DNA of 64,000 nucleotides from contig JBEIQD010000001.1 of assembly GCA_040376695.1 (NCBI GenBank), positions 80,726 to 144,725 of the forward strand. The letters are read 5' to 3'. Below are positions 1 through 64,000 of the stretch, one piece after another. This DNA comes from Candidatus Nomurabacteria bacterium (GTDB lineage Bacteria; Patescibacteriota; Minisyncoccia; Phycocordibacterales; UBA5272). The position numbers and the translations under genes are program-made. The notes beneath the pieces were generated by a model. It ran no database searches and was not told where the DNA came from. It was given only the letters and a program-made list of their open reading frames with translations. How positions within the stretch are numbered: the stretch's first letter is position 1; every line of letters starts with the position of its first letter.

Positions 1-2376
1 AGTTGAATTGTCTGTATCAGGCAATTCACTGCTTTGCAGGAATCGAAGCGGGCTCTTATGGTGGGTAATGTAAAGCGTGTGTCGTGCACGAGTAAGAGCA
101 ACATAGAAGAGTCGTATAAAGTCATCTTCAGTATCCCCTGCACTTCCCAGTGGAATATTAATTGGGAATGTTAGTTTGTTCCCTCGCTTACTGCCCGCCC
201 ATATATCATCATTTACTGCCACGACAAACACATACGCGAATTCAAGTCCTTTAGCGCCATGGGAGGTAAGTAATGATATAGAGTTTTCATTGTGCGCAAA
301 CGGGGTTTTATTAACGAGCGCGATATTGTAGTCCTTGTAGAGTTGAACAAATTTCATTACGTCTCCTGCTTTCAATATTTCATATTCTCTATATTCACGA
401 AGAGCTCGTATGAATTCACCGAGAGAAGAAAGAAAATGTATGTAGGCACTTTTTTTCTCAGCAAGTATTTCTTTACTAAAATAATACTCTTTATATGGAG
501 ATGTGTAGGTTGTTTGTAGCTTTAAGCTATATGGAGCAATTATATTGTCATCTTCCTCAGATTCTTGAATAAGAAGACTCTCCTTGCTCCCTATTAATGT
601 ATCGAGAATGATCTCTAGAGGTGTCGTTTGAGACGCAACACCAACTTCTATCAAAAACTCCGCGATGGTCTGTATTTGTGTGTCATCTGATTTGTGCATC
701 GCTTCTAACCATGAAGAGTGATTATTTTTAGCATCTTCGGCAATGCGCCAAATCGCCACTCTATCAATTCCCCAAAATGGAAAAGCAAGAATCTCTGGAA
801 GGAGATAATCTTTTTCAAACGCGCGTCCTCCTATAGAAGACAAAAGATCACATAAGGTAATGAGTTCTTTAACATGGGGTTCATCAAACACATTTTCTTC
901 TCGCTCGTATGAGTATGGTGCATGAAGTCTGTCTAAATATGGAAGAAGGTTTTTTAGTTGTTTATGCTCACGGGCAATGAGAGCTATTTCTTTCGGGGCC
1001 ACTCCCTCACGTATAAGGCGTGCCACTTCACTAGCTATATATACATATTCTTCTTCTGCGGTTGGAAAGGAGTGTGTATGAATGGTTCCTTTTTCAAGCT
1101 TTATATTTTTTGCTAGCAAGTCTTTACGTATTTCTGGGGACTCAAGACGATTGACTCCTTGCACAACAATTGCTCGTGCAAAATCTAATACCTTTTGTGT
1201 GGAGCGATAATTGTCTGTCAGCACAATAACCTCTACGTCTTTATAAAGCGTGCGGAAGGACAGTATGTTTGATATTTCAGCACCTTGGAATTTATAGATA
1301 GCTTGATCATCATCTCCCACTACACAAACGTTTGGATGTCCTTCATGAACGGGGTTGCTTGAAATAGCTTTTACGAGTGAGAGTTGTGCATTATTAGTAT
1401 CTTGAAACTCGTCCACCATAATATAGTGATACATCTCCTCTAATTCCGTACGAAGAGTGACGTTTTTTTCAAGCGCCTGCACTACTTGTAATATCATGTC
1501 TTCGTAATCAAAGTACCCTTCTTTGTGAAGGGCCGCTTGATACATTTCATATACATCACCTAATGCAAAAAGTTTTGGAAGCGATAGAAAATCTTTAAAT
1601 ACTCGAACTCCATTTTCATCTTTTCCTGTGAATTCTGTTTTCCATACAGATAGCGGTGTCGTCTTTTCTGTTTGATCAACTTCATTAAGTGAGCGTTTGA
1701 TGCTTTGCGCATACATATAACCTAAGTTACTCCCTGTCGCGTTCATTTCAGTGGACATGGCTTCAAAAGAAGCGCCTGAATCCTTACCTATGCGCTCTGG
1801 AAGATGTTTGAGAAGAATAGTATTTAAAGCTACATAGGCTTCTGTGTTTTCGACAAGGAGTTCCTTCCATCGCGTTGGTGTGAGTCCTCCCTTCTTAATA
1901 TCTTTGATACGCCCTTGAGATTCTTTTAGGTATGCGTACCCTCGTTCTGGATGGAAACTCCCAAGAACATGTTTATGAGGAAGCCGTTCAAAAATACTTT
2001 CCAAAATCTCGCTCTGTACAAGGTCACTTGCTGGACGAAAGTGTGTTGCATTAAAAAAGTATTCTGGATAACGTCCAATAATATCAGTACAAAAACTGTG
2101 AAATGTATAAATCGCAACACGGTAGGCATCGCTTCCAATGAGTGATTCCAATCGCTCACGCATGTTTCGTGCAGCAGTTTCTGTAAACGTAAGAAGAAGA
2201 ATGTTCGACGCTCGCGCAGTTCCCTGCTTTAAAATATTTCCTACACGAAGCGCAAGGAGCTCAGTTTTCCCAGACCCAGGTCCTGCAACAACCATCACTG
2301 GACCATCAGTTGTGTCTACTGCTTTTTTTTGAGAAGCATTTAATGTCTTATATCGTGCATTAAAGGTAGGTTCCAT
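1..2376 (-). CDS. pcrA: UvrD/PcrA-family ATP-dependent DNA helicase. Start codon at 2374-2376; C-terminus runs off the window edge (partial).
   Basis: Minus-strand translation from ATG at 2376 gives MEPTFNARYKTLNASQKKAVDTTDGPVMVVAGPGSGKTELLALRVGNILKQ... (Walker A GPGSGKT), then ...MVDEFQDTN... (helicase motif II). The ORF is continuous to position 1. It is absent from the ORF track because there is no in-window stop. Confidence 0.85.
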   Translation of the reverse strand, partial: MEPTFNARYKTLNASQKKAVDTTDGPVMVVAGPGSGKTELLALRVGNILKQGTARASNILLLTFTETAARNMRERLESLIGSDAYRVAIYTFHSFCTDIIGRYPEYFFNATHFRPASDLVQSEILESIFERLPHKHVLGSFHPERGYAYLKESQGRIKDIKKGGLTPTRWKELLVENTEAYVALNTILLKHLPERIGKDSGASFEAMSTEMNATGSNLGYMYAQSIKRSLNEVDQTEKTTPLSVWKTEFTGKDENGVRVFKDFLSLPKLFALGDVYEMYQAALHKEGYFDYEDMILQVVQALEKNVTLRTELEEMYHYIMVDEFQDTNNAQLSLVKAISSNPVHEGHPNVCVVGDDDQAIYKFQGAEISNILSFRTLYKDVEVIVLTDNYRSTQKVLDFARAIVVQGVNRLESPEIRKDLLAKNIKLEKGTIHTHSFPTAEEEYVYIASEVARLIREGVAPKEIALIAREHKQLKNLLPYLDRLHAPYSYEREENVFDEPHVKELITLCDLLSSIGGRAFEKDYLLPEILAFPFWGIDRVAIWRIAEDAKNNHSSWLEAMHKSDDTQIQTIAEFLIEVGVASQTTPLEIILDTLIGSKESLLIQESEEDDNIIAPYSLKLQTTYTSPYKEYYFSKEILAEKKSAYIHFLSSLGEFIRALREYREYEILKAGDVMKFVQLYKDYNIALVNKTPFAHNENSISLLTSHGAKGLEFAYVFVVAVNDDIWAGSKRGNKLTFPINIPLGSAGDTEDDFIRLFYVALTRARHTLYITHHKSPLRFLQSSELPDTDNST

Positions 2377-2459
2377 CTACTGAGTATAGCGCACATTGAC
2401 AAGGACTTATTGTTAATGCAGTATGTTCAGTAAGTTCAACCAATATCTTTGGAGGAAAC

Positions 2460-3002
2460 ATGTTCTCTACAATCGATAACGGAATTATTAGGGTGTTTCA
2501 GTGGGTAATTCAACAAATAGAGCTCTACTCACCTTTCACAAGAAAAACATTGTTTACCCTAGTTTTTCTGACCATTCTCATGTTTAATGTTTTGCGAGTG
2601 TATGTGGCCACAAACCTTATGGGTTTGATTCCGCAAATGGGTGGTGTGGTTGTTTTTGGGTTTTTGATTATGTCACCACACATTATCAATCTCTACTTTC
2701 TTTCAAAAAAACCCCAAAGACAAGATGCTCTTCCCGTAGAAATAGAAACACGAAGATCTCTTCGTATGGGAGGTTTCATTTCTTTGGGTTTGGGGACAGT
2801 TCTTTATTCTTACTGGCTATACACAATAATCCGCGATCGGGAAGATTTTTTAATGGCTTTATTTGCAAGGACTCTTTATTGCGAGGTCTGGCTTGTTTTA
2901 TTGATCGAGTATCTCCTCTGCACCATGTCACTTCCGCCCGGTGAAAAGGAAAGGTTGAAGCAAGAACGTCTGAGCAAAAATGCAGCTGTGAATGCCGCAT
3001 AA
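2460..3002 (+). CDS. hypothetical multi-pass membrane protein
   Basis: 180-aa ORF with several hydrophobic stretches; no recognisable motif. Confidence 0.45.
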   Translation: MFSTIDNGIIRVFQWVIQQIELYSPFTRKTLFTLVFLTILMFNVLRVYVATNLMGLIPQMGGVVVFGFLIMSPHIINLYFLSKKPQRQDALPVEIETRRSLRMGGFISLGLGTVLYSYWLYTIIRDREDFLMALFARTLYCEVWLVLLIEYLLCTMSLPPGEKERLKQERLSKNAAVNAA

Positions 3003-3039
3003 ACAAATTACCGAAGTCTTGGACTTCGGTAATTTTAGT

Positions 3040-3786
3040 TTATCTATGGAGTGCCTTAGTAACTATATTTTTTGTTGCGTAGGCAATATCAACAGGAATA
3101 GCTAGGATATATTGCATGGATTTCAGTACTGGATTTGAAAGACGACGTAACTGTGAACTATGTTCGTAGATGATGGTGAAGACACAAATGAAGAGCACGA
3201 GTGCAAATTTTTGTATTTCTGAGATATGGATATGAGTAAGTGTCTCAATCACAAGTGCTAGCCCAATAAATCCAACGATGGCGTATGCTGCAGCCGGCAT
3301 CCCTTTATATTTCTCTATCAGTTTTGAAAGAATTGGTGTAATGAACAGCATACTAATGATTCCAATACTCACTCCAATCATCACGATGTAAATGTTTTCA
3401 GAGAAGCTTACTGCAGAAATAACATTATCAATTGAAAATACTAGGTCAGCTAATGCGATTTGAGCAATCACACCTCGATAGGTTGGTTTTGCAACTATAT
3501 CTTTACCTTCTTCGTTCACCGGCTTTCCGAGATGGGTAACTGCTAAGTACACAAGATATGCCCCACCTGCAATTTTAAGCCATAGGTTCTCTATAATAAT
3601 AGAAGCAAGCAAGAGTGCCACTATTCTAAATAACGCACCAAGGATGATACCAATTCGAATAGCTCTAACTCTTTGCTTTTCAGGCAATGATTCAGCGAGT
3701 GTTGCGTTTACAAGAGCGTTGTCCACTGAGAGGAGCACTTCAATAATAAATAGTGAAATGATAATGGATACGTATGTTTCGAGCAT
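3040..3786 (-). CDS. terC: TerC/Alx-family integral membrane protein
   Basis: LLSVDNALVNA... and ...LADLVFSIDNVISAVSF repeat signature typical of TerC family; multiple TM segments. Confidence 0.8.
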   Translation of the reverse strand: MLETYVSIIISLFIIEVLLSVDNALVNATLAESLPEKQRVRAIRIGIILGALFRIVALLLASIIIENLWLKIAGGAYLVYLAVTHLGKPVNEEGKDIVAKPTYRGVIAQIALADLVFSIDNVISAVSFSENIYIVMIGVSIGIISMLFITPILSKLIEKYKGMPAAAYAIVGFIGLALVIETLTHIHISEIQKFALVLFICVFTIIYEHSSQLRRLSNPVLKSMQYILAIPVDIAYATKNIVTKALHR

Positions 3787-3790
3787 GAGT

Positions 3791-4438
3791 TTATTGTTGA
3801 GCTAGTTTGTCTATTGTTTTTTGTAATTCTTCTAATTCCGCCTGTAATTCTTCAACGAGAATATGGTCATCGCCTAATCGTTCAATTCCTGTGCGTAGTA
3901 CTTCCATATGGAACCACATGCGTTCATCATTCCCGGCTCCAAAGTTTGCAAGCATTCCTAAGCCTTCAACATTCATGAGTTCTATATAGCTTCTTGTATT
4001 TTGAATTTTATCCGCAAGAGATACCAAAATACTTTCCTCACCTGCTGTCTTAAGATTTTCGAGGTATCGAAGCTTTTCTTCTTTCCAAGAAGGTGGAATT
4101 TCGTTTCGTAGTTTAAATTCTTCGGTTACGCCAAGAACGATATCAAGTACTCGTTTACCAAATGTTTTTTCAAGCATTTCCTCCGTGTAGTCTGGAACAT
4201 CTTCAAGTGCATCATGAAGCAAGCCCGCAATGAGGATATCTTCGTCATGAGTAGATGATGAGAGAAGAATCATTACCCCCACAAGGTGTGTTATGTAAGG
4301 AGTTTTAAGGGAGTCTTTTCTGAACTGATTTCGATGGAGACGTGAGGCTTCATTGATAGCGTGTTGGAGTCGGTGCGTAAGAATCATAATGGTAGCCATT
4401 ATAGCAGACAGAGCGTGATCATAAGAAAATCCCTCCAC
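3791..4438 (-). CDS. HD-domain metal-dependent phosphohydrolase (Rel/SpoT-type HD hydrolase-like)
   Basis: YITHLVGV...ILIAGLLHDALEDV: H..HD...LHDxxED motif of HD superfamily, resembling the (p)ppGpp-hydrolase HD domain. Confidence 0.65.
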   Translation of the reverse strand: MEGFSYDHALSAIMATIMILTHRLQHAINEASRLHRNQFRKDSLKTPYITHLVGVMILLSSSTHDEDILIAGLLHDALEDVPDYTEEMLEKTFGKRVLDIVLGVTEEFKLRNEIPPSWKEEKLRYLENLKTAGEESILVSLADKIQNTRSYIELMNVEGLGMLANFGAGNDERMWFHMEVLRTGIERLGDDHILVEELQAELEELQKTIDKLAQQ

Positions 4439-4618
4439 ATGTTTGATTTATGGAGGGGATTGTTCATTGATTAAAAAACTAAATAGTCTTCGGCACTACC
4501 TTCTTTGGTTTCTTTGCTTCTCGTTTACCGTGTTGTTCTTTTTTTGCCATATGTATACAGTATAACTAGTTTACGTTGCTTGTTGTGTGGATAAACATTG
4601 TTTTTTGTATAAATTTTT

Positions 4619-4648
4619 TTGACAGAAATAACAGATATGTGGTACTGT
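4619..4648 (+). promoter_or_regulatory. sigma70-like promoter, TTGACA-18-TGgTACTGT (extended -10), upstream of candidate sRNA
   Basis: ttgaca at 4619-4624 and tgg-tactgt at 4640-4648, seen directly in the sequence. Confidence 0.35.
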
Positions 4649-4654
4649 GAAATA

Positions 4655-4784
4655 GGTCACCGGCCCTCCCTCCCCCTCCTCGTGTAAAATTGGGCCAAAG
4701 CGAACAAGGATTCTCATCTTTGGTCGTCGACCGTTTACCTCAAACGTCTGTGCATGTGCATAAGCGTTTGAGGTCTTTTTTTTA
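4655..4784 (+). ncRNA. candidate small RNA (~125 nt), unknown family. Locally GC-rich, and ends in a strong intrinsic terminator.
   Basis: Promoter at 4619-4648. GC-rich body ggtcaccggccctccctccccctcct.... Hairpin cctcaaacg-tctgtgcatgtgcataag-cgtttgagg (4738-4773) followed by T8 on the + strand. No + strand ORF. The minus-strand reading of the hairpin is followed by taaacgg, so the polarity fits the + strand only. Confidence 0.25.
4738..4784 (+). terminator. Rho-independent terminator (9-bp stem, T8 tail)
   Basis: cctcaaacg...cgtttgagg tcttttttttac. Confidence 0.6.
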
Positions 4785-5126
4785 CTTCTGACACAACTTT
4801 GAAAGTGTTCGCCCTGCTTTTTCTGCTTCTTGTGAGCTTTTAAAATACACCTTATTTACCTCTTTTGTTTGCCCAGCATTTTGACACCAAGAGAACGTAT
4901 AGGTGGTACCACTCTTACTTCCGAAAGGTTGAGTGTCTTTGGGAGCGGTTTCCGCAGGACCCGAAAAAGCTCTATAGATAACTGGCTTCTGTAAGCTTTC
5001 GCTCTTAATTTGAAGGTAAAAGGTTAGGAATACTAGAAACAAAGCCGTACAAAGTATTGAAAGACAATCAAGGCATGAAAGCTTACTATTGATTTTTTTA
5101 ATGATTTCTTGTATACTGAGCCACAT
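4782..5126 (-). CDS. membrane-anchored protein with degenerate Ada-like metal-binding domain (hypothetical)
   Basis: N-terminal TM helix. C-terminus YTFSWCQNAGQTKEVNKVYFKSSQEAEKAGRTLSKLCQK resembles the Ada Zn-binding fold pattern (xC...N.V.F.S..EAEKAG...C) but retains only 2 Cys. Confidence 0.35.
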   Translation of the reverse strand: MWLSIQEIIKKINSKLSCLDCLSILCTALFLVFLTFYLQIKSESLQKPVIYRAFSGPAETAPKDTQPFGSKSGTTYTFSWCQNAGQTKEVNKVYFKSSQEAEKAGRTLSKLCQK

Positions 5127-5150
5127 ATATAATCATATTTAGTATAGTCT

Positions 5151-5423
5151 ATGGCAACAAGAAAGGCCGCAGGTTCGGCAAAAAACCTAACAGATAGTAA
5201 ACCAAAGTACCTAGGTACTAAGCTTTACGCTGGAGAAACAGCAACAGCAGGAGCAATTATCGTTCGTCAGCGTGGTACAAAAATCATGCCAGGAAAGAAC
5301 GTTGGTCTTGGACGTGACCACACTCTTTTCGCCCTTAAGGCAGGAAAGGTTAACTTTTCAGAACGACGCATGAAGCATCTTGATGGAACTATTAAGCGAA
5401 AGAAGGTAGCAAATATCGACTAA
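5151..5423 (+). CDS. rpmA: 50S ribosomal protein L27
   Basis: [29 protein letters not shown]...[27 protein letters not shown]: canonical L27 sequence. Confidence 0.9.
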
Positions 5424-5431
5424 TACTCAAA

Positions 5432-5466
5432 ACAAAAAACCGACTCTAATGAGTCGGTTTTTTGTT
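5432..5466. terminator. bidirectional intrinsic terminator between rpmA (+) and rplI (-)
   Basis: aaaaaaccgactc-taat-gagtcggttttttgttt: stem with A-tract 5' and T-tract 3'. Confidence 0.65.
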
Positions 5467-5906
5467 TATTTTACTTGGATTGTTATCTTTTCTTTTCGTT
5501 CCCCTTGTTTAAGATGTACATCGTACACTCCGAGAGATTTAATAGGAGATGAGAGCAGTATTTGCTTAGGGTCTACTGACATCTTTGTTGTGCTATAAAT
5601 AGCGTCAGCAATATCAGTTTCTTTTATTGATGCAAAGAGCTGTCCTTTTTGGTCGGCTTTCTTGTTAGAGAGTACAATTTCATTTTTCCGTAATGAATCT
5701 ATAAGTTGTGCAAAGGTATTGGTCGCAATTTCCTTTTTATGGAGCTTCGCGCCCTCTTTTGCTTTCCACTGTGAGAGTACGGCCGGGGTTGCGTGTACGG
5801 CGTCTCCTTTCTTAATAAGGACATTCATTGCGTATCCTTCAGCAACTTCCTTCACTTCGCCTCGTTTACCTAGGTTTGCCATATCTCGAAGAAGAATAAC
5901 TTTCAT
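5466..5906 (-). CDS. rplI: 50S ribosomal protein L9
   Basis: MKVILLRDMANLGKRGEVKEVAEGYAMNVLIKKG...: classic L9 N-terminus. Start chosen at MKVILL (5906), not the upstream in-frame M at 5930. Confidence 0.9.
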   Translation of the reverse strand: MKVILLRDMANLGKRGEVKEVAEGYAMNVLIKKGDAVHATPAVLSQWKAKEGAKLHKKEIATNTFAQLIDSLRKNEIVLSNKKADQKGQLFASIKETDIADAIYSTTKMSVDPKQILLSSPIKSLGVYDVHLKQGERKEKITIQVK

Positions 5907-5959
5907 GTGGTGCATTATACAAAAAAACACTCCCTAAGCCAAATGGGAGTGTTTTTATA

Positions 5960-7192
5960 TTACTTCAGCGCCTTTACTGTTTGTATTGCTTTGAGAAGTT
6001 GTGTGTCGACAGGTTTTCCGTCACTTCCAAGCTTTGGAGTAGAGGTTCCAACGAGAGACTCAACATCAGGCTTAATACCATTCTCAGAGATGTTTACACC
6101 GTTTGGTGTAAACCATTTTGCAATGGTTACTTTCAATGATGATCCATCCGCAAAGTTAACAAGTTCCTGCACTGATCCTTTACCGAATGTTTTTTCTCCA
6201 ACAATGGTCGCCACACCTTGGTCTTTAAGAGCCCCAGCTAGAATTTCTGAAGCAGAAGCTGAGCCTCCGTCTACAAGCACCACCACCTTTGTTCCAGTAG
6301 GAACGCCCGCTAATCCTTGGCTTCTATGATTAACCACAGTTTCATTTTTCCCCTGCTTTTCACTCACCACCACTTTCCCTTCTTGTAGGAAATAACTTGC
6401 CATTGCGACTGAGGCATCAAGATATCCCCCTGGGTTACCTCGAAGGTCAATAATCATGCGTTTGTATCCCGAAACAATGAATTCGTTGAGGGCTCCCCTA
6501 AAAAGTTCTGGTGATTCTGCTGAGAAATTATATAGGTGAATAATAAATACGCCATCTTTCTTTTCTGTATCAATCGTTGGAATTTTTATTTCCTGGCGAG
6601 TAATAGTGATGTTTACAGGAGCTGTTCCTTTTGGGTGGATAACAGTAATAACAACATCCGTACCAATTTTCCCTCGAATAAGATTAACGGCTGCGTCAGA
6701 ATTTACTCCAATCATACTTTTCCCATCAACTGCTGTAATAATATCTCCAGCAAGAATACCTGCTTTCATAGCTGGGCTATCCTTAAGTGGTGCGATTACA
6801 ACAATACTTCCCTCCTTCATGCCAACGTTCATTCCTACTCCACCAAATGATCCTTGCACGTTTTCAGCAAAACTCTTTGCTTCTTGTGGTGGGAAAAACA
6901 CGGTATAAGGGTCTTTGTAGCTATCCACGTAGCCTGCAATCATTCCGTATTCAAGTTCTTTATCAGTCGGAAGCGTAGAAGAAGCTTTCCAGAAAACAAA
7001 CTTATCATTAAGGGCACCTTGTACCTGGCTGAGAAGTGCACTGTCTAACTTTCCGTCCATTTTGTTAGTACGGTCACTCATTGCGGCGCCAACCAAAATA
7101 CCAGCTCCGAAAAGAACTGTTATAAGGAGAATAGTTGCTGCTGGTCGTGCTTTGTTTGTAGGGTGTTTAAAGAAAGAAAGAATAGTATTCAT
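5960..7192 (-). CDS. ctpA: S41-family carboxyl-terminal processing protease with PDZ domain
   Basis: N-terminal TM, PDZ region, DLRGNPGGYLDASVAMASYF and VLVDGGSASASEILAGALKD (S41 catalytic Ser/Lys region). Confidence 0.85.
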   Translation of the reverse strand: MNTILSFFKHPTNKARPAATILLITVLFGAGILVGAAMSDRTNKMDGKLDSALLSQVQGALNDKFVFWKASSTLPTDKELEYGMIAGYVDSYKDPYTVFFPPQEAKSFAENVQGSFGGVGMNVGMKEGSIVVIAPLKDSPAMKAGILAGDIITAVDGKSMIGVNSDAAVNLIRGKIGTDVVITVIHPKGTAPVNITITRQEIKIPTIDTEKKDGVFIIHLYNFSAESPELFRGALNEFIVSGYKRMIIDLRGNPGGYLDASVAMASYFLQEGKVVVSEKQGKNETVVNHRSQGLAGVPTGTKVVVLVDGGSASASEILAGALKDQGVATIVGEKTFGKGSVQELVNFADGSSLKVTIAKWFTPNGVNISENGIKPDVESLVGTSTPKLGSDGKPVDTQLLKAIQTVKALK

Positions 7193-7249
7193 GGGTCTCA
7201 GTATACAGGTTTTGTATGTTAGAATAAAAGGAATAACTTACGACGATAT

Positions 7250-8638
7250 ATGACTCCGAAGATAGAACTATATAACACTAAAAGTCGTGAACTTGAAACG
7301 TTTATACCTGTACTCCCCGGTGTTGTTTCCATCTATTCCTGTGGTCCAACGGTCTATCACTATCAACATATAGGAAATATGCGGGCTGCAGTGTTTGCGG
7401 ACACACTTCACCGTATGTTTGTGCAATCAGGGTATGAGGTTCGTCATATTATTAACATTACGGATGTTGGTCATAACGTTGATGATGGTGACACGGGCGA
7501 AGATAAGATGGAAAAAGGTTCAAAGCGTGAAGGGAAAAGTGTGTGGGATATTGCAAAAATGTACACGGATGCATATTTTAAAGATCTTTCAGCTTTAGGT
7601 ATTCACGTAGACGAGTATCTTTTTCCCCGTGCAACAGACCACATTCAAGAACAAATTGACCTTATCAAAAAGCTAGAAGCTAAGGGTTCAACATACACAA
7701 TCACTGATGGAGTTTATTTCGATACTTCAACCTTTGAACACTACGCAGATTTTGCTCACCTCGATATTGAAGGACTTAAATCAGGGGCTCGAGTAGAAGA
7801 AAATTTAGAAAAGCGAAATATAACAGATTTTGCGCTCTGGAAGTTCTCTCCTACTCATGAACAACGGCAAATGGAGTGGGATTCTCCGTGGGGTAAAGGG
7901 TTTCCGGGCTGGCACGTCGAGTGTTCTGCTATGGCTATGAAGTATCTTGGAGAACATTTTGATATCCATACAGGAGGAATTGAGCATATTCCAGTTCATC
8001 ATACAAATGAAATTGCACAGTCAGAGGCGGCAACGGGTACCCCTTATGTAAATTATTGGATGCATAACAACCACCTTTTAGACACTACAGGCAAGATGTC
8101 AAAATCAACGGGCGATTTTTTAACACTCAACACACTTATTGAAAAAGGATATGACCCTCTTGCATATAGATATTTCTTAATGTCAGCAAACTATCGAAAA
8201 GAACTTCTCTTTTCATTTGAAGCACTCGACGCAGCCGTTGTCGCGTATGAAAAATTACGTACATTTTGTCGACAAGAGAAGGATTCTATTGGTGTTCTTA
8301 ATACGGTATACGCACAGAGTTTTGATGATGCGTTGCGTGCAGATTTGAATACATCGAAAGCTTTATCGGTACTTTGGACGATGCTTAAAGATGACACTCT
8401 TTCAGGTGGAGATAAGTATGCAACACTTATGCATTACAATAAATTCTTTGGTTTTGGTTTGGAAAAAGTAGTAATGGATGTGCTTATAATTCCAGAAGCA
8501 GTGCAGGTTCTTTTGACTGCTCGTTCTCAAGCTCGAAATGAAAAGGATTTTGCTGAATCAGATAGACTGCGTGACGAGATACAAAAACATGGGTTTGTCG
8601 TAAAAGATACCCCAGAAGGTCAGGTGCTTTCTCAATAA
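7250..8638 (+). CDS. cysS: cysteine--tRNA ligase
   Basis: CGPTVYHYQHIGN (HIGH-type motif), KMSKSTGD (KMSKS motif), and Cys-binding Zn ligands near the N-terminus. Confidence 0.9.
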   Translation: MTPKIELYNTKSRELETFIPVLPGVVSIYSCGPTVYHYQHIGNMRAAVFADTLHRMFVQSGYEVRHIINITDVGHNVDDGDTGEDKMEKGSKREGKSVWDIAKMYTDAYFKDLSALGIHVDEYLFPRATDHIQEQIDLIKKLEAKGSTYTITDGVYFDTSTFEHYADFAHLDIEGLKSGARVEENLEKRNITDFALWKFSPTHEQRQMEWDSPWGKGFPGWHVECSAMAMKYLGEHFDIHTGGIEHIPVHHTNEIAQSEAATGTPYVNYWMHNNHLLDTTGKMSKSTGDFLTLNTLIEKGYDPLAYRYFLMSANYRKELLFSFEALDAAVVAYEKLRTFCRQEKDSIGVLNTVYAQSFDDALRADLNTSKALSVLWTMLKDDTLSGGDKYATLMHYNKFFGFGLEKVVMDVLIIPEAVQVLLTARSQARNEKDFAESDRLRDEIQKHGFVVKDTPEGQVLSQ

Positions 8639-8640
8639 GG

Positions 8641-8672
8641 CAAAAAAAGTCCAGACTGGGTAGTCTGGACGA
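8641..8672. terminator. hairpin gtccagac-tgggta-gtctggac preceded by A7. Its polarity suits minus-strand termination better than cysS termination.
   Basis: On the + strand the stem is followed by gagaaactc (no U-tract). On the minus strand it is followed by ttttttt. Confidence 0.3.
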
Positions 8673-8830
8673 GAAACTCTAGAAAGAAATTCACCTCATC
8701 AGGACGGTGAACCAACCTTGCTGAAGGGTTGCCTAAGCTCTAATATCCTATCAAAAGCTATCTTTTGCTGCAAATTGAGTTATCCCCCTTTTTTCCACTA
8801 AAAAACCAGAAATGACACACAATTTCGTTT

Positions 8831-10342
8831 GTGGGAAGCGCAAATAGATTGGTACACTCAGGGGTAATGATACCTCTAGACCAACTCTCAAAAAGCGGAG
8901 ATAAGCGTACGGGTAATTCTCGTCGAAAGTATGGATATGATAGAAGAGAGTCAGATACTGCTGAAGACCCTCTTCGTGGCCCACGTATTCCTCCGCAAGA
9001 TTTGGAATCTGAAAAAGCACTCCTAGGTTCTCTGCTTCTTTCATCGGATGCGCTTTTTGATATTGCTGACTCTGTAAACTCTCAAAGTTTTTATGCAGCC
9101 AAGCATCAGATTATTTATGAAGTAATCGAAGACCTTGTTAACAGAAAGGAACCAGTTGATATTCTTACTGTATCTGCTGCTCTTCGTGGACGAAAAGAAT
9201 TTGATCAGATTGGTGGAGCTCCGTATCTATCAGAGCTTCTCGGTCTTGTTGGTTCTGCTTCGAATGCTAAATACTATGCTCAAATTGTTCGTAAAAAAGA
9301 ACTCCTTCGAAAGCTTATTGAAGCTACCACTCATATTGGAGAGATAGCGTACGGCGAAACAGATTCTCTTGAATCAATTCTAGAAGAGTCTGAAAAAAGT
9401 ATTTATGAAATTACAACTAAAGGAGGATCATCTGATCGTCTTATTGCGTTTAATGAATTGATTGAAGAGACATGGTCTCGTATTGAGAAGATGTCAGAAA
9501 AGGAAGGTGGCATGCGCGGAACACCGAGCGGGTTTCGTGATCTTGATAATAAATTATCTGGGTTCCAGCCATCTGACCTTATTATTCTCGCTGCGCGACC
9601 TTCTGTTGGAAAGACATCTCTTGCGCTCGACTTCGCACGTAACGCAGCCGTAAAACACAACATCCCTGTTGCTATCTTCTCTCTAGAAATGAGTAAGGAG
9701 CAGCTTGTTGACCGTATGCTCTCAGCCCAGTCTCAGGTGGATAGTTGGAAGCTTCGTACGGCAAAGCTTACGCTGGATGAAGAATTCCAGCGCCTCCAAC
9801 AAGGTATGCATGAACTCATGAAGGCTCCAATCTTTGTGGATGATAAGGCCGCGAATACTATTCTTAACATGAGAAGTACACTTCGTCGTCTAAATAGTGA
9901 CAGACCAATTGGACTTATCATTGTGGACTACCTTCAGCTTATGGGGACATCACGTCAGTATGACAACATGGTTAACCAAGTTACGGAAATCTCTCGCTCA
10001 TTGAAAGCGCTTGCTAAAGAGTTTAACGCTCCAGTGATTGCCCTCTCACAGCTTTCGCGTGCGGTTGAATCTCGTGGTGGAAAGCCTCGCCTCTCTGACC
10101 TTCGAGACTCAGGATCTATTGAACAGGATGCGGATGTGGTTATGTTCATTCACCGTGAAGATAAATATGGAGAGAACACAGAAAGAAAGAACATCGTGGA
10201 AATTCTTATTGAAAAGCATCGAAACGGCCCAACGGGTATGGTTGAACTCTACTTTGATGATAAGAAGACGTCATTCCTTTCTGTGGAGAAGTCAGAATTT
10301 GGCGATTTTACAATCCCAAATATGAATGTACCTGAATTCTAA
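8831..10342 (+). CDS. dnaB: replicative DNA helicase DnaB. The start may be an internal M; there is an N-terminal extension of about 50 aa.
   Basis: PPQDLESEKALLGSLLL (DnaB N-terminal domain), ARPSVGKTSLALDFA (Walker A), IIVDYLQLM and SQLSRAVESR motifs. Confidence 0.9.
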   Translation: MGSANRLVHSGVMIPLDQLSKSGDKRTGNSRRKYGYDRRESDTAEDPLRGPRIPPQDLESEKALLGSLLLSSDALFDIADSVNSQSFYAAKHQIIYEVIEDLVNRKEPVDILTVSAALRGRKEFDQIGGAPYLSELLGLVGSASNAKYYAQIVRKKELLRKLIEATTHIGEIAYGETDSLESILEESEKSIYEITTKGGSSDRLIAFNELIEETWSRIEKMSEKEGGMRGTPSGFRDLDNKLSGFQPSDLIILAARPSVGKTSLALDFARNAAVKHNIPVAIFSLEMSKEQLVDRMLSAQSQVDSWKLRTAKLTLDEEFQRLQQGMHELMKAPIFVDDKAANTILNMRSTLRRLNSDRPIGLIIVDYLQLMGTSRQYDNMVNQVTEISRSLKALAKEFNAPVIALSQLSRAVESRGGKPRLSDLRDSGSIEQDADVVMFIHREDKYGENTERKNIVEILIEKHRNGPTGMVELYFDDKKTSFLSVEKSEFGDFTIPNMNVPEF

Positions 10343-10377
10343 GTGTAAAAACTCCTTCTGATATACTCAACTAATAT

Positions 10378-11004
10378 ATGAATGCAACCGATCGATTAGC
10401 AGAACTTTTTATGCGTTTCCCTGGCATTGGACCAAAACAAGCAAAACGCTTCGTGTATTATCTTCTGCGTGAACACTCTCATTTTAAGGAACAGCTTATC
10501 AAAGCTCTCGAGGAACTTAAGTTCACTGGCAAACAATGTGAAATGTGTTTTAGGTATTTTGGTGACAAGAATCCAAATAGTACTAAGACAATGTGCTCTA
10601 TTTGTGAAGATGAGACGCGCGATCGATCCATTCTTATGGTCCTTGAAAAGGAGCTTGATATGGATGCCATTGAAAAAACTGGTTCCTATACAGGGTTGTA
10701 TTTTATTCTAGGAAACCTTGTACCACCTCTTACTGAAAAACCTTCTGAAATTATTCGTATACGGGAACTCACACTACGAATACATTCCACACTTGAAAAA
10801 AACGAGTTAAAGGAGATTATTTTTGCGCTCCCGGTAACTGATTATGGAGATACCACGAAAGAGTATGTTGAAAAGACAATTAAACAGATTGTGGGTATAG
10901 AAAAAGCAAAGCTATCTAATCTCGCTCGAGGTCTTTCAAGCGGATTAGAACTTGAATACGTTGATAGGAATACCTTTGCTTCTGCGTTTGAACACAGAAA
11001 CTAA
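10378..11004 (+). CDS. recR: recombination protein RecR
   Basis: FPGIGPKQAKRFVYYLL (HhH), C-x2-C...C-x2-C zinc finger (CEMC...CSIC), then a Toprim region. Confidence 0.9.
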   Translation: MNATDRLAELFMRFPGIGPKQAKRFVYYLLREHSHFKEQLIKALEELKFTGKQCEMCFRYFGDKNPNSTKTMCSICEDETRDRSILMVLEKELDMDAIEKTGSYTGLYFILGNLVPPLTEKPSEIIRIRELTLRIHSTLEKNELKEIIFALPVTDYGDTTKEYVEKTIKQIVGIEKAKLSNLARGLSSGLELEYVDRNTFASAFEHRN

Positions 11005-11017
11005 GCTGTGTAGGTAA

Positions 11018-11077
11018 AATAAAAACACGCAACATTGTTTTATCTTGGAGAGCTCCAAAAATGTTGCGCGTTTGAGT
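11018..11077. terminator. long inverted repeat / bidirectional terminator between recR (+) and the 11079..11588 gene (-)
   Basis: aaacacgcaacattgtttt ... ccaaaaatgttgcgcgttt: arms complementary over about 12 bp, with flanking A/T runs. Confidence 0.45.
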
Positions 11078-11078
11078 T

Positions 11079-11588
11079 TTATTTCTCTTTCGGCAACACC
11101 TTTCGCTTACAGTAGCTAATGATTGCCAAACACAGGAGGGATAAACATATCGAAACCATAAGTATCCAAGAGGCTTCCCAGAACCTATTCAAAAGAAGCA
11201 AAGCTTCCTCAGGAGGTCTCATCGTTCCTCTTTTTCTGCCTTCGTAAATAATAGATTCGATGCCAATCGGCATTAGGTACACCACGAAGATTAGCAAGAG
11301 AATATTTAGGGGGATATAAGCTTTGTTCGCTTTCCCTTTCAAAAATTCTTCAGGGTTTGTGGCGAAGGTGCACAAAGACGCGGCTGGGTAGAGGAGTATG
11401 AAGCCTGAGAGCCCGCATACCATAAAAAGTATGCCGTTGGATTCTAAGAAAATGTCTGGCGATTTAGGCTCCATAAAATACAGCACTCCAACTGAGCCAA
11501 ACATCATGATAAGACTTAGTCCACCAAAAAAGGCGCCCGCATGCGCAAGCTTAGGGAGCTTTGGTTCTTTATTAATTACAGCACTCAT
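11079..11588 (-). CDS. hypothetical membrane protein
   Basis: 169-aa ORF with four or more hydrophobic segments. Confidence 0.45.
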   Translation of the reverse strand: MSAVINKEPKLPKLAHAGAFFGGLSLIMMFGSVGVLYFMEPKSPDIFLESNGILFMVCGLSGFILLYPAASLCTFATNPEEFLKGKANKAYIPLNILLLIFVVYLMPIGIESIIYEGRKRGTMRPPEEALLLLNRFWEASWILMVSICLSLLCLAIISYCKRKVLPKEK

Positions 11589-11701
11589 AGTGTACCCCTT
11601 AAAGAGTTTTAATGATGAAAAAGAATATCTAGTGAGATTCTAACACAAGCAAAAACCTTAGCAAATAAACAAAAAACACCCTTTCGGATGTTTTGATTGT
11701 T

Positions 11702-12019
11702 TTAGTTGATTGCGTCAATCTTAAGTGACATGAACGGCTGTCGGTGACCGTTACGCTTGTGGTAACGAGACTTAGCTCGGTAACGTACAACCATAACCTT
11801 ATCAAGCTTGCCTGATTCAGTGATAGTAGCCTTTACTGTAGAGCCTGCCACGTATGGAGCTCCAAGAGTAGTAGTAGCACCATCATCCTTAAGGACAACA
11901 GATTCGATAGTGATTGAATCACCTACCTTGTATTCACCCTTGATCTTCTCAACGGCGATTTCGTCCCCTACAGCAACTTTGTACTGCTTTCCCCCTGTTT
12001 GAATAACTGCGAATGTCAT
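11702..12019 (-). CDS. rplU: 50S ribosomal protein L21
   Basis: MTFAVIQTGGKQYKVAVGDEIAVEKI...: canonical L21 N-terminus. Confidence 0.9.
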   Translation of the reverse strand: MTFAVIQTGGKQYKVAVGDEIAVEKIKGEYKVGDSITIESVVLKDDGATTTLGAPYVAGSTVKATITESGKLDKVMVVRYRAKSRYHKRNGHRQPFMSLKIDAIN

Positions 12020-12077
12020 AGTTGAAGAATTATACCTTATTTGCCAATACTATGCAAGGTCTGGGGTTATATAACTA

Positions 12078-12105
12078 TTGACATAGTATGTATACATTGT
12101 ATAAT
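12078..12105 (+). promoter_or_regulatory. near-consensus sigma70 promoter, TTGACA-16-TATAAT
   Basis: ttgaca 12078-12083, tataat 12100-12105, about 30 nt upstream of the 12136 start. Confidence 0.55.
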
Positions 12106-12135
12106 GAGTAAGTTCTTTAACAATGGAGACTTTAT

Positions 12136-12438
12136 ATGAAATTCTGGCATGCTGTGTTCATTGCATTCATGCTCTGTGTCAGCGCTGTTGTGGCCTGGGA
12201 AAACCTTTCTGGTTACTACCGGCTGATGATGGTGCTGGCCCTGATTTTGTGGGTTCTGTTCGTCTTGGCTGCATTCTTGCTCCAGGTGTTCACGGCCGAA
12301 AGAGCCTATCGTCCATATCCGTTGGGAACCCGTTTTCAACGGAAGATGTTCTGGCGGACGGTGGCTCTCGGCCCCCTCATGTTTCTTTTTTTGGACCCTG
12401 TGTTCAAAGGGAAGCCTCTTATCAAACTGCCAGATTAA
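12136..12438 (+). CDS. small (100 aa) membrane protein encoded by a high-GC islet (hypothetical). Likely horizontally acquired.
   Basis: ORF with 2-3 TM helices. Codons are dominated by ctg/gcc/ggc, unlike neighbours. It is flanked by a consensus promoter and a strong terminator. Overlapping ORFs 12067..12465(-) and 12123..12725(+) look like GC-driven shadows. Confidence 0.5.
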   Translation: MKFWHAVFIAFMLCVSAVVAWENLSGYYRLMMVLALILWVLFVLAAFLLQVFTAERAYRPYPLGTRFQRKMFWRTVALGPLMFLFLDPVFKGKPLIKLPD

Positions 12439-12443
12439 ACCCC

Positions 12444-12476
12444 TGGTACCAAAAACGGCGCACATGTGCGCCGTTT
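12444..12476. terminator. bidirectional intrinsic terminator (aacggcgcac-at-gtgcgccgtt + T9)
   Basis: Perfect 10-bp GC-rich stem with A-tract 5' and T-tract 3'. Serves the 12136 gene (+) and rmuC (-). Confidence 0.7.
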
Positions 12477-12486
12477 TTTTTATTTC

Positions 12487-13542
12487 CTATTCTTCTTCGA
12501 ATGTCGGTTTGTCTAGAAGTGTTGGTTCAATCCCTATCTCCTCTCCCGTTATTCGAAGCACATCTTTATCTAACTTCTTCAGTTCCTTGTACGCTGTATT
12601 GTAATGATTCACACTTGTCCCCAATGTCACTCCAAGCTTTCTCATATAATCCTCATACGCCGCTAAGTGGTTACCAAGCTCTTCAACTCGCTTTTGGATA
12701 TGTTTTGCGCTCTCCTCAATCTTGAACGCCTTAAAGCCAAATAACACAGATTGGAGGTATGCATAGAACGTGGTCGGAGAAACAATAATCACCTTCTTTT
12801 TATTGTAAGCGTATTCAATTAAATTTTGCGTGTTAACCGCTCCCTTTGAAACCTGATTAACAAGAAGATCATAGTAGATACCTTCTGCTGGAATAAACAT
12901 AAAAGCGAACGGAAGCGTTCCTTCTTCTGGTTTAATATACTTAGCTGTTTCATCAATTCGTTTCTGAATATCTTTTTTGAATTCATTTTGATAAAAGGCT
13001 GTGTCTTCCTCATCGATAGCATTCATAAGACGCTGGTAGTTATCAAGAGAATACTTCGCATCTACTGGAATAATCCCTTCTTTTGTATGAATAACCGCAT
13101 CCACCGCTTCACCACTTTTAAAGTAATACTGCATTTCATATTGACCTGGGGCGAGCATGTTGGAAAGGATGAGTTCAAGAGACGCTTCGCCTAAATTTCC
13201 TCGTTGCTTCTGATGGGTAAGTACCTTCTCAAGGTTTTGAAGTTGCTCAGTCATTGAGAATACTTGTTTATTTCCTTCTTTCACCTCTGTAAGCTCTCGG
13301 GTGATGTCGGTAATGAGACGGTTGGCTTCTGCTCCTTGACGATGAAGCACTTGATGAAGGTCTGAAGCTGATCGTTCTAGTTTATTTTCTACCGTGTTAC
13401 GTAAACGTTCTAATTGGTCTTGAAGAATGAGAAATGTCTGATCTTCAGTATCATTGTTCTTTGTAGAACCACGAAGTAAGATAATGACGAGCAGTACAGT
13501 GATAATTGTTCCAAAAATGGCGATAAGAATAGTAGGAGTCAT
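12487..13542 (-). CDS. rmuC: DNA recombination protein RmuC
   Basis: N-terminal TM, long coiled-coil, then QKQRGNLGEASLELILSNMLAPGQYEMQYYF...GIIPVDAKY, the RmuC (DUF195) signature region. Confidence 0.8.
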   Translation of the reverse strand: MTPTILIAIFGTIITVLLVIILLRGSTKNNDTEDQTFLILQDQLERLRNTVENKLERSASDLHQVLHRQGAEANRLITDITRELTEVKEGNKQVFSMTEQLQNLEKVLTHQKQRGNLGEASLELILSNMLAPGQYEMQYYFKSGEAVDAVIHTKEGIIPVDAKYSLDNYQRLMNAIDEEDTAFYQNEFKKDIQKRIDETAKYIKPEEGTLPFAFMFIPAEGIYYDLLVNQVSKGAVNTQNLIEYAYNKKKVIIVSPTTFYAYLQSVLFGFKAFKIEESAKHIQKRVEELGNHLAAYEDYMRKLGVTLGTSVNHYNTAYKELKKLDKDVLRITGEEIGIEPTLLDKPTFEEE

Positions 13543-13612
13543 GTGATTTTAGTATAGCAGAGTCATTTAAATCTGACCTGAGGATGCTTACAACATCATA
13601 TCTTGAGAAACT

Positions 13613-13640
13613 TGACAATATTAACATATATGCTATATTG
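13613..13640 (+). promoter_or_regulatory. sigma70-like promoter, TTGACA-16-TATATT, upstream of the 65%-GC islet
   Basis: ttgaca 13613-13618 and tatatt 13635-13640. Confidence 0.4.
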
Positions 13641-13697
13641 ATGATGTCAAGCAATCGTGCTTGTCACGTGTTCATTTCAACTCAAGGAGAAAAGCCA

Positions 13698-13874
13698 ATG
13701 GCTCGCACTCATTCCCCTCCCCACAAAGGCACTGCCGCATTGAGCACCACTTTTACCTTCAAGCACAACGGCCTGGGCGCTGCACCACCCGATCCCGCCG
13801 GCCGCGCTGTTGACACCAAACGCCGTTCCGCCAAGACCCGTTCCCGCGGCGGCGCCGCCGTGACCATGCACTGA
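13698..13874 (+). CDS. 58-aa Arg/Ala/Pro/Gly-rich basic ORF in an islet of about 65% GC. A protein or a structured RNA; unresolved.
   Basis: AAGGAG RBS 8 nt upstream of ATG. MARTHSPPHKGTAALSTTFTFKHNGLGAAPPDPAGRAVDTKRRSAKTRSRGGAAVTMH. All six frames are open here because of GC, so ORF length alone is weak evidence. Confidence 0.3.
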   Translation: MARTHSPPHKGTAALSTTFTFKHNGLGAAPPDPAGRAVDTKRRSAKTRSRGGAAVTMH

Positions 13875-13977
13875 CCCGGCCAAGGGCTGGCCAGGCAGCG
13901 CAAACACTGCGCTGCCGTGCCTCCCAAAAAACCTGACGACTAGCTCGTCATAACGGTGACAAAGGACTCACCAATAA

Positions 13978-14012
13978 ACCATTCTCCAAAAGAGAGTGGT
14001 TTTTTATTTTTT
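13978..14012 (+). terminator. intrinsic terminator ending the high-GC islet transcript
   Basis: ccattctc-caaaa-gagagtgg followed by tttttatttttt. Confidence 0.45.
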
Positions 14013-14044
14013 CCAATTAAGGACCATGGTATAATACCTTTACT

Positions 14045-14491
14045 ATGCAAGAACAAATTAAAGCAGCAATAAAACCAGCGATGATAGCAAAAGATACGGT
14101 GCGCCTCGGCACACTTCGTATGCTTCTCGCTGCATTTACTAATGAACTCGTGACACAGGGACGTCCACCAACAGACCCTCTTTCTGATGAGGATTGTATG
14201 AAGGTTATTAAGCGTCTCGCTAAGCAGCGAAAGGATTCAATCGAACAGTTCGTTTCAGGTGGACGTGAAGATTTAGCAATTGATGAGAAAGCTGAACTTT
14301 CGATCATTGAGGAACTTCTTCCTGCACAAATGACAGAAGAAGAGGTTGAAACTCGTATTAAAGCAAAGCTTGCAGAGTCTCCACTTGACCCTACAAAGAA
14401 AGGGCAGTTTGTTGGAACAATGATGAAGGAGCTTGGTGATACAGCAGACGGCGCAATGGTAAAAGCTGTTATCGATAGACTAACTGCGTAA
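14045..14491 (+). CDS. GatB/YqeY-domain protein
   Basis: Resembles the YqeY/GatB C-terminal domain family throughout (IKAAIKPAMIAKDTVRLGTLRML..., LSDEDCMKVIKRLAKQRKDSIEQF). Confidence 0.8.
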   Translation: MQEQIKAAIKPAMIAKDTVRLGTLRMLLAAFTNELVTQGRPPTDPLSDEDCMKVIKRLAKQRKDSIEQFVSGGREDLAIDEKAELSIIEELLPAQMTEEEVETRIKAKLAESPLDPTKKGQFVGTMMKELGDTADGAMVKAVIDRLTA

Positions 14492-14503
14492 ACAATACTT
14501 ACC

Positions 14504-14812
14504 ATGGAGATGAGACCAAGAGAGATATCAGAAGAACAGGTACAGCCAACTCTTTTTATTGAAAATATCCCTCCCAAGGCTGAAGATATTACTGAGATAC
14601 ACATGAAAGATTTGGATACTTTTCTTTCTTCAAAACTGGTTCTTAATCCTGATAACACAATATCTGGTTATCGATTTGGACTTCTTTCCATCTTTGCTTC
14701 TTCTCATGGAATTTCAGATGAAGTACTAAAAAAGTATCTTTCATACAGAGGGATTGGTCTCGATTCAAAACTCCCACCAGAGGAATCTTCAAGTAACATA
14801 AAGTTTCACTAG
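14504..14812 (+). CDS. hypothetical protein
   Basis: 102-aa ORF followed by a clean terminator. No motif recognised. Confidence 0.4.
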   Translation: MEMRPREISEEQVQPTLFIENIPPKAEDITEIHMKDLDTFLSSKLVLNPDNTISGYRFGLLSIFASSHGISDEVLKKYLSYRGIGLDSKLPPEESSSNIKFH

Positions 14813-14835
14813 GGATATTTTTGGTAACTATTGAC

Positions 14836-14866
14836 AGTATGCGAATCATATCGCATACTGTTTTTA
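14836..14866 (+). terminator. intrinsic terminator (cagtatgcga-atcata-tcgcatactg + T5)
   Basis: Perfect 10-bp inverted repeat followed by ttttt. Confidence 0.6.
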
Positions 14867-14896
14867 GTTGTTGCAATTAATTAAAAGGAGTTTTCC

Positions 14897-15325
14897 GTGG
14901 AAAATGAACCATTTGATAAAGAAACCCAACGAAAAGCCTACGAATTGATTGATACAGGCCGACAGTTTTACGGTCTGTTCTGGAGAAATCGCACACGCAC
15001 TGCAACACAGCTCGGATATGGGGACTGGGAAAATGTTCCTGAAAAGATCCGCAGATGTGTCAACCAGATTGGTCGCGGCGCCAAGCTTCGCCACGCACAA
15101 GAAAGGAGAGAAATAGCCTGCAATCAAAAGCCTCCCGTTCGAAAAAAGATTGAAGGGTTTGTGCTCAGCAAGGACTCTCTCTCTGATATCTTGGATCGGG
15201 CGCTGTTGGTTCCGAAAAGTGCACGGCCAGATCAAATAAAAATAATTCGTGAATATATCACGAGGCAAGCAGGATTTGACCCCACAAGAATCCTCCTCCA
15301 GATACATTCCTACATGGAACACTGA
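14897..15325 (+). CDS. hypothetical protein (GTG start; higher-GC than surroundings)
   Basis: AAGGAG at 14885-14890, 6 nt before GTG 14897. Terminator agacaccgcggtgtct + T10 immediately after the stop. The opposite-strand ORF 14864..15322 lacks these signals. Confidence 0.5.
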   Translation: MENEPFDKETQRKAYELIDTGRQFYGLFWRNRTRTATQLGYGDWENVPEKIRRCVNQIGRGAKLRHAQERREIACNQKPPVRKKIEGFVLSKDSLSDILDRALLVPKSARPDQIKIIREYITRQAGFDPTRILLQIHSYMEH

Positions 15326-15345
15326 CCACAGTGCTCTATCTAATC

Positions 15346-15376
15346 AAAAAGACACCGCGGTGTCTTTTTTTTATTT
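15346..15376. terminator. bidirectional intrinsic terminator
   Basis: aaaaagacaccgcggtgtcttttttttt. Confidence 0.6.
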
Positions 15377-16041
15377 TAATTATTACACTTCACCTGCATT
15401 CCAACACGCACTGGTTGGTTTGCTGAATTAAATACAAGAGAACATACAGTATTTTGAGGAAGTCGTACAGGTACTGTTGCTTGGAAACGTACCCACCCAG
15501 GAGTAGACCATGCACCTGTATTAATGGCATCCATTGCTGTTATAACTCTTCCTTGTGCATCAAGAACAACTATCGGGAACAGTCCATTTTTGAACATAGT
15601 ATCTCGAGCTTCTCCTACAATGGTTAGTCCGTACGAAATAGTTGAACCTTGATATACAGAGAGATTGCGTAGATATGTAGATCTTTCTGCGTTTGATGTT
15701 TCAGTTGTTCCTCCTGTTTTAATAACCTGCGTTCCTGTTGCTGTGTAGTATACCCAATCAACATTTGAGCCACCGTTTGTAGAAGTATTTTGGTATCCAT
15801 TGAAAGGTTCACCTGGTTTATAGACTGTTCCGTATTCTCCGTTAGTATTTTTGTTTCCTAGTAAACCTCCATAATTTTTAGGAGCTGGAAGCCAATCTCG
15901 TTTAAAAACTTCCATTGAAAAAATCTTTGAAACTTTAAATTCAGGATAGAGTGTGCCTACAAGCCATAGAACTAATGCTAATAGAAGTAACCCTAACGCA
16001 AGTTTGATGACGGCACCTAGTAAATAACGAATAGTATCCAT
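15376..16041 (-). CDS. hypothetical secreted/membrane-anchored protein
   Basis: N-terminal TM/signal anchor, then a Gly/Thr/Asn/Tyr-rich beta-type region. Confidence 0.45.
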   Translation of the reverse strand: MDTIRYLLGAVIKLALGLLLLALVLWLVGTLYPEFKVSKIFSMEVFKRDWLPAPKNYGGLLGNKNTNGEYGTVYKPGEPFNGYQNTSTNGGSNVDWVYYTATGTQVIKTGGTTETSNAERSTYLRNLSVYQGSTISYGLTIVGEARDTMFKNGLFPIVVLDAQGRVITAMDAINTGAWSTPGWVRFQATVPVRLPQNTVCSLVFNSANQPVRVGMQVKCNN

Positions 16042-16053
16042 GGTTATAAAAGG

Positions 16054-16623
16054 TTATTTTTTACCATTACAACTATTCTGATTCCATAGTCCGCGACCAG
16101 AGGTTCTAGCAAGATTCTGTAGTTCACGGAACTCAGATTGATAGGCATACGGCGTTAGATAGGTATATTCATACGCGTATCCCTCAGCGACCATTTTCCG
16201 GTTGAGCATTTGCCCATCTTCTAGATATACATATGCAAGTAATCTGCCATACGTGTCACGCATATTTTGACTATCGTCATATTCAAGTGATACGAGCTCG
16301 CCCTCCGCAAGCTCTTTCATTCTTTCTGAGGCTTCTTTACCGAAACACTGTACTTGGGTTCGAGGGTCTACTGTTTCTGGAGTATTAATACCAATAAGGC
16401 GCACTCGCTCATCTACTCCGTCTATATCAACATGAAGCGTGTCCCCGTCGCTTACTTTTGTGACTTCGTAGTATGTCCCAACAGTATTTGTTACTTGGCT
16501 TGTTTGTACTGTGTTAAGAAACGTCCACCCCATCTCTTGATAGAGGAATGAAAATAAAACGAGAATGATACCTCCTATTCCTAGCTGTATAGCTCGCGGT
16601 GGTGTTGTAGATTTAGCAGACAT
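16054..16623 (-). CDS. thermonuclease (staphylococcal-nuclease-like, SNase) family secreted nuclease
   Basis: KVSDGDTLHVDIDG...RVRLIGINTPE...GKEASERMKE...YGRLLAYVY: catalytic pattern of the SNase fold. Start set at internal M (MSAKS) to avoid a 107-nt overlap with the upstream gene; the start is uncertain. Confidence 0.75.
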   Translation of the reverse strand: MSAKSTTPPRAIQLGIGGIILVLFSFLYQEMGWTFLNTVQTSQVTNTVGTYYEVTKVSDGDTLHVDIDGVDERVRLIGINTPETVDPRTQVQCFGKEASERMKELAEGELVSLEYDDSQNMRDTYGRLLAYVYLEDGQMLNRKMVAEGYAYEYTYLTPYAYQSEFRELQNLARTSGRGLWNQNSCNGKK

Positions 16624-16633
16624 GTGTATGAAA

Positions 16634-17173
16634 TTAACACACGTTAGGTGTTTCAACTTTTTGAGCCAACACGTACGTTGCAATAACAAGAATAATAAGA
16701 CCAATATATCCAATCTCTTGTCCTTGGTACGGCAGAACATTTAACATTGCAGAAAATCCAAAGAATCCTAGGATCACAGAAAGAAGCGCAGTTCCACAGG
16801 CAGCACATCCAATACCTAAGAAGGCGAAAAATAGTCCCATGCCGCTATAGAGTCCACTTTTAACAATAACCTCCCCTCGCAGTCTCATGTAGGTATACGC
16901 AAGAGAAAGGTTGATTCCTCCAAGAAAAGATCCTAAGGTTGCAAGGATAAGTGTTGAAGTGGTAAAAGTGCTTGTTACATCAAAAAGTGTGGCAAGCCCA
17001 AGAGTTATTCTTTTACCAAGTGGTAGTACATCGAATCCATAAATTGCGAGCGCGCTTTTTCCGTTCTGCACAAGGAGTAAAAGTGAAATAAATACAAGTG
17101 TCGAAATAATAATAACAAGTCGACTATCTCTTCTTGTAAAAATAAGAGTAAGACTTGAAGTAAGTTGCTTCAT
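16634..17173 (-). CDS. hypothetical polytopic membrane protein
   Basis: 179 aa with five or more hydrophobic helices. Confidence 0.45.
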   Translation of the reverse strand: MKQLTSSLTLIFTRRDSRLVIIISTLVFISLLLLVQNGKSALAIYGFDVLPLGKRITLGLATLFDVTSTFTTSTLILATLGSFLGGINLSLAYTYMRLRGEVIVKSGLYSGMGLFFAFLGIGCAACGTALLSVILGFFGFSAMLNVLPYQGQEIGYIGLIILVIATYVLAQKVETPNVC

Positions 17174-17249
17174 CTATACAGTATATAGCAGTCATTGAAG
17201 GGTGAATAGTGTATAAAAGAAAAGCGCGATACTTTAGTATCACGCTTTT

Positions 17250-17540
17250 TTACATTATTTCGTCCCCAACTCTTCGTTTTGCTAGGAAATCTTCTAGTTG
17301 AACAATTTCTGTCTCAACAGCCTCAAGCCATTCTTCTTTTGTTCCACGAGCTGCTCGTAGCTTTGCTTTAAAGTTTATGTAGAGTGGATAAATAAGTTCA
17401 GGGTCTTCTTTGATGATATTTACGAATTCCGTTTGCTCTTCTTCACTTAACATAACGAGCCCCGCTTCAAAAGCTCTCGCTTCTTCAAAAGTGAGTTCTG
17501 AACTTTCTAGTACTGTTCGAAGTTCTGTGATGAGTGCCAT
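17250..17540 (-). CDS. hypothetical acidic cytoplasmic protein
   Basis: 96-aa ORF with no motif. Confidence 0.4.
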   Translation of the reverse strand: MALITELRTVLESSELTFEEARAFEAGLVMLSEEEQTEFVNIIKEDPELIYPLYINFKAKLRAARGTKEEWLEAVETEIVQLEDFLAKRRVGDEIM

Positions 17541-17668
17541 GGTTATGTAATTTGCCTTGAAAAATAAGCAAATAGTGAAACAAAAAGGAAACTTGTCTAT
17601 GCGCTCACTCTCGCATAAAAAGTAAAAGTCGTCAAGAGTATAACTTGATAAGAAAGAAACGTATAGGA

Positions 17669-17887
17669 TTAGTTCCCTTGTGGCATGGCCGCAGAGCGGA
17701 GAACTGTTTTATCGGTTAATTCGAGTACTGCTTTCATAACTGGAGTCATTTTCTGCCGAAGATCTGCGGAGATTTGCTGATAGTGCTCAAGATGGTCTGG
17801 AAGCTTCATTGATGGCTTAAAAGCATCCTCGTCGCTGTTCTGGTGTGGCACTGAAAAATGTGATGATCCTTCCATAGTTGGTAGCAA
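17669..17887 (-). CDS. hypothetical small protein
   Basis: 72-aa ORF with low support. Confidence 0.25.
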   Translation of the reverse strand: MLPTMEGSSHFSVPHQNSDEDAFKPSMKLPDHLEHYQQISADLRQKMTPVMKAVLELTDKTVLRSAAMPQGN

Positions 17888-18182
17888 TAATTAATAGGTA
17901 AGATGAGTATACTCCCCCTTTTTACCATCGTGCAAGTATAAATTATGTGTTGTTGTAGAAAGTCTTGAAAGTAGTAAAATCTCTTTATTTTAAAGGATAG
18001 AAAATGGTTTTTACAGAAACATAAAAATAACATTTGTCACACCCTTTGAAGCCACTTGTTATATACAGTGAGGGCGGCACTTTTGAAAAGAAATAACGTA
18101 TGTGTATTTTTTGGAGAGTAGTCGTCAAGTCTGTGGCTTGTCCACACTGATTATTATTAATCCTAATAATCGAAAACTATCT

Positions 18183-18959
18183 ATGAAAACATCAAATCTA
18201 AAAACATTATTCAGTGGAATTGCAATTGCAGGTGCGCTTATGGCAATCCCTGTATCAACTTTCGCAGCGAATGCTACAACCACCGCCAATGTCCGAATTA
18301 ACGGAGACGGCATGGTGCATGTGATAAATGCAGAAGTTACATCAATTTCTGGAAATATCATTAATGCAGTAACTCGCTTTAAGAATAGTGTTGTGAATTG
18401 GGCATTTACTACAAATGCGTCTACAACAATTGCTGCAAACAACTCACTTACTGGAACGACAGCTGACATCCGTGTCGGTGATCGTCTTAAGGTAAATGGT
18501 TTAGTATCAGCTTTTGGTTCTACCATTAGCGTACAGGCAGATAAAATTAAAGACATTACATCTATGGCATCATGGAGAGTAAAATCAGGAACGGTACAGA
18601 GTATCAATACAGCCAATGGAACATTTGTTCTTAAGCAGGATGATAAGCTTGTAACGGTACAGACAAATGCTTCAACAACATTTACTCTTGGAAGCACAAC
18701 AGCTTCAACACTTGCTGGGCTTACATTAAATAGCAAGGTGATAGTGTCAGGTGTAACGAGTGCTGATGGTACATCTATGACTGCTTCAAAGGTTAACGTA
18801 AAGGCAACTAACGATAACAAGAGTAAGCATGAATGGAAAAAGGAATGGAAAGATGCTTGGAAAAGCAACAAAGATAACGAGAAGGGAGACAAGGGTCAGT
18901 CACATGATCGTCAGTCATTCCTTAAATCAAACCTCGGAATCTCACTAGGAAACAGATAA
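18183..18959 (+). CDS. secreted protein with repeated beta-rich domains (hypothetical)
   Basis: Start moved to MKTSNLKTLFSGIAIAGALMAIPVSTFA (signal peptide). Repeated ...VNG.V..I.G..I modules, then a Lys/Trp-rich tail. Followed by the terminator at 18994. The antisense ORF 18125..18892 looks like a shadow. Confidence 0.5.
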   Translation: MKTSNLKTLFSGIAIAGALMAIPVSTFAANATTTANVRINGDGMVHVINAEVTSISGNIINAVTRFKNSVVNWAFTTNASTTIAANNSLTGTTADIRVGDRLKVNGLVSAFGSTISVQADKIKDITSMASWRVKSGTVQSINTANGTFVLKQDDKLVTVQTNASTTFTLGSTTASTLAGLTLNSKVIVSGVTSADGTSMTASKVNVKATNDNKSKHEWKKEWKDAWKSNKDNEKGDKGQSHDRQSFLKSNLGISLGNR

Positions 18960-18993
18960 ATTACAAAAGAAACCAGAGAAAACTTATAACAGG

Positions 18994-19020
18994 AAAAGCC
19001 CCCGCAAGGGGGCTTTTCCT
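18994..19020 (+). terminator. intrinsic terminator aagcccccgcaagggggctttt
   Basis: 8-bp GC stem plus T run. Confidence 0.6.
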
Positions 19021-19090
19021 GTGGTTTTGTAAGATTTAAGGCTTTCTCACGTCAGTAGTCATATATAGCAAGTAAACCGTATAAGAAATC

Positions 19091-19504
19091 ATGAAAAAGA
19101 CATATATTAAACTCTCACTTCTCTCTATGACGCTCGTCGCGGGATTTATGATATTCACCCCTCTGGGACATCTTTCAGCACAGAACGAGGTAACTGTTGA
19201 TGAGAAAATAAAGGTTCATAAAGTTACTGTGGAAAGCGCTGATTTTAAAACTAATACGTTCGTTGTTTCGTTTGAGGGTAAAACCATAGAGGTAACAACA
19301 AGCGCAAGTACTACTGTGTTTTTAGGTACTGGTATTGAAACCGAACTACCAGCAATACGTGAAGGTGTAAATCTCTATCTCTTTGGTACGTACAATAAAG
19401 AAACAAATACTATTGCGGCTGAGAAAATGGTGGTACGAAATAAGCGTATTACAGAAAGAACTACACTTAGTCGTGTAGAGCAAAAAGCACAGGAAGTAGA
19501 CTAA
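19091..19504 (+). CDS. secreted protein, paralogous in style to the preceding gene (hypothetical)
   Basis: Signal peptide MKKTYIKLSLLSMTLVAGFMIF. ...VTVESADFKTNTFVVSFEGKTIEVTT... beta-rich domain. Confidence 0.5.
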   Translation: MKKTYIKLSLLSMTLVAGFMIFTPLGHLSAQNEVTVDEKIKVHKVTVESADFKTNTFVVSFEGKTIEVTTSASTTVFLGTGIETELPAIREGVNLYLFGTYNKETNTIAAEKMVVRNKRITERTTLSRVEQKAQEVD

Positions 19505-19752
19505 TTGAGTGAGACTTTTATTAAAGTTAATTTCTCTTCGCGGGTCAGTTTTTTAATCCCAGCCTCTCTTTTCCTTGCTTCTCCAATAGTCCCCACAGGC
19601 TCAGAATAGACCAATGTAACAGGTCTACGTATTTTTGTGTAATGTGCTCCAGATTTTAAATTATTATGCTGGTGCAGCCTTTTTTCGATGTTATTGGTAG
19701 AGCCAATATACAGAGTGTTGTCTGCGCATTGTAGTATATAAATACTGTACAT
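19501..19752 (-). CDS. GIY-YIG nuclease-domain protein (YhbQ/UPF0213-like)
   Basis: MYSIYILQCADNTLYIGSTNNIEKRLHQHN...: GIY-YIG signature. Confidence 0.8.
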   Translation of the reverse strand: MYSIYILQCADNTLYIGSTNNIEKRLHQHNNLKSGAHYTKIRRPVTLVYSEPVGTIGEARKREAGIKKLTREEKLTLIKVSLN

Positions 19753-19809
19753 ACCTACATAATACCACCCTCTATCCTTGAAAGAGAAGTATAAAATAGC
19801 CGGTTAAGA

Positions 19810-20463
19810 CTAAATAGATTCACTACTGCTTCCTGTGATAGGAATTTCTTCACCGAGATATTTAGGTGTTCGATTGAAAATAACATTCATCATGGCTTTT
19901 ACGTTTGCTAGTAATTCTCGCAGATTATTTTTAAGACGATATTCATGCTGATCCGCAGGGAATCCGTGAGCTTCAATATTTAGGTTTCGTGCAAGAAACA
20001 CAGCTCGAGGTAAATGAAATGATTGGGTTACCACTATGGCTGACTTAATCAAAAAAATATCTCGCGCTCGGTACATACTGCTGTAGGTATCAAACCCAGC
20101 ATGATCAAGAAAGATATCTTCACTAGGTATTCCTCGTATAAGTAAATATTCACGAGCTGGATTTACTTCATTATATTCTAGCTGTCCGTCGTCCCCTGAT
20201 ACAAGGATGGTTTTAACCTTACCTGCTCTGTAGAGACTTATGCCACCTTCTATTCTATCTTTGAAGATTGTGGACAGTTCTCCTTTAGAATTAATTCCCG
20301 CACCAAGAACAATTGCAGTGTCAGCTTGCGGAAGATTTGTGATATTGCTTTCAATATATGAACGAGATTGAAAATGAATAATAAGAAATACAAGAACAAT
20401 GAAAGCGAAAATGACAACTGGCCCTTGCCATAAAAATCGTACATAACGCCTCATATTTTTCAT
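19810..20463 (-). CDS. DUF218 (SanA/ElyC/YdcF-like) membrane-anchored protein
   Basis: N-terminal TM. AIVLGAG...ILVSGDDGQLEYNEVNPAREYLLIRGIPSEDIFLDHAGFDTYSS matches the DUF218 pattern. Confidence 0.7.
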   Translation of the reverse strand: MKNMRRYVRFLWQGPVVIFAFIVLVFLIIHFQSRSYIESNITNLPQADTAIVLGAGINSKGELSTIFKDRIEGGISLYRAGKVKTILVSGDDGQLEYNEVNPAREYLLIRGIPSEDIFLDHAGFDTYSSMYRARDIFLIKSAIVVTQSFHLPRAVFLARNLNIEAHGFPADQHEYRLKNNLRELLANVKAMMNVIFNRTPKYLGEEIPITGSSSESI

Positions 20464-21825
20464 TTATATTCCTAAAGCAGTCAACTTAGCTCTCGTGAGA
20501 GGTCCTACATACCCCGCCGCAGGAGAAATTGATTGTGCTAATTGGAATCGAATAACTGCGGCACGAGTTGCGGGACCAAAAAATGTCGTCTCACTTCCTA
20601 ACGACCCCGCTCCAACTGTTGCAACCGTGTATCCACGAGCATTAAGAAACTTCTGAAGTACACGAACATCTTCCCCTACTGAGTTAAGAGTTAGGTCACG
20701 AGTAATAGTGGTTGTAGAAGGTGTTGGTGAGTTTGTAGTAGGTGTGGGGTTAGTCGGTATAGAACTTATTGGATTGGCTTCTATTTTTGCTCGAGTTACT
20801 ACACCGTAGTAACCGTCTGCAGGAGAAATACCTACACTTGCTTGGTATTCAATCAATGCTGACTGTGTCATCGCTCCAAAATTTCCTGTGGCAGACGCTT
20901 GTGCTAATCTGACGGCGTAAGGGCCAGTATTTTTAGCTATGAGATATAGCTGAAGGCGAACTACTTCGTTTCCTTTAGAACCTAACGCCAAATCTCCGGC
21001 AGGGAGTGTATTCACTGAAGGCGATGGTGTTGTGCCTACCGGAATTGAAGACATAAAACTACTAATTATTTGAGGAAGAGTAATGCCTGCCGCGACAGCT
21101 TGAGTAAAGGTAGAGCGGAAATTAACTACAAGAAGTTGAGCTAAAGCATTGGCGTCACTTGTTTGTGTCAGTATTTTAGAAAGATATTGTATTTTTTCTT
21201 GTAGAGACAATGTTGCTGTTGTTCGTGGGTATGGATCTATTGGAGTTCCATTACTATCGTGTATTTCAAAGTGAAGGTGCGCAGCGCCGCCTGAAGCGTT
21301 TCCTGTATTCCCGACATATCCAATAAGGGATCCTTTTTCAAGAACTGTACCAGAAACTACTCCTTCACCTAATTTGTCGAGGTGCATGTATACATATGTT
21401 TCTCCGCCTGGGTTTGCTGTGTATACGTAGATTCCTTCTCCAGAGCCCACCCCAGTGCGCAATACAACAGCTGCTGTTGGAGAAACAATCGGAGTACCTT
21501 TTACGGCCATGATGTCATTTCCTATATGTGTTCGTCCGTTCGAACGAGCGTCTCCGAAATCAGATGACAAGTTACCTAACTCAACACCAAAAAGTACTGG
21601 AATAGGCACAGAAACCGTAATAGAGCTCCCTAAAGCACTTATTTGTTGCTGTAGTCCATTTGATCCCCCGCGCCATCCTCGTATGTATTGTCGACGTTCT
21701 GTCGTTGAGTCATTTGATCCATCAGTTGTTGTAGTGCTTTGAGCGCTTACTGGAATCGTAAAAGTGGCGAGTAAAAAAAACGTGAGAGCACTGAAAGCCG
21801 AAACTTTCTTTAGTGTATGGTTCAT
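20464..21825 (-). CDS. M23-family peptidoglycan endopeptidase with two PG-binding (PG_binding_1-like) domains
   Basis: Signal peptide. HIGNDI...GYVGNTGNASGGAAHLHFEIHD (M23 HxxxD/HxH motifs). Two LG..G..V..LQ.FL...GY repeats typical of PG-binding domain 1. Confidence 0.85.
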   Translation of the reverse strand: MNHTLKKVSAFSALTFFLLATFTIPVSAQSTTTTDGSNDSTTERRQYIRGWRGGSNGLQQQISALGSSITVSVPIPVLFGVELGNLSSDFGDARSNGRTHIGNDIMAVKGTPIVSPTAAVVLRTGVGSGEGIYVYTANPGGETYVYMHLDKLGEGVVSGTVLEKGSLIGYVGNTGNASGGAAHLHFEIHDSNGTPIDPYPRTTATLSLQEKIQYLSKILTQTSDANALAQLLVVNFRSTFTQAVAAGITLPQIISSFMSSIPVGTTPSPSVNTLPAGDLALGSKGNEVVRLQLYLIAKNTGPYAVRLAQASATGNFGAMTQSALIEYQASVGISPADGYYGVVTRAKIEANPISSIPTNPTPTTNSPTPSTTTITRDLTLNSVGEDVRVLQKFLNARGYTVATVGAGSLGSETTFFGPATRAAVIRFQLAQSISPAAGYVGPLTRAKLTALGI

Positions 21826-21942
21826 ATTGTTATAGATAATGACGTTTAAGATACCTCTGTTCTTACAAAATGAGGAAATCTAGTCATCGTATACTGTATA
21901 TAACAGTTAATGTTTCGCTTCGTGACATAACTATCTTTTTAA

Positions 21943-22686
21943 TTAGTTGTATGGTTTAAAAAACAAGAGCACTCCGCGGAGTAGAACTTTGTCGATAAAT
22001 GGAAGTATAAAGTGTGCTTTAGAAATCCTTTGCATGTGAGCTTCTAATGTTTTCTTTGAAAGTTCAGACATGGGAATACCGAGATCTTTTGATTCGCGAG
22101 CAAGGTCCATGGATAACAATGTCGCATGAAAAAGGACACTGCGCTGAAGGCGTATAAGTTTCTTTCTTATTTCTCCGTTAGTGTCCTCCTCTAAAATCCT
22201 TTTTAGTTCTGTAACACCAAATTCTAGATGCCTTATTTCGTCACGAAGAATAATTGTGCTTATTTCACTAAGTGCTCCATCTGTGTGATGTTCCAACTCT
22301 TGCAAAAGAGAAATGTTCAAACCCTCAACGATAAAATTTTGTATGAAGACGCACTGGGTATAGTCTCTTTCTTCTATGGCGCGAGACATAAGCTGATCAA
22401 GTTTTCGCAGATGTGAAGAAACTAGAGCATCTGTACGAAGATGGCTTCCTACATAATCAGTTAAGAGTTCAAGATGAGTATCTTCTTCCCTTTGTTGTTG
22501 TAAAAGAAAATTCTTGGCCTCTGTTGTCGGAGCAAAGGTCGACATAATGCGGCAGTAATCTATAGCAATAGTTTCTCCGTAAACTATTTGAAGAAGATAA
22601 TGATATCGAGCCTTAGCGTATTTTTCTGAATCTACTTGAGGATACGTAAGGATATGAGGTTGCATTCTTACAAGTGTATCATGCAC
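21943..22686 (-). CDS. ferritin-like di-iron carboxylate superfamily protein (hypothetical)
   Basis: Four-helix ligand pattern: E (YGETIAIDY), EEDTH (ExxH), E (VEGLN...ELEHH), DEIRH (ExxH). Confidence 0.45.
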   Translation of the reverse strand: MHDTLVRMQPHILTYPQVDSEKYAKARYHYLLQIVYGETIAIDYCRIMSTFAPTTEAKNFLLQQQREEDTHLELLTDYVGSHLRTDALVSSHLRKLDQLMSRAIEERDYTQCVFIQNFIVEGLNISLLQELEHHTDGALSEISTIILRDEIRHLEFGVTELKRILEEDTNGEIRKKLIRLQRSVLFHATLLSMDLARESKDLGIPMSELSKKTLEAHMQRISKAHFILPFIDKVLLRGVLLFFKPYN

Positions 22687-22693
22687 CTCCCCT

Positions 22694-23179
22694 CTAATTT
22701 TTAGGAGGATAATTGTATTCGTATGAACTTAATGAGTCAGGAGGATAATTATCAAGATACGCACAGGTTCCTTCGCTACGAGTTGTTCTCCCTATCAGCT
22801 TCTCAGATGCAATAAGAACTCCATTTTGCATGTAACAATAATCGAAATATGTATCCGCCCCAGAGGCGGCTACACCGCCTGCAATTCGGTGAACGTAAAA
22901 GGAATTTCCAGCAGTATCCATTCCTTCTACTTCATACTGACTAAACCCCTTACTTGAAGCACATTTGAAATGTGAAATGCTAGAAAATTCAAATGGTGGC
23001 AAATTATATGCACTGTTTGCATATCCATTTTGAACTTGTTCGGTAAATGAATCGAAACAATCAACTCCAACAGGTGGAAATGTTTCTACGGTACGCGGTA
23101 TGGACAAAAAGACCGCAACAACAAGGAGTAAAAGTGTTGATGCTGTAGAAAATTGAAAGACTTGCCTTGAAGAATTCAT
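22694..23179 (-). CDS. hypothetical secreted Cys-containing protein
   Basis: Signal peptide, then 161 aa with no motif. Confidence 0.4.
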   Translation of the reverse strand: MNSSRQVFQFSTASTLLLLVVAVFLSIPRTVETFPPVGVDCFDSFTEQVQNGYANSAYNLPPFEFSSISHFKCASSKGFSQYEVEGMDTAGNSFYVHRIAGGVAASGADTYFDYCYMQNGVLIASEKLIGRTTRSEGTCAYLDNYPPDSLSSYEYNYPPKN

Positions 23180-23188
23180 AGATACAAT

Positions 23189-23782
23189 TTATTTCAACTT
23201 GAACGTATCAACAACTTTCTGGTGAACAGCTTTTGTTTCAACCTCTTCTTCTGCAGTTGTGCCTGATTCTTTGTCGTAATATGCAATGATGTAATATCCA
23301 TTTTTCTCAGCAACCTCCTTTTTGCCTAAGGCGTTTTCAAGATTAAAACAAGACATTTGGTAGATTCCGATTTCCCCGTTCATTCTGTGTCCATCGCCGC
23401 CATCATTTGTGGCTCCATCCCAAATACACCCAGCAACATCTCGTGGGCCTGCCACCATCCAATCAGACGGGACTTGGAAACTATAAGCACTTCTTGAAAT
23501 GGTTTTGAGTTCAGTTTCATCTCCAATAATTCCAACAGCCAATTCCACCCAAACAAATAGGAATATCATGATGATACCTAGGATTACAATAACTCGATGT
23601 ACGGTGCTCTTGATCATCTTGTGAGCCAATTCAAACCCAAGTCCAGCAGTAAAAAGCATTACTGCGGCAAAAATAAAGTCTCCGAGAGTCCAGTTCCAAC
23701 CTTCAACAAAGTAATTTCCAAACAAAGGAATGAGTAATATGAGAGCTACTATTAATAAAAGTCGTGTGATCTTTTTAGTCAT
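23189..23782 (-). CDS. hypothetical membrane protein
   Basis: Four TM helices, then a soluble C-terminal domain. Confidence 0.45.
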   Translation of the reverse strand: MTKKITRLLLIVALILLIPLFGNYFVEGWNWTLGDFIFAAVMLFTAGLGFELAHKMIKSTVHRVIVILGIIMIFLFVWVELAVGIIGDETELKTISRSAYSFQVPSDWMVAGPRDVAGCIWDGATNDGGDGHRMNGEIGIYQMSCFNLENALGKKEVAEKNGYYIIAYYDKESGTTAEEEVETKAVHQKVVDTFKLK

Positions 23783-23846
23783 AGTATAAGTATATCAGTA
23801 AAAGAAGACCCTGTGTTTCGTGGTAAAATAAAGCTCATAAAACACT

Positions 23847-24197
23847 ATGGTACAACCTCGAATCTATACTATGAGTTTTGCAAGCGTGTATCGACTCTAC
23901 ATTGCTAAGGTAGAAAGAAAAGGTCGTACGAAAGCAGAAGTCGATACAATTATTTGCTGGCTAACAGGATACAGCCAAAAAGGCTTGGAGTCACAACTTG
24001 AAAAACAAACTACTTTTGAAGTCTTTTTTGCAAAAGCTCCGAAGTTGAATCCTTTACGAACATTAGTTAAAGGTGTGATTTGTGGCGTTCGAATAGAAGA
24101 TATTCAAGAACCTCTTATGAAAGAAATTCGTTATCTAGATAAATTGATTGATGAGTTGGCAAAAGGGAAAATAATGGAAAAAATATTACGAAAGTAA
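23847..24197 (+). CDS. DUF2200-family protein
   Basis: [37 protein letters not shown] matches the conserved DUF2200 N-terminus as I recall it. Confidence 0.6.
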
Positions 24198-24216
24198 TAA
24201 ATTCACACGATATGTA

Positions 24217-24585
24217 TTAGTTTGCAGAAACCTCTCTTGTTGTCATAAACGCTGGGATAATTAATCCTAAAAGTCCTCCACCTAGAATTGCTAAAATGAG
24301 ATTAATAACTATAAGAATTAGGTATCTAAATTTGGTGTAGAGTTTTCTCTTTATGAGAAGTAAAACAGAAATTATAGCTATGTAGATTATTGCAACCATT
24401 GGACCCACGTTAGACTGTAATCCAGCATTAAAACCCTCCTGAAATGTTTGTGCGTTGGTTGAAGTGCTTAGCAATGCCCCAAAAACACCTCCTAAAATTA
24501 CAGCAAGTAATAGATAAGCTAGATAAAAACCGATAGCTTCCTTCCAGTTTCGTTTATAAGAAAAGTCAGTTAATTTTTTAAACAT
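24217..24585 (-). CDS. hypothetical membrane protein
   Basis: 122 aa, 3 TM. Confidence 0.4.
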   Translation of the reverse strand: MFKKLTDFSYKRNWKEAIGFYLAYLLLAVILGGVFGALLSTSTNAQTFQEGFNAGLQSNVGPMVAIIYIAIISVLLLIKRKLYTKFRYLILIVINLILAILGGGLLGLIIPAFMTTREVSAN

Positions 24586-24600
24586 AATAAAAGTCTAACA

Positions 24601-25224
24601 TTATCTTAGTTTGTTTTGTACAACTCGCTCAAACTTTGATGCAATGATTGCGGTTATTGTAGAAATAAGAAGTATAAAAAGCCCTACAGCGACTCCACCA
24701 GCTATGTCTTCTTCTGGGCGAACTATAAATAAGTAAGCTAATGGTGCGATAACAAAAGCAATAAGAGCTACTGCGCATCGTTTTAGAGTATGTAAAGCTT
24801 TTATCGTCGAAGGTGAAAACATTTTATTTTCTCGTACGTGACCTAGTATTTTCAATATTTGATAGAGTCCAATAAAAAATGCAATTGACGCTGTATACAC
24901 ATATATCAGAAATGGGTCTTTGAAGTAAACTTCGAAAGCTGTGGCATTTATGTTTCTGCCTTCAAAGTGTGGTTCCACAAGCATGAAAGTAAAAGTAATA
25001 ATTCCCAAAAGTATAGTTAGTATCTGAAAAAAGAGTAATGAAACTTTTTTCACCACTTCGTTCTTTTTTGAATATAAATCAAGGAGCGGCAGAATAATAA
25101 TCCAAATACAAGTTATGTAGAGCCATGTGTTTTCGTACTGTGTGTCTTTCAAGATTATCGCTGAAACAACTATTGCTACTGAAACAATGAGTGAAAGTAT
25201 TATTTTAAATATTTCTCTGTTCAT
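24601..25224 (-). CDS. hypothetical membrane protein
   Basis: 207 aa, 6 TM. Confidence 0.45.
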   Translation of the reverse strand: MNREIFKIILSLIVSVAIVVSAIILKDTQYENTWLYITCIWIIILPLLDLYSKKNEVVKKVSLLFFQILTILLGIITFTFMLVEPHFEGRNINATAFEVYFKDPFLIYVYTASIAFFIGLYQILKILGHVRENKMFSPSTIKALHTLKRCAVALIAFVIAPLAYLFIVRPEEDIAGGVAVGLFILLISTITAIIASKFERVVQNKLR

Positions 25225-25246
25225 AGTTCTAGTTTAGTCGTTGAGC

Positions 25247-25405
25247 TTATTTTGATTGAAGAAAATATGATGAGGGAACAGCAATGATGGCAGCAGTAAT
25301 GTATAGCCAAGTGTCGTCATAACCATTCACGGCCCAAACCACAACAAGTACCACAAACGTTGTAAGAACAATTAAAGCCTTTGCTATTTTTGATTTTGAT
25401 GTCAT
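25247..25405 (-). CDS. small (52 aa) membrane peptide, a partial paralog of the upstream membrane protein
   Basis: MTSKSKIAKALIVLTTFVVLVVVWAVNGYDDTWLYITAAIIAVPSSYFLQSK. Shares DTWLYIT with NTWLYITCIW in 24601..25224. Below the ORF-track threshold. Confidence 0.25.
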   Translation of the reverse strand: MTSKSKIAKALIVLTTFVVLVVVWAVNGYDDTWLYITAAIIAVPSSYFLQSK

Positions 25406-25436
25406 GTATAAAGTGTACCACTCTATATAAAACTTG

Positions 25437-25473
25437 CTAGCTGGGGCTGTGGCACGAAGTTGGAACTTTTTTT
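25437..25473 (+). repeat. R1: copy of the tRNA-Gln 3'-end-like direct repeat (gctagCTGGGGCTGTGGCACGAAGTTGGAACttttttt)
   Basis: Shares a core of about 26 nt with R3-R6 and the CTGGGG acceptor segment with the tRNA-Gln 3' end. Confidence 0.6.
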
Positions 25474-26311
25474 AAATAGCTCTTTGTCTATTAACCTCTG
25501 AAAGTACAATTGAAGTTGCAACAGCAACGTTAAGTGAGCTTGCGGAGCCTTGCATAGGAATATTAACCATCACATCAGCTAATTCTTTGTATCCTGCACT
25601 CAGTCCCCACTTTTCATTACCAGCAAGTAGTATTGTTGGAGTTTTGAAATCATGTTCATAAATTGTTTCACTCCCCTTTTCATCTGTACCAACAACTTGA
25701 AGTGTCGAATATTTCTCTCGCATTGAATCGATCCAATCTTCGAGATCTCTTTGCGCTTGAACTCGAACAATAGGTAATGAGAAAAGAGAGCCAGTTGTTG
25801 CGCTAATAGTTTCAGGATCATAGATATCAACCGCGTGTCCTGTAATAACGAGCCCGTCTACACCAAGTGCGTCGCACGAACGAATAATAGTACCAAGATT
25901 CCCTGGACTTGAAGGGCGGTCGAAAATAACAATGAGTGGATTCTCTTTGAGTTGTATCTTCTCGAAATTATCTTGTGGTATTTCACCAAGAGCAAGTAGT
26001 TCGGACGCTTCTTCTTTGTTGCTGAGCTTATTCAGTAACTCAAGAGAAAGATCGTAATGAGTTTCTGCTTTAGAATTCTCTAGAATATTCTTTGCCCAAT
26101 CTGAAAGACCTTTTTCTGATGAATAAAAGAAGGCTTTTATACTCCAGTTATATGCTACTGCGTTATTGATGTTGCGAACACCCTCAAAAATGAACCCTTC
26201 ATGATTCCTTTTCTCTCTGTTTGTTTTAAGTGCGTTTAGTACTTGAAACGTAGCATTCTCTTTTGTTATTGTTAAAATTTTTGCAGTCATCTGTAAACTA
26301 TAGACTAGCAA
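25472..26311 (-). CDS. TrmH/SpoU-family RNA 2'-O-methyltransferase (RlmB-like, with N-terminal substrate-binding extension)
   Basis: IVIFDRPSSPGNLGTIIRSCDALGVDGLVITG...LNVAVATSIVLSEV: SpoU methylase motifs I-III. Confidence 0.8.
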   Translation of the reverse strand: MLVYSLQMTAKILTITKENATFQVLNALKTNREKRNHEGFIFEGVRNINNAVAYNWSIKAFFYSSEKGLSDWAKNILENSKAETHYDLSLELLNKLSNKEEASELLALGEIPQDNFEKIQLKENPLIVIFDRPSSPGNLGTIIRSCDALGVDGLVITGHAVDIYDPETISATTGSLFSLPIVRVQAQRDLEDWIDSMREKYSTLQVVGTDEKGSETIYEHDFKTPTILLAGNEKWGLSAGYKELADVMVNIPMQGSASSLNVAVATSIVLSEVNRQRAI

Positions 26312-26325
26312 AAATTCCTTAAAAA

Positions 26326-26358
26326 CTCGAGCTTGGTTTGTGGGACGAACTTGGAACT
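26326..26358 (+). repeat. R2: diverged copy (ctcgagcttggtttgtgggacgaacttggaac)
   Basis: Keeps the ctcgagc flank seen in the tRNA-Gln 3' trailer (29189-29195) and the tgggacgaa(c/g)ttggaac core. Confidence 0.5.
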
Positions 26359-26359
26359 A

Positions 26360-26506
26360 TTATTTCCTGTTGCGACTAGCATCAAAAACTACACCAATCG
26401 CTATTCCTACGGCAAGACCAATAGCAATATTGTCCAGCGCTATACCAAGCCCTGCTCCGATAGCGACACCTATAGCAATCCACATTCCCTGTGTATTTTT
26501 TTCCAT
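26360..26506 (-). CDS. 48-aa glycine-zipper membrane peptide (hypothetical)
   Basis: MEKNTQGMWIAIGVAIGAGLGIALDNIAIGLAVGIAIGVVFDASRNRK. Located between R2 and R3. Below the ORF-track threshold. Confidence 0.3.
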   Translation of the reverse strand: MEKNTQGMWIAIGVAIGAGLGIALDNIAIGLAVGIAIGVVFDASRNRK

Positions 26507-26524
26507 TTTTTCATTATAGCAAAA

Positions 26525-26560
26525 GTAGCTGGGGGTGTGGGACGAACTTGGAACTTTTTT
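26525..26560 (+). repeat. R3: gtagctgggggtgtgggacgaacttggaactttttt
   Basis: Direct repeat family member. Confidence 0.6.
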
Positions 26561-26584
26561 ATCCGAATAAGCTATACTTAGATC

Positions 26585-26899
26585 ATGAAAAAATACTGGG
26601 AGAACCTAACGGTTATAAAGACTTTCTTCTTTGCTATTTTGCTCCCAGTAATATGGTATCTAATGGCAGTTTTATCTAGTCGTTCAGTTCTAGCTTCTTC
26701 TTTCTTTGGAAGCGGAATAATGAGTATCCCTGTACTAGCTAGTTTTTGTCTTTATATAGTTCTGATGTTTACCTCAGTAGTTATTTTTATAATAAGAAAG
26801 CAATACAAACTTCTTTTTACTGTACTAATAAGTGTGTATCTTGGTTATATATTATTCGTCTTTTCATTGTACGAACTGTTTGGTAATTTAGATTTTTAA
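26585..26899 (+). CDS. hypothetical membrane protein (extremely AT-rich cargo gene)
   Basis: 104 aa, 3 TM. ORF starts about 25 nt after R3. Confidence 0.4.
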   Translation: MKKYWENLTVIKTFFFAILLPVIWYLMAVLSSRSVLASSFFGSGIMSIPVLASFCLYIVLMFTSVVIFIIRKQYKLLFTVLISVYLGYILFVFSLYELFGNLDF

Positions 26900-26904
26900 T
26901 AAAT

Positions 26905-27369
26905 ATGAAGTTTAGTCTTTTGAAACTAAAAAACCTTTACATAAATATTTTATTGGGTGGCTTCTTTGGTTCTCTTTGTGCTACCTTATTACTATCTTTA
27001 GTTAGATTCTTTTTTGGAGGATGGTCTAATCTTTTTGACGGAGTTGTTCCTAAATATGATCTTAGTTATAGCCTTTCTTATCTTGTCGTAGATCTAGGAG
27101 TTTTATTTTATTTACCTATCATCTATTTTTTTACTTTTCTATATAAAATCGTTTTTCGTAGGACTTTCCTAAAAGGAAAAAAAGTAATGATCTCGTCCTT
27201 CTCTTATATTTTATTTCAAACAATCTATATAGATATGTTTGCTAAAATCTCGTCGACTGGACCTGATTACTCTATAAGTACTGTCGATTTTGTTTTAAGA
27301 ATTATTCTTATGTTTATTTATCCAGCTATTTTTTTATATTTAATATCTTCAAAAAAATCTAATATATAA
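26905..27369 (+). CDS. hypothetical membrane protein (extremely AT-rich cargo gene)
   Basis: 154 aa, 4 TM. Stop 5 nt after the previous gene. Confidence 0.4.
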   Translation: MKFSLLKLKNLYINILLGGFFGSLCATLLLSLVRFFFGGWSNLFDGVVPKYDLSYSLSYLVVDLGVLFYLPIIYFFTFLYKIVFRRTFLKGKKVMISSFSYILFQTIYIDMFAKISSTGPDYSISTVDFVLRIILMFIYPAIFLYLISSKKSNI

Positions 27370-27384
27370 GTATTAGCTAAAAAT

Positions 27385-27421
27385 CTCGGCTGGGGCTGTG
27401 GAACGAAGTTGGAATTATTTT
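27385..27421 (+). repeat. R4: ctcggctggggctgtggaacgaagttggaattatttt
   Basis: Direct repeat family member. Confidence 0.6.
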
Positions 27422-27449
27422 AGGTGAAATGGGGTACAATTAACTTATT

Positions 27450-27899
27450 ATGGAAAAAGAAATTAAGTTAAGTGAACATAATCAGAAAACTCTAATGATA
27501 GCAGCTACTCAAGAAATCTTTGAGGCGGCTGATAACACTATTAGAGCTCTTAAAGAAGATAAGATTTCTGAAGAATTATCATACCCTCCTGATAACGGTT
27601 TTAATGATGAGCTAAATACTCAAGAAATCGAAGCGCTCAAAATGTTAAAGGATATTCCTCATTTAGATTCAGCTTTAAAGAAAGTTATCGTAGGATCATC
27701 TGGTTCGGCTTTCTTTCATTTTTTTAATTTCCTAGATGGAACATCAGATCCTGACAAAAATTTTGGAGAGTGGACATGGGCAACCTTAGTTGATCATCCC
27801 CACGGTGAAAATGACCCCTATACCGATATGCTACATGATTCATTCTATGATGCATATCTCGATTGGAAAGAATTGAAAAACTCTCAAGAAACTAATTAG
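27450..27899 (+). CDS. hypothetical acidic cytoplasmic protein (island cargo)
   Basis: 149 aa. No motif recognised. Stop abuts R5. Confidence 0.45.
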   Translation: MEKEIKLSEHNQKTLMIAATQEIFEAADNTIRALKEDKISEELSYPPDNGFNDELNTQEIEALKMLKDIPHLDSALKKVIVGSSGSAFFHFFNFLDGTSDPDKNFGEWTWATLVDHPHGENDPYTDMLHDSFYDAYLDWKELKNSQETN

Positions 27900-27931
27900 C
27901 TGGGGCTGTGGGACGAAGTTAGAACTTTTTT
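27896..27931 (+). repeat. R5: ttagctggggctgtgggacgaagttagaactttttt
   Basis: Sits between convergent genes 27450..27899 and 27934..28377. Confidence 0.6.
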
Positions 27932-27933
27932 AA

Positions 27934-28377
27934 CTATTCCAACTCAACATTCTCAAACGAATGTATAGCCTTTTCTAGCATTTCATACTTGTTGCCCTCA
28001 ATATCAGTTACAGTTGCTTTTGCATAAAAAGTCTTCTCAGCTTCCCAATTTTCAGGATAGAAAGTCCCCGCTGGCAATGTGGGATCATAATTGATCTCGA
28101 TTATCGCTTCAGAAATATAATCTGAAGGGAAGCCGTTTGCCTTCAGTTCATTTTCAATAACATGTTGCACACTTCTTAAATTTGAAAGAATCGGCTTGAT
28201 TGCTAGATGAGGAGGTGTCGCTTCCACCTTCATAACATCTAATTTTGCTTCTCGAAGATCATGTTTTTTCATTACGCTGACCACCCAGTCGTCTACATAC
28301 CCTTTATCCTCATATCGGAGAGTGCTAAATAGACTGTCAATTATATTGTTTGGTATACCGTTAAGTTTTCTAGACAT
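27934..28377 (-). CDS. hypothetical protein (island cargo)
   Basis: 147 aa. No motif recognised. Confidence 0.45.
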   Translation of the reverse strand: MSRKLNGIPNNIIDSLFSTLRYEDKGYVDDWVVSVMKKHDLREAKLDVMKVEATPPHLAIKPILSNLRSVQHVIENELKANGFPSDYISEAIIEINYDPTLPAGTFYPENWEAEKTFYAKATVTDIEGNKYEMLEKAIHSFENVELE

Positions 28378-28407
28378 TTTATTTAGTATATCAACTACAC
28401 TAAAAAC

Positions 28408-28444
28408 TACGAGCTGGGGCTCTGGGACGAAGTTAGAACAATTT
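28408..28444 (+). repeat. R6: ctacgagctggggctctgggacgaagttagaacaatttt
   Basis: Shares cgagctgggg with the tRNA-Gln 3' end plus trailer (29191-29202). Confidence 0.6.
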
Positions 28445-28508
28445 TGAGTATTGACTACATTGGTTTTTCATTGTAGTTTTATAGATATTGTTCGTTTAGG
28501 AGAAAATA

Positions 28509-29126
28509 ATGCACCTGATTACAACGGAAGAGGCTCAGAAACTCGTAGTAAGTCTTAAAGATCGGCTAGGCCGGCCAATTGACCCCGCGATAGCTGAAAT
28601 ACTTGCTGAGTTCATCCGCGTATCCCAAGCACTCGGATTCAAAACAATTGGAAGCTGCGAAGGTCATATTGATTGGGGCCTTCCCTTCCCTTGGATTGAC
28701 TTTGAGGTTAGCGCTGAGCGAGTTCCTCTGCCTTCCCTTTGGAAGCTTTGGAAATTTTCAAAACGGCGGCGTGCCATAAAGGAAAGCAAAAAACATGCTC
28801 AGAACGCGGAAGAAAAAACAGACCAGCTGTGCGCAATGTTGACACGTTTCCTTGTCCAGCACGACAAGGTGCACGGAGTTCAGCCTGAAGCTTTTCTTGT
28901 GATTGACCGTTGGCAACGGTTTCTGTTCAGACTTATGCCGGCACGAACACTGCTTTCTGATAGTTACAAGGTGTCCGGTGACATTTCGGCCCTTAACTCC
29001 TTACTTGAAGAGCAGCGTCGCGTCTTTAAATCTTTTGCCTCTTTTTGCGTCGCCACGCTTGAGCGAGAGCAAAATCTCGCTGGTGTCCCCGACGAAGGAT
29101 GTAAAGGATGCATGGGGCGTGGTTGA
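28509..29126 (+). CDS. hypothetical protein, about 50% GC (distinct from host composition), adjacent to tRNA-Gln
   Basis: 205-aa ORF. C-terminal CKGCMGRG. Followed by a ccgc...gcggttttgttttt terminator (29140-29176). Confidence 0.45.
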   Translation: MHLITTEEAQKLVVSLKDRLGRPIDPAIAEILAEFIRVSQALGFKTIGSCEGHIDWGLPFPWIDFEVSAERVPLPSLWKLWKFSKRRRAIKESKKHAQNAEEKTDQLCAMLTRFLVQHDKVHGVQPEAFLVIDRWQRFLFRLMPARTLLSDSYKVSGDISALNSLLEEQRRVFKSFASFCVATLEREQNLAGVPDEGCKGCMGRG

Positions 29127-29139
29127 GCCTCATCTACAA

Positions 29140-29176
29140 AAGCCGCATGGTTTCGCCCAGCGGTTTTGTTTTTGTA
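29140..29176 (+). terminator. intrinsic terminator of the recurring ccgc...gcgg-ttttgttttt family
   Basis: aagccgcatggtttcgcccagcggttttgttttt. Same module as at 59688 and 61143. Confidence 0.4.
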
Positions 29177-29195
29177 AATTCTCGAGCTGGGGTAC

Positions 29196-29266
29196 AAGGA
29201 CTCGAACCTCGATACTCAGGACCAAAACCTGATGTCCTACCATTAGACGATACCCCAATGTTTATT
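29196..29266 (-). tRNA. tRNA-Gln (anticodon UUG); CCA not encoded
   Basis: Minus-strand sequence: TGGGGTA TC GTC TAATGGTAG GAC A TCAGG TTTTGGT CCTGA GTAT CGAGG TTCGAGT CCTTG TACCCCA G. 7-bp acceptor, perfect 5-bp anticodon stem, 7-nt loop with U33 and A37, T-loop TTCGAGT. Closely resembles E. coli tRNA-Gln ends (TGGGGTA...TACCCCAG). Confidence 0.85.
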
Positions 29267-29622
29267 TTGTTTGTGACCCACGTTTCGTAACTTACTTGTT
29301 CTTTCTTGACCTGAAGTGTCATTTGGTTAGAAACTGTGGTCAGGTCTCTAACTCTTCGCGGCCGAGCCGTCTCGACCCATTTTTATTTTCTTACCCGTCA
29401 CCTTTTATCTGCCCTTAATCGATCTTGATGCTTGAGAGTTATTTGGTTCCTTCGCTTGCTAGCTACGGAACTCTTCGTCGCTCTTCGCTCCTTGACTCAA
29501 TTTCGGTGCTGTAATACTATCATTTTTCTACCGATTTTTCCACACATGGTTTCATTGTAAGCTTTATAGATATAGGGATAACTTGCTAGCCCTCCTGACC
29601 ATGTTCGGTATACTTTAGTTGT

Positions 29623-30012
29623 ATGGAAACAACAATTTTACTTTCAAAGGTTCTTGGGCTTTATTTAATAATATCGGGTCTTATCGTTATGCTTCGTAAG
29701 GAGTATTTTCTCCCAGTGTTTTCTGTTTTCGTAAAGGAAAAAATGACGAGAATTATTCTTGCGTTTATTGAGCTTCTCGCTGGATTGTTCCTTGTGGTCG
29801 CGCATTTTAACTTCTCAAACCTCCCTGCTTCGATTATTTCAATTCTTGGAGTAACGGCGGTGTTTGAAAGTATTATGTACTCAGTACTTCCAGATAGATC
29901 ATTTACAAAGATGCTTGCGTACGTAAATCGTCCAGGTGTCTATGTCCTTGGAGGTGTGTTTTCAATTGCTATAGGATTGTATTTGGCAGCCTATGGTTTT
30001 GGAATTATTTAG
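29623..30012 (+). CDS. hypothetical membrane protein
   Basis: 129 aa, 4 TM. Promoter-like TTGACT-17-TACTAT at about 29492-29520. Confidence 0.45.
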   Translation: METTILLSKVLGLYLIISGLIVMLRKEYFLPVFSVFVKEKMTRIILAFIELLAGLFLVVAHFNFSNLPASIISILGVTAVFESIMYSVLPDRSFTKMLAYVNRPGVYVLGGVFSIAIGLYLAAYGFGII

Positions 30013-30026
30013 TAACCTATAAGCAA

Positions 30027-30059
30027 AATAAAACCACCCGTTTGGGTGGTTTTATTTTT
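30027..30059. terminator. bidirectional intrinsic terminator aaaaccacccgtttgggtggttttatttt
   Basis: Identical module recurs at 34055-34088. Confidence 0.65.
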
Positions 30060-30068
30060 ATCTAACTA

Positions 30069-31745
30069 TTAGTTACTGTAATCATACATGTTTTCAAATT
30101 TTGACGAAGGGTCAATATTTTTTATGATCGTTGGCATACCCATATATTCAATGTGGCTCGCATTCAGCGCTGTAGCATTTAGTGTCCCAGTTACGTATAT
30201 AGAAACATGAGAACCATTCGTTGCTTTGATTACTGCGTTTGCTACTTCGGTTTTATCAGCGTCAAAACGAGATGAATTTCCGTTCGTGGTCGTGAGATTC
30301 TTTATGGTTCCACTTAGGTACGCACGAGATGAATCCTCAAGGGTTGCTGTGAGCGTTGTAGCCTTTATATTCATTTCAACGGAACTAGAATTATCTAGAG
30401 CAACAGCCAGTGAGGCAACTTCGATATCACCCGTTACTCTAGAAGAATCTGTGAGAGTAATAGAAGAGAGAGTTGGTACAGTAAGTACAATGTTTGCATA
30501 TCCGTGATCACAGAGGATACAAGAAGCAGGTTCTTCACTTTCTATTTCTCCAAGAGTAAGTGTTCCGTCTTCTTGTGCGTAGGTTACTTTTGTAATATCT
30601 TCAGCGCGTCCTTTTATTTCAAGACTATAGGTGTCTCCTTGTACGATTCGTACTGTTTGATCATTAGTAACCACTAGTTTAGTAAAAGATTCCAGTGGAA
30701 TTACCTGTGATTGAGTTTTGTAGTACGGGTCTGTGCGAACAGTATTTGCTACGTTCATCCCTACTTTAGTTCCACTTACCCCTGCAGCGACAATTGCCAC
30801 AAACCATACGCTTAAAAGTATAAGTATTGCTGTTTTTGATAATCCATTTTTCTTACGGATAAGAAACATACCCAAAGATCCGATAAATATCAATGGAATA
30901 AGGGCTACAAGGTAAAGGGACACAGCTAATATTTTTGCAGCACCACTCATCGCAATTGTCATAAACGGGGCTTCAACTAAATCTGGAGGAAGCACAAAGA
31001 GAGCTAGCATGAGTCCAACACTAGCAAGAGCCGCAAAGAATACTCCTTCGAAAAGAAATACAGCACCTATAACTACACGAATTGCTGGGAAAATAGTTGT
31101 TTTTATCCAGTATGCAACGGAACGCAATGCTTCAAATGGTAGATTTATTGCTTTCATAAAGTTGTTTTTATGCTCAGGTGTATTCACTTCTTCTATTTTG
31201 TCTCTCATCATTTCTGCCATGGCGGCCACAGTCACAGGGCTTCCTTTCATAGAGAGTTTTTGTGACGTTGTTCGTGCTTCAGGTACCACTATCCAAAGAA
31301 TGATGTAGGCAATAACACCTGTTCCACCCAAGAACACAGAAACCAGGAAAATGGCACGGAAGATAATTGGATCAACTCCGAAGAAGTGTCCAAGTCCTGA
31401 AGAAACTCCACCTATGATGGCATTCTCTGGGTCACGATAGAGTTGTTTAATTGTTTGTGAAGATTCTTTTGTGGATTGTTCGTTTTCTTCTTGTCCATCA
31501 AATTGTTCAACAGTGCCCATAATCTCCATTACCATCTCTACATCTTTTTGAGTGATTACTTTGTTTCCTTTTTCTGTAAATTTTTCTGCAATACGAGCTT
31601 CAATATCTTCAAGAATTTCATCCTTATTAACATCATCTTTAAAGTGGAGCTTAATTTGAGCAAGATAGTGTTCAAGTTTTTCAAAAGCATCTTCTTCTAC
31701 ATGAAAGAGTGCGTTTCCTATGCTGAGATTATATGTCTTTTTCAT
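30069..31745 (-). CDS. HAAS-domain (DUF1700-like) / PspC-domain membrane sensor protein with C-terminal beta-rich (DUF4097-like) domain
   Basis: N-terminus LFHVEEDAFEKLEHYLAQIKLHF...ILEDIEARIAEKF...MGTVEQF (HAAS-type helical domain). IIGGVSSGLGHFFGVDPIIFRAIFLVSVFLGGTGVIAYIILWIVVPEA (PspC domain). Multiple TM segments, then a Thr/Ser-rich beta-strand C-terminus. Confidence 0.7.
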   Translation of the reverse strand: MKKTYNLSIGNALFHVEEDAFEKLEHYLAQIKLHFKDDVNKDEILEDIEARIAEKFTEKGNKVITQKDVEMVMEIMGTVEQFDGQEENEQSTKESSQTIKQLYRDPENAIIGGVSSGLGHFFGVDPIIFRAIFLVSVFLGGTGVIAYIILWIVVPEARTTSQKLSMKGSPVTVAAMAEMMRDKIEEVNTPEHKNNFMKAINLPFEALRSVAYWIKTTIFPAIRVVIGAVFLFEGVFFAALASVGLMLALFVLPPDLVEAPFMTIAMSGAAKILAVSLYLVALIPLIFIGSLGMFLIRKKNGLSKTAILILLSVWFVAIVAAGVSGTKVGMNVANTVRTDPYYKTQSQVIPLESFTKLVVTNDQTVRIVQGDTYSLEIKGRAEDITKVTYAQEDGTLTLGEIESEEPASCILCDHGYANIVLTVPTLSSITLTDSSRVTGDIEVASLAVALDNSSSVEMNIKATTLTATLEDSSRAYLSGTIKNLTTTNGNSSRFDADKTEVANAVIKATNGSHVSIYVTGTLNATALNASHIEYMGMPTIIKNIDPSSKFENMYDYSN

Positions 31746-31751
31746 AATGGA

Positions 31752-32084
31752 TTATTTAATAAGTGAATTAATTGATTGAATAAGTTCTTTCCAGATTTTT
31801 TTGAGATTTTCTAATGTTTTTTTGCCTTCATCGGTGAGTTCATAGTATTTTCGTGGCGGACCTGATTTTGATTCCTCCCAGCTGTATTCAAGGAGTCCTT
31901 GTGACTTCAGTCGAGAGAGTAATGGATATAATGTTCCTTCTACTATGAGTAAATCTGCTAATTTGAGTTGAGTAATGATTTTTGAAGCGTACGCTTTGTC
32001 TTTTTCAATAATGAGAAGCGTGCAGAATTCGAGCATTCCTTTTCTCATTTGGTTCTTATGGGATTCTTGTAATTCTTCTTTCAT
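31752..32084 (-). CDS. PadR-family transcriptional regulator
   Basis: MLEFCTLLIIEKDKAYASKII...EGTLYPLLSRLKSQGLLEYSWEE...RKYYELTDEGKK: PadR winged-helix signature. Confidence 0.85.
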   Translation of the reverse strand: MKEELQESHKNQMRKGMLEFCTLLIIEKDKAYASKIITQLKLADLLIVEGTLYPLLSRLKSQGLLEYSWEESKSGPPRKYYELTDEGKKTLENLKKIWKELIQSINSLIK

Positions 32085-32443
32085 GGTTAAAGTATTACAT
32101 ACGGTACTATGTCTTGCAAGGTACTATGTATATAAGTTATCCACAGGTATTCTATTTTATCAAAATGTATGTGTAAGATTATATAAAGAGTGTCGTCTCT
32201 ATATACAGACTGTACATCGAAGACAGAAATCCCATCATCAGCGCCATCTGATTGCGTTGTGTCTAGTAATAGATATATGGTCTCTTGGTTTCAGTTGATG
32301 CTGGGGTCTCTGTCTTCAAACAAAATAATAAAGCGATATAGGGATAAAGAGACGCCTGCTGGGTGTCTCTTTATTTTTTTAACAACTCCTCTTCTGTGAG
32401 TTATCTACTTGCGGATAACAGAACATAGTACATACTTATATAT

Positions 32444-32932
32444 ATGAGAAATCTTTATATCGCCGCCTTCGTTGGCCTTGTTATCATTGCAAGTAGTATT
32501 GTCTACGCCAACAAAAATACAACCCCTGTTTCTGTGGAAGAAAAACCTGAAGTAACTGAAGAAGTTATTCCAATTGGAACAATGCCCGCCAACCTCCCTC
32601 TTATTGGAACTGAATGGGTATGGCTTCACACAGAACTTCCGAATGACAAAATGGTTTCAACTCCAGAACGAGAAAAGTATGTACTCACACTTGATGCGAC
32701 AAAAAGAGTAATGAGTACCACAGACTGTAATACCTTTATCGGTAAGTATGAAATTAATGGAGAAGTGCTCTCATTTGGCCCGTTTACTTCTACAAAGAAA
32801 GCCTGTTCAGGTTCGATAGAATCTATTTATGCTAAAGATCTAATGTTAACAACTTCTTATCAGATTGTAGGAGAGCGTATGTATATCAATCTTAATCGTG
32901 ATGCTGGAAGAATGGTTTTTGAAAAGAAATAA
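32444..32932 (+). CDS. META/HslJ-domain (DUF306) secreted protein
   Basis: Signal peptide. CNTFIGKYEINGEVLSFGPFTSTKKAC...: META-domain Cys pair pattern. Confidence 0.65.
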   Translation: MRNLYIAAFVGLVIIASSIVYANKNTTPVSVEEKPEVTEEVIPIGTMPANLPLIGTEWVWLHTELPNDKMVSTPEREKYVLTLDATKRVMSTTDCNTFIGKYEINGEVLSFGPFTSTKKACSGSIESIYAKDLMLTTSYQIVGERMYINLNRDAGRMVFEKK

Positions 32933-32956
32933 ATCTCAATTCATTTAATAAAGATT

Positions 32957-32989
32957 TAAAAAAGACCCTGTAATAAAAGGGTCTTTTTT
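32957..32989 (+). terminator. intrinsic terminator aaagaccct-gtaataaa-agggtcttttttaa
   Basis: 9-bp stem plus T6. Confidence 0.6.
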
Positions 32990-33083
32990 AATGAAAGAAA
33001 ACACCTTCTGCCACGTCATAGTATGCAGACAGCAACGCAATAACTCTCAGTTGTCTGTATTACTATAAAATATTTACACTACT

Positions 33084-33236
33084 ATGCTTACAACTATAGC
33101 AACAATACTCGTTATCCTTTGGTTACTTGGATTCCTAGGCTTCCATGTACTCGGAAGTTTTATTCACGTGCTTTTGGTGATAGCAATTATCATCTTCCTT
33201 ATCCGTATTATCCAAGGAAGAAACCCAATCTCGTAA
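33084..33236 (+). CDS. lmo0937-family small membrane protein (50 aa)
   Basis: MLTTIATILVILWLLGFLGFHVLGSFIHVLLVIAIIIFLIRIIQGRNPIS: characteristic WLLGFLG...LLVIA pattern. Below the ORF-track threshold. Confidence 0.5.
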   Translation: MLTTIATILVILWLLGFLGFHVLGSFIHVLLVIAIIIFLIRIIQGRNPIS

Positions 33237-33297
33237 TATACTAATACTTGGAATCTACCAAGAAACTATTTATTAGATATTTATAATTTATAACAAT

Positions 33298-34032
33298 ATG
33301 AAAAGATCTACTATGATTATTTCGGCTATTGTTGCAGTGATTGTCATCGGCTTAATTGCTTGGACATTTACTCGTGATGCCGACGTTGTTGTGCCTATTG
33401 AAAATGGTACAGCAACAACAACTCCGACTGAAGGAGGAAACACTACAGGTGGAAATACTTCTACAGGTGGTACAGCAAACTCAACATCAGGACTTGGCGA
33501 GACATATGCAAATGCAACTCATGGATTTACTATTAGTTACCCACGAGAACTTACTACTGAGAACTTCGGAGTATTCCATGCACTCAATAACAATGACTGG
33601 CGTATTGGTGCAACAGCCGCAAAGCGCGGAACTCCTGTTATAGCAATCCCTGTTATTAAAATTGATAACACAGGATCTACAAAGAAGAACTACCCCCTCT
33701 TTTTCGCAGCTGAAGTTCGTGTCGGTGTAAGTACTGACGTAGCTCAGTGTTATGCAAAAGACGACGGATACACATCTCAGACAGTTACAGACGTAACAAT
33801 CAACGGTGTGGCGTTCAAGAAGTTTGTTTTCGCAGATGCAGCTATGCAACAGTACCTAAACGGTGCTAGTTACCGAACAATCAGAAACAATAAGTGTTAT
33901 GTTATCGAACAGATTCGAAATGGATCAAGTTACCGAGACGAAACGCTTGTTGGAGGTTACACTGATGTTGATCTAGATACTTTCTACGCACGAACGACAC
34001 CAATTGTGATGTCATTCAAGTTTAGTAAGTAA
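33298..34032 (+). CDS. hypothetical secreted protein
   Basis: Signal anchor, Thr/Gly-rich linker, 244 aa. Confidence 0.45.
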   Translation: MKRSTMIISAIVAVIVIGLIAWTFTRDADVVVPIENGTATTTPTEGGNTTGGNTSTGGTANSTSGLGETYANATHGFTISYPRELTTENFGVFHALNNNDWRIGATAAKRGTPVIAIPVIKIDNTGSTKKNYPLFFAAEVRVGVSTDVAQCYAKDDGYTSQTVTDVTINGVAFKKFVFADAAMQQYLNGASYRTIRNNKCYVIEQIRNGSSYRDETLVGGYTDVDLDTFYARTTPIVMSFKFSK

Positions 34033-34054
34033 TTTCTTCACTACTCAGATAAAA

Positions 34055-34088
34055 TAAAACCACCCGTTTGGGTGGTTTTATTTTATCT
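34055..34088. terminator. bidirectional intrinsic terminator, identical to the 30027-30059 module
   Basis: aaaaccacccgtttgggtggttttattttatc. Confidence 0.65.
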
Positions 34089-34090
34089 TT

Positions 34091-35164
34091 CTATAGCTGC
34101 TTTTCTTTCACTTCTACGCTTTTACCTGTTTCAATGTAGAATCGTATACGTCCAACGATACGATTATCATCTACCTTTACGGTAATTCTCCACATGCCAG
34201 GTGTTACATTTTCTTTTTGTGAGTAAGCTCTGTAGCCATTATCTCGCCCTCCCGTTAGATCAAATGAGATTGTTGTTGAAGGTATCCATTTCTCTGTAGT
34301 TTTATCATAATATTCCCATACGTGAGTAATTGGTGCAGAAAGCTTTGCAGGGGCGCCCACCGAACTAAAGAAATAGACGCCAGCATCAGCATCGGTCATA
34401 TGATACACAGGGCGCCGATATTTGCCCAAAAAACGCGTATCAGTCTCAACTAGTCCAATATATTCCCCCGTTTCGGTGCGCGTTACTTTGTGATAGATAC
34501 CACTGTCTTTTAAAGAAAGAGGGACAGCTGGGATTACATTTAGTATGTAGAGCATTCCCACAAACATAGGAATTCCTATCGCAAGAGCAAAGCCTCTTCC
34601 ACGCTCATCTTCTGCAACTTCAGAGGTTTTACGGAGTAATGTTATGAAGAGAAAACCGACAACGGTAGCAATTGCAATTGCTATGAGGAAGACAACATCA
34701 TTTACTTTATTGAAAACGATAGGAACATTGAAAATTGAATAGAACACAAGTGCAATGAAGAAGACGGCAATGTCTAAAGTAAATCGATACTGGTGAGTTG
34801 AAATAAATTCATTCGCCACCATACACAATAAAAGAATAACGAAGAGTGGCCAAGAAACGATAAAAGCTGCACTTCTCATTGCATATACGAACACAAAGGA
34901 AAGCGCTGAACCTGAGAAAAAGGAAACACCGAATGTGAGAAGTGAAAATAATCGCTGCTCAGCAGTACTTGCTGTATTTCTAGATACAACCCATTCACGG
35001 AATAAAATAATCGCAGCTAAAATAAGAAGGTATGAAAGGCCTAGATACTTTGTCATTGGATTATCAACATCCGGGAGAAGGAAAGCATCCGTGATAAACC
35101 CAGCAAGAAAAACAATAGTACTTGCATGTTTCCACCCTTGAGAAAGAATAGCTTGTAGTGCCAT
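34091..35164 (-). CDS. polytopic membrane protein with C-terminal DUF2914-like beta domain (hypothetical)
   Basis: About 8 TM helices, then ...YRRPVYHMTDADAGVYFFSS...WRITVKVDDNRIVGRIRFYIE. Start set at internal M (MALQAILS) to avoid overlap with the divergent cyt-b5 gene. Confidence 0.45.
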   Translation of the reverse strand: MALQAILSQGWKHASTIVFLAGFITDAFLLPDVDNPMTKYLGLSYLLILAAIILFREWVVSRNTASTAEQRLFSLLTFGVSFFSGSALSFVFVYAMRSAAFIVSWPLFVILLLCMVANEFISTHQYRFTLDIAVFFIALVFYSIFNVPIVFNKVNDVVFLIAIAIATVVGFLFITLLRKTSEVAEDERGRGFALAIGIPMFVGMLYILNVIPAVPLSLKDSGIYHKVTRTETGEYIGLVETDTRFLGKYRRPVYHMTDADAGVYFFSSVGAPAKLSAPITHVWEYYDKTTEKWIPSTTISFDLTGGRDNGYRAYSQKENVTPGMWRITVKVDDNRIVGRIRFYIETGKSVEVKEKQL

Positions 35165-35215
35165 GATGTTAGCAGTGTAACATTTAGGTGCTCTATCTTG
35201 TATACTAAAGCACAT

Positions 35216-35620
35216 ATGAAAAAAACATCTATTATAGTACTTTCGTTACTCGGGCTTATTGTTATTGGTGGAATTGTGTGGGCTTATTCAAATTACAAAG
35301 CTTACGCCCCAACTACATACATAGTAGAGACTGAAACTGGAACAACAACTATTGATACGACAACTAAGACTGAAACCCCTGGATCTCCGACATACACCAT
35401 GACAGATGTGGCTGCGCATAACAATGCAACAAGTTGCTACACGGTGATAAGTGGCAAGGTATACGATCTTACTATGTGGGTTGCTATGCACCCTGGAGGA
35501 AAGACTGCAATTCTTTCATTGTGTGGAGTGGATGGTACAGAAAGATTTAACAAAAAGCACGGATCGGATTCAAAACCAAATACTACACTTACTCGTTTTA
35601 AGATTGGCGTACTCAACTAA
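35216..35620 (+). CDS. membrane-anchored cytochrome b5-like heme-binding domain protein
   Basis: YTMTDVAAHNNATSCYTVISGKVYDLTMWVAMHPGGKTAILSLCG: cyt-b5 fold with HPGG heme-ligand motif. N-terminal TM. Confidence 0.7.
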   Translation: MKKTSIIVLSLLGLIVIGGIVWAYSNYKAYAPTTYIVETETGTTTIDTTTKTETPGSPTYTMTDVAAHNNATSCYTVISGKVYDLTMWVAMHPGGKTAILSLCGVDGTERFNKKHGSDSKPNTTLTRFKIGVLN

Positions 35621-35629
35621 TTCATTTTT

Positions 35630-36058
35630 ATGAGCGATATTCTTTTACCTCTTCACCTGATTACATTAGGTTTCATTTTTTGGACGATTATTCACGCTGA
35701 TCATCTTGCTTTTAATTGGATACGTGGAAAAGTCGCCACTCTTCCAAAAGAAAAAGTACAAAAATACCATCGCAATACTTGGATGGGGCTCGGTGGAATG
35801 ATTCTTACTGGTTTTCTTTTGTTCTGGCCTATGCGTGAGTTCTTACTTGGCCGACCGCAGTTCTACGCAAAAATGGCTTTTGTTGTAACCCTCGTCGCTA
35901 ACGGATTTGTTATCGGACATTTACAGAAGATCGCACTCCTCAAATCATTTAAGCAGTTAACTTTCAAAGAAAAAATACCACTCTTCATTTCTGGTGGTGT
36001 TTCAACACTTGCCTGGATTGGCGCTGCTCTCGGTGGCCTTTTCCTGATTCCTGATTAA
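35630..36058 (+). CDS. hypothetical membrane protein, co-transcribed with the cyt b5-like gene
   Basis: 142 aa, 4 TM, with several conserved-looking His (HADH, YHRN, IGHLQK). No family recognised. Confidence 0.45.
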   Translation: MSDILLPLHLITLGFIFWTIIHADHLAFNWIRGKVATLPKEKVQKYHRNTWMGLGGMILTGFLLFWPMREFLLGRPQFYAKMAFVVTLVANGFVIGHLQKIALLKSFKQLTFKEKIPLFISGGVSTLAWIGAALGGLFLIPD

Positions 36059-37050
36059 AGCTCTATTTGTTCTAGTAAAATTGCCTCAAAGGCCGTCCAA
36101 GCATGCGCATCTGATACTTCGAGAAGGCGGCGCTTTTCAAGGAGCCCTAAGATCAATTTTGAGCCTAGAATGAGAGGGAATTCATTCGCAAGTTTTGCTA
36201 TCTCTTTATTTTCTACATCTTCACCAACGCGAGAAAGTAGACCTTGTCTGATTAATTCAATCAGATCGTCATAGGTTCGAATAGCGTTCTTGTCTCTGGC
36301 GGACGTCAGAAGATTTACAATACTTTTTGGGTTTTTCTTGCACATCGCTTCCACAAGAGAAACCAGTAGTTCTGCTTCTGATGAACCCAACATAGCGCGA
36401 ACTTTTTCGTGATCTATTTTCTTATCTGACACAGCAAGAATCTGTTCAAGTATTCCAAGTGCGTCACGGTACGACCCTTTCCCGTGAATGGCGACAAGTC
36501 CTGCAGAATCAGTGTGTAGTACAAAACCTTCCTGTTGAGCTACGTGAGTAAGCTGCTGAGATAAAATTTCGTTTGTCGGATTTTTAAAGACCACTTTCTG
36601 ACAACGGGAAACAATAGTTGCTGGAAGTTTTTCTGGATCAGTTGTGGCAAGAATGAAAACAACATGACTTGGTGGCTCCTCAAGTGTTTTAAGTAATGCA
36701 TTGGACGCTTCTTTTGTAAGCATGTGTGCCTCATCAATAATATATATTTTATATTTACTAGAAAAAGGTGCCGTTCTAACAGCTTCACGAAGCTCACGTA
36801 TTTCATCGATACCACGATTACTTGCAGCGTCTATTTCAACAATATCTTCGGGGTTACATCCAATTTCTCTCGCAACGATTCTCGCCACACTTGTCTTCCC
36901 CGTCCCTCTTCCTCCACAAAAAAGGTACGCATGAGAGATTTTATTTTGCTTGATTGAGTTAACAAGAAGATCAACTACTTGCTCTTGTCCAACAACATCT
37001 TTAAATGTATGAGGGCGATATTTACGATACAGAGCTACGTAAGATGTCAT
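36055..37050 (-). CDS. dnaX: DNA polymerase III subunit gamma/tau, short form (AAA+ clamp-loader domains I-III only)
   Basis: YRKYRPHTFKDVVGQEQVV...HAYLFCGGRGTGKTSVARIVA (Walker A), IYIIDEAHML (Walker B), TLEEPP, SRCQ (sensor). Confidence 0.75.
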   Translation of the reverse strand: MTSYVALYRKYRPHTFKDVVGQEQVVDLLVNSIKQNKISHAYLFCGGRGTGKTSVARIVAREIGCNPEDIVEIDAASNRGIDEIRELREAVRTAPFSSKYKIYIIDEAHMLTKEASNALLKTLEEPPSHVVFILATTDPEKLPATIVSRCQKVVFKNPTNEILSQQLTHVAQQEGFVLHTDSAGLVAIHGKGSYRDALGILEQILAVSDKKIDHEKVRAMLGSSEAELLVSLVEAMCKKNPKSIVNLLTSARDKNAIRTYDDLIELIRQGLLSRVGEDVENKEIAKLANEFPLILGSKLILGLLEKRRLLEVSDAHAWTAFEAILLEQIEL

Positions 37051-37055
37051 ATGCT

Positions 37056-38150
37056 CTACAGTGTAACAGATTGTGTACGTGATAAAAACATGTGTATTTT
37101 TTCTTCAATTTCGGCTGCATTTTTGCAGTCCATAAGCTCCATTCGTAGTTCTTTAGCGCCATCAAAACCATGCACATAGGCTTTATAATGTTTTTTCATA
37201 ATAGCGAAACTCTTAATATCCCCTAGTTTTTCTTCGTAAAGCTTTGTGTGCTCTACGCAAATCTTGAGGCGTTCTTCAAGTGATTTACCTTGATTGAACT
37301 CCTTCTCATCAAAAAACCACGGCGTTCCAAAAATTCCTCGTCCCACCATTACCCCGTTTGCTCCAGATTCTTTCGCTTTTTCTTTTCCTTCAGTTACTGA
37401 TTTAATGTCTCCGTTTCCTAAAATAACAGTTCCGCCTTCAGATAATTCACCAGTTATGTCTCTTACAAGTTTAACGACGTCTTTCATGACATCCCAATGA
37501 GCGTCCACGAGAGACATTTCTTTTCGTGTCCTAAGATGAACGGTGAGTGCTGGAATATTGCATTCAAGAATCTTTGGTAACCACTCCATATATTCAATTT
37601 TGTTATATCCGAGACGTGTTTTTACGGATACAGGAAGATGTTCCGCTCCTTCCTGTGCTGCACGGATAATCGCTTGCGCTGTCTTCCAATCTTTAATATG
37701 CGCCGCTCCAGCACCTTGTTTTTCAATACTCTTATCTGGACAACCCATATTAATATCAATTCCATCAAAGCCAAGTTCACGACAAAGAGCTGCTGATTTC
37801 TTCATGTTTTCCGGGGTTGAGGTAAACAATTGTGCAACAACAGGACGTTCGATGTCAGTAATTTCAAGATCACGTTTTAAAATTTCCCTTCCAGGGCTGT
37901 TTAAACCATCTGCAGATACGAATTCTGTCCACATAACATCAGGGCCGTGTGGTTTCGAATACTTAGCAATCATTGTTCTAAAGGCGATATCTGTTACATC
38001 TGCCATGGGAGCAACAACTGAAAGAGTTTCTCCCTGAGAAAGTTTTGTGTCGATAAGTATTTGCCAAAATCCTCGTGTGGGGCTTTGTTGTATACGTCGA
38101 ATCGCAGATAGACCAAATAGTTTATTGAGTTGTGGTGGTAGCCATTTCAT
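37056..38150 (-). CDS. dus: tRNA-dihydrouridine synthase
   Basis: VAPMADVTD...GFDGIDINMGCP (catalytic Cys)...VSVKTRLG: Dus TIM-barrel motifs. Confidence 0.85.
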   Translation of the reverse strand: MKWLPPQLNKLFGLSAIRRIQQSPTRGFWQILIDTKLSQGETLSVVAPMADVTDIAFRTMIAKYSKPHGPDVMWTEFVSADGLNSPGREILKRDLEITDIERPVVAQLFTSTPENMKKSAALCRELGFDGIDINMGCPDKSIEKQGAGAAHIKDWKTAQAIIRAAQEGAEHLPVSVKTRLGYNKIEYMEWLPKILECNIPALTVHLRTRKEMSLVDAHWDVMKDVVKLVRDITGELSEGGTVILGNGDIKSVTEGKEKAKESGANGVMVGRGIFGTPWFFDEKEFNQGKSLEERLKICVEHTKLYEEKLGDIKSFAIMKKHYKAYVHGFDGAKELRMELMDCKNAAEIEEKIHMFLSRTQSVTL

Positions 38151-38922
38151 GTGGAGGGATTATAACGGGAACTGAAGCGTTTGTAAATTTATAAAAAACC
38201 TTATTTCCAAAACGGGTATCTATGTATTCCAGGAGCTCTGATTTTTCAAGAATCTTTTTCTTCAATGGATCAGTGTCTATGGCACTTAATATATTCGACC
38301 ACACACGATTCATATCAGCATCTGAAGATACAACTACATTTGTTTTCTTTGATTCATCAAAAAACCTAATGTCATTAAATTCATCAATTGTTATATAGCG
38401 AACTTTAAAGAGCACGGTATCTATATTAGATGCCAATGTTTCCATGGAACGTAAAAGATTCTGAGAAACTTCCGTTGAGGTTGATATTGATAATTGAGCA
38501 AATGTATCAAGTGGTACTATTTCTTTATATACAACTCCGTTCTCTGAAATGGCGTGCGTCTCACTCACTGCAAATATAGGAGTGTATGATTGAATCTTAA
38601 CAGTAAGTGTATGTAAACCGCTTGGGTACAGAATGATATCACTAGTGTTCGGAAGAGTTTCTGTTATAAGTGTACGTATCTCGTTATCGTGGTAACTAAG
38701 CACTCGATTTCCAGGAAGTATTTTCATTACTTTCTGATCTGCGAGAAATCCAAACTGTCTTTTTAATTCTGTGGCCTGTTCCTCTGTTGTTCCAGATATA
38801 TGGTAATCATGGATAGTGAACGTTCCTGTTCGGAAATATACGTATATTGCCCCAATACAACAAATAAGTATTGTAGATCTGATCACTAATCTCTTTAAAA
38901 GAACATATGTCCTTTTTCTCAT
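38122..38922 (-). CDS. hypothetical membrane-anchored protein (possibly an FtsQ/DivIB-like POTRA protein)
   Basis: N-terminal TM, then an alpha/beta region. Sits in an operon with serS/dus/dnaX. Assignment weak. Confidence 0.35.
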   Translation of the reverse strand: MRKRTYVLLKRLVIRSTILICCIGAIYVYFRTGTFTIHDYHISGTTEEQATELKRQFGFLADQKVMKILPGNRVLSYHDNEIRTLITETLPNTSDIILYPSGLHTLTVKIQSYTPIFAVSETHAISENGVVYKEIVPLDTFAQLSISTSTEVSQNLLRSMETLASNIDTVLFKVRYITIDEFNDIRFFDESKKTNVVVSSDADMNRVWSNILSAIDTDPLKKKILEKSELLEYIDTRFGNKVFYKFTNASVPVIIPPHEMATTTTQ

Positions 38923-38925
38923 AAA

Positions 38926-40200
38926 CTAATTACGAAAGGGTTTACCGATAACTGTTTTACCTCCCATAAACGGTACCAACACATCAGGAACCTTAATTGT
39001 TCCGTCTGCCTGCTGATAATTTTCAATAATTACAGTTACAAGACGAGGTGTAGCTGCAGCGGTGTTGTTAAGTGAATGAGCGTAGCGAAGTTTCCCTTCA
39101 GTGTCTTTGTAACGAATATTAAGTCGACGAGTTTGGAAATCATGGAAATAACTTGCTGAATGAGTTTCTCTGTACTTGCTCTGTGACGGCATCCAAGCTT
39201 CAATGTCATACTTCTTCACTTGTCCGAGTCCAAGATCTCCTCCGCAATTAATAACTGTATGGTACGGGAGATTAAGTTCTTCCATCATAGATTCAGCAAG
39301 TGTTCTGATTTCTTCATGCAAAGCAACCGATGTCTCGTGGCTAGCTTCACAGAGAATAACTTGTTCACATTTATAAAACTCATGAACACGCACCAGACCG
39401 TTAACATCTTTTCCGTGGCTTCCTGCTTCTTTTCTGAAACACGGACTCCATACAATATATTTCTTAGGTTCAGCTAATCCATCAAGTATCTCATCTGAGT
39501 GATAAAACATTGTTGCAACCTCCCCTGTTCCTGCTAAATAATCATTTCCATCTTTATAGAGATCATCCTCTCCCTGTGGAAGATAGCCTGTTCCTAGGAG
39601 AGTCTCACGCTTAACAAGAGATGGCACAAGCATAGGAGTGAACCCTTTCCCTTGCCAACGTTGCATTACATAATTCCAAATAGCCATTTCAAGCATCGCC
39701 CCGTCATTTTTCAAGAAGTATCCTCTGAAGCCTGATGTCTTTGTTCCACGTTCAAAATCAACAAGGTCACTTTGTACCATGAGTTCAATATGATCAAGCG
39801 GAGTAAAAGAAAAATCTTTAATTTCCCCCCATGTTTTTACTTCCACATTATCTTCGTCTGACTTTCCTTCTGGAACTGTCATGTCTGGAATGTTTGGAAC
39901 AGACAACATAAGCGTTCTCCAAGTCTTCATTACCTCCTCAAGCTCATCTTCTTGTGTTTTAAGTTCATCCTTTACCTTCTTCATGGCATCAATAAGTTCC
40001 TGGCGGGTGTGAGCGTCTGCCTTTGAAATAGCCTCGCTGGCAGCGTTTTGTTCAGCTCGGAGACTTTCAACTACTTTCAAGATTTCAAGGCGTTTTGTAT
40101 CTGAAGCAATAAGATCGTCAACATTAAATGACAAGTGTTTTTTAGAAGCGGCGGCACGAATAAGGTCACTTTGTTCACGGATGAATTTAATGTCTAACAT
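38926..40200 (-). CDS. serS: serine--tRNA ligase
   Basis: N-terminal coiled-coil arm. Class II motifs ...FRKEAGSHGKDVNGLVRVHEF... and ...TAAATPRLVTVIIENYQ. Confidence 0.9.
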   Translation of the reverse strand: MLDIKFIREQSDLIRAAASKKHLSFNVDDLIASDTKRLEILKVVESLRAEQNAASEAISKADAHTRQELIDAMKKVKDELKTQEDELEEVMKTWRTLMLSVPNIPDMTVPEGKSDEDNVEVKTWGEIKDFSFTPLDHIELMVQSDLVDFERGTKTSGFRGYFLKNDGAMLEMAIWNYVMQRWQGKGFTPMLVPSLVKRETLLGTGYLPQGEDDLYKDGNDYLAGTGEVATMFYHSDEILDGLAEPKKYIVWSPCFRKEAGSHGKDVNGLVRVHEFYKCEQVILCEASHETSVALHEEIRTLAESMMEELNLPYHTVINCGGDLGLGQVKKYDIEAWMPSQSKYRETHSASYFHDFQTRRLNIRYKDTEGKLRYAHSLNNTAAATPRLVTVIIENYQQADGTIKVPDVLVPFMGGKTVIGKPFRN

Positions 40201-40238
40201 GTCCTTTATTCTAACAGATAGTAGCTCCTTTATGAAGC

Positions 40239-40970
40239 TTGTTTATAAGGATATCTAGGAAAACAGATTTACAGGATATACTGGTCATAATGACAGAGCG
40301 AGACACCTTAGAGGAAGATATTAAGAGCTCCACGCCTCATATCGTTACCCACCAGGAAAAGTATAGTAAACACCCTAAAGGATTTTCAGATTTTATAGCA
40401 AAATCAACCGTACACCTCTCAGCAGGTATAGCCGATTTTTTATTCCAAGAGCGCTATTGTCACCGCGCTGTAGTTCTGGAAACGGTTGCGGCTGTTCCAG
40501 GTATGGTAGGAGGACTTCTTCAACATTTAAAATCGTTACGCTTCATACGGGATGACCGCGGATGGATTCACACCCTCTTAGCTGAAGCAGAAAATGAGCG
40601 AATGCATCTACTGATTTATAGCGAGATAGCAAAACCCTCTACGTTAGAAAGAATTCTTATTATGGTGGTTCAGTTTTTCTTTTATCATTTGTATTTTCTC
40701 CTGTATCTTATCAGTGCGAAAACAGCTCATCGTGTTGTTGGATACTTTGAGGAAGAAGCAATTCATAGCTATAAACACTATCTACAACTGGTAGAAGAAG
40801 GTAAACACGAAAACATACCAGCTCCAATAAGTGCTATTACGTATTGGGAACTTCCTGAAGATGCACGTCTTATGGATGTCATCAAAGCAACCATCAAGGA
40901 TGAAATGTACCACCGAGACACCAACCATGCCTTTGCTGACGATGTTGCAGGAACAAAACTCTGGAGTTAG
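40239..40970 (+). CDS. aox: alternative oxidase (AOX; di-iron carboxylate ubiquinol oxidase family)
   Basis: HRAVVLETVAAVPGMVGGLLQHLKSLR...GWIHTLLAEAENERMHLL...YLISAKTAHRVVGYFEEEAIHSY...DEMYHRDTNHAFAD: all four AOX iron-ligand motifs (LET, NERMHL, EEEA.H, DE..HRD.NH). Confidence 0.8.
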   Translation: MFIRISRKTDLQDILVIMTERDTLEEDIKSSTPHIVTHQEKYSKHPKGFSDFIAKSTVHLSAGIADFLFQERYCHRAVVLETVAAVPGMVGGLLQHLKSLRFIRDDRGWIHTLLAEAENERMHLLIYSEIAKPSTLERILIMVVQFFFYHLYFLLYLISAKTAHRVVGYFEEEAIHSYKHYLQLVEEGKHENIPAPISAITYWELPEDARLMDVIKATIKDEMYHRDTNHAFADDVAGTKLWS

Positions 40971-40971
40971 A

Positions 40972-41010
40972 AACAAAAATCACCATCGAAAGATGGTGAT
41001 TACTTTGTTT
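40972..41010. terminator. bidirectional intrinsic terminator aatcaccatc-gaaa-gatggtgatt
   Basis: 10-bp stem with flanking A/T tracts. Confidence 0.6.
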
Positions 41011-41018
41011 CTCTAAGA

Positions 41019-41177
41019 CTAGAGAGCTGCTGGAGTAACTTCTGCGGCTACAACTTCTTCTTCCGCTACTGGTGTAGTTTCAGTTGATTCTGTAGGAATT
41101 GCAGTTTCCTCAACTACTGGAGTGTCTGTTGCTGGAACTTCTTCAGTAATAGGAGTTGTGATGATTTCGTCTGACAT
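41019..41177 (-). CDS. 52-aa acidic Thr/Glu/Pro/Val-rich low-complexity peptide (doubtful)
   Basis: MSDEIITTPITEEVPATDTPVVEETAIPTESTETTPVAEEEVVAAEVTPAAL. No RBS seen. May be non-coding. Confidence 0.15.
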   Translation of the reverse strand: MSDEIITTPITEEVPATDTPVVEETAIPTESTETTPVAEEEVVAAEVTPAAL

Positions 41178-41254
41178 AGATTTGTTTTGAAAATGGGTAA
41201 AGTCGAGCGCGTATCATAGCACTTCTAGGACTCTAAAGCAATTAGAGCTCTAAG

Positions 41255-42307
41255 CTAGAACGCCTGATTGATGAGCAAACAAAGTGTGATTACAAGCAAT
41301 AGCGCGAGTCCGTACGTTATATGTTTCCAGTGCTGTTTTCGAATCTCAATAAAAATCATAGTAAGTAAAGCAACAAACGTTAGTGCAAGTAACCCCTTTA
41401 AAAGGATATCTACATAATAAGAGCCACCAAACAGCAGACGCCCGTACCACGTTGAGTATTTTTCAGGAGCACTTGGCGTAGAAGTGCTTACAGCAACTTC
41501 CTCTGCTTCATTGTTTCTAACAACAGCTAACTCTTCAGTCGTAATAACTGATTCATATTCAGGCTTTGTTTCTACTGATTCACCTTTAATTTCAGGCGTA
41601 CCGACAGCTAGAACAGGATTGGTTTGAGGAGTTATAGTTTCTATTGGTGCCACTTTTTGTGGTTCAAGGGTTTCTTTTTCAACACTAGGAGAAGTCTCTA
41701 CGACAGGAATTTCTTTTGCTACTGCTGGAGTACCGAACATTTGCACTACATAAATTGTTGGGCCATTCTTATATACACCACTTACTGTTGCCATACCAAT
41801 TTCCTTAAACTTTACATCCAAAAGATTGGCTCTGTGCAGCGGAGAAGCGAGCCATGCATTACGAACCTCTTCAGCATCTACGAAATTGATAGCAAGATTT
41901 TCTCCTGCATATAAAAACGTGTACCCAGCTTGCTTGAACCAGTGCCATGGAGTTACTCCTTCTGGACTATCATGTGCAAAATATCCCTCCTTAGCCATAT
42001 CTTCGGCTTTAAGGGTTGCTGCGCGATCTAAAACGGGATTGCGCACAAGAGGAGCTTCATTGTACGCCAGACGACTTTCGTTAGTTAAATCAACAAGAAC
42101 AGAAGCGGTAACGCTTGCCCCTAGTACTGTTTTCTTAATAAGGAATGAGCTGCCTGCAGAAAAACCAAGAAGGAAAATACTTCCAATAACAATAATTGCA
42201 ACTGAGACTTCTCGGAAAAAGTGTGGCTTGTAATCATTGTGCTCGTGCGGAATGAATACATGCTTTAAAAAGGAGTGGGGTTTCACTTGTACAGTATAAC
42301 GTAGCAC
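41255..42307 (-). CDS. CAP/SCP (PR-1-like, YkwD-type) domain protein with N- and C-terminal membrane anchors
   Basis: LDRAATLKAEDMAKEGYFAHDSPEGVTPWHWF...YAGENLAINFVDAEEVRNAWLASPLHRANLL: CAP domain motifs. Confidence 0.8.
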   Translation of the reverse strand: MLRYTVQVKPHSFLKHVFIPHEHNDYKPHFFREVSVAIIVIGSIFLLGFSAGSSFLIKKTVLGASVTASVLVDLTNESRLAYNEAPLVRNPVLDRAATLKAEDMAKEGYFAHDSPEGVTPWHWFKQAGYTFLYAGENLAINFVDAEEVRNAWLASPLHRANLLDVKFKEIGMATVSGVYKNGPTIYVVQMFGTPAVAKEIPVVETSPSVEKETLEPQKVAPIETITPQTNPVLAVGTPEIKGESVETKPEYESVITTEELAVVRNNEAEEVAVSTSTPSAPEKYSTWYGRLLFGGSYYVDILLKGLLALTFVALLTMIFIEIRKQHWKHITYGLALLLVITLCLLINQAF

Positions 42308-42312
42308 TATGT

Positions 42313-42346
42313 AAAAACAACTCCCGTTTGGGAGTTGTTTTTATTG
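42313..42346. terminator. intrinsic terminator aacaactcccgtttgggagttgtttttatt
   Basis: Related in loop (cccgtttggg) to the 30027 and 34055 modules. Confidence 0.55.
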
Positions 42347-42367
42347 TTTAGCTGCTTAGTTTGTTAT

Positions 42368-45313
42368 TTACTTAGCCACGAATCCTCGAGAAATTGTTCC
42401 GAAGAATCCTGTAGCTGGAATACCATTCTTTGCTTGCCACTTAATGAGGGCTGACTTTGTGAGTGGGCCAAACCATTTTGTAGCAACATTAATCTTTAGA
42501 TAACCGTTAGTCATGAGCATCTTCTGAAGTTCTGTTACATCATCTCCATTTGCCCCATATCCTAGGTTGCGTGAAAAGTTAACTGCAGTAGCTCCAAGAA
42601 CCATTCCTGGTGTTGTTGGTACAGCGGTAACGATGATACCAGGAGTTGTTGTCGCAACGGTAACTGTTGTTGTAGAAGCTCCAAGTACTGAACCTCCTGT
42701 ACTTCCTGATCCACTTGAATAACCACCTCCACCTCCGTAAGGGATAGCAGCTTCAGTGTAGGTAATGAATGTTGTAGCGTGCTTTGTCCAAACAACGAGG
42801 TCTGCACCTACGTCAATCTTACAATCTGTTCCTGCTGTAAGTGTTGGGTTTGTAGCACTATCACATGTTGTTGAAATCTTCGCAAACACACCATTCTGTG
42901 ACCATCCTGCAAGCTTACCTGCCTGTCCTGCGAATGTCAGCTTGATTGCCTGATCAAACGTAAGATGTGTATCTCCAGCTCCAATTGCAACTGCTCCAGT
43001 TGGAGTAAGGTAAGATCCGTTACTTTCTGAAGGGATTGTATATGTAGTTGTAGCTGTCGGTAGATCAAATGTTCCATCCCATGTTGTAGGACCAGAAATA
43101 ACTGTACCTTCTGAGATAAGAACAGAGATTGTTCCTTGAGTAGTTGAAGCTGTTAACTGTGTATCTGACTCAATTGTTGCAGTTTTAGCTTCTGGTGTTG
43201 TCTGTACTGTTGCTGGAACTTCTGAGTAACCCTTAAGAAGGATTGTATCCGTTGAAGATGCATTACTCTTTGTCCAAGCGAGATCACCACTGATACTTCG
43301 TACATTTGTGTAAGGAGTATATGAGTACTCACGAACAGTGAATGTATCTAGATCAGAAAGTGCCATTGAACCTTTAATAAAGGTATTGTTCTCCCAAATA
43401 GACTTCCAATTGAACTGTGCGTTAGCGTAATCGCCACGAGCGCGGATGTGCCACTTGTTCTCTCCTTCAAACGTGTTTCCTGTGATCACTGCACCTCCAA
43501 CTGGATAAAGGAACCATCCTTGTCCTCCTGTACCAGTAAAGCTAATACGAGCAGCGTTAACGGTTGAAGACTTAAATGTGTTTCCTGTGATAACACGATC
43601 AGTATTAGGTGAAGAAGCTGCTGAGCCGGCCCCACTAGCGATACTGATTGTTGATGCATTATCAAACACGTTATTAGTGATAGTGAACTTGTTAACAAGG
43701 TTAACTGCAGTAAAGTCACTGATATACACTGATCCGTTTGTTTCTGAGATCTTTGAATTAGTAAGTGTGAAATTATCTCCGATTACCTCAATTGTCTTAT
43801 TAGTTCCTGGAATGTTCTCAGCAAATTCAATACCTGAAATAGTAATGTTGTCTGCTGCTACGAATGTCCCACTCTTTCCAAAACTGTTAGTTGCGTTTGT
43901 CTTCACGATAACACCTGTTGATGCCGCCTGAAGCGTAACTGTTGAAGTTCCGAAGAAAAGTCCGAACTGGTATGATCCACCGTTTACTGATCGGTTCATA
44001 GCAGTTTCGTTGTATGTACCTGGATATACGATAACAGTATCACCTGACTCTGCTGCATCGATAGCTGCCTGGATTGTTGTGTATCCAGTAGTTACGCCTG
44101 CCTTAGTGATAGTAGCGAGGTTAACAATGTTGTTTGACCATACAACTACATTTGTTCCAGCCTTTGTGTACTGTGTGTACCCTGAAGCGCTCACAGTAAC
44201 TGAAGCTGTTGGAGTAACATGTGCTCCATCAGACCAAATCTGTGTTGTAGTTGTTGCTAGTGTTCCACTGTTAAGTGTAAATACAGAAGGAGAAAGAACT
44301 CCTGATCCTGGGTCAACGTTAACACTTCCCCACACGTTTCCTTCTGTTGTTAGGTTAGTAGCTACTACTGTTGAACCGTTAACAGTAAGACCAGCTCCTT
44401 TACTGTTCTTCATAGTTACGTTTGAAAAACGTACGTCTGCTGGATCTGTTGTTGTGTATGCATGTACACCGTACGCCTTAGCGTCACTGTTAAGAGTTAG
44501 GTTGCTGAATGAAACTGTCCCTGTTGGCACACCTTGCACACCAACGAGATGCTTTGAACCGTTTGTTGATCCAAAGTCTGTTGTTGCTACAAGTCCTGCA
44601 TTACTTCCAAGTCCAACGAATTCAACCGCACGGTTAATAGTAAGCTGTGCAGTGAGTCCAATAGTACCCATGATATTAATTGTAGAAACAGCAGCATCTG
44701 ACAAGAGCGCCTGGAGGTATGCTGATGTGGTCACTGTTGTAAGTGAACTTGTATTGAGGTAGTACTGAATCTGGGTTGTGCTTGCTGGAGTGCTTGTTGC
44801 TCCTACAAAACCAACAACAGTGTTTCCTGTCATTCCATCTTCCCAAGCTGTTGGCAAGCGATATGATTCTGTACTATTAGTAAGAGTTGCGCCTGATACC
44901 GTAAGAACTGAACCGTTAGATGATTCAATTCCTCCGAATTCATTTCCTGATACATCAATTGAACCAGTAAGAGTTACTGTTGAATTGTTAACAAGAAGTC
45001 CAGCGTCTCCTGCTGTAAGCTTGATGTCACTAATAGTTACATCTGATGTTCCGTATACATGGAACACGTAGTTTCCATTCCACCCTGCATTACTAGGTGA
45101 GAAAGAAACAGTGTGACCTCCACCGATGATTGTGAGAGGGCGATTAATGAGGAGTTTCTCTGGTGTTGAGATATCCGTTGTGATAGTAATAGTCGTTGTT
45201 GAAACGTCTGAGAGGGCTGCCTTGAGCTCGTCAAACGTAGCCACGTCTGCTGCACTTGCAAATGTCGGTAATGACAAAAAAGCAAATGATAGTATGAATA
45301 ATGTTTTTTTCAT
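42368..45313 (-). CDS. large (981 aa) secreted surface protein with right-handed beta-helix-like repeats and a C-terminal peptidoglycan-binding domain
   Basis: Signal peptide MKKTLFILSFAFLSLPTFASA. Repeated N.V.DN/T.SG...I. beta-helix-like modules. C-terminus ELQKMLMTNGYL...WFGPLTKSALIKWQAKNGIPATG (PG_binding_1). Confidence 0.75.
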   Translation of the reverse strand: MKKTLFILSFAFLSLPTFASAADVATFDELKAALSDVSTTTITITTDISTPEKLLINRPLTIIGGGHTVSFSPSNAGWNGNYVFHVYGTSDVTISDIKLTAGDAGLLVNNSTVTLTGSIDVSGNEFGGIESSNGSVLTVSGATLTNSTESYRLPTAWEDGMTGNTVVGFVGATSTPASTTQIQYYLNTSSLTTVTTSAYLQALLSDAAVSTINIMGTIGLTAQLTINRAVEFVGLGSNAGLVATTDFGSTNGSKHLVGVQGVPTGTVSFSNLTLNSDAKAYGVHAYTTTDPADVRFSNVTMKNSKGAGLTVNGSTVVATNLTTEGNVWGSVNVDPGSGVLSPSVFTLNSGTLATTTTQIWSDGAHVTPTASVTVSASGYTQYTKAGTNVVVWSNNIVNLATITKAGVTTGYTTIQAAIDAAESGDTVIVYPGTYNETAMNRSVNGGSYQFGLFFGTSTVTLQAASTGVIVKTNATNSFGKSGTFVAADNITISGIEFAENIPGTNKTIEVIGDNFTLTNSKISETNGSVYISDFTAVNLVNKFTITNNVFDNASTISIASGAGSAASSPNTDRVITGNTFKSSTVNAARISFTGTGGQGWFLYPVGGAVITGNTFEGENKWHIRARGDYANAQFNWKSIWENNTFIKGSMALSDLDTFTVREYSYTPYTNVRSISGDLAWTKSNASSTDTILLKGYSEVPATVQTTPEAKTATIESDTQLTASTTQGTISVLISEGTVISGPTTWDGTFDLPTATTTYTIPSESNGSYLTPTGAVAIGAGDTHLTFDQAIKLTFAGQAGKLAGWSQNGVFAKISTTCDSATNPTLTAGTDCKIDVGADLVVWTKHATTFITYTEAAIPYGGGGGYSSGSGSTGGSVLGASTTTVTVATTTPGIIVTAVPTTPGMVLGATAVNFSRNLGYGANGDDVTELQKMLMTNGYLKINVATKWFGPLTKSALIKWQAKNGIPATGFFGTISRGFVAK

Positions 45314-45545
45314 TGTAAAAGTATCTAAAAACCCTTAATAATTAACCCTCAAAGCGCTCTTTTTAGCTTTGTCACTCAATCCTACACTTCTGTAGTGGTA
45401 AAAGCAATGAAATATACCACACTAAAGCTGTTGAGGAAGTGGATAACTTTTTAGTCGTTTTTAGAAGGTTATTACCTATCCCCTCTTTTCCAAAGGATTG
45501 AAATGTGGTAGTATTATTGTCATCGTTAGTTACACAAACGAATAA

Positions 45546-45618
45546 GGGCCCTTAGCTCATTTGGTAGAGCGCCGGTTTTGCACTCCGGAGGTGAGGAGTT
45601 CGATTCTCCTAGGGTCCA
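45546..45618 (+). tRNA. tRNA-Ala (anticodon UGC); CCA not encoded
   Basis: GGGCCCT TA GCTC ATTTGGTA GAGC G CCGGT TTTGCAC TCCGG AGGTG AGGAG TTCGATT CTCCT AGGGTCC A. The G3:U70 alanine identity pair is present. U31-U39 mismatch. Confidence 0.85.
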
Positions 45619-45622
45619 CAGT

Positions 45623-45662
45623 AAACAAAAAGACCAGTCCAATTGACTGGTCTTTTTGTTTG
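45623..45662 (+). terminator. intrinsic terminator aaagaccagtc-caattg-actggtcttttt
   Basis: 11-bp stem plus T5. Confidence 0.6.
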
Positions 45663-45717
45663 TCTTGTTTTATAGAAAGGAGTATCCTTTTATATAGACC
45701 AACACAAGGAGTACAGA

Positions 45718-46209
45718 ATGGACGCAATAAATACGGAAGTTGGGCTGTGGGTAGATCTTTTAAAAGAAGGACAAGCACGGGCATGCGTAACTCTTTCGGA
45801 AACAGAAGAAGCTTATACCGTTCACATGTTGCAACGATTCATACTTGACCCAGAGCTAACCAACACAACGCTTGCTTTGGGGTATCTCGAAAACCAAAAC
45901 GAAAGTAACGCTAAAAAGTATGGCAACCTCTGGCACACAGCTGATGCTGGGCTGCTCATGGCAGGACTGTTCCCCGAGCGTGCTCGGAGGAAGAATGTAC
46001 CCGTCTCGTACCTTACAGGCATGAGCCAGGTTTGTTTTCTGAGTCTCGCTCAGCTCTGTGACAAAATAAAACGCCCACTTGAAGCTAAAGAATACCGAGA
46101 AATTGCTACCGGTGTTGAACGTGTTGCCTGTGTGCTTTATTGCTCACGAAGAAAGAACTCTACTGTCCATGAACTCTTACAGCTTCCTATGGGAAGTTTC
46201 CTTCATTGA
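45718..46209 (+). CDS. hypothetical protein (higher GC than neighbours), immediately downstream of tRNA-Ala
   Basis: 163-aa ORF. No motif recognised. Confidence 0.4.
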   Translation: MDAINTEVGLWVDLLKEGQARACVTLSETEEAYTVHMLQRFILDPELTNTTLALGYLENQNESNAKKYGNLWHTADAGLLMAGLFPERARRKNVPVSYLTGMSQVCFLSLAQLCDKIKRPLEAKEYREIATGVERVACVLYCSRRKNSTVHELLQLPMGSFLH

Positions 46210-46226
46210 AGCCCTCTCGGGCTTTT

Positions 46227-47885
46227 TTATTTTGTATCAATATGACTCCAAGCAAACTTCTTATCTCCATACACTTTCTTTCCTGGATTTAATATATGAA
46301 GTGGGTCAAAAATATCTTTTGTCTTTTCAAACAACTTAATTACCTCAGATGAAAACATTTGAGAAAGATACGCTGTACGAAGTAGCCCGTCGTTGTGCTC
46401 TCCAGACATTGATCCATCATACTCGAATACAAGTGCGTATACTTCATCCATAAGCTTGTGAAGCGTGTCTACAATTCCCTCTTTATGAATATCAATGAGC
46501 GGAATGATGTGGAAGTTTGCGTCTCCCATATGCCCTGCCACTGTGTAGATGAGATCATATTTTGAAAAAATAACTTCGAGTTTAGGAAGAAACTCTGGAA
46601 GATCTTTCGTGTGTACAACAATATCATCGATAGTTGGAGCTGTTCTGTATCCTTGGAGTTTTTGACGAAGGAGATTAAAGCTCTCACGGCGAAACGTCCA
46701 ATATTTCTTCGACTCACTTTGAGAATGCGTCATTTTAATAGGAAGATTAAATTTCTGCATATCTTCGTACGCAGCTTTTACTTGTTGTTCAACTGATTCT
46801 TCGGTATCCCCTGCAAATTCTGCCATAAGAATTATCTTTGGAACTCCACCAGTAAGCGCCATCCAAAACTCTGGTAGAAATTGTAATCCAAGTGTAAACA
46901 TATTGCCGCCCATACGAATAGCGATGTCTTTAAAGAATTTGATAGCTATTTTAAACGTGTGATCATCATAGGACTCAAGTGTTTCAGGTTTATGTTCCAG
47001 TAACTTTGGAATTATTTCTCCTAGTTGTGTCGTAGATGGCACAAACATCACAAGCATTCTTGAATGTGTCTGCGGTTTAACACCGGTTAAGGTAGCAGAG
47101 CTGACACAGGCAAGTGTGCTCTGACTTCCAACAACTAACTTTGAAAGATCTAGGGTTTCTGTGGCCTTATCATACACATTCCATAAATAATACCCTGAAG
47201 AATTTTTTGTTACGGTTGGTTTTGCCTTCTGTAGTAGGTCATAGTTTTCTTTAACAAGCGCCAAAACTTCTCTGTGAATGCGCCCACTTTCGGTTTGTTC
47301 TTCTAGTTTTGCTGCGAGCTTTTCCTCACGAAGCGCCATCAAGGTATCTTCTTCTCCGTTCGCAAAGACAACTGAGAGAGATTGAACGTATTTTTCTGTC
47401 TTTCCATACGTAAGCGTTTTTTCTCCTCCTGAGTTATTGGAGACAATACCTCCAATTGCAGCAAGTTCGCGAGACGCTGGATAGCTTGGCATAAGCCAGC
47501 CCTTAGCTAGGGTTTCTTTTTCAAAATCTCTGTAATATACCCCAGGTTCTGCTACAGCTTCTGTTTCTGTGGTAGAAAGTACATGGTTCATGTACTTAGT
47601 AGTGTCGACCACAATTGATTCTGAGAGTGGCCCACCGGTCATACAGGTTCCCGCGGCGCGCATAGTAACTGATATGTCTATGCCTTCAGATTTTTTTATA
47701 TGCACATATGTAACAAGCTTTACTATATCTTCTTTATTTTGTGGATACACAACGATTTGAGGTTTGAGATAAAAAAGACTCGTATCTCGCGCTACTTTTT
47801 CACGATCAACATCCAATACTGAAACATCCCCTGTAATTCTTGTTCGTAAGTCTTTAGCAATATCCGTGTAGAGAGTGTCATTCAT
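46227..47885 (-). CDS. FAD-linked oxidase (GlcD / D-lactate dehydrogenase-like; FAD_binding_4 plus FAD-oxidase C-terminal domain)
   Basis: ...PQIVVYPQNKEDIVKLVTYV...RAAGTCMTGGPLSESIVVD (FAD-binding), C-terminal ...HNDGLLRTAYL...FDPLHILNPGK. Confidence 0.75.
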   Translation of the reverse strand: MNDTLYTDIAKDLRTRITGDVSVLDVDREKVARDTSLFYLKPQIVVYPQNKEDIVKLVTYVHIKKSEGIDISVTMRAAGTCMTGGPLSESIVVDTTKYMNHVLSTTETEAVAEPGVYYRDFEKETLAKGWLMPSYPASRELAAIGGIVSNNSGGEKTLTYGKTEKYVQSLSVVFANGEEDTLMALREEKLAAKLEEQTESGRIHREVLALVKENYDLLQKAKPTVTKNSSGYYLWNVYDKATETLDLSKLVVGSQSTLACVSSATLTGVKPQTHSRMLVMFVPSTTQLGEIIPKLLEHKPETLESYDDHTFKIAIKFFKDIAIRMGGNMFTLGLQFLPEFWMALTGGVPKIILMAEFAGDTEESVEQQVKAAYEDMQKFNLPIKMTHSQSESKKYWTFRRESFNLLRQKLQGYRTAPTIDDIVVHTKDLPEFLPKLEVIFSKYDLIYTVAGHMGDANFHIIPLIDIHKEGIVDTLHKLMDEVYALVFEYDGSMSGEHNDGLLRTAYLSQMFSSEVIKLFEKTKDIFDPLHILNPGKKVYGDKKFAWSHIDTK

Positions 47886-47900
47886 ACAAAAAGTATAACA

Positions 47901-48509
47901 TTAGTTGCCTTTGGAAATACTTGCTGCTTTTCGCTCAAGCTCAGTAGCTGTGCGTATATATCTTTCATTTCCTTGTGGAACAGTAGAAGTATGTTTACTG
48001 TCATATATATCTTCTGCGATATCCCACAAATCTCTTTCTTCTGTTATCCATTTTTCACCAAATTTCTTCATAGAAATGATTTTAGAATACCCTTGCATAG
48101 TTTTCTTTCCATTTTTAACAAGAAAATATTCATTAAAATAGGACATAGCTAATTCACGTACTGTTAAGTAGACAGGGTCACGATACTGCAACACAGCATG
48201 ATTTGTTTTGCTGATTGCTCCCCAATAGCCATTTTCTTTAAACAAAGCAACTATATGATCATCATCTTCTTTATCTACTTTAAGATTCAGAAGTAGAGGT
48301 TTTCTTCCTTGTAACATAAGCGCTGTTGCCGCAAACATTGCCCCTTCTATACAATGAGCCTTCTTCTCCTGAAGTACACGTCGCGGAGACATGCATGTTT
48401 CACCCCTCTTTTCAAAATTAAAAGAAATTGAATCTAAGTAATCTTGTATCTTAGATGGGGTATTTAATTTTTTAAAGAAATCTTCCTCAGATTTCGTAAG
48501 TCGCAACAT
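47901..48509 (-). CDS. hypothetical protein with papain/transglutaminase-like Cys-His arrangement
   Basis: KAHCIEGAMFAATALML...DDDHIVALF...: candidate catalytic Cys and His in the spacing typical of transglutaminase-like cysteine peptidases. Weak. Confidence 0.35.
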   Translation of the reverse strand: MLRLTKSEEDFFKKLNTPSKIQDYLDSISFNFEKRGETCMSPRRVLQEKKAHCIEGAMFAATALMLQGRKPLLLNLKVDKEDDDHIVALFKENGYWGAISKTNHAVLQYRDPVYLTVRELAMSYFNEYFLVKNGKKTMQGYSKIISMKKFGEKWITEERDLWDIAEDIYDSKHTSTVPQGNERYIRTATELERKAASISKGN

Positions 48510-48543
48510 ACAAGAAGTATATCAAGACTTACTATGTTCTTGG

Positions 48544-49089
48544 TTATCTTTTAGATACTCGAAAGATAAACCTGTAATCAGACTCAGAAATAGTTTTCTT
48601 AGATTCTCGTTCTGGACGTACAGCAACAAGCGTAATTGCTTCTGTTTCTGTCGTAATAGTTCCACCAAGTGCAATTGTTTCAGTAGCTGTGCCCATACCG
48701 CTTTCAATCTTTATCTTAACTTTTACAGTTCCTGCCTGGATACACTGCACATCTATCGGACAACGACTATCTTCTACAATTGATAGCACGGTAATCTTTT
48801 CCGCCACTGGAATAATTTGTATATTTAATTTTGCCTCAATAGTTACAGCGTCCTTTGGTGTAGACGTTGAGGTTGGAATTGGGCATACAAATTGACAATT
48901 AGGTCCAGATCTCCCTACCCATGATCCATCAGAGCACTGTTTAGCATCCATAGTACACATCACTTCTCCTGTAGGTTCACCTTTTACAACTGAAGAAGCT
49001 TTTTGTGAAAAGTTCCAAGCTCCGTATGCAAGAAGAGCTAACACTGCCACACCTATAATTGCTAACACTATGTTTTTATTTGAGTTCAT
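48544..49089 (-). CDS. hypothetical secreted protein
   Basis: Signal peptide, Cys-containing, 181 aa. Confidence 0.4.
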   Translation of the reverse strand: MNSNKNIVLAIIGVAVLALLAYGAWNFSQKASSVVKGEPTGEVMCTMDAKQCSDGSWVGRSGPNCQFVCPIPTSTSTPKDAVTIEAKLNIQIIPVAEKITVLSIVEDSRCPIDVQCIQAGTVKVKIKIESGMGTATETIALGGTITTETEAITLVAVRPERESKKTISESDYRFIFRVSKR

Positions 49090-49182
49090 GGTTTTTAGTT
49101 ATTAGTAATGACGTTATAGATAAAGTATATCTTACACATATAAAATTCCCCACATGTGGGGAATTTTATAACCAAGGGGTTG

Positions 49183-49734
49183 CTAGTTCATGTTGTAATG
49201 ACGCACATCCACTGCTCCATGGTTCATAAACACATCTTCAGTGCTTGTAGGAGTTCCTCGTGCAATGACGAGCACATCTCCGCGTCGTACATGGTCTTCA
49301 TAGAGTTGCACGTCCTGCTTTTCGATACCAAGATTAGTAAGTGCTCCGATTAGTCCACCAGCAGCAGCTCCTGTGGCCGCTCCAGCAACCGCAGTTGCGG
49401 CTACTCCAGTAAAACCAAGTGCGGCAGCCAAAGGCCCTGCAACTATTAGTGTCCCAAGTCCTGGAAGCACTCCATTCGCAACAACGAGACCTGCGATACC
49501 TCCGATAATAGCCCCAGTTGTTGCTCCAGTAGCTGCACCTTGACCGATCTTATCTCCAGACTGTCCATCTGTAATGGTACCTTTATCATTTATATATACA
49601 TATGATAGGTCAGATTCGTTTACACCAAACTGGCGAAGTTCATTAAGGGCACTTTCCGCAGAAGCGTGAGTTGTAAATACTCCAATTGTTGTAATCATAG
49701 TGTGTATAGTTAGTTTGTCCGTTAATTCCCACAT
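49183..49734 (-). CDS. general-stress-protein-like (YflT/DUF1269-type N-domain plus glycine-zipper C-domain)
   Basis: MITTIGVFTTHASAESALNELRQFGVNESDLSYVY..., then GAATGATTGAIIGGIAGLVVANG... Gly-zipper. Confidence 0.45.
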   Translation of the reverse strand: MWELTDKLTIHTMITTIGVFTTHASAESALNELRQFGVNESDLSYVYINDKGTITDGQSGDKIGQGAATGATTGAIIGGIAGLVVANGVLPGLGTLIVAGPLAAALGFTGVAATAVAGAATGAAAGGLIGALTNLGIEKQDVQLYEDHVRRGDVLVIARGTPTSTEDVFMNHGAVDVRHYNMN

Positions 49735-49776
49735 ACGTGAGGTATATCTATGTAGACGTTCCTTCTATACTTTTAC

Positions 49777-50373
49777 TTACACCGCATTTGAGACATTTGT
49801 TAAAAGAAGCGCCATAGTAAGATCCCCAAGAAGCAGGAAAACAGCAAATTGCCGATATGAATATCCACTCACCGCAAGTAGGGCGAGAATAATATCATTT
49901 GGGAATGGAGCAAAAGCGGTGTATGAAAAAATCATTACATACACAATCCAACTCGGCGTGACGTACAGCCATTTCCAAATTTTTCTAAACACATGCTCCC
50001 ATTTTTTTGTAATATCCACCAATATGTGTCGTACTTTTGTTATAACAAAATAAAATAATGAGTCACTTATAAAAAGACCAATTCCTCCTATTACACCTAG
50101 AACAAGTGGATTAACCCCGCCGTGCGCCAAAGCAACAAGAGCGGCATACAGCGATGTTCCCGTGATAGAAGAAAAACCTCCTATAACAGCCAACATAAAT
50201 GCTGCGAAATATGTATTCTCTATTCCAATGTCATTCACCAATTCATCTACGGGATAAAAATGAAAGAATAGTGCCCATCCAATCAAAACAAGAAGAACAA
50301 GAGCGATAACGCCATAGAATTTTTTCTTTTTATCCAGCTTGTACATGTCTATACTGACGCCAGCGAAAGACAA
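49777..50373 (-). CDS. hypothetical polytopic membrane protein
   Basis: 198 aa, 5-6 TM. Confidence 0.4.
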   Translation of the reverse strand: MSFAGVSIDMYKLDKKKKFYGVIALVLLVLIGWALFFHFYPVDELVNDIGIENTYFAAFMLAVIGGFSSITGTSLYAALVALAHGGVNPLVLGVIGGIGLFISDSLFYFVITKVRHILVDITKKWEHVFRKIWKWLYVTPSWIVYVMIFSYTAFAPFPNDIILALLAVSGYSYRQFAVFLLLGDLTMALLLTNVSNAV

Positions 50374-50376
50374 TAC

Positions 50377-50883
50377 TTACAGAGATGATTTTTCTGCTGC
50401 TTCAATTTTTCTATTTTCAGCTGTCCAACCAATCATGTTCACAAGTATCTGCACTGCAGTAGCAACTCCTGAAATCGCGAGAATAAGAATTGGTAGCCAT
50501 AGTAACTCAGTTGCGATAAAGTACCCGTAGGTTACAAAAAGCGCAGCCCAAATGCTGAAACACCAAGGACAGATGAGAAGCTCATATGCAGTACGTAGCG
50601 GACCACTGGTTCGTTCTACTTTTGTGAAGTACGTAATTCCTTCCTGAGAATAACTTTCTTCTGCATGCTGAAACATGTCACGCAAGAATCGAGTTATCTT
50701 GTCATATACAAATAGTCGAGTAAGGCGAAATGTAGCAAGCACAATAAGAATAAGATCAAACAAAGGAATAGCTGTGGGTAATTGTCCGTTTACACGATGA
50801 AGCGAATAAATCATTCCAACTGCAACAACTAAAAAGAACCCCGAGAACATAACATTCCAAAAATTTTGATCATCTTTTTTCAT
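50377..50883 (-). CDS. DUF1360-family membrane protein
   Basis: LFDLILIVLATFRLTRLFVYDKITRFLR...LICPWCFSIWAAL matches the DUF1360 pattern. Confidence 0.6.
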   Translation of the reverse strand: MKKDDQNFWNVMFSGFFLVVAVGMIYSLHRVNGQLPTAIPLFDLILIVLATFRLTRLFVYDKITRFLRDMFQHAEESYSQEGITYFTKVERTSGPLRTAYELLICPWCFSIWAALFVTYGYFIATELLWLPILILAISGVATAVQILVNMIGWTAENRKIEAAEKSSL

Positions 50884-50938
50884 ACCTCAAGTATATCATT
50901 TCTCCACTATCCAAAAAAAACACACCCCGAAAGGTGTG

Positions 50939-52063
50939 TTATCTATTTTCTTCATTTCGCTTCTCTTTCAAAGCTTCCAAAACTGAATGAACTTTCTGCA
51001 GTGCTACAATCCGAGCTTTACGCTCATGTTTAACCACATACATAGCGGTATCGGCGCGCTTAATCAGATCACCATAATCCTGCAAAGCAAGATCAATTTC
51101 AGACTGAACATCAACCCCACTTACAATGCCTGATAGTTCCGTAACCACAATTTCGTCCTTGGTTTTTTCAGGTACAGCTCTTAAGTCTTCTGACTCAAGA
51201 ACAGCAACACCTAAAGAAGCTGACGGAACAATAGTTACCCCTTCTGCGGGAGTAAACACTACCTTGCTAAGGAAAAGTTCAATCCTAGAAGCAATCTCAA
51301 AAGCCTCTTTTTCCGTTGTTTCAGGCAGCACCACAATAAACTCATCCCCTAAGCGAACGATGAAGTCTACTGTACGTATAGCGTGACGGATTGCTTTTTC
51401 AATTTTGCCTAACAGGATATCAGCCACAGGGTGCCCGAAGTTGGTGTTAACAAGCTTGAAACCATCCAGGTCTGCAAAGATACACGCTGTGGGAGTTTTG
51501 TGTCTTTTGGCACGATTCCACACGGGAACCCACAAATTATTCCCACCTCGACGTGTATGTGCGTCAGTAATGGTGTCAGTGTCTGTTTCTTCCATTCCTC
51601 TCAATCTTCGTTCGGCTCCTGCGATGTGCTCAATAAATAATCCAGTCAGGTTGTAATGATTTTTTGTAGCTTCTGCTTTCTTAACAGGGGCTCCTTTTTT
51701 CGCTTTTTTAACCCCTTTTCCTTTCGTGAAATAAGTAGCGCCCATGCGGACAGCTCGTGTAAGTAAGCAGTGATCGTTGTCAGCAGTAACCAACATAAAC
51801 TCAATTGGAAACCGTGTAATTTCCTTTAGCTCAACTATCAGCTGCAGCCCAGTGATTTTTGGTAAATACTGTTCAACGAGGAAGATCGCTGGGCCCAACA
51901 AATCATTAACAATATCTCTTGCCTCACGTTGTGAACTTGCTATCAGTACAGCATATCCTTCACTTTCAATGAGTGGTTTTGCTAACTGCAGGTAGTCGTC
52001 ATTGGTATCAACCAGGACGACTGTGGGTTTGACCCACTTCCTCATCCTTGTCGACATAATCAT
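50939..52063 (-). CDS. response-regulator-like protein: pseudo-receiver (Asp to Glu at phospho-acceptor) plus degenerate GGDEF domain retaining the RxxD I-site
   Basis: REC: VVLVDTNDD...PAIFLVEQYLP (E where D54 is expected), ...FMLVTADND...YFTKG. GGDEF region: ...FADLDGFKLVNTNFGHPVADILL...RTVDFIVRLGDEF-IVVLP (RYGGDEF reduced to RLGDEF; RTVD matches RxxD). Confidence 0.7.
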   Translation of the reverse strand: MIMSTRMRKWVKPTVVLVDTNDDYLQLAKPLIESEGYAVLIASSQREARDIVNDLLGPAIFLVEQYLPKITGLQLIVELKEITRFPIEFMLVTADNDHCLLTRAVRMGATYFTKGKGVKKAKKGAPVKKAEATKNHYNLTGLFIEHIAGAERRLRGMEETDTDTITDAHTRRGGNNLWVPVWNRAKRHKTPTACIFADLDGFKLVNTNFGHPVADILLGKIEKAIRHAIRTVDFIVRLGDEFIVVLPETTEKEAFEIASRIELFLSKVVFTPAEGVTIVPSASLGVAVLESEDLRAVPEKTKDEIVVTELSGIVSGVDVQSEIDLALQDYGDLIKRADTAMYVVKHERKARIVALQKVHSVLEALKEKRNEENR

Positions 52064-52156
52064 GACGTACTCCTTTGATGTGTATGAAATTCAATGAACA
52101 GCGTATGACCCATTTCTACAACAAAATAGCGCTAATGTCAATCATTGCTACTATGC

Positions 52157-52957
52157 CTACACTTGTAGAGCCGGATTATTTACAAAATAGTTACACCACT
52201 CTTTATATTCTTTACTTGGAAGCGCATGAGTGAAATAAAATCCTTGTACCACTTGGCACTCCATTTCTTTTAGTAATGCAAGCTGCTCTTCTGTTTCAAC
52301 CCCTTCTGCCACAATATCAATATCAAGCGCTCGAGCAAGGAGAATAATCGAATACATAATCTTCGTGTCTCGCTCGCTCTTCAAACTTTGCTGAATAAAC
52401 TGCCCATCAATCTTAAGTCCGTCCACAGGAAACTGTCGTAGATGGCTTAAATTCGCAAATCCTGCACCGAAGTCATCAATAATAATCCGCACACCAAGTT
52501 CTTTTAGTTCTAAAAGTGTTTTCCTTGTTGCTTCTGGGTCGTCCAGCGCCATGCTTTCAGTAATCTCAAGCTCCAAATCATGTGGATCTAAACCCGACTC
52601 AACCAACACGTGTGCAACCTTCTTTGAAAAATCTCTGTCCGTTAATTGCACAAGTGAAAGGTTCACCGTCACCTTGAAAAAGGCATACCCTTCATCTTTC
52701 CATTTCTTACTCTGCATACAGCTTTCACGCAAAACAAAATAACCGAGCTGGACAATTGCTCCTGTTTTTTCTGCAGTTGTTATAAAACTATTTGGATGAA
52801 GAAGCCCCAACTGCGGATGATTCCACCGCACGAGCGCTTCGCCTGAAATAATTGTATTCTTTTCTTTGTCTATAATTGGTTGGTAATAGACTTCAAATTG
52901 TCTCAACTCTACAGCTTGTAATATATCTTTCTTAGAAAAAGTATCTTTTGACTTCAT
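52157..52957 (-). CDS. EAL-domain c-di-GMP phosphodiesterase
   Basis: YYQPII...EALVRW..., ELEITES, DDFGAGFANLSHL, GLKIDGQFIQ, IVAEGVETEEQ: full complement of EAL catalytic motifs. Confidence 0.85.
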   Translation of the reverse strand: MKSKDTFSKKDILQAVELRQFEVYYQPIIDKEKNTIISGEALVRWNHPQLGLLHPNSFITTAEKTGAIVQLGYFVLRESCMQSKKWKDEGYAFFKVTVNLSLVQLTDRDFSKKVAHVLVESGLDPHDLELEITESMALDDPEATRKTLLELKELGVRIIIDDFGAGFANLSHLRQFPVDGLKIDGQFIQQSLKSERDTKIMYSIILLARALDIDIVAEGVETEEQLALLKEMECQVVQGFYFTHALPSKEYKEWCNYFVNNPALQV

Positions 52958-53082
52958 GTGTATTGTTAACTAAATAAGGGCATTAAGAAAACTCCGGTTC
53001 GCAAATTTCCTTGTTTTCTCTGTTCTATATATAGCATGACGCGCCATAAACATAATTCTTACTAATCTATAAAGAAAATTCC

Positions 53083-53817
53083 TTAAATAATATCCTTGTG
53101 CAAAAGAGCATCCTCTTTTGGGTGAGTTCTATTATCTCGAGTAAAGCTTTTCTTAAAGTGCTGCCAAAAGACCCCTCTGTGTTCAATTATTTCAAATACA
53201 AGGACAATACCCAAAGCAAGCACCGCTCCCACAGCAGCAACCGCAAGGTCTTTAGTGGTATCGAACGGATCATTTCCTCCAATAAATAAATATCCCGCCG
53301 CTTCACCATACTGAAGCACAGTCACCCATTCGAATACTTCATAGAGCGCACCAAGTGCAAGAATCATACTAAATGGCATACTGTATGCCCAAAATCCTTT
53401 CATCTTTGCTATACGGAGACAGAGTTCTCGCAATGGATACACAATAAGAAAGCCAAATGAAAAGTGAACCAACTTATCATACATGTTGCCGCCGAGACCA
53501 GAAACTTCACTTAAGGTGAACCCAAATGGTACTGACCCGTAGTTATAGTGCGCCCCCATCAGATGAAGAATAAAGAATAGAGTAATAAGAGATAGTGAAA
53601 GTTTTGAAAAGCGAATATAGCGAATTAGTAAAAGGTAAATAATAGGAATAAACAAAAGCACCATCTTATTTTCTAAAAACCAATTAGTAGGACTTGCAGG
53701 GTCCCATACTGACCACGCCCATACACCTAAAAATAACGTGAGCAAAAAGTGCACATAGTACTTACCAACATATACAGATACCTCTTTCATATTTCTTATA
53801 GACGAATTAGAAACCAC
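53083..53817 (-). CDS. YjdF/DUF2238-like membrane protein
   Basis: ...NMYDKLVHFSFGFLIVYPL...YEVFEWVTVL... motifs and 6 TM, as I recall for DUF2238. Confidence 0.45.
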   Translation of the reverse strand: MVSNSSIRNMKEVSVYVGKYYVHFLLTLFLGVWAWSVWDPASPTNWFLENKMVLLFIPIIYLLLIRYIRFSKLSLSLITLFFILHLMGAHYNYGSVPFGFTLSEVSGLGGNMYDKLVHFSFGFLIVYPLRELCLRIAKMKGFWAYSMPFSMILALGALYEVFEWVTVLQYGEAAGYLFIGGNDPFDTTKDLAVAAVGAVLALGIVLVFEIIEHRGVFWQHFKKSFTRDNRTHPKEDALLHKDII

Positions 53818-53821
53818 TATA

Positions 53822-54079
53822 TTACAAGGCTCTCCTTCTAGGCCTACTCATTGTTGCTATGTAGAGTTCTTCTACCTTTTGTCGCGCCCATGGTGTTTTC
53901 CTGAGAAAAGCCAAACTAGAAGAAATGCTCGGGTTGTTCAAGAAGCACTTAATCTTGATCTCTGCACCAAGTTCTGCCCATCCATACTCTTCTACCAAAA
54001 ACTCAACGACAGACTGGAGAGTCTTTCCGTACAACGGGTCGTTAGGATGTTCATTCATGCATCTCAGTATATCAGACAC
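53822..54079 (-). CDS. VF530-family (DUF2132) protein
   Basis: PLYGKTLQSVVEFLVEEYGWAELGAEIKIKCF..NPSISSSLAFLRKTPWARQKVEELY: strong match to the VF530 pattern. Confidence 0.7.
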   Translation of the reverse strand: MSDILRCMNEHPNDPLYGKTLQSVVEFLVEEYGWAELGAEIKIKCFLNNPSISSSLAFLRKTPWARQKVEELYIATMSRPRRRAL

Positions 54080-54124
54080 GGTTAACCCATAGACGATTCT
54101 TCTTGTAAGGAATATACTTTATAT

Positions 54125-54580
54125 ATGAACACAACAACTACTATCACCGGAGAATTAGCTTCAATTAACCAACCCCTTGGAGTCGTTAGTACAAATAACA
54201 AGGATGGTAATCCGCAATCAGCAAGCGTGTACTACATTAACGATGAGAACCTTAACATCTTTTTTGTTACTCGTTCAGAAAGTCGTAAGTATAAAAATAT
54301 ACAAAACAATCCTCATGTTGCTTTCACTATCACAAGTGAACACCCTCCTAAGACAATTCAACTTGAAGGCACAGCCGCTGAAGTGATGGACCCAACCGAA
54401 CAAAGTAATTATTTCGACAAACTCGTTGCAAAAGCAACTGAAAGTAATTTTATGCCTCCAGTGAGCCAGATGGTAACTGGCGAAATGGTATTTATGAAAA
54501 TTACCACAACGTGGGCACGCTGTGGTAATTTCGAAGTAATGAAGGAAGGAGAAAAGTTTGTAGAAACTACCCTACAGTAA
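54125..54580 (+). CDS. pyridoxamine 5'-phosphate oxidase-like FMN-binding split-barrel protein
   Basis: ...LGVVSTNNKDGNPQSASVYYINDENLNIFFVTRSESRKYKNIQNNPHVAF: PNPOx-like family pattern. Confidence 0.65.
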   Translation: MNTTTTITGELASINQPLGVVSTNNKDGNPQSASVYYINDENLNIFFVTRSESRKYKNIQNNPHVAFTITSEHPPKTIQLEGTAAEVMDPTEQSNYFDKLVAKATESNFMPPVSQMVTGEMVFMKITTTWARCGNFEVMKEGEKFVETTLQ

Positions 54581-54584
54581 TTCT

Positions 54585-55505
54585 CTATCTAAACGTAACG
54601 TTTCCACTATCGAACTTAAGATCAAAAATAAGTTCTCCTTTGCTTGTGAAGTGGAAAGCCGATGTATCACGAATCAGTTCTGAGAACACTTTTTCCTGTG
54701 AATCTTCACAGAACATAAGCGTAGAAGCTATTGGACCAAATGTAATACGTTCTTCTTCGCGCGCATACTTTCCACTCAAACCGTTACAATCAGTTGTAGC
54801 AAAAAATGTTCCGTCAGTTTTGAATGTAATCGTGAACGCTCCAGCTTTCTTAGGAGTAACTGTTCGCTCGTCATTATAGAGCGTGCTAATCCATACCCAC
54901 GGCTTCATTTCAAGACTCATACGTGCTGGATCCGCTTCTCCCTCGAAATCCTGAACCACCTCCCCAAATTGCATTGAAGGAATATCAAGAATCAATCGAA
55001 TACTTTTACCTACTGAAGGCTGCACGACAAAACTATCTGTAGGTCTACGATCTGCATAATTAACTATCACAGACTTTCCTGGACCCGATTCTGTTGTTTG
55101 TGGAGCAATACGATCTCCAAGTAACACTCCTTCAGAGCCAACATACCCGCTCTCAGTGTTAAGAGCAGCGACAACATAGTAAAACGTTCCGCTTCCTCCT
55201 GTTGTTTGAGTGAGGAGAAAAACATTATCTTCTCTCCCGTCATCATTTAGATCCTTACGAACCTCATTACCAAAATAACGAGTGCTTACAACTGACGCAG
55301 AGTCAGCTACAGCCACTTCAGATACACCATTAATCAATCGAACGCGCTTTCCGTCGATAATGTACTCTGCATTCTTATAATCAGTAGCAACGTATGCTTG
55401 CTTTTCATTATAAATATACTTATTAAAAGCAAAAAATCCTGCAACAAGCGCAGCAATCACAATTAAACCAACCACTAAGCCTATAAATACTTTATTTGAT
55501 GTCAT
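54585..55505 (-). CDS. secreted protein with C-terminal META/HslJ domain (paralog class of 32444..32932)
   Basis: N-terminal anchor. C-terminus ...FTITFKTDGTFFATTDCNGLSGKYAREEERITFGPIASTLMFC. Confidence 0.55.
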   Translation of the reverse strand: MTSNKVFIGLVVGLIVIAALVAGFFAFNKYIYNEKQAYVATDYKNAEYIIDGKRVRLINGVSEVAVADSASVVSTRYFGNEVRKDLNDDGREDNVFLLTQTTGGSGTFYYVVAALNTESGYVGSEGVLLGDRIAPQTTESGPGKSVIVNYADRRPTDSFVVQPSVGKSIRLILDIPSMQFGEVVQDFEGEADPARMSLEMKPWVWISTLYNDERTVTPKKAGAFTITFKTDGTFFATTDCNGLSGKYAREEERITFGPIASTLMFCEDSQEKVFSELIRDTSAFHFTSKGELIFDLKFDSGNVTFR

Positions 55506-55549
55506 GTGTATATGATATCACACAGAAAGAGCTGTTCTGGGCTCCTCAA

Positions 55550-55999
55550 CTATTTCAAACTACCACTTTCAGATAATGCTTTGTAAACAGAGTTACTCCA
55601 TTTTTTCACATTTTCAACATAACTTTCTAAACCTCCTTCCACTACGTCCTGCGCCGTCACCGCCCACACAGGCGCTGTGTCATAGCTTCCGTGGTCCTCT
55701 GATGTTCCAGTTATTTTCCAATCACGAACGTTTGAAGCCAGACGAGCTCTATTTCTTTCATCATGTTCTTTAAAAGAAAATCCTTCTTCCAAAAACTCCA
55801 CAAGAAACCCCTTAGCATCTTCAAGTCCTTTTTGAGAATACACACTTGGATGCTGTAAATTATAATTCACAACAGTAAGATGATGAATCTGTCCCACACC
55901 GAGGAAGTCTTCGAAATCCCAGGCAATCATTATGTTGAGGTAATCCCTACACGTTACCCCTTCTGGTAATGAAACTCCACACTCGGAACATGCAGACAT
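55550..55999 (-). CDS. hypothetical protein with N-terminal CxxC pair
   Basis: MSACSECGVSLPEGVTC.... 149 aa. Confidence 0.4.
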   Translation of the reverse strand: MSACSECGVSLPEGVTCRDYLNIMIAWDFEDFLGVGQIHHLTVVNYNLQHPSVYSQKGLEDAKGFLVEFLEEGFSFKEHDERNRARLASNVRDWKITGTSEDHGSYDTAPVWAVTAQDVVEGGLESYVENVKKWSNSVYKALSESGSLK

Positions 56000-56006
56000 A
56001 TACTAA

Positions 56007-56423
56007 TTAAAACTTACTCGCTTCTACATGCTTCTTGAAATTATCAAGAATTGCCTGCCATCCAGCCTGCTGAAGTTCACGAGTATTCTCATTCTCTGGA
56101 TCAAATGACTGAACAATTTCTACACCAGCTTCTGTTGGTGTAAATCTGATGCTCGATTTCCTACCATCACCCATAGTGTATTCAATGAGCTCATGCGGAA
56201 TAACATTTGTATACACCCCTCCAAAATCAAACGAAGCGCTTCCATCTTTAGCAGCCATTGTGCTTGAAAAAGCCCCACCTGTTCGTATATCGTTTTCTGC
56301 ACGTGGACACTCCCAATCATCCGATGCAAAAGCCCACTGTGTAATATGTGTTGGGTCAGTCCAAAATTCCCATACGGTAGCAATGTCAGCGTTCACAACG
56401 GTAGAAATAGTAATAGGATTCAT
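56007..56423 (-). CDS. SRPBCC-superfamily protein (AHSA1/Aha1-like)
   Basis: ISTVVNADIATVWEFWTDPTHITQWAF...: AHSA1-type START/Bet-v1 fold signature. Confidence 0.7.
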   Translation of the reverse strand: MNPITISTVVNADIATVWEFWTDPTHITQWAFASDDWECPRAENDIRTGGAFSSTMAAKDGSASFDFGGVYTNVIPHELIEYTMGDGRKSSIRFTPTEAGVEIVQSFDPENENTRELQQAGWQAILDNFKKHVEASKF

Positions 56424-56432
56424 AAATACTGT

Positions 56433-56891
56433 TTACTTCTCTGATAATTCCTTCAAAATCTGTAGTGCTTTTGGCCACATCTCTTCAAACATAGCCTTAT
56501 ATTCGTCATTAATGTCAATTTCAACAGAAACTTTTGTTCCACCTTCATTTTCTTCAAACGTATAGTTTTCAAATGCTGGTGCCCATTTCTTTACTTCATC
56601 ACTCGTTGTATCGATTGTGCCATCTTCTTTAATCATTCCTATGTGTTCGATAGAAATGAATTCATGCGGTTTATTTTCTTTGATGCGACTATACATACCA
56701 CCTGGTAGAGGCTTCCCTTGTTCATCACAGCCTAAAAATCTAATCTCAGAACCTTCTTCCCAAGTACCCTGATAGTATGATCCAGGATTAAATGGCACCG
56801 TCCACTGACGATATGTAGCGTCTTGTAGCATGGTATCCCAAACCTTTTCCTTCGGTGCTTGTATCTGAATTGAAGAATGTATTTTTTGCAT
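56433..56891 (-). CDS. SRPBCC-superfamily protein (second copy)
   Basis: Start set at MQKIHSSIQIQAPKEKVWDTMLQDATYRQW... (SRPBCC N-terminus), not the upstream M at 57017. Confidence 0.6.
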   Translation of the reverse strand: MQKIHSSIQIQAPKEKVWDTMLQDATYRQWTVPFNPGSYYQGTWEEGSEIRFLGCDEQGKPLPGGMYSRIKENKPHEFISIEHIGMIKEDGTIDTTSDEVKKWAPAFENYTFEENEGGTKVSVEIDINDEYKAMFEEMWPKALQILKELSEK

Positions 56892-56922
56892 AAGTATATT
56901 TGTAGTATATCTAGGCAATATA

Positions 56923-57426
56923 CTATTTTGAAAGCGCGAATTCCCCAACCACTTCATAGGCAGATACAGGAGGAGTGTAATCTGGCGACGCTTCTTCAAA
57001 CTTCTTTCTTTGTACAAGGTATGATGTTTCCCCTTTTGTTACTTTGTAATGATACCCAAGCCCCGCAGCGTAACATTGTGCATCATGTGAAATTGCCACG
57101 CTATCTGCGTCAGAATCTGGCAAATCATTACATCCACCATCTCTCGTATCAATTAATTTACGATCAATCGATCCATTAGGATACACCGCTTCAAGAAAAA
57201 CATTTGTTTTAGGAAGCCCGTCTGAGTTTAATGTAGACGCTTTTTCATATCTCCAAATAAAAGCCAATGGTTCAACCTGCGTCGTATTTCCTTGTGTAGG
57301 CACTTCTGTATTCACAGGAGTAGTGAAGTACGTTTTATACACAAACACACCTAAACCTAGCGCAAGTAATATACTAACGACTACCGCTCTCCCTACAAAG
57401 AATTTTGTTAATGTCATATATTCCAT
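56923..57426 (-). CDS. hypothetical secreted protein
   Basis: Signal anchor, 167 aa. Confidence 0.4.
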   Translation of the reverse strand: MEYMTLTKFFVGRAVVVSILLALGLGVFVYKTYFTTPVNTEVPTQGNTTQVEPLAFIWRYEKASTLNSDGLPKTNVFLEAVYPNGSIDRKLIDTRDGGCNDLPDSDADSVAISHDAQCYAAGLGYHYKVTKGETSYLVQRKKFEEASPDYTPPVSAYEVVGEFALSK

Positions 57427-57441
57427 TGTAGCAGACTATCT

Positions 57442-57855
57442 TTAAGGCTGCTTCTTTCCTTTGGCAAGCATTGCACACACTTCTTCGATTCGGATTCCTT
57501 TCATTGCGGAGTTTTTTGCTTCATCCACCCAGGCCACAAAATCTCTTCGCTCATCTGGTGATAAATCCTTCCATGTAGCTTTTGCTTTCAGGTTAGCACC
57601 GAGCGCCTTGTATAGATTCATTGGCACCACCGCATAACAACAAGGCCTACGCTCTCCAGCTAAAAGCTTAGAGGATGTTACTTCAATTCTACGAAGACGA
57701 GTCTCTTCTTGTTTTGCTCCTTCAATCCATGTAACAAAATCTCTTCGCGCAATTGGAGTAAGTCCTTCCCACGCTGTGGCAACTTTAGGTTTTGTTAAAA
57801 GAATCTTACGAAGTTCGATTGGTACCTTTAGCTCTAAACCTTTTGATGTCTTCAT
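57442..57855 (-). CDS. YdeI/OmpD-associated family protein (internally duplicated)
   Basis: Two copies of ATW(E/K)(G/D)L(T/S)P..RRDFV.W(I/V)..AK. Confidence 0.65.
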   Translation of the reverse strand: MKTSKGLELKVPIELRKILLTKPKVATAWEGLTPIARRDFVTWIEGAKQEETRLRRIEVTSSKLLAGERRPCCYAVVPMNLYKALGANLKAKATWKDLSPDERRDFVAWVDEAKNSAMKGIRIEEVCAMLAKGKKQP

Positions 57856-57881
57856 ATAAAAGATAGTACCACAATCCTTAT

Positions 57882-58283
57882 CTACCCTTTAGGAGTACAC
57901 GTAACTAAATTAATATCTGCTGCTGGCCCTTCACCATTAAAGAACCCATTCTCAAGCACAGCGCCTGTTTTAGTCACTACGAAACAATCCGCTGAAAGTA
58001 TTCCCGGCAAACCACTCCCCATTACATACATCCCTACACGCCAACCTTCCTCAGATTCCGCGACCTCTATTGTTTTTATTGGAAGATTGTCTGACGGATA
58101 GTCTTCATACTTTGGGTACGTTTCTTTAACTGCGGCAACAGCTTGATCTCCAGTTGTTATTTCTGAACTAGCAAGGTAGTTAGCCATTACTTTATCTCTG
58201 TTATAGCTATAAAGAACAAACACAACACAGAGAATAACTGCTGATGCAACAATCACAAGCGCAATACGTTTTTCTTTACTCAT
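57882..58283 (-). CDS. hypothetical secreted protein
   Basis: Signal anchor, 133 aa. Confidence 0.4.
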   Translation of the reverse strand: MSKEKRIALVIVASAVILCVVFVLYSYNRDKVMANYLASSEITTGDQAVAAVKETYPKYEDYPSDNLPIKTIEVAESEEGWRVGMYVMGSGLPGILSADCFVVTKTGAVLENGFFNGEGPAADINLVTCTPKG

Positions 58284-58332
58284 GTGATAAGTATAGACAT
58301 AAAAATGGCTAAAGTGTAAAGTAAATCACACA

Positions 58333-58361
58333 TTGACAAAACACTTAATTAATGCTATAAT
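58333..58361 (+). promoter_or_regulatory. consensus sigma70 promoter TTGACA-17-TATAAT upstream of the L,D-transpeptidase gene
   Basis: ttgaca 58333-58338, tataat 58356-58361. Confidence 0.55.
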
Positions 58362-58428
58362 TATAGTATAGTTAATTTCAGTTTTTGTTCGCCAAATTGA
58401 AATAAATCTCTTCCCCTTTCACACATAT

Positions 58429-59256
58429 ATGACACTAACCAGAAAACAATACATTCTTCTGCTCACCACACTTTGTATCATGGTGTGTTTTCTGGTAATA
58501 AAGAACCCTTCTACTGTTATCGCCCAATCAACTACACAGTCTTCATTCGCTCCTGTAGTAATTACTTCATCTAATTCACAGAAGCAATATGAATACCTCG
58601 AAATCACAGAAGGTTGTGATACGTATGCTGAAATGGTTTGTGTATCTGTGCATGCGGGCCCTGGTGCGGAATATGAAAAAATATACGAGCTCCGTAAAGG
58701 AATGCTTCTTAAAATAAAAAGTACTGAACTACGAAATGGTCAGGTATGGTATCAGGTATATTTTGATGAATGGCTCAGATTTCCTGGCCGAGTAGAAGGA
58801 AATTGGTACATACCGGCTGTTGCAGGAAAAGTTATTACAGCTGGCGGAGAAGAACTCCTTACACCGTCAACGCCGACAACTTCTAAAAGAATTGTCATAG
58901 ACCTTTCTGATCACATGTTATATGCATATGATGGGAATACAGAATTCATGAGAACAAAAATCTCTACTGGAGTTGAAGCAACCCCAACGCCAGCCGGTAC
59001 GTTCACTGTGTACAAGAAAACTCCAAGCAGGTACATGCAAGGTCCGCTTGAAGGAGTAACTGAAATCCCTTTTGACTTACCTGGTGTACCGTGGAACTTA
59101 TACTTCACCCAAGATGGTGCGGTTATTCATGGTACTTATTGGCATGATCGTTACGGAACAGATCAATCAAGTGGATGTATCAATCTTCCAGCAGAACTTT
59201 CAAAAATTATCTACGACTGGGCGCCACTTGGGACTACGGTAACAATACAGAGATAA
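58429..59256 (+). CDS. L,D-transpeptidase (YkuD-family catalytic domain)
   Basis: ...TGVEATPTPAGTFTVYKK...GAVIHGTYWHDRYGTDQSSGCINLP: conserved H...S.GC catalytic motif. Confidence 0.8.
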   Translation: MTLTRKQYILLLTTLCIMVCFLVIKNPSTVIAQSTTQSSFAPVVITSSNSQKQYEYLEITEGCDTYAEMVCVSVHAGPGAEYEKIYELRKGMLLKIKSTELRNGQVWYQVYFDEWLRFPGRVEGNWYIPAVAGKVITAGGEELLTPSTPTTSKRIVIDLSDHMLYAYDGNTEFMRTKISTGVEATPTPAGTFTVYKKTPSRYMQGPLEGVTEIPFDLPGVPWNLYFTQDGAVIHGTYWHDRYGTDQSSGCINLPAELSKIIYDWAPLGTTVTIQR

Positions 59257-59316
59257 TCAGTAAAACGTTGACTTAACCTTGAAAAGGTTTACTATACTAC
59301 CAGCTCATTAACCCGT

Positions 59317-59682
59317 TTGGAGAAGAATGTGGAAACCTCAACCAAAGTCCTGCTGCTTTTGGCACTGTTTGTGCTGATTGCTGCGTATTTGTTTATAAAC
59401 CTTATACGACAACAAAAAGCCGATAAGGAAATACAGCAATGCGAAGACTCATACCAAAAAGAGGTCGATTGTCTGGGAATCAGTTTTCAACGAGTAACCC
59501 ATGACAGGGAACCAACCCCTGGAACCAGTGACATCACGTTTAATTTCAAAGGTTTGCGAATCGATGCAGAGCTTACACCTCTGCAGGCATTGTATTTTTT
59601 GAAAAGCGTGCGAAAAGGAACTCCAGATATAGCTTTTCTCAAGAAGAAATCGTACTGGAAACTTCCTCAGCTTTCAAGCTGA
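59317..59682 (+). CDS. hypothetical membrane-anchored protein
   Basis: 121 aa, 1 TM. Confidence 0.4.
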   Translation: MEKNVETSTKVLLLLALFVLIAAYLFINLIRQQKADKEIQQCEDSYQKEVDCLGISFQRVTHDREPTPGTSDITFNFKGLRIDAELTPLQALYFLKSVRKGTPDIAFLKKKSYWKLPQLSS

Positions 59683-59687
59683 TATCC

Positions 59688-59726
59688 AACCGCCCTAGCA
59701 GGACTGCTTCGGCGGTTTTGTTTTTA
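59688..59726 (+). terminator. intrinsic terminator ccgccctagcaggactgcttcggcggttttgttttta
   Basis: Paralogous to the 61143 and 29140 modules. Confidence 0.55.
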
Positions 59727-59777
59727 TAATACAAAACTTATTTATCAACATACGGTAATCAATATATACTCTCTAGT

Positions 59778-60554
59778 ATGGTTATTTACTCGTGGAACAT
59801 GTTTTATGAAAATAAGACACTCGACCAAGCTTTTGAGTTTATTAAGAACTCACCTTTTGATGTTTTTTGTTTGCAAGAAGTTCCCGAGGCGTTTCTTTCC
59901 AAACTTAAGACACTTCCATACGAGATGGCGTATGTGAAAGAAATAGAGCTCACAACTTCTTCAACGCATTTTGCTGTCTACAGCGTTACGCTTTCAAAAG
60001 CACCCATCTTAGAGCAAGGTGAAGTTTCTTACGCAAATACAAAACCAAATCTTGGAACCCTTATTATTCGCTCTATCATTGATTTACCCCGTGCTGAGCG
60101 CGTCACTAAATGGGAGAATAGAAAATCCTTTTTCATAATCACACAACACGGCTCTGAAATGTTTCAAGTTTTCAATCTTCATTTACCACTCTCATTTCCT
60201 GCCCAACGAATACGAGAACTGAATGAAACCATGTCACACCACCAATCTGGAAAACAATTGATTGTGTGCGGAGATTTTAATATTTTAGAAACATTCTATA
60301 TCGCAAGTTTAAATTGGTTGTTCGGAGGAAAACTATCAGACTGGTTCTTCTATAAACGAGAACGTACATCTATGCAAAAATACTTTGAGAAACTTTCTCT
60401 TTCAAATCCGCTTAAGGGGCGCTCCACTCATCCTGTCTCACAATCACAGCTCGATCACATTCTTGTGCCACAACATTCAAAGGTACGCAAAGCCACAGTA
60501 ATCAAAAACCGCTTTGGATCAGACCACAATCCAATCATGGTTGAGATTTCGTAG
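59778..60554 (+). CDS. endonuclease/exonuclease/phosphatase (EEP) family protein
   Basis: FDVFCLQEV, ...VCGDFNILE..., ...GSDHNPIMVEI: EEP catalytic motifs. Confidence 0.8.
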   Translation: MVIYSWNMFYENKTLDQAFEFIKNSPFDVFCLQEVPEAFLSKLKTLPYEMAYVKEIELTTSSTHFAVYSVTLSKAPILEQGEVSYANTKPNLGTLIIRSIIDLPRAERVTKWENRKSFFIITQHGSEMFQVFNLHLPLSFPAQRIRELNETMSHHQSGKQLIVCGDFNILETFYIASLNWLFGGKLSDWFFYKRERTSMQKYFEKLSLSNPLKGRSTHPVSQSQLDHILVPQHSKVRKATVIKNRFGSDHNPIMVEIS

Positions 60555-60608
60555 TATATTGACTTTATTACAATAAATGTTATTATAATAAAGTTCTAAC
60601 TATCGAAA

Positions 60609-61142
60609 GTGTATATGCTTCTCTACCACGGAGTCCCCAAAAGGATGATGGGTACGAAGTTGTACCCTCTCAATGAGTTAAAAAATGTTCATTTCGAACT
60701 TTCTGCCGAGCACTATGAAAAGTACTTGGGGAGAGAAGAGGTAACCAGACAAGTCATTCCGATTCTTAACTGTTTGTGGAACGACGTTATCTTTTTCATT
60801 CCCATTCCGCCAGACGCAATTAATTTTGCGCGCGAAAGCCACGGACTCCTTCCGATTGAACAAGAGTGGTTCGTTGTTGATTCGAAAACTCTTGATCAAA
60901 GTAACCTCCTATTATTTCGACATCGCCCGCAGTGGACTATCGATGCCGAACTTGAGAAGGATGAGTACGCCAGATTGGATGACCTCTCAGTAATCCAAGA
61001 AGCTGATGTGCAAATGGTTCCTGAATGCGCTATCTGGGCGATGAAGAAATTCGGAAGAAAATCCATGCTCTTCAGTTATATGCCACACGTTCTTTTCCGT
61101 GGGACCATAGAGACTAAAAATCTTAAAAGAATCCACACCTGA
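60609..61142 (+). CDS. hypothetical protein
   Basis: 177 aa. No motif recognised. Confidence 0.4.
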   Translation: MYMLLYHGVPKRMMGTKLYPLNELKNVHFELSAEHYEKYLGREEVTRQVIPILNCLWNDVIFFIPIPPDAINFARESHGLLPIEQEWFVVDSKTLDQSNLLLFRHRPQWTIDAELEKDEYARLDDLSVIQEADVQMVPECAIWAMKKFGRKSMLFSYMPHVLFRGTIETKNLKRIHT

Positions 61143-61180
61143 AACCGCCTTAGCAAAACTGCTCTGGCGGTTTTGTTTTT
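61143..61180. terminator. bidirectional intrinsic terminator aaccgccttagcaaaactgctctggcggttttgttttta
   Basis: Same family as 59688. Confidence 0.55.
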
Positions 61181-61205
61181 AGTAGACCTATAAAAATAAT
61201 CCTGT

Positions 61206-61823
61206 TTAATGGTTGTGCTGCGATTGTTTAAAGAAATGAGCTTCCGTTGCAGGAGAATCTTCAGAAAGTAACAGAACCTCACAATTTCCAAAATGGAACG
61301 AGGTTAATACACTTTCCCAGTCTAAATTGTAGTAAGCGGCGTATATCATCTTTCCAATATCTCCATGGGTCACCAATAGGATAGATCCTTCAGAGTGACT
61401 CGCTTGAACATATTCAATAACCTTCTTCGCTCTTTCTAATAACTGTGGAAATGTTTCAGCTCCTTCAGGTGAAAGAAAATACGTTATCGTATTTGTTTTA
61501 ATAATGTCTGGCGCACACATCTCTTCAATTTTTGATACAGGGTTGCCAGACATGATACCAAAATCCCTTTCGATTAAATCCTGTTCTATTTCTGGTTGAG
61601 CAAGCCCTAGTTCATGGGCAAGTATCTCTGCTGTTCTATACGCACGCTTTAGTGGAGAGCTATATATTTTATCAAACTCTAATCCCGCTTCTTTAATATA
61701 CTTTGCAGTTGTGTGTGCCTGTTCTTCACCAAGAGGAGTTAATGGTTCATCTCGATGACCATTTAAAATACCATGTAGATTGTCTAGATTCTGCCCGTGT
61801 CGTGCGAGATAGATTTTTAACAT
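61206..61823 (-). CDS. histidine phosphatase superfamily (phosphoglycerate-mutase-like) protein
   Basis: IYLARHGQ...RDEPLTPLG...SSPLKRAYRTA...LLVTHG: RHG / H catalytic motifs. Confidence 0.8.
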   Translation of the reverse strand: MLKIYLARHGQNLDNLHGILNGHRDEPLTPLGEEQAHTTAKYIKEAGLEFDKIYSSPLKRAYRTAEILAHELGLAQPEIEQDLIERDFGIMSGNPVSKIEEMCAPDIIKTNTITYFLSPEGAETFPQLLERAKKVIEYVQASHSEGSILLVTHGDIGKMIYAAYYNLDWESVLTSFHFGNCEVLLLSEDSPATEAHFFKQSQHNH

Positions 61824-61858
61824 TACTTAATTCTACCATGGGTGCAATTTATATAGAT

Positions 61859-62611
61859 TTAGAGTTGTTTCTTCACTTTCGCAAACCATAATTTATACCC
61901 TTCCGAAGATGGATGGAACATATCTTCCGCAAAATACACTTCGGGTTGGAGAATAAACGGATCTACTTCAGGTTCATCGTAGAGGTTCACATACGTAACC
62001 CCAAGTTTATCTCCAAGTGCTTGGAACTTTTCATGGTAACTAATCGTAAGGTTTCTGTAGTATGAACGAAATGGAAATGGAATAGCAGGAGCTCCACCCA
62101 CGTCCCCAGCGGTAACCAAAACAACACGTCCAGATAATGTTTGAATGTCTTTCAATATTAGTTCTAGTTTCTTTGACGATTCATCAACATTGTCTCGAGC
62201 AACAATATTATTTGCCCCAATCTGAAGAAGGATCAAATCATATTTATCTCTTTTTATGTTCTTTCGCTGTGATGCAATATCCTCAATCTTCGCTCCAGAG
62301 ATACTATAGTTCTCTGTATATGTTGCTCCAACAAATGATGCTACAAGAGCTGGTAATGAATCTTCAGATTTTGAAGCTCCAACGCCGTATGCCGTACTAT
62401 CACCCAATACTAGAAGTGTTTTCTTGGTGTCAGCTGATTCATTAGTAAATTTAACTGTATCTTCGATAAGAGCTTTACTAATATGGGCGTAGTAGCGAAC
62501 TTGGATAAAGAAAAGAAAGGCTGCGATGAGTAAGATTCCAATAAATATAAAAAGGTATTTCATGATGTTGATGTAGGACTTATGACGCCAAACGAGAAGA
62601 GAATCTGACAA
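61859..62611 (-). CDS. SGNH/GDSL-family hydrolase (membrane-anchored)
   Basis: LLVLGDSTAYG (block I, Ser), IGANN (block III), DMFHPS (block V, Asp/His). Confidence 0.75.
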   Translation of the reverse strand: MSDSLLVWRHKSYINIMKYLFIFIGILLIAAFLFFIQVRYYAHISKALIEDTVKFTNESADTKKTLLVLGDSTAYGVGASKSEDSLPALVASFVGATYTENYSISGAKIEDIASQRKNIKRDKYDLILLQIGANNIVARDNVDESSKKLELILKDIQTLSGRVVLVTAGDVGGAPAIPFPFRSYYRNLTISYHEKFQALGDKLGVTYVNLYDEPEVDPFILQPEVYFAEDMFHPSSEGYKLWFAKVKKQL

Positions 62612-62614
62612 GCG

Positions 62615-63448
62615 CTATTCACACTGTTTAATATCCATTGGACTACACAACTTTGGATTTCCTGTAGGAACAATTTCCCCACAATTTTTATACACGTGAT
62701 TCTTGTCCACCGAGTACGTTCCCGCAACATACATTCCATCAGGTCCACTATCAAAGCCTGCAACAATCTTAAAGGTATTTCTATCCGCACCTACTAGTAA
62801 TTTGTCTCCAGCAATAATAGATTTTGCGTCCCATGCGTAATAAGCACGAGATACTTCAACTGCTGCACACTGACCAAGAACTGCAAACGTCTGCCCGTCA
62901 GACCCTTCAATCTTCTTCACTTCAAATGGAAGATCGAGATAGTATGCATTCTTCTTATCTGTTGCATACGGAAAACCTTCTACCATAGCAAACGTTACTG
63001 GATCAGCTTCAGGAATAGCTTTGTATGACCAACCAGTTTGGTTTGGAGAAACTACATACACCGCGTTCTTATCTTTTCCTAGGCCGCTCGTTTTTTCAAT
63101 TAACGCAAATGAAGGAAGATCAATGAGAGGAGTATTTGTTTCAGGAACCACCGTCTGCCCCATGTAGAAAAGTGTGTCTTCATCTTTAGCCCAATACGCA
63201 TCAAGCATCACAAATGCTTTCGCCTCCGCATCTTTCATTTCGGAATCATACACCTGATCAGTTCCATTCTCACCAACCTGCATAGTGGTACGGTAATATA
63301 CTTTGTTTCCTTTGATCACATACCCCTGCTCTGGTTCTAGTTGTGTGGGTGTTGTATAACGACTAACCATATGCGCACCCAATACAATCCCAAAGAAAAG
63401 AAGGATACATACTGCAATAATGGTGAGTAGTGAAGGACGATATTTCAT
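62615..63448 (-). CDS. DKNYY-repeat family protein
   Basis: DKNAVYVV, DKKNAYYL, DKNHVYKN repeats after an N-terminal anchor. Confidence 0.65.
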   Translation of the reverse strand: MKYRPSLLTIIAVCILLFFGIVLGAHMVSRYTTPTQLEPEQGYVIKGNKVYYRTTMQVGENGTDQVYDSEMKDAEAKAFVMLDAYWAKDEDTLFYMGQTVVPETNTPLIDLPSFALIEKTSGLGKDKNAVYVVSPNQTGWSYKAIPEADPVTFAMVEGFPYATDKKNAYYLDLPFEVKKIEGSDGQTFAVLGQCAAVEVSRAYYAWDAKSIIAGDKLLVGADRNTFKIVAGFDSGPDGMYVAGTYSVDKNHVYKNCGEIVPTGNPKLCSPMDIKQCE

Positions 63449-63452
63449 TTAT

Positions 63453-63992
63453 TTATATGTTTGTTGGTTCGCGATTTATTTCAAGAAACTCTGTGTATGG
63501 AGCGAGTGCCTCTTTAGCTTTCGCTCTAGAAATCTGGAATGATGGCCATCCTCTTTCATCAATGAATCGTTCACCGGATCGGTACCGTGCCCATGAGAGT
63601 TCCTTTCCGAACTTCAACGCAATCTCAGAACTTGGATCACTTAGTAGCTCAACCGTATGCGGAACAGCATCAGTAGAAAGATTTGCTAGATAGTCAGTAT
63701 CAATATTTCCTGTCTGGTGATATCGTACGAGATTTTTCTTAGCGATGAATGCGTCTGGGTTGATAAGGTTCATCGAAGTCAGAAGAAGTATGATGCACAC
63801 AAAAACCTGCATAGTGAACCGCGATCTTTGTTCTCCTGTAAAGATATGACGCGCCAGAAGGAAAAGTATGACGGCGAGCCACACCATAAATGCATGACTG
63901 TACAAACGAATCGTAGTGAATCCGTACGCATCCTCATAGAGAGCTAGTCGTGTAAACGCAGACACAAGAATAACGACCACCTGCGTGACCAA
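63453..63992 (-). CDS. hypothetical membrane protein (may extend beyond the window edge)
   Basis: 179 aa, 4 TM. Only 8 nt of upstream sequence are available. Confidence 0.35.
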   Translation of the reverse strand: MVTQVVVILVSAFTRLALYEDAYGFTTIRLYSHAFMVWLAVILFLLARHIFTGEQRSRFTMQVFVCIILLLTSMNLINPDAFIAKKNLVRYHQTGNIDTDYLANLSTDAVPHTVELLSDPSSEIALKFGKELSWARYRSGERFIDERGWPSFQISRAKAKEALAPYTEFLEINREPTNI

Positions 63993-64000
63993 GACAACAC

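Follow-up and report, generated by a model that had tools for sequence, protein, structure and literature searches.

An intact alternative oxidase conserved beside serS in Paceibacteria, a putative oxygen sink in cells without an evident respiratory chain

Introduction

CPR bacteria (Patescibacteria) usually figure in the literature as symbionts that live strictly by fermentation and have no electron transport, and, to our knowledge, their handling of oxygen has been discussed solely for the cytochrome bo3 and bd oxidases of a few lineages. An intact gene for an alternative oxidase (AOX) in one of these ultra-small organisms, which are believed to have no respiratory chain, is noteworthy. Such a gene was predicted in a 64-kb stretch of DNA from Candidatus Nomurabacteria (hereafter the window), part of a contig of 0.2–1 Mb. 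The original prediction joined AOX and two neighbors, a membrane-anchored cytochrome b5 protein and an FAD-linked oxidase, into a minimal route from an organic donor to O2. This raises the question of what a quinol oxidase could do in a cell of this kind, where its gene came from, and which of its neighbors, if any, could supply it with electrons.

Results

The window contains an intact AOX gene

The predicted ORF (40239..40970) is present on the forward strand and matches the Pfam AOX profile PF01786 over positions 10–216 of 216 (E=3.6e-71, 239.7 bits; cut-off 22.7). Structures of the trypanosome AOX (TAO; 3vv9 and others) are matched too, at E=1e-41 with the sequence alone and at 3e-53 with a profile. 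We rejected the TTG that opens the maximal ORF as the start, since it is merely the first possible start codon. Translation probably begins at the ATG at position 40290, because an identical 226-aa product is called on an independent public contig (Logan L001) and homologs of 225–228 aa open at the aligned Met. All residue numbers of the window AOX given below refer to this product. The gene contains no frameshifts or stop codons, and its GC content (0.416) and GC3 (0.352) are the same as those of the adjoining genes. It is monocistronic and transcribed divergently from serS, with a terminator-like hairpin beyond its stop codon (Table 1); no convincing match to a σ70 promoter for AOX was found in the intergenic region between the two genes.

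Table 1. Location of AOX and the features discussed with it in the window.
Feature	Position	Strand	Details
Cytochrome b5 protein, membrane-anchored	35216..35620 (from ATG)	+	PF00173 E=7e-19, 68.1 bits (cut-off 23.7)
Multi-pass membrane partner of b5, 142 aa	35630..36058	+	9 bp downstream of b5; no Pfam/NCBIfam match
Seryl-tRNA synthetase (SerRS, serS)	38926..40200	-	From translation; Seryl_tRNA_N and tRNA-synt_2b found on orthologs (Pfam)
SerRS/AOX divergent intergenic region	40201..40289		89 bp; presumed promoters; read from sequence
Alternative oxidase (AOX) CDS	40290..40970	+	226 aa; maximal ORF 40239..40970 opens at TTG 40239
Terminator-like hairpin	40978..41001		8 nt past AOX stop; 10-bp stem, 4-nt loop, T-rich tails on both strands
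FAD-dependent D-2-hydroxyacid-dehydrogenase-like protein, 552 aa	46227..47885	-	PF01565 E=2.6e-25, PF02913 E=2.8e-42; candidate quinone-reducing AOX partner

All four motifs on which the prediction rested were found: LET (E64), NERMHL (E103, H106), EEEAIHSY (E154, Y161), and DEMYHRDTNH (E205, H208). In the alignment, these residues correspond, in this order, to TAO E123, E162, H165, E213, Y220, E266, and H269. A loss of iron ligands on careful alignment, the concern raised with the prediction, did not occur: the six di-iron ligands (E64, E103, H106, E154, E205, H208) are intact and invariant in 121 of 121 members of the CPR clade described below. The catalytic Tyr (Y161) is kept, as are the equivalents of TAO Y246 and W247 (Y185 and W186). 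The quinol/inhibitor pocket, formed in TAO by R118, L122, E123, A126, A216, and T219, consists of R59, L63, E64, A67, A157, and S160 in the window AOX. The T219S change is common to all bacterial AOX in the alignment, and the pocket residues are invariant in the 121 CPR-clade sequences and the same as in proteobacterial AOX. The hydrophobic segment noted previously also has its counterpart, with residues 121–143 corresponding to the membrane-binding helix region; neither a signal peptide nor a spanning helix is predicted.

An AlphaFold2 model of the protein (pLDDT 78.9) adopts the predicted four-helix-bundle di-iron carboxylate fold with membrane-binding helices, the latter also supported by hydrophobicity. 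In Foldseek it superimposes on TAO (PDB 3vv9 and 9kun) with TM scores of 0.81–0.83 and an rmsd of 2.1–2.4 Å (∼2.2 Å) at 39–40% identity. All ligands as well as TAO Y220, W247, R118, L122, A216, and D100 are retained, whereas the N-terminal targeting region of TAO is missing, eight residues are deleted before R118, and R96, T219, and L179 are replaced by Ala, Ser, and Glu, respectively. Taken together, the Pfam match, the complete set of ligands with the catalytic Tyr, and the predicted fold indicate that the ORF encodes a genuine, intact AOX.

Residue changes fixed in the CPR clade

The host belongs to the Paceibacteria/Parcubacteria (CPR): among the matches listed, the best homologs are named Candidatus Paceibacterota, Nomurabacteria, or Parcubacteria. 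Judged by these names, this is a reduced genome of CPR type, in agreement with the earlier impression. The CPR AOX proteins form a clade of at least 120 database clusters with 64–91% identity and 183–249 aa (218–249 aa in all but two). We distinguish lineage A, to which the window belongs, from lineage B, represented by loci L031 and L173.

At the position of TAO R96 (A45 in the window), the clade carries Ala in 120 and Ser in one of 121 sequences; Arg occupies it in all 48 proteobacterial and all 11 marine AOX compared. R96, D100, and E215 constitute a proposed proton network (PMC6204527, PMC6213860) that is conserved in most AOX and is not Pfam-defining. In the window AOX this network is incomplete, with D49 (D100) and E156 (E215) kept; across the clade, 114 of 121 sequences keep the D100 equivalent. 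Further changes fixed in the clade are R263 to Ile or Leu, F169 to Tyr, I262 to Thr, and A267 to Met (TAO numbering), and a C-terminal ...GTxLW extension also marks its members. Lineage B has E215 replaced by Gln besides. R96 is regarded as important (PMC6213860, PMC6204527), and in other AOXs its exchange for Ala is reported to lower activity drastically (PMC6213860). Since the clade carries Ala at a position where it is deleterious elsewhere, its activity or substrate may differ.

One alternative reading is therefore that the CPR clade has shifted its substrate or mechanism, the loss of R96 (and R263) adapting it to a reductant other than ubiquinol. This could be another quinol, probably a host-derived or low-potential one such as menaquinol or a rhodoquinol-like compound, or a non-quinol reductant. 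The absence of Arg at R96 from the entire clade, the fixed R263I/L, F169Y, and I262T changes, and E215Q in lineage B would agree with such a shift, as would a CPR stem that appears accelerated (distance to TAO 0.97 vs. 0.77 for proteobacterial AOX). A parallel exists in the anaerobe Blastocystis, whose AOX alters the same R96, D100, and E215 and for which use of rhodoquinol has been proposed (PMC6204527). However, R118, L122, E123, A126, E162, H165, E213, A216, S219, and Y220 are identical to those of proteobacterial ubiquinol oxidases, and D100 is mostly retained. Weighing both sides, we regard a substrate shift as unlikely, if worth keeping in mind.

Respiratory context

Pfam revealed no respiratory or quinone-biosynthesis gene among 82 window ORFs of at least 110 aa, and the ±10 kb flanks of AOX in related loci showed none either. 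In the window, this covers all ORFs of that size except three that overlap larger genes, together with shorter ORFs between 33 and 49 kb. Likewise, no quinone reductase of the classical type was seen in the 64 kb or in the ±10 kb flanks of the relatives. These results bear on a second alternative, in which AOX merely branches off a conventional respiratory chain whose genes lie in another part of the genome. It would be compatible with the window covering 64 kb of a much longer contig and with the cytochrome bo3 or bd oxidases and NADH dehydrogenase carried by some CPR lineages (PMC13293708, PMC9938205, PMC10031880). Against it stand the failure to find respiratory genes in the window or within ±10 kb of AOX at the CPR loci examined and a 2026 review according to which complexes I–IV are largely absent from the phylum (PMC13293708). 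We consider a side branch improbable.

A 2-hydroxyacid dehydrogenase recurs near AOX

The FAD-linked oxidase of the original prediction is indeed encoded in the window, with an FAD_binding_4 and an FAD-oxidase_C domain. The enzyme runs co-linear to the YdiJ model up to about position 540 (NF049975; positions 21–539 of 1018). The His-His-Glu motifs known from D-2-hydroxyacid dehydrogenases are preserved as GH452MGDANFH459 and SGE496H, which align with those of LctD, LDHD, and glycolate oxidase. In contrast to YdiJ, the whole C-terminal GlpC-like 4Fe-4S half is absent. Because its scores lie below the cut-offs of both YdiJ (228.8 vs. 1350 bits) and GlcD (TIGR00387; 182 vs. 568), we classify it merely as an FAD 2-hydroxyacid-dehydrogenase-like protein of the VAO/GlcD superfamily. 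A recognizable quinone- or membrane-coupling domain is missing. For the YdiJ-type D-2-hydroxyglutarate dehydrogenases of E. coli and Pantoea, the electron acceptor is itself unknown (PMC9504171), and only the FAD half of YdiJ is matched here; that the window enzyme donates electrons to quinone is hence something we infer.

Comparative evidence nevertheless favors the proposed link between this enzyme and AOX. In two CPR lineages whose genomic backbones differ, orthologs lie near AOX, at distances of 5.3 kb in the window, 3.8 kb in L002/3, 3.6 kb in L168, 1.0 kb in L171, 0.1 kb in L031, and 0.2 kb in L173, and are present on all eight AOX contigs of at least 90 kb. This proximity is confined to CPR, with no ortholog near AOX in any of 152 non-CPR loci. 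On the other side, the Fe-S half is missing, L172 has an ortholog without AOX nearby, and contigs of 911,576, 305,405, 221,743, and 182,078 bp that carry the dehydrogenase do not appear in the list of AOX matches. A 552-aa ORF adjoining AOX in L086, which we had suspected to be the FAD enzyme, proved to be a PIF1-like helicase.

AOX and VKOR form an apparent operon in lineage B

In both L031 and L173, AOX is directly followed, after a 1-nt gap, by a gene encoding VKOR (PF07884, E=7e-26), whose sequences contain the loop Cys pair (PPCS...GC) and the CIYC (CxxC) motif. The two genes thus appear to form an operon. VKOR is a quinone-reducing disulfide oxidoreductase, and the path from DsbB or VKOR via quinone to a terminal oxidase is the route of oxidative protein folding, as with E. 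coli DsbB and the bacterial VKOR homologs. The lineage B operon resembles this pathway in holding both a quinone-reducing and a quinol-oxidizing half. It differs in that a single operon unites the two steps and the oxidase is AOX, an arrangement for which a full-text literature search turned up no precedent. VKOR was absent from the window and the lineage A flanks by tblastn, DsbB was also not found in the window, and none of 31 proteins from a VKOR homolog search lay on a lineage A AOX contig. The link to VKOR can therefore not be claimed for the window's own lineage.

The cytochrome b5 pair looks like a separate module

Both the b5 gene and its predicted membrane partner are real ORFs (Table 1). 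The b5 protein has an N-terminal MKK followed by a transmembrane anchor, a Thr-rich linker, and two conserved Cys, and the motifs of its predicted axial heme-binding His, HPGG and KKHG, are conserved in five homologs. Hydrophobic regions of the partner comprise residues 2–23, 78–96, and 116–141 (Kyte-Doolittle). L085 and L002 share its H9, H22, H25, and H47; L006 keeps H9 and H47 alone, and a fragment in L167, without the N-terminal region, shows Tyr instead of H47.

A third alternative holds that this pair feeds electrons to AOX or receives them from it. Cytochrome b5 is the electron donor of other membrane di-iron enzymes in eukaryotes, the window has the pair ∼4.7 kb away from AOX, and L002/3, L085, and the P0024 locus have it in the corresponding slot, where L008 and L168 carry b5 without the partner. 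Yet the N-in signal anchor preceding the b5 domain implies that b5 faces outward, opposite to a monotopic AOX at the cytoplasmic face, and four housekeeping genes on the other strand separate the pair from AOX. Moreover, the pair is missing from this slot in L005, L007, L084, L166, and L167 (at least 5 of 13 related loci), all of which retain AOX, and no such pair occurs near AOX in lineage B or in any non-CPR locus. An MFS transporter gene lies directly upstream on the same strand, before the pair in L002 and before the partnerless b5 in L168. A role of b5 as AOX partner is thus very improbable, and the pair looks like a separate module. Of the proposed trio, the dehydrogenase has gained comparative support, while b5 drops out by topology and patchy synteny.

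AOX is inherited vertically beside serS after a probable old acquisition

SerRS and AOX diverge in the window, as they do at all 13 independent related loci from its lineage, and AOX identity across these loci (61–75%) tracks that of DnaX (56–87%) and SerRS (62–84%). As a constant divergent neighbor, SerRS marks vertical inheritance of AOX. These comparisons argue that the CPR AOX clade, besides being large, is under selection and vertically inherited beside serS.

A tree had been suggested for finding the donor lineage. In our neighbor-joining (NJ) tree, built on AOX sequences and with low backbone support, the CPR clade nests inside proteobacterial AOX, suggesting an old horizontal acquisition; a donor lineage was not picked out. 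Bootstrap support was 100% for the bacterial-type AOX clade and 71% for lineage A, and the mean distance to proteobacterial AOX was 0.52. A metagenome scan with the L031 AOX gave no close relatives; its matches, solely marine proteobacterial and eukaryote-like AOX, served in the tree and as a negative control. A single CPR AOX has been noted before as a probable transfer from Proteobacteria (PMC9540462). In the literature that we searched for AOX in Parcubacteria, CPR, or Patescibacteria, the enzyme is mentioned once, in passing; in the other CPR papers found, "AOX" meant arsenite oxidase, and Castelle 2017 does not mention the enzyme. In public databases, the CPR proteins already carry an AOX annotation.

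It is hardly credible that the window AOX is a horizontally acquired gene in decay, or proteobacterial DNA misplaced during assembly or binning: ∼60% identity to proteobacterial AOX (among the matches listed) and the R96A change, deleterious in other AOXs (PMC6213860), would suit such readings, but the gene shares its contig with CPR housekeeping genes in at least 13 independent assemblies, has a host-like base composition and an undisrupted reading frame, and belongs to a family with 100% conserved catalytic residues over 121 sequences, so that synteny and conservation effectively refute contamination or a pseudogene.

Discussion

We propose, with a probability of roughly 60%, that the gene encodes a functional monotopic di-iron quinol:O2 oxidoreductase of proteobacterial type. 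It would have been anciently acquired by an ancestor of the Paceibacteria, passed on vertically beside serS, and would serve as an oxygen sink that re-oxidizes the quinol of a probably scavenged quinone. At the cytoplasmic face of the membrane, AOX would oxidize membrane quinol and reduce O2 to water without pumping protons. In an otherwise fermentative cell without a chain, it could thereby scavenge oxygen or balance redox state by re-oxidizing the few quinone-reducing enzymes present. The best candidate for such an enzyme in the window's lineage is the nearby FAD-dependent D-2-hydroxyacid dehydrogenase (D-lactate or D-2-hydroxyglutarate type). Given the apparent co-transcription in lineage B, AOX would there also re-oxidize the quinol that VKOR generates during disulfide-bond formation. 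The quinone itself would probably be scavenged from the host together with lipids.

The function of proteobacterial AOX is known from enzymes such as those of Novosphingobium aromaticivorans and Vibrio fischeri. The window AOX shares with the proteobacterial enzymes 55–65% identity over the whole core (among the matches listed), the same length class without a mitochondrial presequence, identical di-iron ligands and quinol pocket, with Ser and Glu replacing TAO T219 and L179, respectively, and a common clade with 100% bootstrap. It differs in a host without an evident respiratory chain, in the R96A, R263I/L, F169Y, I262T, and A267M changes and the C-terminal extension of its clade, and in its CPR neighbors, serS and the dehydrogenase or, in lineage B, VKOR, none of which lies near the 152 non-CPR AOX.

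Two further systems are instructive. Like the window AOX, the Blastocystis enzyme has changed R96 and T219 and is kept without a cytochrome chain, where it is proposed to buffer transient O2 (PMC6204527). That AOX is eukaryotic, resides in a mitochondrion-related organelle with complex II as known reducer and rhodoquinone as known quinone, and carries D100N and E215H, at positions where the window AOX keeps both residues. In Saccharimonadia and other CPR, a lone cytochrome bo3 or bd quinol oxidase has similarly been read as a means of O2 detoxification without a full chain (PMC9938205, PMC13293708). Those oxidases are unrelated heme proteins and are electrogenic or proton-pumping, whereas AOX contains iron without heme and conserves no energy.

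A broader idea can be offered only tentatively. Paceibacteria that can make neither quinones nor a chain may run a minimal cycle on host quinone, which would be reduced by the 2-hydroxyacid dehydrogenase (in lineage B also by VKOR acting on surface proteins or pilins) and re-oxidized by the CPR-specific AOX. An enzyme lacking R96 and R263 and extended at its C-terminus might be retuned to a foreign quinone. Should this cycle exist, the AOX-VKOR operon would be a previously undescribed two-gene module for oxidative folding.

The AOX family itself is well known. Its fixed loss of R96 in the CPR clade offers enzymologists a natural variant. A large, conserved AOX clade suggests that many Paceibacteria meet oxygen, and it implies that a usable membrane quinone exists in organisms not credited with its synthesis. 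Concrete uses for such a quinone are suggested by the 2-hydroxyacid dehydrogenase that recurs near AOX and by the AOX-VKOR operon of lineage B, and whether CPR bacteria steal quinones from their hosts becomes a testable question.

Identity of the AOX gene and its product

The original prediction of an alternative oxidase (AOX) ORF with intact iron ligands was borne out by Pfam, alignment and structural modelling. In a Pfam search, PF01786 covers nearly its whole domain (E=3.6e-71), and the product matches the Trypanosoma brucei AOX (TAO) structures 3vv9, 9kun and 9m2a (E=1e-41 in a single-sequence search, 3e-53 in a profile search). The alignment recovers the published TAO ligand numbering: the di-iron ligands E64, E103, H106, E154, E205 and H208 of the 226-aa product correspond to TAO E123, E162, H165, E213, E266 and H269, none being lost, and Y161 corresponds to TAO Y220. 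Several quinol-pocket equivalents are also kept (R59=R118, L63=L122, A67=A126, A157=A216, S160=T219 in TAO). An AlphaFold2 model built from 67 homologues (mean pLDDT 78.9) fits TAO with a TM score of 0.81-0.83 and an rmsd of ~2.2 Å; the next best folds are ferritin-like proteins (E>0.4).

We consider ATG 40290 a more likely start than TTG 40239, since an independent public contig has a gene call for the exact 226-aa product and the aligned Met is the start of 225-228-aa homologues. The gene is separated by 89 bp from the seryl-tRNA synthetase (SerRS) gene, and the hairpin after its stop codon indicates that it is monocistronic.

Coordinates of the features discussed
Feature	Sequence	Position	Strand	Remarks
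Ferritin-like di-iron protein, 247 aa	window	21943..22686	-	Pfam E=1.6e-6
TrbC/VirB2-pilin-like small protein	window	24217..24585	-	adjoins next entry
DUF2975 membrane protein	window	24601..25224	-	
Cytochrome b5 protein	window	35216..35620		
Partner of cytochrome b5, 142 aa	window	35630..36058	+	no family match
SerRS	window	38926..40200	-	divergent from AOX
AOX, maximal ORF	window	40239..40970	+	Pfam AOX (PF01786)
Strong hairpin	window	40978..41001		3' of AOX stop codon
Acidic Thr/Glu/Pro/Val-rich ORF, ~53 aa	window	41016..41180	-	just 3' of AOX, other strand
FAD-linked oxidase	window	46227..47885	-	FAD_binding_4 + FAD-oxidase_C
Skewed segment	window	48000..58000		GC skew -0.13 to -0.19
Response-regulator GGDEF diguanylate cyclase	window	50939..52063	-	adjoins next entry
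Stand-alone EAL phosphodiesterase	window	52157..52957	-	
142-146-aa protein	L171	4764..5192	-	convergent downstream of AOX
142-146-aa protein	L002	12604..13044		
142-146-aa protein	L166	10697..11128		
ArsR/BigR-like (HTH_5), rhodanese and metallo-beta-lactamase-fold genes	L002/L003	13093..14403	-	
AOX among oxidative-stress genes	L086	5317..10157		metagenome contig
No called genes, 5.8 kb	L173	1229..7083		upstream of AOX-VKOR
Two type-IV-pilin-like (N_methyl) genes	L173	10401..11603		follow AOX-VKOR

Distribution and inheritance

The window carries housekeeping genes (CysRS, DnaB, RecR, L9, DnaX, Dus, SerRS) and many secreted or uncharacterised proteins. Its nearest AOX homologues bear the name "alternative oxidase [Candidatus Paceibacterota bacterium]", the nearest homologues of the FAD-linked oxidase are labelled Candidatus Nomurabacteria/Paceibacterota, and the GTDB matches listed belong to Parcubacteria or to MAGs labelled only as CPR. 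The genome belongs to the CPR (Patescibacteria/Minisyncoccota).

AOX homologues form at least 120 database clusters with 64-91% identity and lengths of 183-249 aa, all but two falling within 218-249 aa. The backbone Dus - FtsQ-like - SerRS <-> AOX was found in all 13 independent related loci inspected (L002/3, L004-L008, L084, L085, L166-L169, L171), usually preceded by DUF2914 and DnaX, and the gene table of the P0024 locus has the same order. At these loci AOX is 61-75% identical to that of the window, DnaX 56-87% and SerRS 62-84%. GC and GC3 of AOX are those of the adjoining genes, and none of the catalytic residues varies across the 121 clade sequences. Taken together, synteny, matched identities, host-like composition and invariant residues point to an AOX long established in the lineage, passed on vertically and kept by purifying selection.

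Among the GTDB matches listed, the nearest non-CPR AOX genomes are Alpha-, Beta- and Gammaproteobacteria (55-65% identity). Neighbour-joining trees (167 columns, 200 bootstraps) place all bacterial-type AOX in one group (100%), apart from TAO and the eukaryote-like sequences. The CPR clade of the window, lineage A, is monophyletic (71%), as is a second CPR lineage, B (L031, L173; 100%); their joint grouping reaches only 36%, and since the backbone lacks resolution we name no donor order. This placement agrees with a report of a single CPR AOX match, read as transfer from Proteobacteria (PMC9540462). Lineage A lies further from TAO than proteobacterial AOX do (0.97 vs 0.77), which suggests an accelerated CPR stem.

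A residue signature of the CPR enzymes

At the position of TAO R96, where the alignment is ungapped, 120 of the 121 lineage-A sequences have Ala and one has Ser; Arg is present in TAO and in all 59 proteobacterial and marine AOX examined. Also fixed in the clade are R263 to Ile/Leu, F169 to Tyr, I262 to Thr and A267 to Met (TAO numbers) and a C-terminal GTxLW extension. Lineage B shows Ala-Arg, the Arg having moved one position, together with E215 to Gln. R96, D100 and E215 belong to a proposed proton network and substrate-tail contact (PMC6213860, PMC6204527), and R96A is reported to reduce activity drastically in other AOX (PMC6213860). Given the strong conservation of all else in the clade, we take the R96-less signature as a probable adaptation rather than decay. 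The anaerobe Blastocystis alters the same residues, possibly for rhodoquinol (PMC6204527), and an altered quinol or substrate specificity of the CPR enzymes is conceivable, if unlikely, next to the retained quinol pocket.

The FAD-linked dehydrogenase

The GHxGDxNxH and GEH motifs of the FAD enzyme are common to LctD, LDHD and glycolate oxidase. It aligns co-linearly with the FAD half, at the N-terminus, of the YdiJ-type D-2-hydroxyglutarate dehydrogenase; the GlpC-like Fe-S half is missing, and the score is far under the equivalog cut-off. The distance to AOX is 5.3 kb in the window and, for the orthologues, 3.8 kb (L002/3), 3.6 kb (L168) and 1.0 kb (L171), with adhesins, CHASE2-cyclase/FecR pairs or recombinase islands as variable inserts. 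In lineage B, where the backbone is wholly different (RpsB and Tsf instead of SerRS), the orthologue stands directly next to AOX, divergently oriented, at 0.1-0.2 kb. No orthologue was found near AOX in 152 non-CPR AOX loci, 48 of which span 15 kb or more. Among AOX contigs of 90 kb or longer, all eight (775,158; 482,559; 347,184; 253,663; 200,588; 171,507; 144,417; 93,638 bp) recur at identical length among the FAD-enzyme matches, which places both genes on one contig in each case. The pairing has exceptions: L172 and a number of large contigs encode the FAD enzyme and no detectable AOX. Of the proposed role as electron donor to AOX via quinone, the recurrent, CPR-only proximity thus stands; donation to quinone is not established biochemically, because the Fe-S half is missing and the physiological acceptor of YdiJ itself is not established (PMC9504171).

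An apparent AOX-VKOR operon in lineage B

Both lineage-B loci carry a VKOR gene (PF07884, E=7e-26) one nucleotide after AOX. VKOR and DsbB carry electrons from protein thiols to membrane quinone, which a terminal oxidase must re-oxidise. From this general role, the operon would constitute a self-contained route from thiols via quinone to O2, and nothing else in this analysis speaks as strongly, if indirectly, for CPR AOX using a pool of membrane quinone. Neither the window nor the lineage-A flanks yielded a VKOR, so the operon bears on the window only by analogy. The pilin-like proteins encoded next in L173 may be disulfide-bonded VKOR substrates. The gene-free stretch upstream may be an rRNA operon.

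Genomic surroundings

Downstream of AOX is a hotspot of variation. The window has genes for a CAP-domain protein, a 981-aa adhesin and tRNA-Ala there; the acidic ORF has compositionally similar 60-66-aa counterparts, placed alike, in L002, L084, L085 and L167. CHASE2-guanylate/adenylate cyclase and FecR-like pairs stand just downstream of AOX in L084, L085, L166, L169 and P0024, and serine-recombinase islands in L084, L167 and L169. Eight lineage-A loci (L171, L002, L166, L004-L007, L167) share a conserved 142-146-aa protein, encoded downstream of AOX in convergent orientation, absent from the window and without a Pfam family. Read by eye, it seems to have two hydrophobic helices and, at the C-terminus, a charged tail. 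Its gene stands between AOX and the FAD enzyme in L171 and L002. Also between these two genes, L002/L003 carry an apparent cassette for detoxifying sulfide or persulfide, its metallo-beta-lactamase-fold protein being persulfide-dioxygenase-like. The L086 AOX (59% identical to the L031 query) has a peroxiredoxin gene upstream and MsrA and NADPH-dependent FMN reductase genes downstream.

Elsewhere in the window, the 247-aa protein weakly resembles aldehyde-deformylating oxygenase, DUF455, MiaE and R2-like oxidase, and is possibly a second O2-dependent di-iron enzyme of this small genome. The GGDEF/EAL neighbours predict c-di-GMP signalling in a CPR genome. The skewed segment has mostly minus-strand genes; GC skew is ~0 elsewhere.

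Proposed function of AOX

With a probability of about 60%, we propose that AOX would act at the cytoplasmic face as a non-electrogenic quinol:O2 oxidoreductase. It would serve as the oxygen sink of a chain-less fermenter and re-oxidise the quinone that the FAD 2-hydroxyacid dehydrogenase and, in lineage B, also VKOR would reduce. Respiratory complexes are reported largely absent in this phylum (PMC13293708), from which we infer that quinone is probably obtained from the host with lipids. No respiratory or quinone-biosynthesis genes were detected among the window ORFs scanned, and we regard it as improbable that AOX is a branch of a conventional chain encoded outside our view.

Coupling to cytochrome b5 is very improbable. 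The b5 ORF and its membrane partner exist as described, and the pair is also present in L002/3, L085 and the P0024 locus. However, its proposed part in the AOX route did not hold. The b5 domain is preceded by an N-in signal anchor with a Thr-rich linker and has two conserved cysteines, so it should face outward, whereas AOX shows neither a signal peptide nor a spanning helix. Between the pair and AOX stand four opposite-strand housekeeping genes, and the pair is gone from its slot in L005, L007, L084, L166 and L167, which keep AOX. In L002 the gene next upstream of the pair, and on its strand, encodes an MFS transporter; L168 has such a gene upstream of a partner-less b5 gene. We read the pair as a putative independent extracytoplasmic module. 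H9, H22, H25 and H47 of the partner, in or near hydrophobic segments, are kept in the two closest homologues (L085, L002) and in part in L006 and L167, and could bind haem or metal.

That AOX is a relic or an artefact is scarcely credible beside its clade-wide invariant catalytic residues.

The AOX family is textbook knowledge, and CPR proteins are already annotated as AOX in databases. One paper mentions a CPR match in passing; in searchable recent CPR reviews and papers AOX is not discussed, and a full-text literature search returned no report of an AOX-VKOR operon. Four features appear not to have been described before: how large the CPR clade is and that it is inherited vertically, its signature without R96, the recurrent pairing with a YdiJ-N-like dehydrogenase, and the AOX-VKOR operon.

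Follow-up and report, generated by a model that had tools for sequence, protein, structure and literature searches.

In a Paceibacterota (CPR) bacterium, two adjacent genes of a 64,000-nucleotide stretch of DNA, analysed here as a whole and referred to as the window, form an apparent c-di-GMP operon, in which the gene for a stand-alone EAL phosphodiesterase is followed by that for a protein with a receiver, a helical stalk and a GGDEF domain (REC-GGDEF). The GG(D/E)EF hairpin of this second protein has lost one glycine and its receiver carries a glutamate at the phospho-acceptor position, while its I-site, the predicted place of c-di-GMP binding, is intact. Our preferred interpretation, to which we assign a probability of roughly 45%, is that REC-GGDEF may act as a non-catalytic nucleotide sensor, with the co-transcribed EAL protein as its likely partner.

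Organization of the locus

Both open reading frames lie on the minus strand at exactly the coordinates listed in Table 1 and, as read from the sequence, a gap of 93 nt separates the stop codon of the EAL gene from the REC-GGDEF gene. A terminator scan of this gap returned none, and a weak promoter-like element (TTGACA-17-TAGAAA, 52141..52113) lies inside it. The two-gene unit ends in the strong predicted terminator that overlaps the REC-GGDEF stop codon. Since the DUF1360 membrane protein gene lies beyond this terminator, its membership in the module is uncertain.

A preliminary description of the locus had reported neither a canonical diguanylate cyclase nor a histidine kinase in the window, and this was upheld. 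Specifically, a Pfam sweep of the 70 further open reading frames of the window revealed no HisKA or HATPase_c domain, a single H-box motif match being due to chance, so that the window holds no cognate histidine kinase near the REC-GGDEF gene; a six-frame HMM search of the window returned a single domain each of the GGDEF, EAL and REC types. In the same Pfam sweep no PilZ or MshEN domain was found in the window, and neither a c-di-GMP riboswitch nor another RNA element was detected by Rfam over the whole window at the gathering threshold, or around the operon at E<=1. NCBIfam annotation of the neighbouring DUF1360, DUF2238, VTT, YflT and VF530 genes gave nothing informative.

Table 1. Coordinates of the genes, domains and motifs of the locus
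Feature	Position	Strand	Basis
Stand-alone EAL phosphodiesterase gene (266 aa, without sensor domain)	52157..52957	-	ORF and Pfam EAL
Shine-Dalgarno sequence AAGGAG, 6 nt 5' of the REC-GGDEF ATG	52070..52075	-	Read from the sequence
REC-stalk-GGDEF gene (374 aa), second of the pair	50939..52063	-	Pfam GGDEF 2.1e-26, Response_reg 1.5e-8
Receiver (REC) domain, residues 14-117	51713..52024	-	CpxR, Spo0F and PhoP alignments
E64 codon, phospho-acceptor position	51872..51874	-	Alignments; Asp in canonical receivers
Lys-rich variable linker, then conserved stalk helix	51584..51712	-	Ortholog alignments and model
GGDEF domain, residues 161-352	51008..51583	-	Pfam and PDB alignments
I-site R230-T-V-D233 (RxxD)	51365..51376	-	Aligned to PleD R359-A-I-D362
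Shortened hairpin R237-L-G239-D240-E241-F242	51338..51355	-	DosC, PleD and homolog alignments
I-site partner Arg R260 (codon)	51284-51286	-	Aligned to PleD R390
Lineage-specific insertion, about residues 293-328	51080..51187	-	Alignments
C-terminal helix extension ALQKVHSVLEALKEKRNEENR	50942..51007	-	Model helix 319-373
Predicted intrinsic terminator	50919..50940	-	9-bp GC-rich stem, then T8; overlaps the REC-GGDEF stop codon
DUF1360 membrane protein gene	50377..50883	-	Pfam DUF1360 5.7e-23; synteny

The EAL phosphodiesterase

The first protein of the operon matches the Pfam EAL profile (PF00563) with an E-value of 2.2e-71 and 240 bits (cut-off 31.3) over profile positions 3-234 of 236. Residue-by-residue alignment to the structures of MorA-EAL (E 1.7e-56) and MucR-EAL (1.6e-55) bears out the earlier statement that every catalytic motif is there, namely E40-A-L-V-R44, N99 (VNLS), E129/E131/E134 (ELEITES), D161-D162 (IDDFG), K182 (LKID), E218/E221 (AEGVETEEQ) and Q238 (VQGFYF), and the catalytic and metal-binding residues are kept in 8 orthologs. 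The sole deviation is found in loop 6, which reads DDFGAGFAN in place of DDFGTGYSS; the form DFGAGFAN is common to the window protein and its two closest orthologs, and deeper orthologs carry DFGTGYSS or DFGAGYSS. EAL orthologs are 93-94% identical, with an omega of about 0.03. On these motifs, the protein is a predicted active c-di-GMP phosphodiesterase.

An aspartate-less receiver on a GGDEF protein

In NCBIfam, REC-GGDEF matches the PleD family best, with a score of 102 bits that falls well short of the equivalog cut-off of 474 bits. Its AlphaFold model has a pLDDT of 86, and the top Foldseek matches of this model are WspR (E 1.5e-19), DgcR (5e-19) and PleD. The features of the protein are all kept in orthologs that are 70-77% identical, and are therefore not due to chance.

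The receiver scores 35.2 bits against Response_reg (PF00072, cut-off 30.2) and matches CpxR and Spo0F in the PDB at about 1e-5; in the model, five strands alternate with four helices, the fifth helix not being resolved. Residue E64, in the stretch LVEQYLP (residues 62-68), aligns with the phospho-accepting aspartate of CpxR, Spo0F and PhoP, with D53 of PleD and with the acceptor Asp of two REC-GGDEF homologs, which confirms the Asp-to-Glu replacement proposed in the preliminary description. D19, T93 and K114 are kept, and T20 stands in place of the second acidic residue. In orthologs P0001-P0007 E64 is invariant; in the deeper orthologs P0056, P0062, P0063, P0067 and P0075, which share the single-Gly hairpin described below, the acceptor is Asp. 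By its residues, the domain is a Glu-type aspartate-less receiver (ALR) and an ordinary member of this class: Glu is the commonest acceptor substitution in ALRs (26%), ALRs are enriched on GGDEF-output proteins and, by the definition of the class, they usually keep the Lys and acidic residue 1 (PMC4395418). Given E64 and the lost second metal-binding Asp, no histidine kinase can therefore switch REC-GGDEF. Downstream of the receiver, the linker is modelled with low confidence and is rich in indels among orthologs, and the stalk helix carries the motif YNLTGLFIEH..AE..L (helix 141-161 in the model).

A contracted hairpin in a conserved active site

The GGDEF domain matches PF00990 (E=2.1e-26, 93 bits, cut-off 23.8) and TIGR00254 (8.6e-28), and its model superimposes on the GGDEF domain of DosC with a TM-score of 0.85 and an rmsd of 2.0 A. 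Where an active cyclase has an intact GG(D/E)EF hairpin, this protein has RLGDEF. In particular, 'FIVRL-GDEF' aligns at a one-residue gap to 'YVFRYGGDEF' of DosC and 'RYGGEEF' of PleD, and RxxD and (D/E)EF stand one residue closer together than in PleD. As this spacing is one short and the position that follows the invariant Arg varies, RLGDEF is a deletion and not a substitution; the shortening of RYGGDEF noted earlier is thus a true loss of one residue relative to PleD, DosC and canonical homologs. A substitution of the xGDEF type was rejected on the same spacing, the Arg aligning with PleD R366 and the next residue varying as x does in RxGG. In the model the hairpin shifts its register, with a two-residue turn (G239-D240) between strands 234-238 and 241-247, so that D240 falls in the turn. 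No comparable one-residue deletion occurs among the 333 (77+256) other GGDEF motifs sampled.

The remainder of the active site is largely kept. D198, N206, D215, R237, D240/E241 and K345 match PleD D327, N335, D344, R366, E370/E371 and K442, where D198 serves metal and N206 guanine binding; the equivalent of PleD R446 is K349. In the proteins with a single Gly, 7 of 10 positions never vary (D198, N206, R237, G239, D240, E241 and K345; P ~1e-6), an invariance that holds down to about 32-36% identity and is as strong as that of the I-site. Nucleotide binding at the active site would therefore still be under selection. The other positions are looser, the R446 position being Tyr in five of the six deeper single-Gly proteins (Arg remains in P0056), D215 being Asn in two members and F242 being Ile or Met in two.

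The I-site is complete: R230, D233, R260 and the further partner R184 align with PleD R359, D362, R390 and R313, as expected from the reported retention of the RxxD (RTVD) site, and the first three are invariant in 26 of 26 family members (P ~0.002-0.005). Homolog alignments show that DxLTGLxNRR is replaced by DTITDAHTRRGG, and the NRR and GRN motifs are missing from the entire family. An insertion of 30-40 residues separates the SxGVA strand from the last GGDEF helix; it is predicted to be mostly disordered (pLDDT <50 at residues 304-315) and has the highest omega of the protein (0.2-0.4). The motif of the C-terminal extension is duplicated in P0004, P0005 and the L001 ortholog.

Synteny and evolution of the gene pair

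An exact look-up of the REC-GGDEF sequence returned no contig on record, and genomic context was gathered via the EAL protein and via orthologs. The EAL and REC-GGDEF genes are adjacent and co-oriented in nine locus groups (the window, L001, L007, L088-90, L093, L097, L098, L099/100 and L101) that span 35-77% identity. The order EAL, REC-GGDEF, DUF1360 is conserved across related groups, DUF1360 lying directly 3' of REC-GGDEF in all eight that could be read that far and not being seen in L093, and DUF2238 or VTT genes are close by in most of these loci. Near the L007 ortholog there is also a HAMP-only protein, which has no kinase domain and is missing from the window. Searches for further GGDEF genes found none in roughly 100 kb of related sequence (locus gene tables and the six-frame HMM search of the window), and a canonical-sister-clade search for a paralog on contigs of 316 kb and 614 kb found none among 8000 candidates scored. 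A metagenome contig scan with the single-Gly alignment recovered only generic GGDEF genes of 22-41% identity, so that the family seems to be absent from this collection, and a family-profile homolog search, bounded by a word-index limit, recovered almost no distant members.

One ortholog, P0061, has the canonical RYGGDEF and an Asp acceptor at the same locus (EAL, REC-GGDEF, DUF1360), and the ancestor of the locus was therefore probably an ordinary phosphodiesterase/cyclase pair. Single-Gly members form one clade (neighbour-joining bootstrap 77%) that persists to about 32-36% identity; the Gly deletion seems to have a single origin, and from the distribution of states among these orthologs the Asp-to-Glu change is the later of the two.

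REC-GGDEF is under purifying selection, with an omega of about 0.11-0.13 for the whole protein and 0.06-0.08 for the GGDEF core, values that are approximate with dS near saturation (1.3-1.6), the ranking by dN being robust. It is nevertheless the fastest-evolving gene of the cassette: in the E64 subclade its dN is 0.17-0.18 against 0.02-0.07 for most neighbours, 3-5 times faster, and this rate fits a change of role together with the gained insertion and C-terminal helix. The reading frame is unbroken in at least 12 lineages. In GCA_021733405.1 and SRR10388057 the ortholog is split by a frameshift. Aside from this break, the REC half of the copy is about 90% identical and the second half can be translated without interruption; as a full-length sibling, P0055, also sits in its 90% cluster, the frameshift is either recent or an assembly error.

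Nucleotide sensor or active cyclase

Beyond the domain identities, residue states, operon, synteny, order of events and selection described above, we infer a loss of cyclase activity, the binding of ligands and the identity of a partner. The starting point would have been an ordinary pair of enzymes, an EAL phosphodiesterase standing alone and a Rec-GGDEF diguanylate cyclase of the WspR/DgcR type. First, one Gly would have been lost from the GG(D/E)EF hairpin, once and in common to a clade; later, in this sublineage, the acceptor Asp would have become Glu and the second metal-binding Asp would have been lost. GG(D/E)EF is the most mutation-sensitive motif of the GGDEF domain and is generally intolerant of change. 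In our view, useful c-di-GMP synthesis by REC-GGDEF has most likely ceased, and the protein may be a constitutively dimeric nucleotide sensor. In it, c-di-GMP would occupy the intact I-site (R230/D233/R260 and R184), GTP/Mg would probably still bind to the half of the active site that is preserved, and the signal would pass to a partner. This partner is most plausibly the co-transcribed EAL phosphodiesterase, the alternative being the adjacent membrane protein, and the arrangement would reproduce, in trans, the degenerate-GGDEF/EAL layout of PdeA and CdpA. The one-residue deletion, the invariant I-site triad, E64 and the linkage to the EAL gene with no intervening terminator support this interpretation. 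Precedents are at hand, as PopA, PelD, CdgA, FimX, SgmT and CdpA use a degenerate GGDEF as c-di-GMP receptor or EAL-supporting domain (PMC3974145), and complexes of diguanylate cyclases with phosphodiesterases, as well as trigger phosphodiesterases, appear as the subject of PMC5052742.

Against a sensor stands the fact that, in the single-Gly clade, the remaining active-site positions have changed as little as those of the I-site. A pure I-site receptor is expected to let its active-site residues drift, as in PopA and PelD; here, of the broad degeneracy of such receptors, the Gly deletion is the only change and the other active-site residues are invariant. The preliminary description had called the protein an effector and not a cyclase. 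Its REC/GGDEF architecture, I-site and contracted motif stand; the loss of cyclase activity is our preferred reading and not an established step.

Indeed, it is quite conceivable that the RxGDEF hairpin is a tolerated variant, that the Glu receiver is a permanent dimerisation module and that REC-GGDEF is a kinase-independent cyclase, limited by I-site product inhibition only, which would form with the EAL protein a minimal make-and-break pair in a reduced genome. All metal, base and phosphate residues besides the missing Gly are invariant over the deep divergence that followed the deletion, the single-Gly state is stably inherited within one clade, and the canonical ortholog P0061 adjoins the same EAL gene at the same locus, which makes conserved function the simplest assumption. 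Likewise, the low omega of the GGDEF core speaks for catalysis, and the very strong constraint on the EAL protein implies a source of c-di-GMP substrate, with no second GGDEF in the related loci that were fetched; in the model, the strands that carry D198 and E241 could still pair in spite of the deletion. The first motif position is plastic in VCA0965 and ECA3270, and natural enzymes with AGDEF or SGDEF retain cyclase activity (PMC3974145), so that a non-canonical motif alone is not proof of lost activity. On the other hand, the loss of a residue is a harsher change than the A/S substitutions already known, the R446 position is Lys or Tyr, D215 and F242 vary in two members each, NRR and GRN are missing family-wide, the sublineage evolves fast and has new insertions, and Glu at the acceptor is an unreliable mimic of activation (PMC4395418). 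The wider proposal, that the single-Gly clade of Paceibacterota Rec-GGDEF proteins is active and that 'RxGDEF' is a previously unrecognised active-site variant of cyclases, is offered tentatively.

An unlikely alternative takes up the PopA/PelD-type c-di-GMP effector of the preliminary description and gives it an output unrelated to the EAL protein, for instance control of the neighbouring membrane proteins (DUF1360, DUF2238 or VTT) or of type IV pili, with c-di-GMP made by cyclases elsewhere in the genome. The intact I-site, the constant position of DUF1360 even where flanks are rearranged (L088), the proximity of DUF2238 or VTT genes and the new C-terminal helix motif, a possible docking element, speak for it. 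However, a strong terminator separates REC-GGDEF from DUF1360, and adjacency is weak evidence because these genomes keep their gene order over long distances in any case; moreover, the conservation of the active site is left unexplained, and no PilZ, MshEN, riboswitch or other GGDEF is found locally.

Very improbable is a decaying remnant, that is, a cyclase becoming a pseudogene after an inactivating deletion: the gene is the fastest of its cassette and one ortholog is frameshifted, but the omega values led to rejection of this reading, the frame is intact in at least 12 lineages and the functional residues have stayed invariant since an ancient deletion. Least credible is an altered product specificity, for instance that of a Hypr-type cGAMP or c-di-AMP synthase, which the unusual active-site loop might suggest, since Hypr enzymes carry Ser/Thr at the PleD D344 position and D215 is Asp, on which the reading was rejected, with N206 canonical and the partner EAL specific for c-di-GMP. 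Hypr enzymes do typically have a Rec-GGDEF architecture (PMC6456294).

Significance

GGDEF proteins are routinely sorted into cyclases and degenerate receptors by a five-letter motif. This locus is a good natural test of that rule because it combines a clean deletion, an otherwise conserved active site and a canonical ortholog as control. If REC-GGDEF is active, censuses based on the motif undercount cyclases, the variant would have been freed from kinase control in the sublineage and, with the EAL protein, it would give an ultra-small symbiont a complete minimal c-di-GMP metabolism. If it is inactive, the locus records a stepwise passage from cyclase to sensor, with the Gly deletion first and the loss of phosphorylation next. 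In either case, one EAL and one Rec-GGDEF gene, in a window without a kinase, make a very small c-di-GMP module in Patescibacteria/CPR, where second-messenger signalling is, to our knowledge, essentially unstudied. For such bacteria, the published work located is limited to counts of annotated cyclase genes (PMC9938205).

Comparison with known systems

The EAL protein has the same full set of catalytic residues as the EAL domains of MorA, MucR, DosP and RocR and as PdeH-like single-domain enzymes, and differs from this group in the absence of a sensor domain and, in its sublineage, in a loop 6 with GAGFAN instead of GTGYSS.

REC-GGDEF shares with its best structural matches, WspR of P. aeruginosa (PA3702) and DgcR of Leptospira biflexa, the layout of a single REC, a helical stalk and a GGDEF domain, as well as RxxD with its partner Arg and the metal- and guanine-binding residues. 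Unlike them, at about 20% sequence identity, it has a Glu acceptor, no second acidic residue, a GG(D/E)EF motif one residue shorter, neither NRR nor GRN, the 30-40-residue insertion and the C-terminal helix. Relative to PleD of Caulobacter, the reference Rec-Rec-GGDEF cyclase, it has counterparts of D327, N335, D344, R359-D362, R366, E370/E371, R390 and K442, and departs in having one receiver instead of two, one Gly fewer, a Glu acceptor and a score well below the family cut-off. With Glu-type ALRs such as ChxR, it has in common the Glu acceptor, the kept acidic residue 1 and pocket Lys, and the lost acidic residue 2.

The likeness to PopA (Caulobacter) and PelD (Pseudomonas), drawn in the preliminary description, holds for a non-canonical motif with retained RxxD, and is one of logic only: no specific sequence relationship to either was found, the nearest proteins being WspR, DgcR and PleD. 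The active sites of PopA and PelD are broadly degenerate, whereas the GGDEF of the window misses one Gly only and keeps the other key residues; PelD has a TM-GAF input and PopA two receivers, whose phosphorylation is not needed. Both serve as degenerate-GGDEF receptors (PMC3974145). VCA0965 (AGDEF) and ECA3270 (SGDEF) resemble the window protein in deviating at the first Gly with RxxD kept (PMC3974145), but theirs are substitutions, whereas REC-GGDEF lacks a residue and has a shortened hairpin.

Finally, a degenerate, nucleotide-competent GGDEF tied to an EAL phosphodiesterase is the arrangement of PdeA/CC3396 (Caulobacter) and CdpA (V. cholerae). PdeA is activated by GTP. In CdpA, EAL activity is tied to the degenerate GGDEF (PMC3974145). 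In both, GGDEF and EAL are fused, whereas the window encodes them as separate proteins with the EAL gene first.

Composition of the locus and its surroundings

The two adjacent minus-strand open reading frames of the preliminary description are both present at the positions listed in the table. The EAL protein consists of an EAL domain only (Pfam E=2.2e-71), and its alignment with the EAL domain structures available for MorA and MucR (E about 1e-56) bears out the claim that every catalytic motif is kept: E40 and R44 (EALVR), N99, E131/E134, D161/D162, K182, E218 and Q238 are all found. The sole deviation concerns loop 6, which reads DFGAGFAN versus the usual DFGTGYSS. In particular, DDFGAGFAN is shared by the window and by the related loci L001 and L007, and deeper EAL orthologs carry DDFG(T/A)GYS(S/G). 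By type, this partner would be an ordinary single-domain phosphodiesterase.

An AAGGAG ribosome-binding site precedes the REC-GGDEF gene. Since no terminator was found in the 93-nt gap between the two genes, and an intrinsic terminator that is strong, with a 9-bp stem and then T8, overlaps the REC-GGDEF stop codon, the pair looks like a two-gene operon. The membrane protein genes DUF1360, VTT/DedA-like and DUF2238 adjoin the module, and still do so where the flanks are rearranged (L088).

In the rest of the 64-kb window, housekeeping and envelope proteins are encoded (L27, L9, L21, DnaB, CysRS, SerRS, RecR, Dus and others). The L27 protein shares a 90%-identity cluster with a protein labelled "Candidatus Paceibacterota bacterium", and the host belongs to the Patescibacteria/CPR. 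A six-frame HMM search returned a single GGDEF, a single EAL and a single REC domain; together with Pfam searches of 70 additional ORFs, it detected no histidine kinase, PilZ, HD-GYP or further GGDEF, EAL or REC domain in the window, consistent with the earlier remark that a canonical cyclase and a histidine kinase are missing there. No c-di-GMP riboswitch was found in the window either. A further nucleotide-messenger gene in the window encodes a small HD_4 protein, possibly a (p)ppGpp hydrolase. In addition, the alternative oxidase (AOX), also encoded in a related genome (L091), and a cytochrome b5-like protein represent an oxygen-related function atypical of CPR bacteria. A GC island of about 270 nt (63-73% GC versus 40% for the genome) separates RmuC from a YqeY-like ORF; it has no Rfam match and folding z-scores of only -0.7 and -0.9, and its plus strand carries an AAGGAG ribosome-binding site, a 58-aa ORF (MARTHSPPHKG...AAVTMH) and then a GC-rich hairpin.

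Features of the locus and of the window, with dN and omega from window versus L001 and window versus L007 (dS is 1.3-1.6, near saturation, so that omega is approximate)
Feature	Position	Strand	dN	omega	Remarks
EAL gene	52157-52957	-	0.04	0.03	266 aa
EAL loop 6	52450-52478				residues 160-169
REC-GGDEF gene, whole	50939-52063	-	0.17-0.18	0.11-0.13	374 aa; receiver and GGDEF (Pfam)
GGDEF core			0.12-0.13	0.06-0.08	
REC-GGDEF insertion			0.16-0.31	0.2-0.4	
C-terminal helix motif	50942-51007				
DUF2238	53083-53817				
DUF1360	50377-50883				
VTT/DedA-like	49777-50373				
DUF2238, DUF1360, VTT, YflT			0.02-0.07	0.02-0.07	
181-aa neighbour	48544-49089		0.21		versus L007 only
HD_4 protein	3791-4438	-			4.9e-17; RelA/SpoT-type, hydrolase-only
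RmuC	12487-13542	-			
GC island	13680-13950				
YqeY-like ORF	14045-14491	+			
Cytochrome b5-like protein	35198-35620	+			
Alternative oxidase	40239-40970	+			Pfam AOX 3.6e-71
One ORF, weak TrbC/VirB2 pilin match	within 22694-42307				Pfam 2.4e-5

Residue states and architecture of the REC-GGDEF protein

The REC-GGDEF protein is an unusual version of known domain families. Its receiver scores 35.2 bits in Pfam, slightly over the 30.2 cut-off, and its GGDEF domain is recognized at E=2.1e-26; the closest named family is PleD, with 102 bits, far under the 474-bit equivalog level. In a confident AlphaFold model (pLDDT 86), for which 26 sequences of the family were used, a disordered, Lys-rich linker leads from the REC domain to a stalk helix, and the GGDEF domain that comes next is followed by a single long C-terminal helix. 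Its top structural matches are WspR, DgcR and PleD, whose Rec-GGDEF type it shares by fold and sequence.

The peculiar residues listed in the preliminary description are all recovered by alignment. Specifically, E64 (LVEQYLP) stands opposite the phospho-Asp of CpxR, Spo0F, PhoP and PleD (D53), as well as the acceptor Asp of two unrelated Rec-GGDEF homologs, so that the protein lacks the acceptor expected of a phosphorylatable regulator. The receiver keeps D19, T93 and K114, and has T20 at the second Mg-binding acidic position. Among aspartate-less receivers, which are enriched on GGDEF proteins, Glu is the commonest replacement (26%), with the first acidic residue and the Lys mostly kept and the second acidic residue mostly lost (PMC4395418); this receiver is thus an ordinary member of the Glu type.

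The segment FIVRL-GDEF shows a one-residue gap relative to the RYGGDEF or RYGGEEF of DosC, PleD and all canonical homologs, and the motif that defines an active cyclase is consequently absent. A mere substitution (xGDEF) was considered and rejected: RxxD and DEF are closer together by one residue, PleD R366 is the counterpart of the invariant Arg, and the residue that follows this Arg (L/Y/I/M/R/K/Q) varies as much as the x of RxGG. In the model, the shortened hairpin makes a tight turn at G239-D240. Moreover, the I-site is complete, with R230-T-V-D233, R260 and R184 corresponding to PleD R359-D362, R390 and R313, as would be predicted of a c-di-GMP receptor.

Three elements were not mentioned in the preliminary description: DTITDAHTRRGG stands where DxLTGLxNRR is expected, a mostly disordered insertion of 30-40 residues sits ahead of the last GGDEF helix, and the C-terminal helix bears the motif A.Q.(L/V)HSVL.(A/S)LKEKR.EE. 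The last is confined to the subclade of E64-bearing close orthologs, is duplicated in tandem in the orthologs P0004 and P0005 and in the L001 ortholog (L001 6250-6426), and might serve in docking or form a coiled coil.

Gene order and sequence of evolutionary events

The family is rare, with 33 profile matches at E<1e-30 among 1.84 billion representative proteins. The key result is the gene order: EAL is followed by REC-GGDEF in the window and at L001, L007, L088-90, L093, L097, L098, L099/100 and L101, and DUF1360 comes next in each of the 8 related locus groups in which the sequence read extends to it, the L093 contig being too short. At L007, a 379-aa protein whose sole recognisable domain is HAMP (8.2e-11; 12354-13493, minus strand) lies about 3 kb from the module ortholog, next to LytR_C and PilM/PilN genes; the window has no such protein.

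Since this order is conserved and P0061, the ortholog at L101, has a canonical RYGGDEF and an Asp acceptor, the ancestral locus was probably an ordinary pair of phosphodiesterase and Rec-GGDEF cyclase. E64, R(L/Y)GDEF, RTVD and the insertion are common to all seven close orthologs (70-77% identity). Farther away, at 32-47% identity, the hairpin with one Gly is seen in P0056, P0057, P0062, P0063, P0067 and P0075, five of which have the full Asp-Asp-Asp receiver pocket, whereas P0057 has lost it in another way (H19/T20/A64). The 13 proteins with a single Gly group together as one clade by neighbour joining (bootstrap 77%), nested within members bearing canonical RxGGDEF, and the deletion was absent from 77 GGDEF motifs of random metagenome loci and 256 motifs of other fetched proteins. 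Apparently, then, the Gly was lost once, and the acceptor Asp and its neighbouring acidic residue were lost later, in the window's sublineage, the same in which YSS gave way to FAN in EAL loop 6. A Glu acceptor also occurs in P0059 and P0126, with a canonical motif, and in P0071 and P0112, with a near-canonical one; hence the Asp-to-Glu change has more than one origin and is not tied to the loss of the Gly.

In general, no other gene of the cassette changes as fast as REC-GGDEF, the 181-aa neighbour being an exception in one comparison. Within the single-Gly clade only 30 of 374 columns are invariant. Of the 10 canonical active-site positions 7 are among them (D198, N206, R237, G239, D240, E241 and K345; P about 1e-6), as are 3 of the 4 positions of the I-site (P about 0.002).

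In the literature searched, no description was found of a whole clade in which GG(D/E)EF is shortened by one residue while the remainder of the site is conserved, nor was "GDEF motif" found together with "diguanylate cyclase". On c-di-GMP in CPR bacteria, the relevant literature found only tallies the cyclase genes annotated in ultra-small MAGs from groundwater (PMC9938205).

Sensor, cyclase or effector

The preliminary description regarded the protein as a c-di-GMP-binding effector and not a cyclase. The underlying observation holds, and there is partial support for this interpretation: it is a reasonable hypothesis, but it is not established. In its favour stand the perfectly kept I-site, the dead receiver, the fast evolution, the newly acquired elements and a hairpin that, in the model, would be forced into a new register by the deletion; moreover, no part of the domain is more sensitive to mutation than the GG(D/E)EF motif. 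On the other side, no lineage since the deletion shows, elsewhere in the active site, the drift that would be expected of a receptor of the PopA/PelD kind; the ortholog at the same locus is canonical; no other cyclase was visible in about 100 kb of related sequence read, and a tightly constrained EAL enzyme needs a source of substrate. In addition, AGDEF and SGDEF enzymes are active cyclases (PMC3974145).

As the evidence points both ways, a non-catalytic nucleotide sensor is preferred at a probability of about 0.45. The I-site of such a sensor would be its binding site for c-di-GMP, and the half of the active site that is preserved would probably take up GTP. It would act together with a partner, for which the EAL enzyme transcribed with it is the most plausible candidate. 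The main rival, to which the points counted against an effector lend weight and the lost motif does not, is a still-active, kinase-independent, product-inhibited cyclase forming with the EAL enzyme a minimal make-and-break pair; this is a real possibility, if short of even odds. A PopA-like effector with an output unrelated to EAL is unlikely: the analogy with PopA and PelD holds for the I-site, but of the broadly degenerate active site that is the hallmark of that class only the Gly deletion is observed.

Decay of the gene is highly improbable, the protein being functional. A single frameshift just past HTRRGG, reflecting either recent inactivation or an assembly error, does interrupt the orthologs at L091 (10891-12023; GCA_021733405.1, JAKFZB010000001.1) and L092; the EAL gene and both REC-GGDEF halves are otherwise intact there, and the full-length P0055 belongs to the same 90% cluster. 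An altered product specificity of a GGDEF enzyme is the least probable explanation of all.

The preferred sensor would find its closest counterparts in PdeA and CdpA, of whose degenerate-GGDEF/EAL logic the window pair is proposed to be a version operating in trans.
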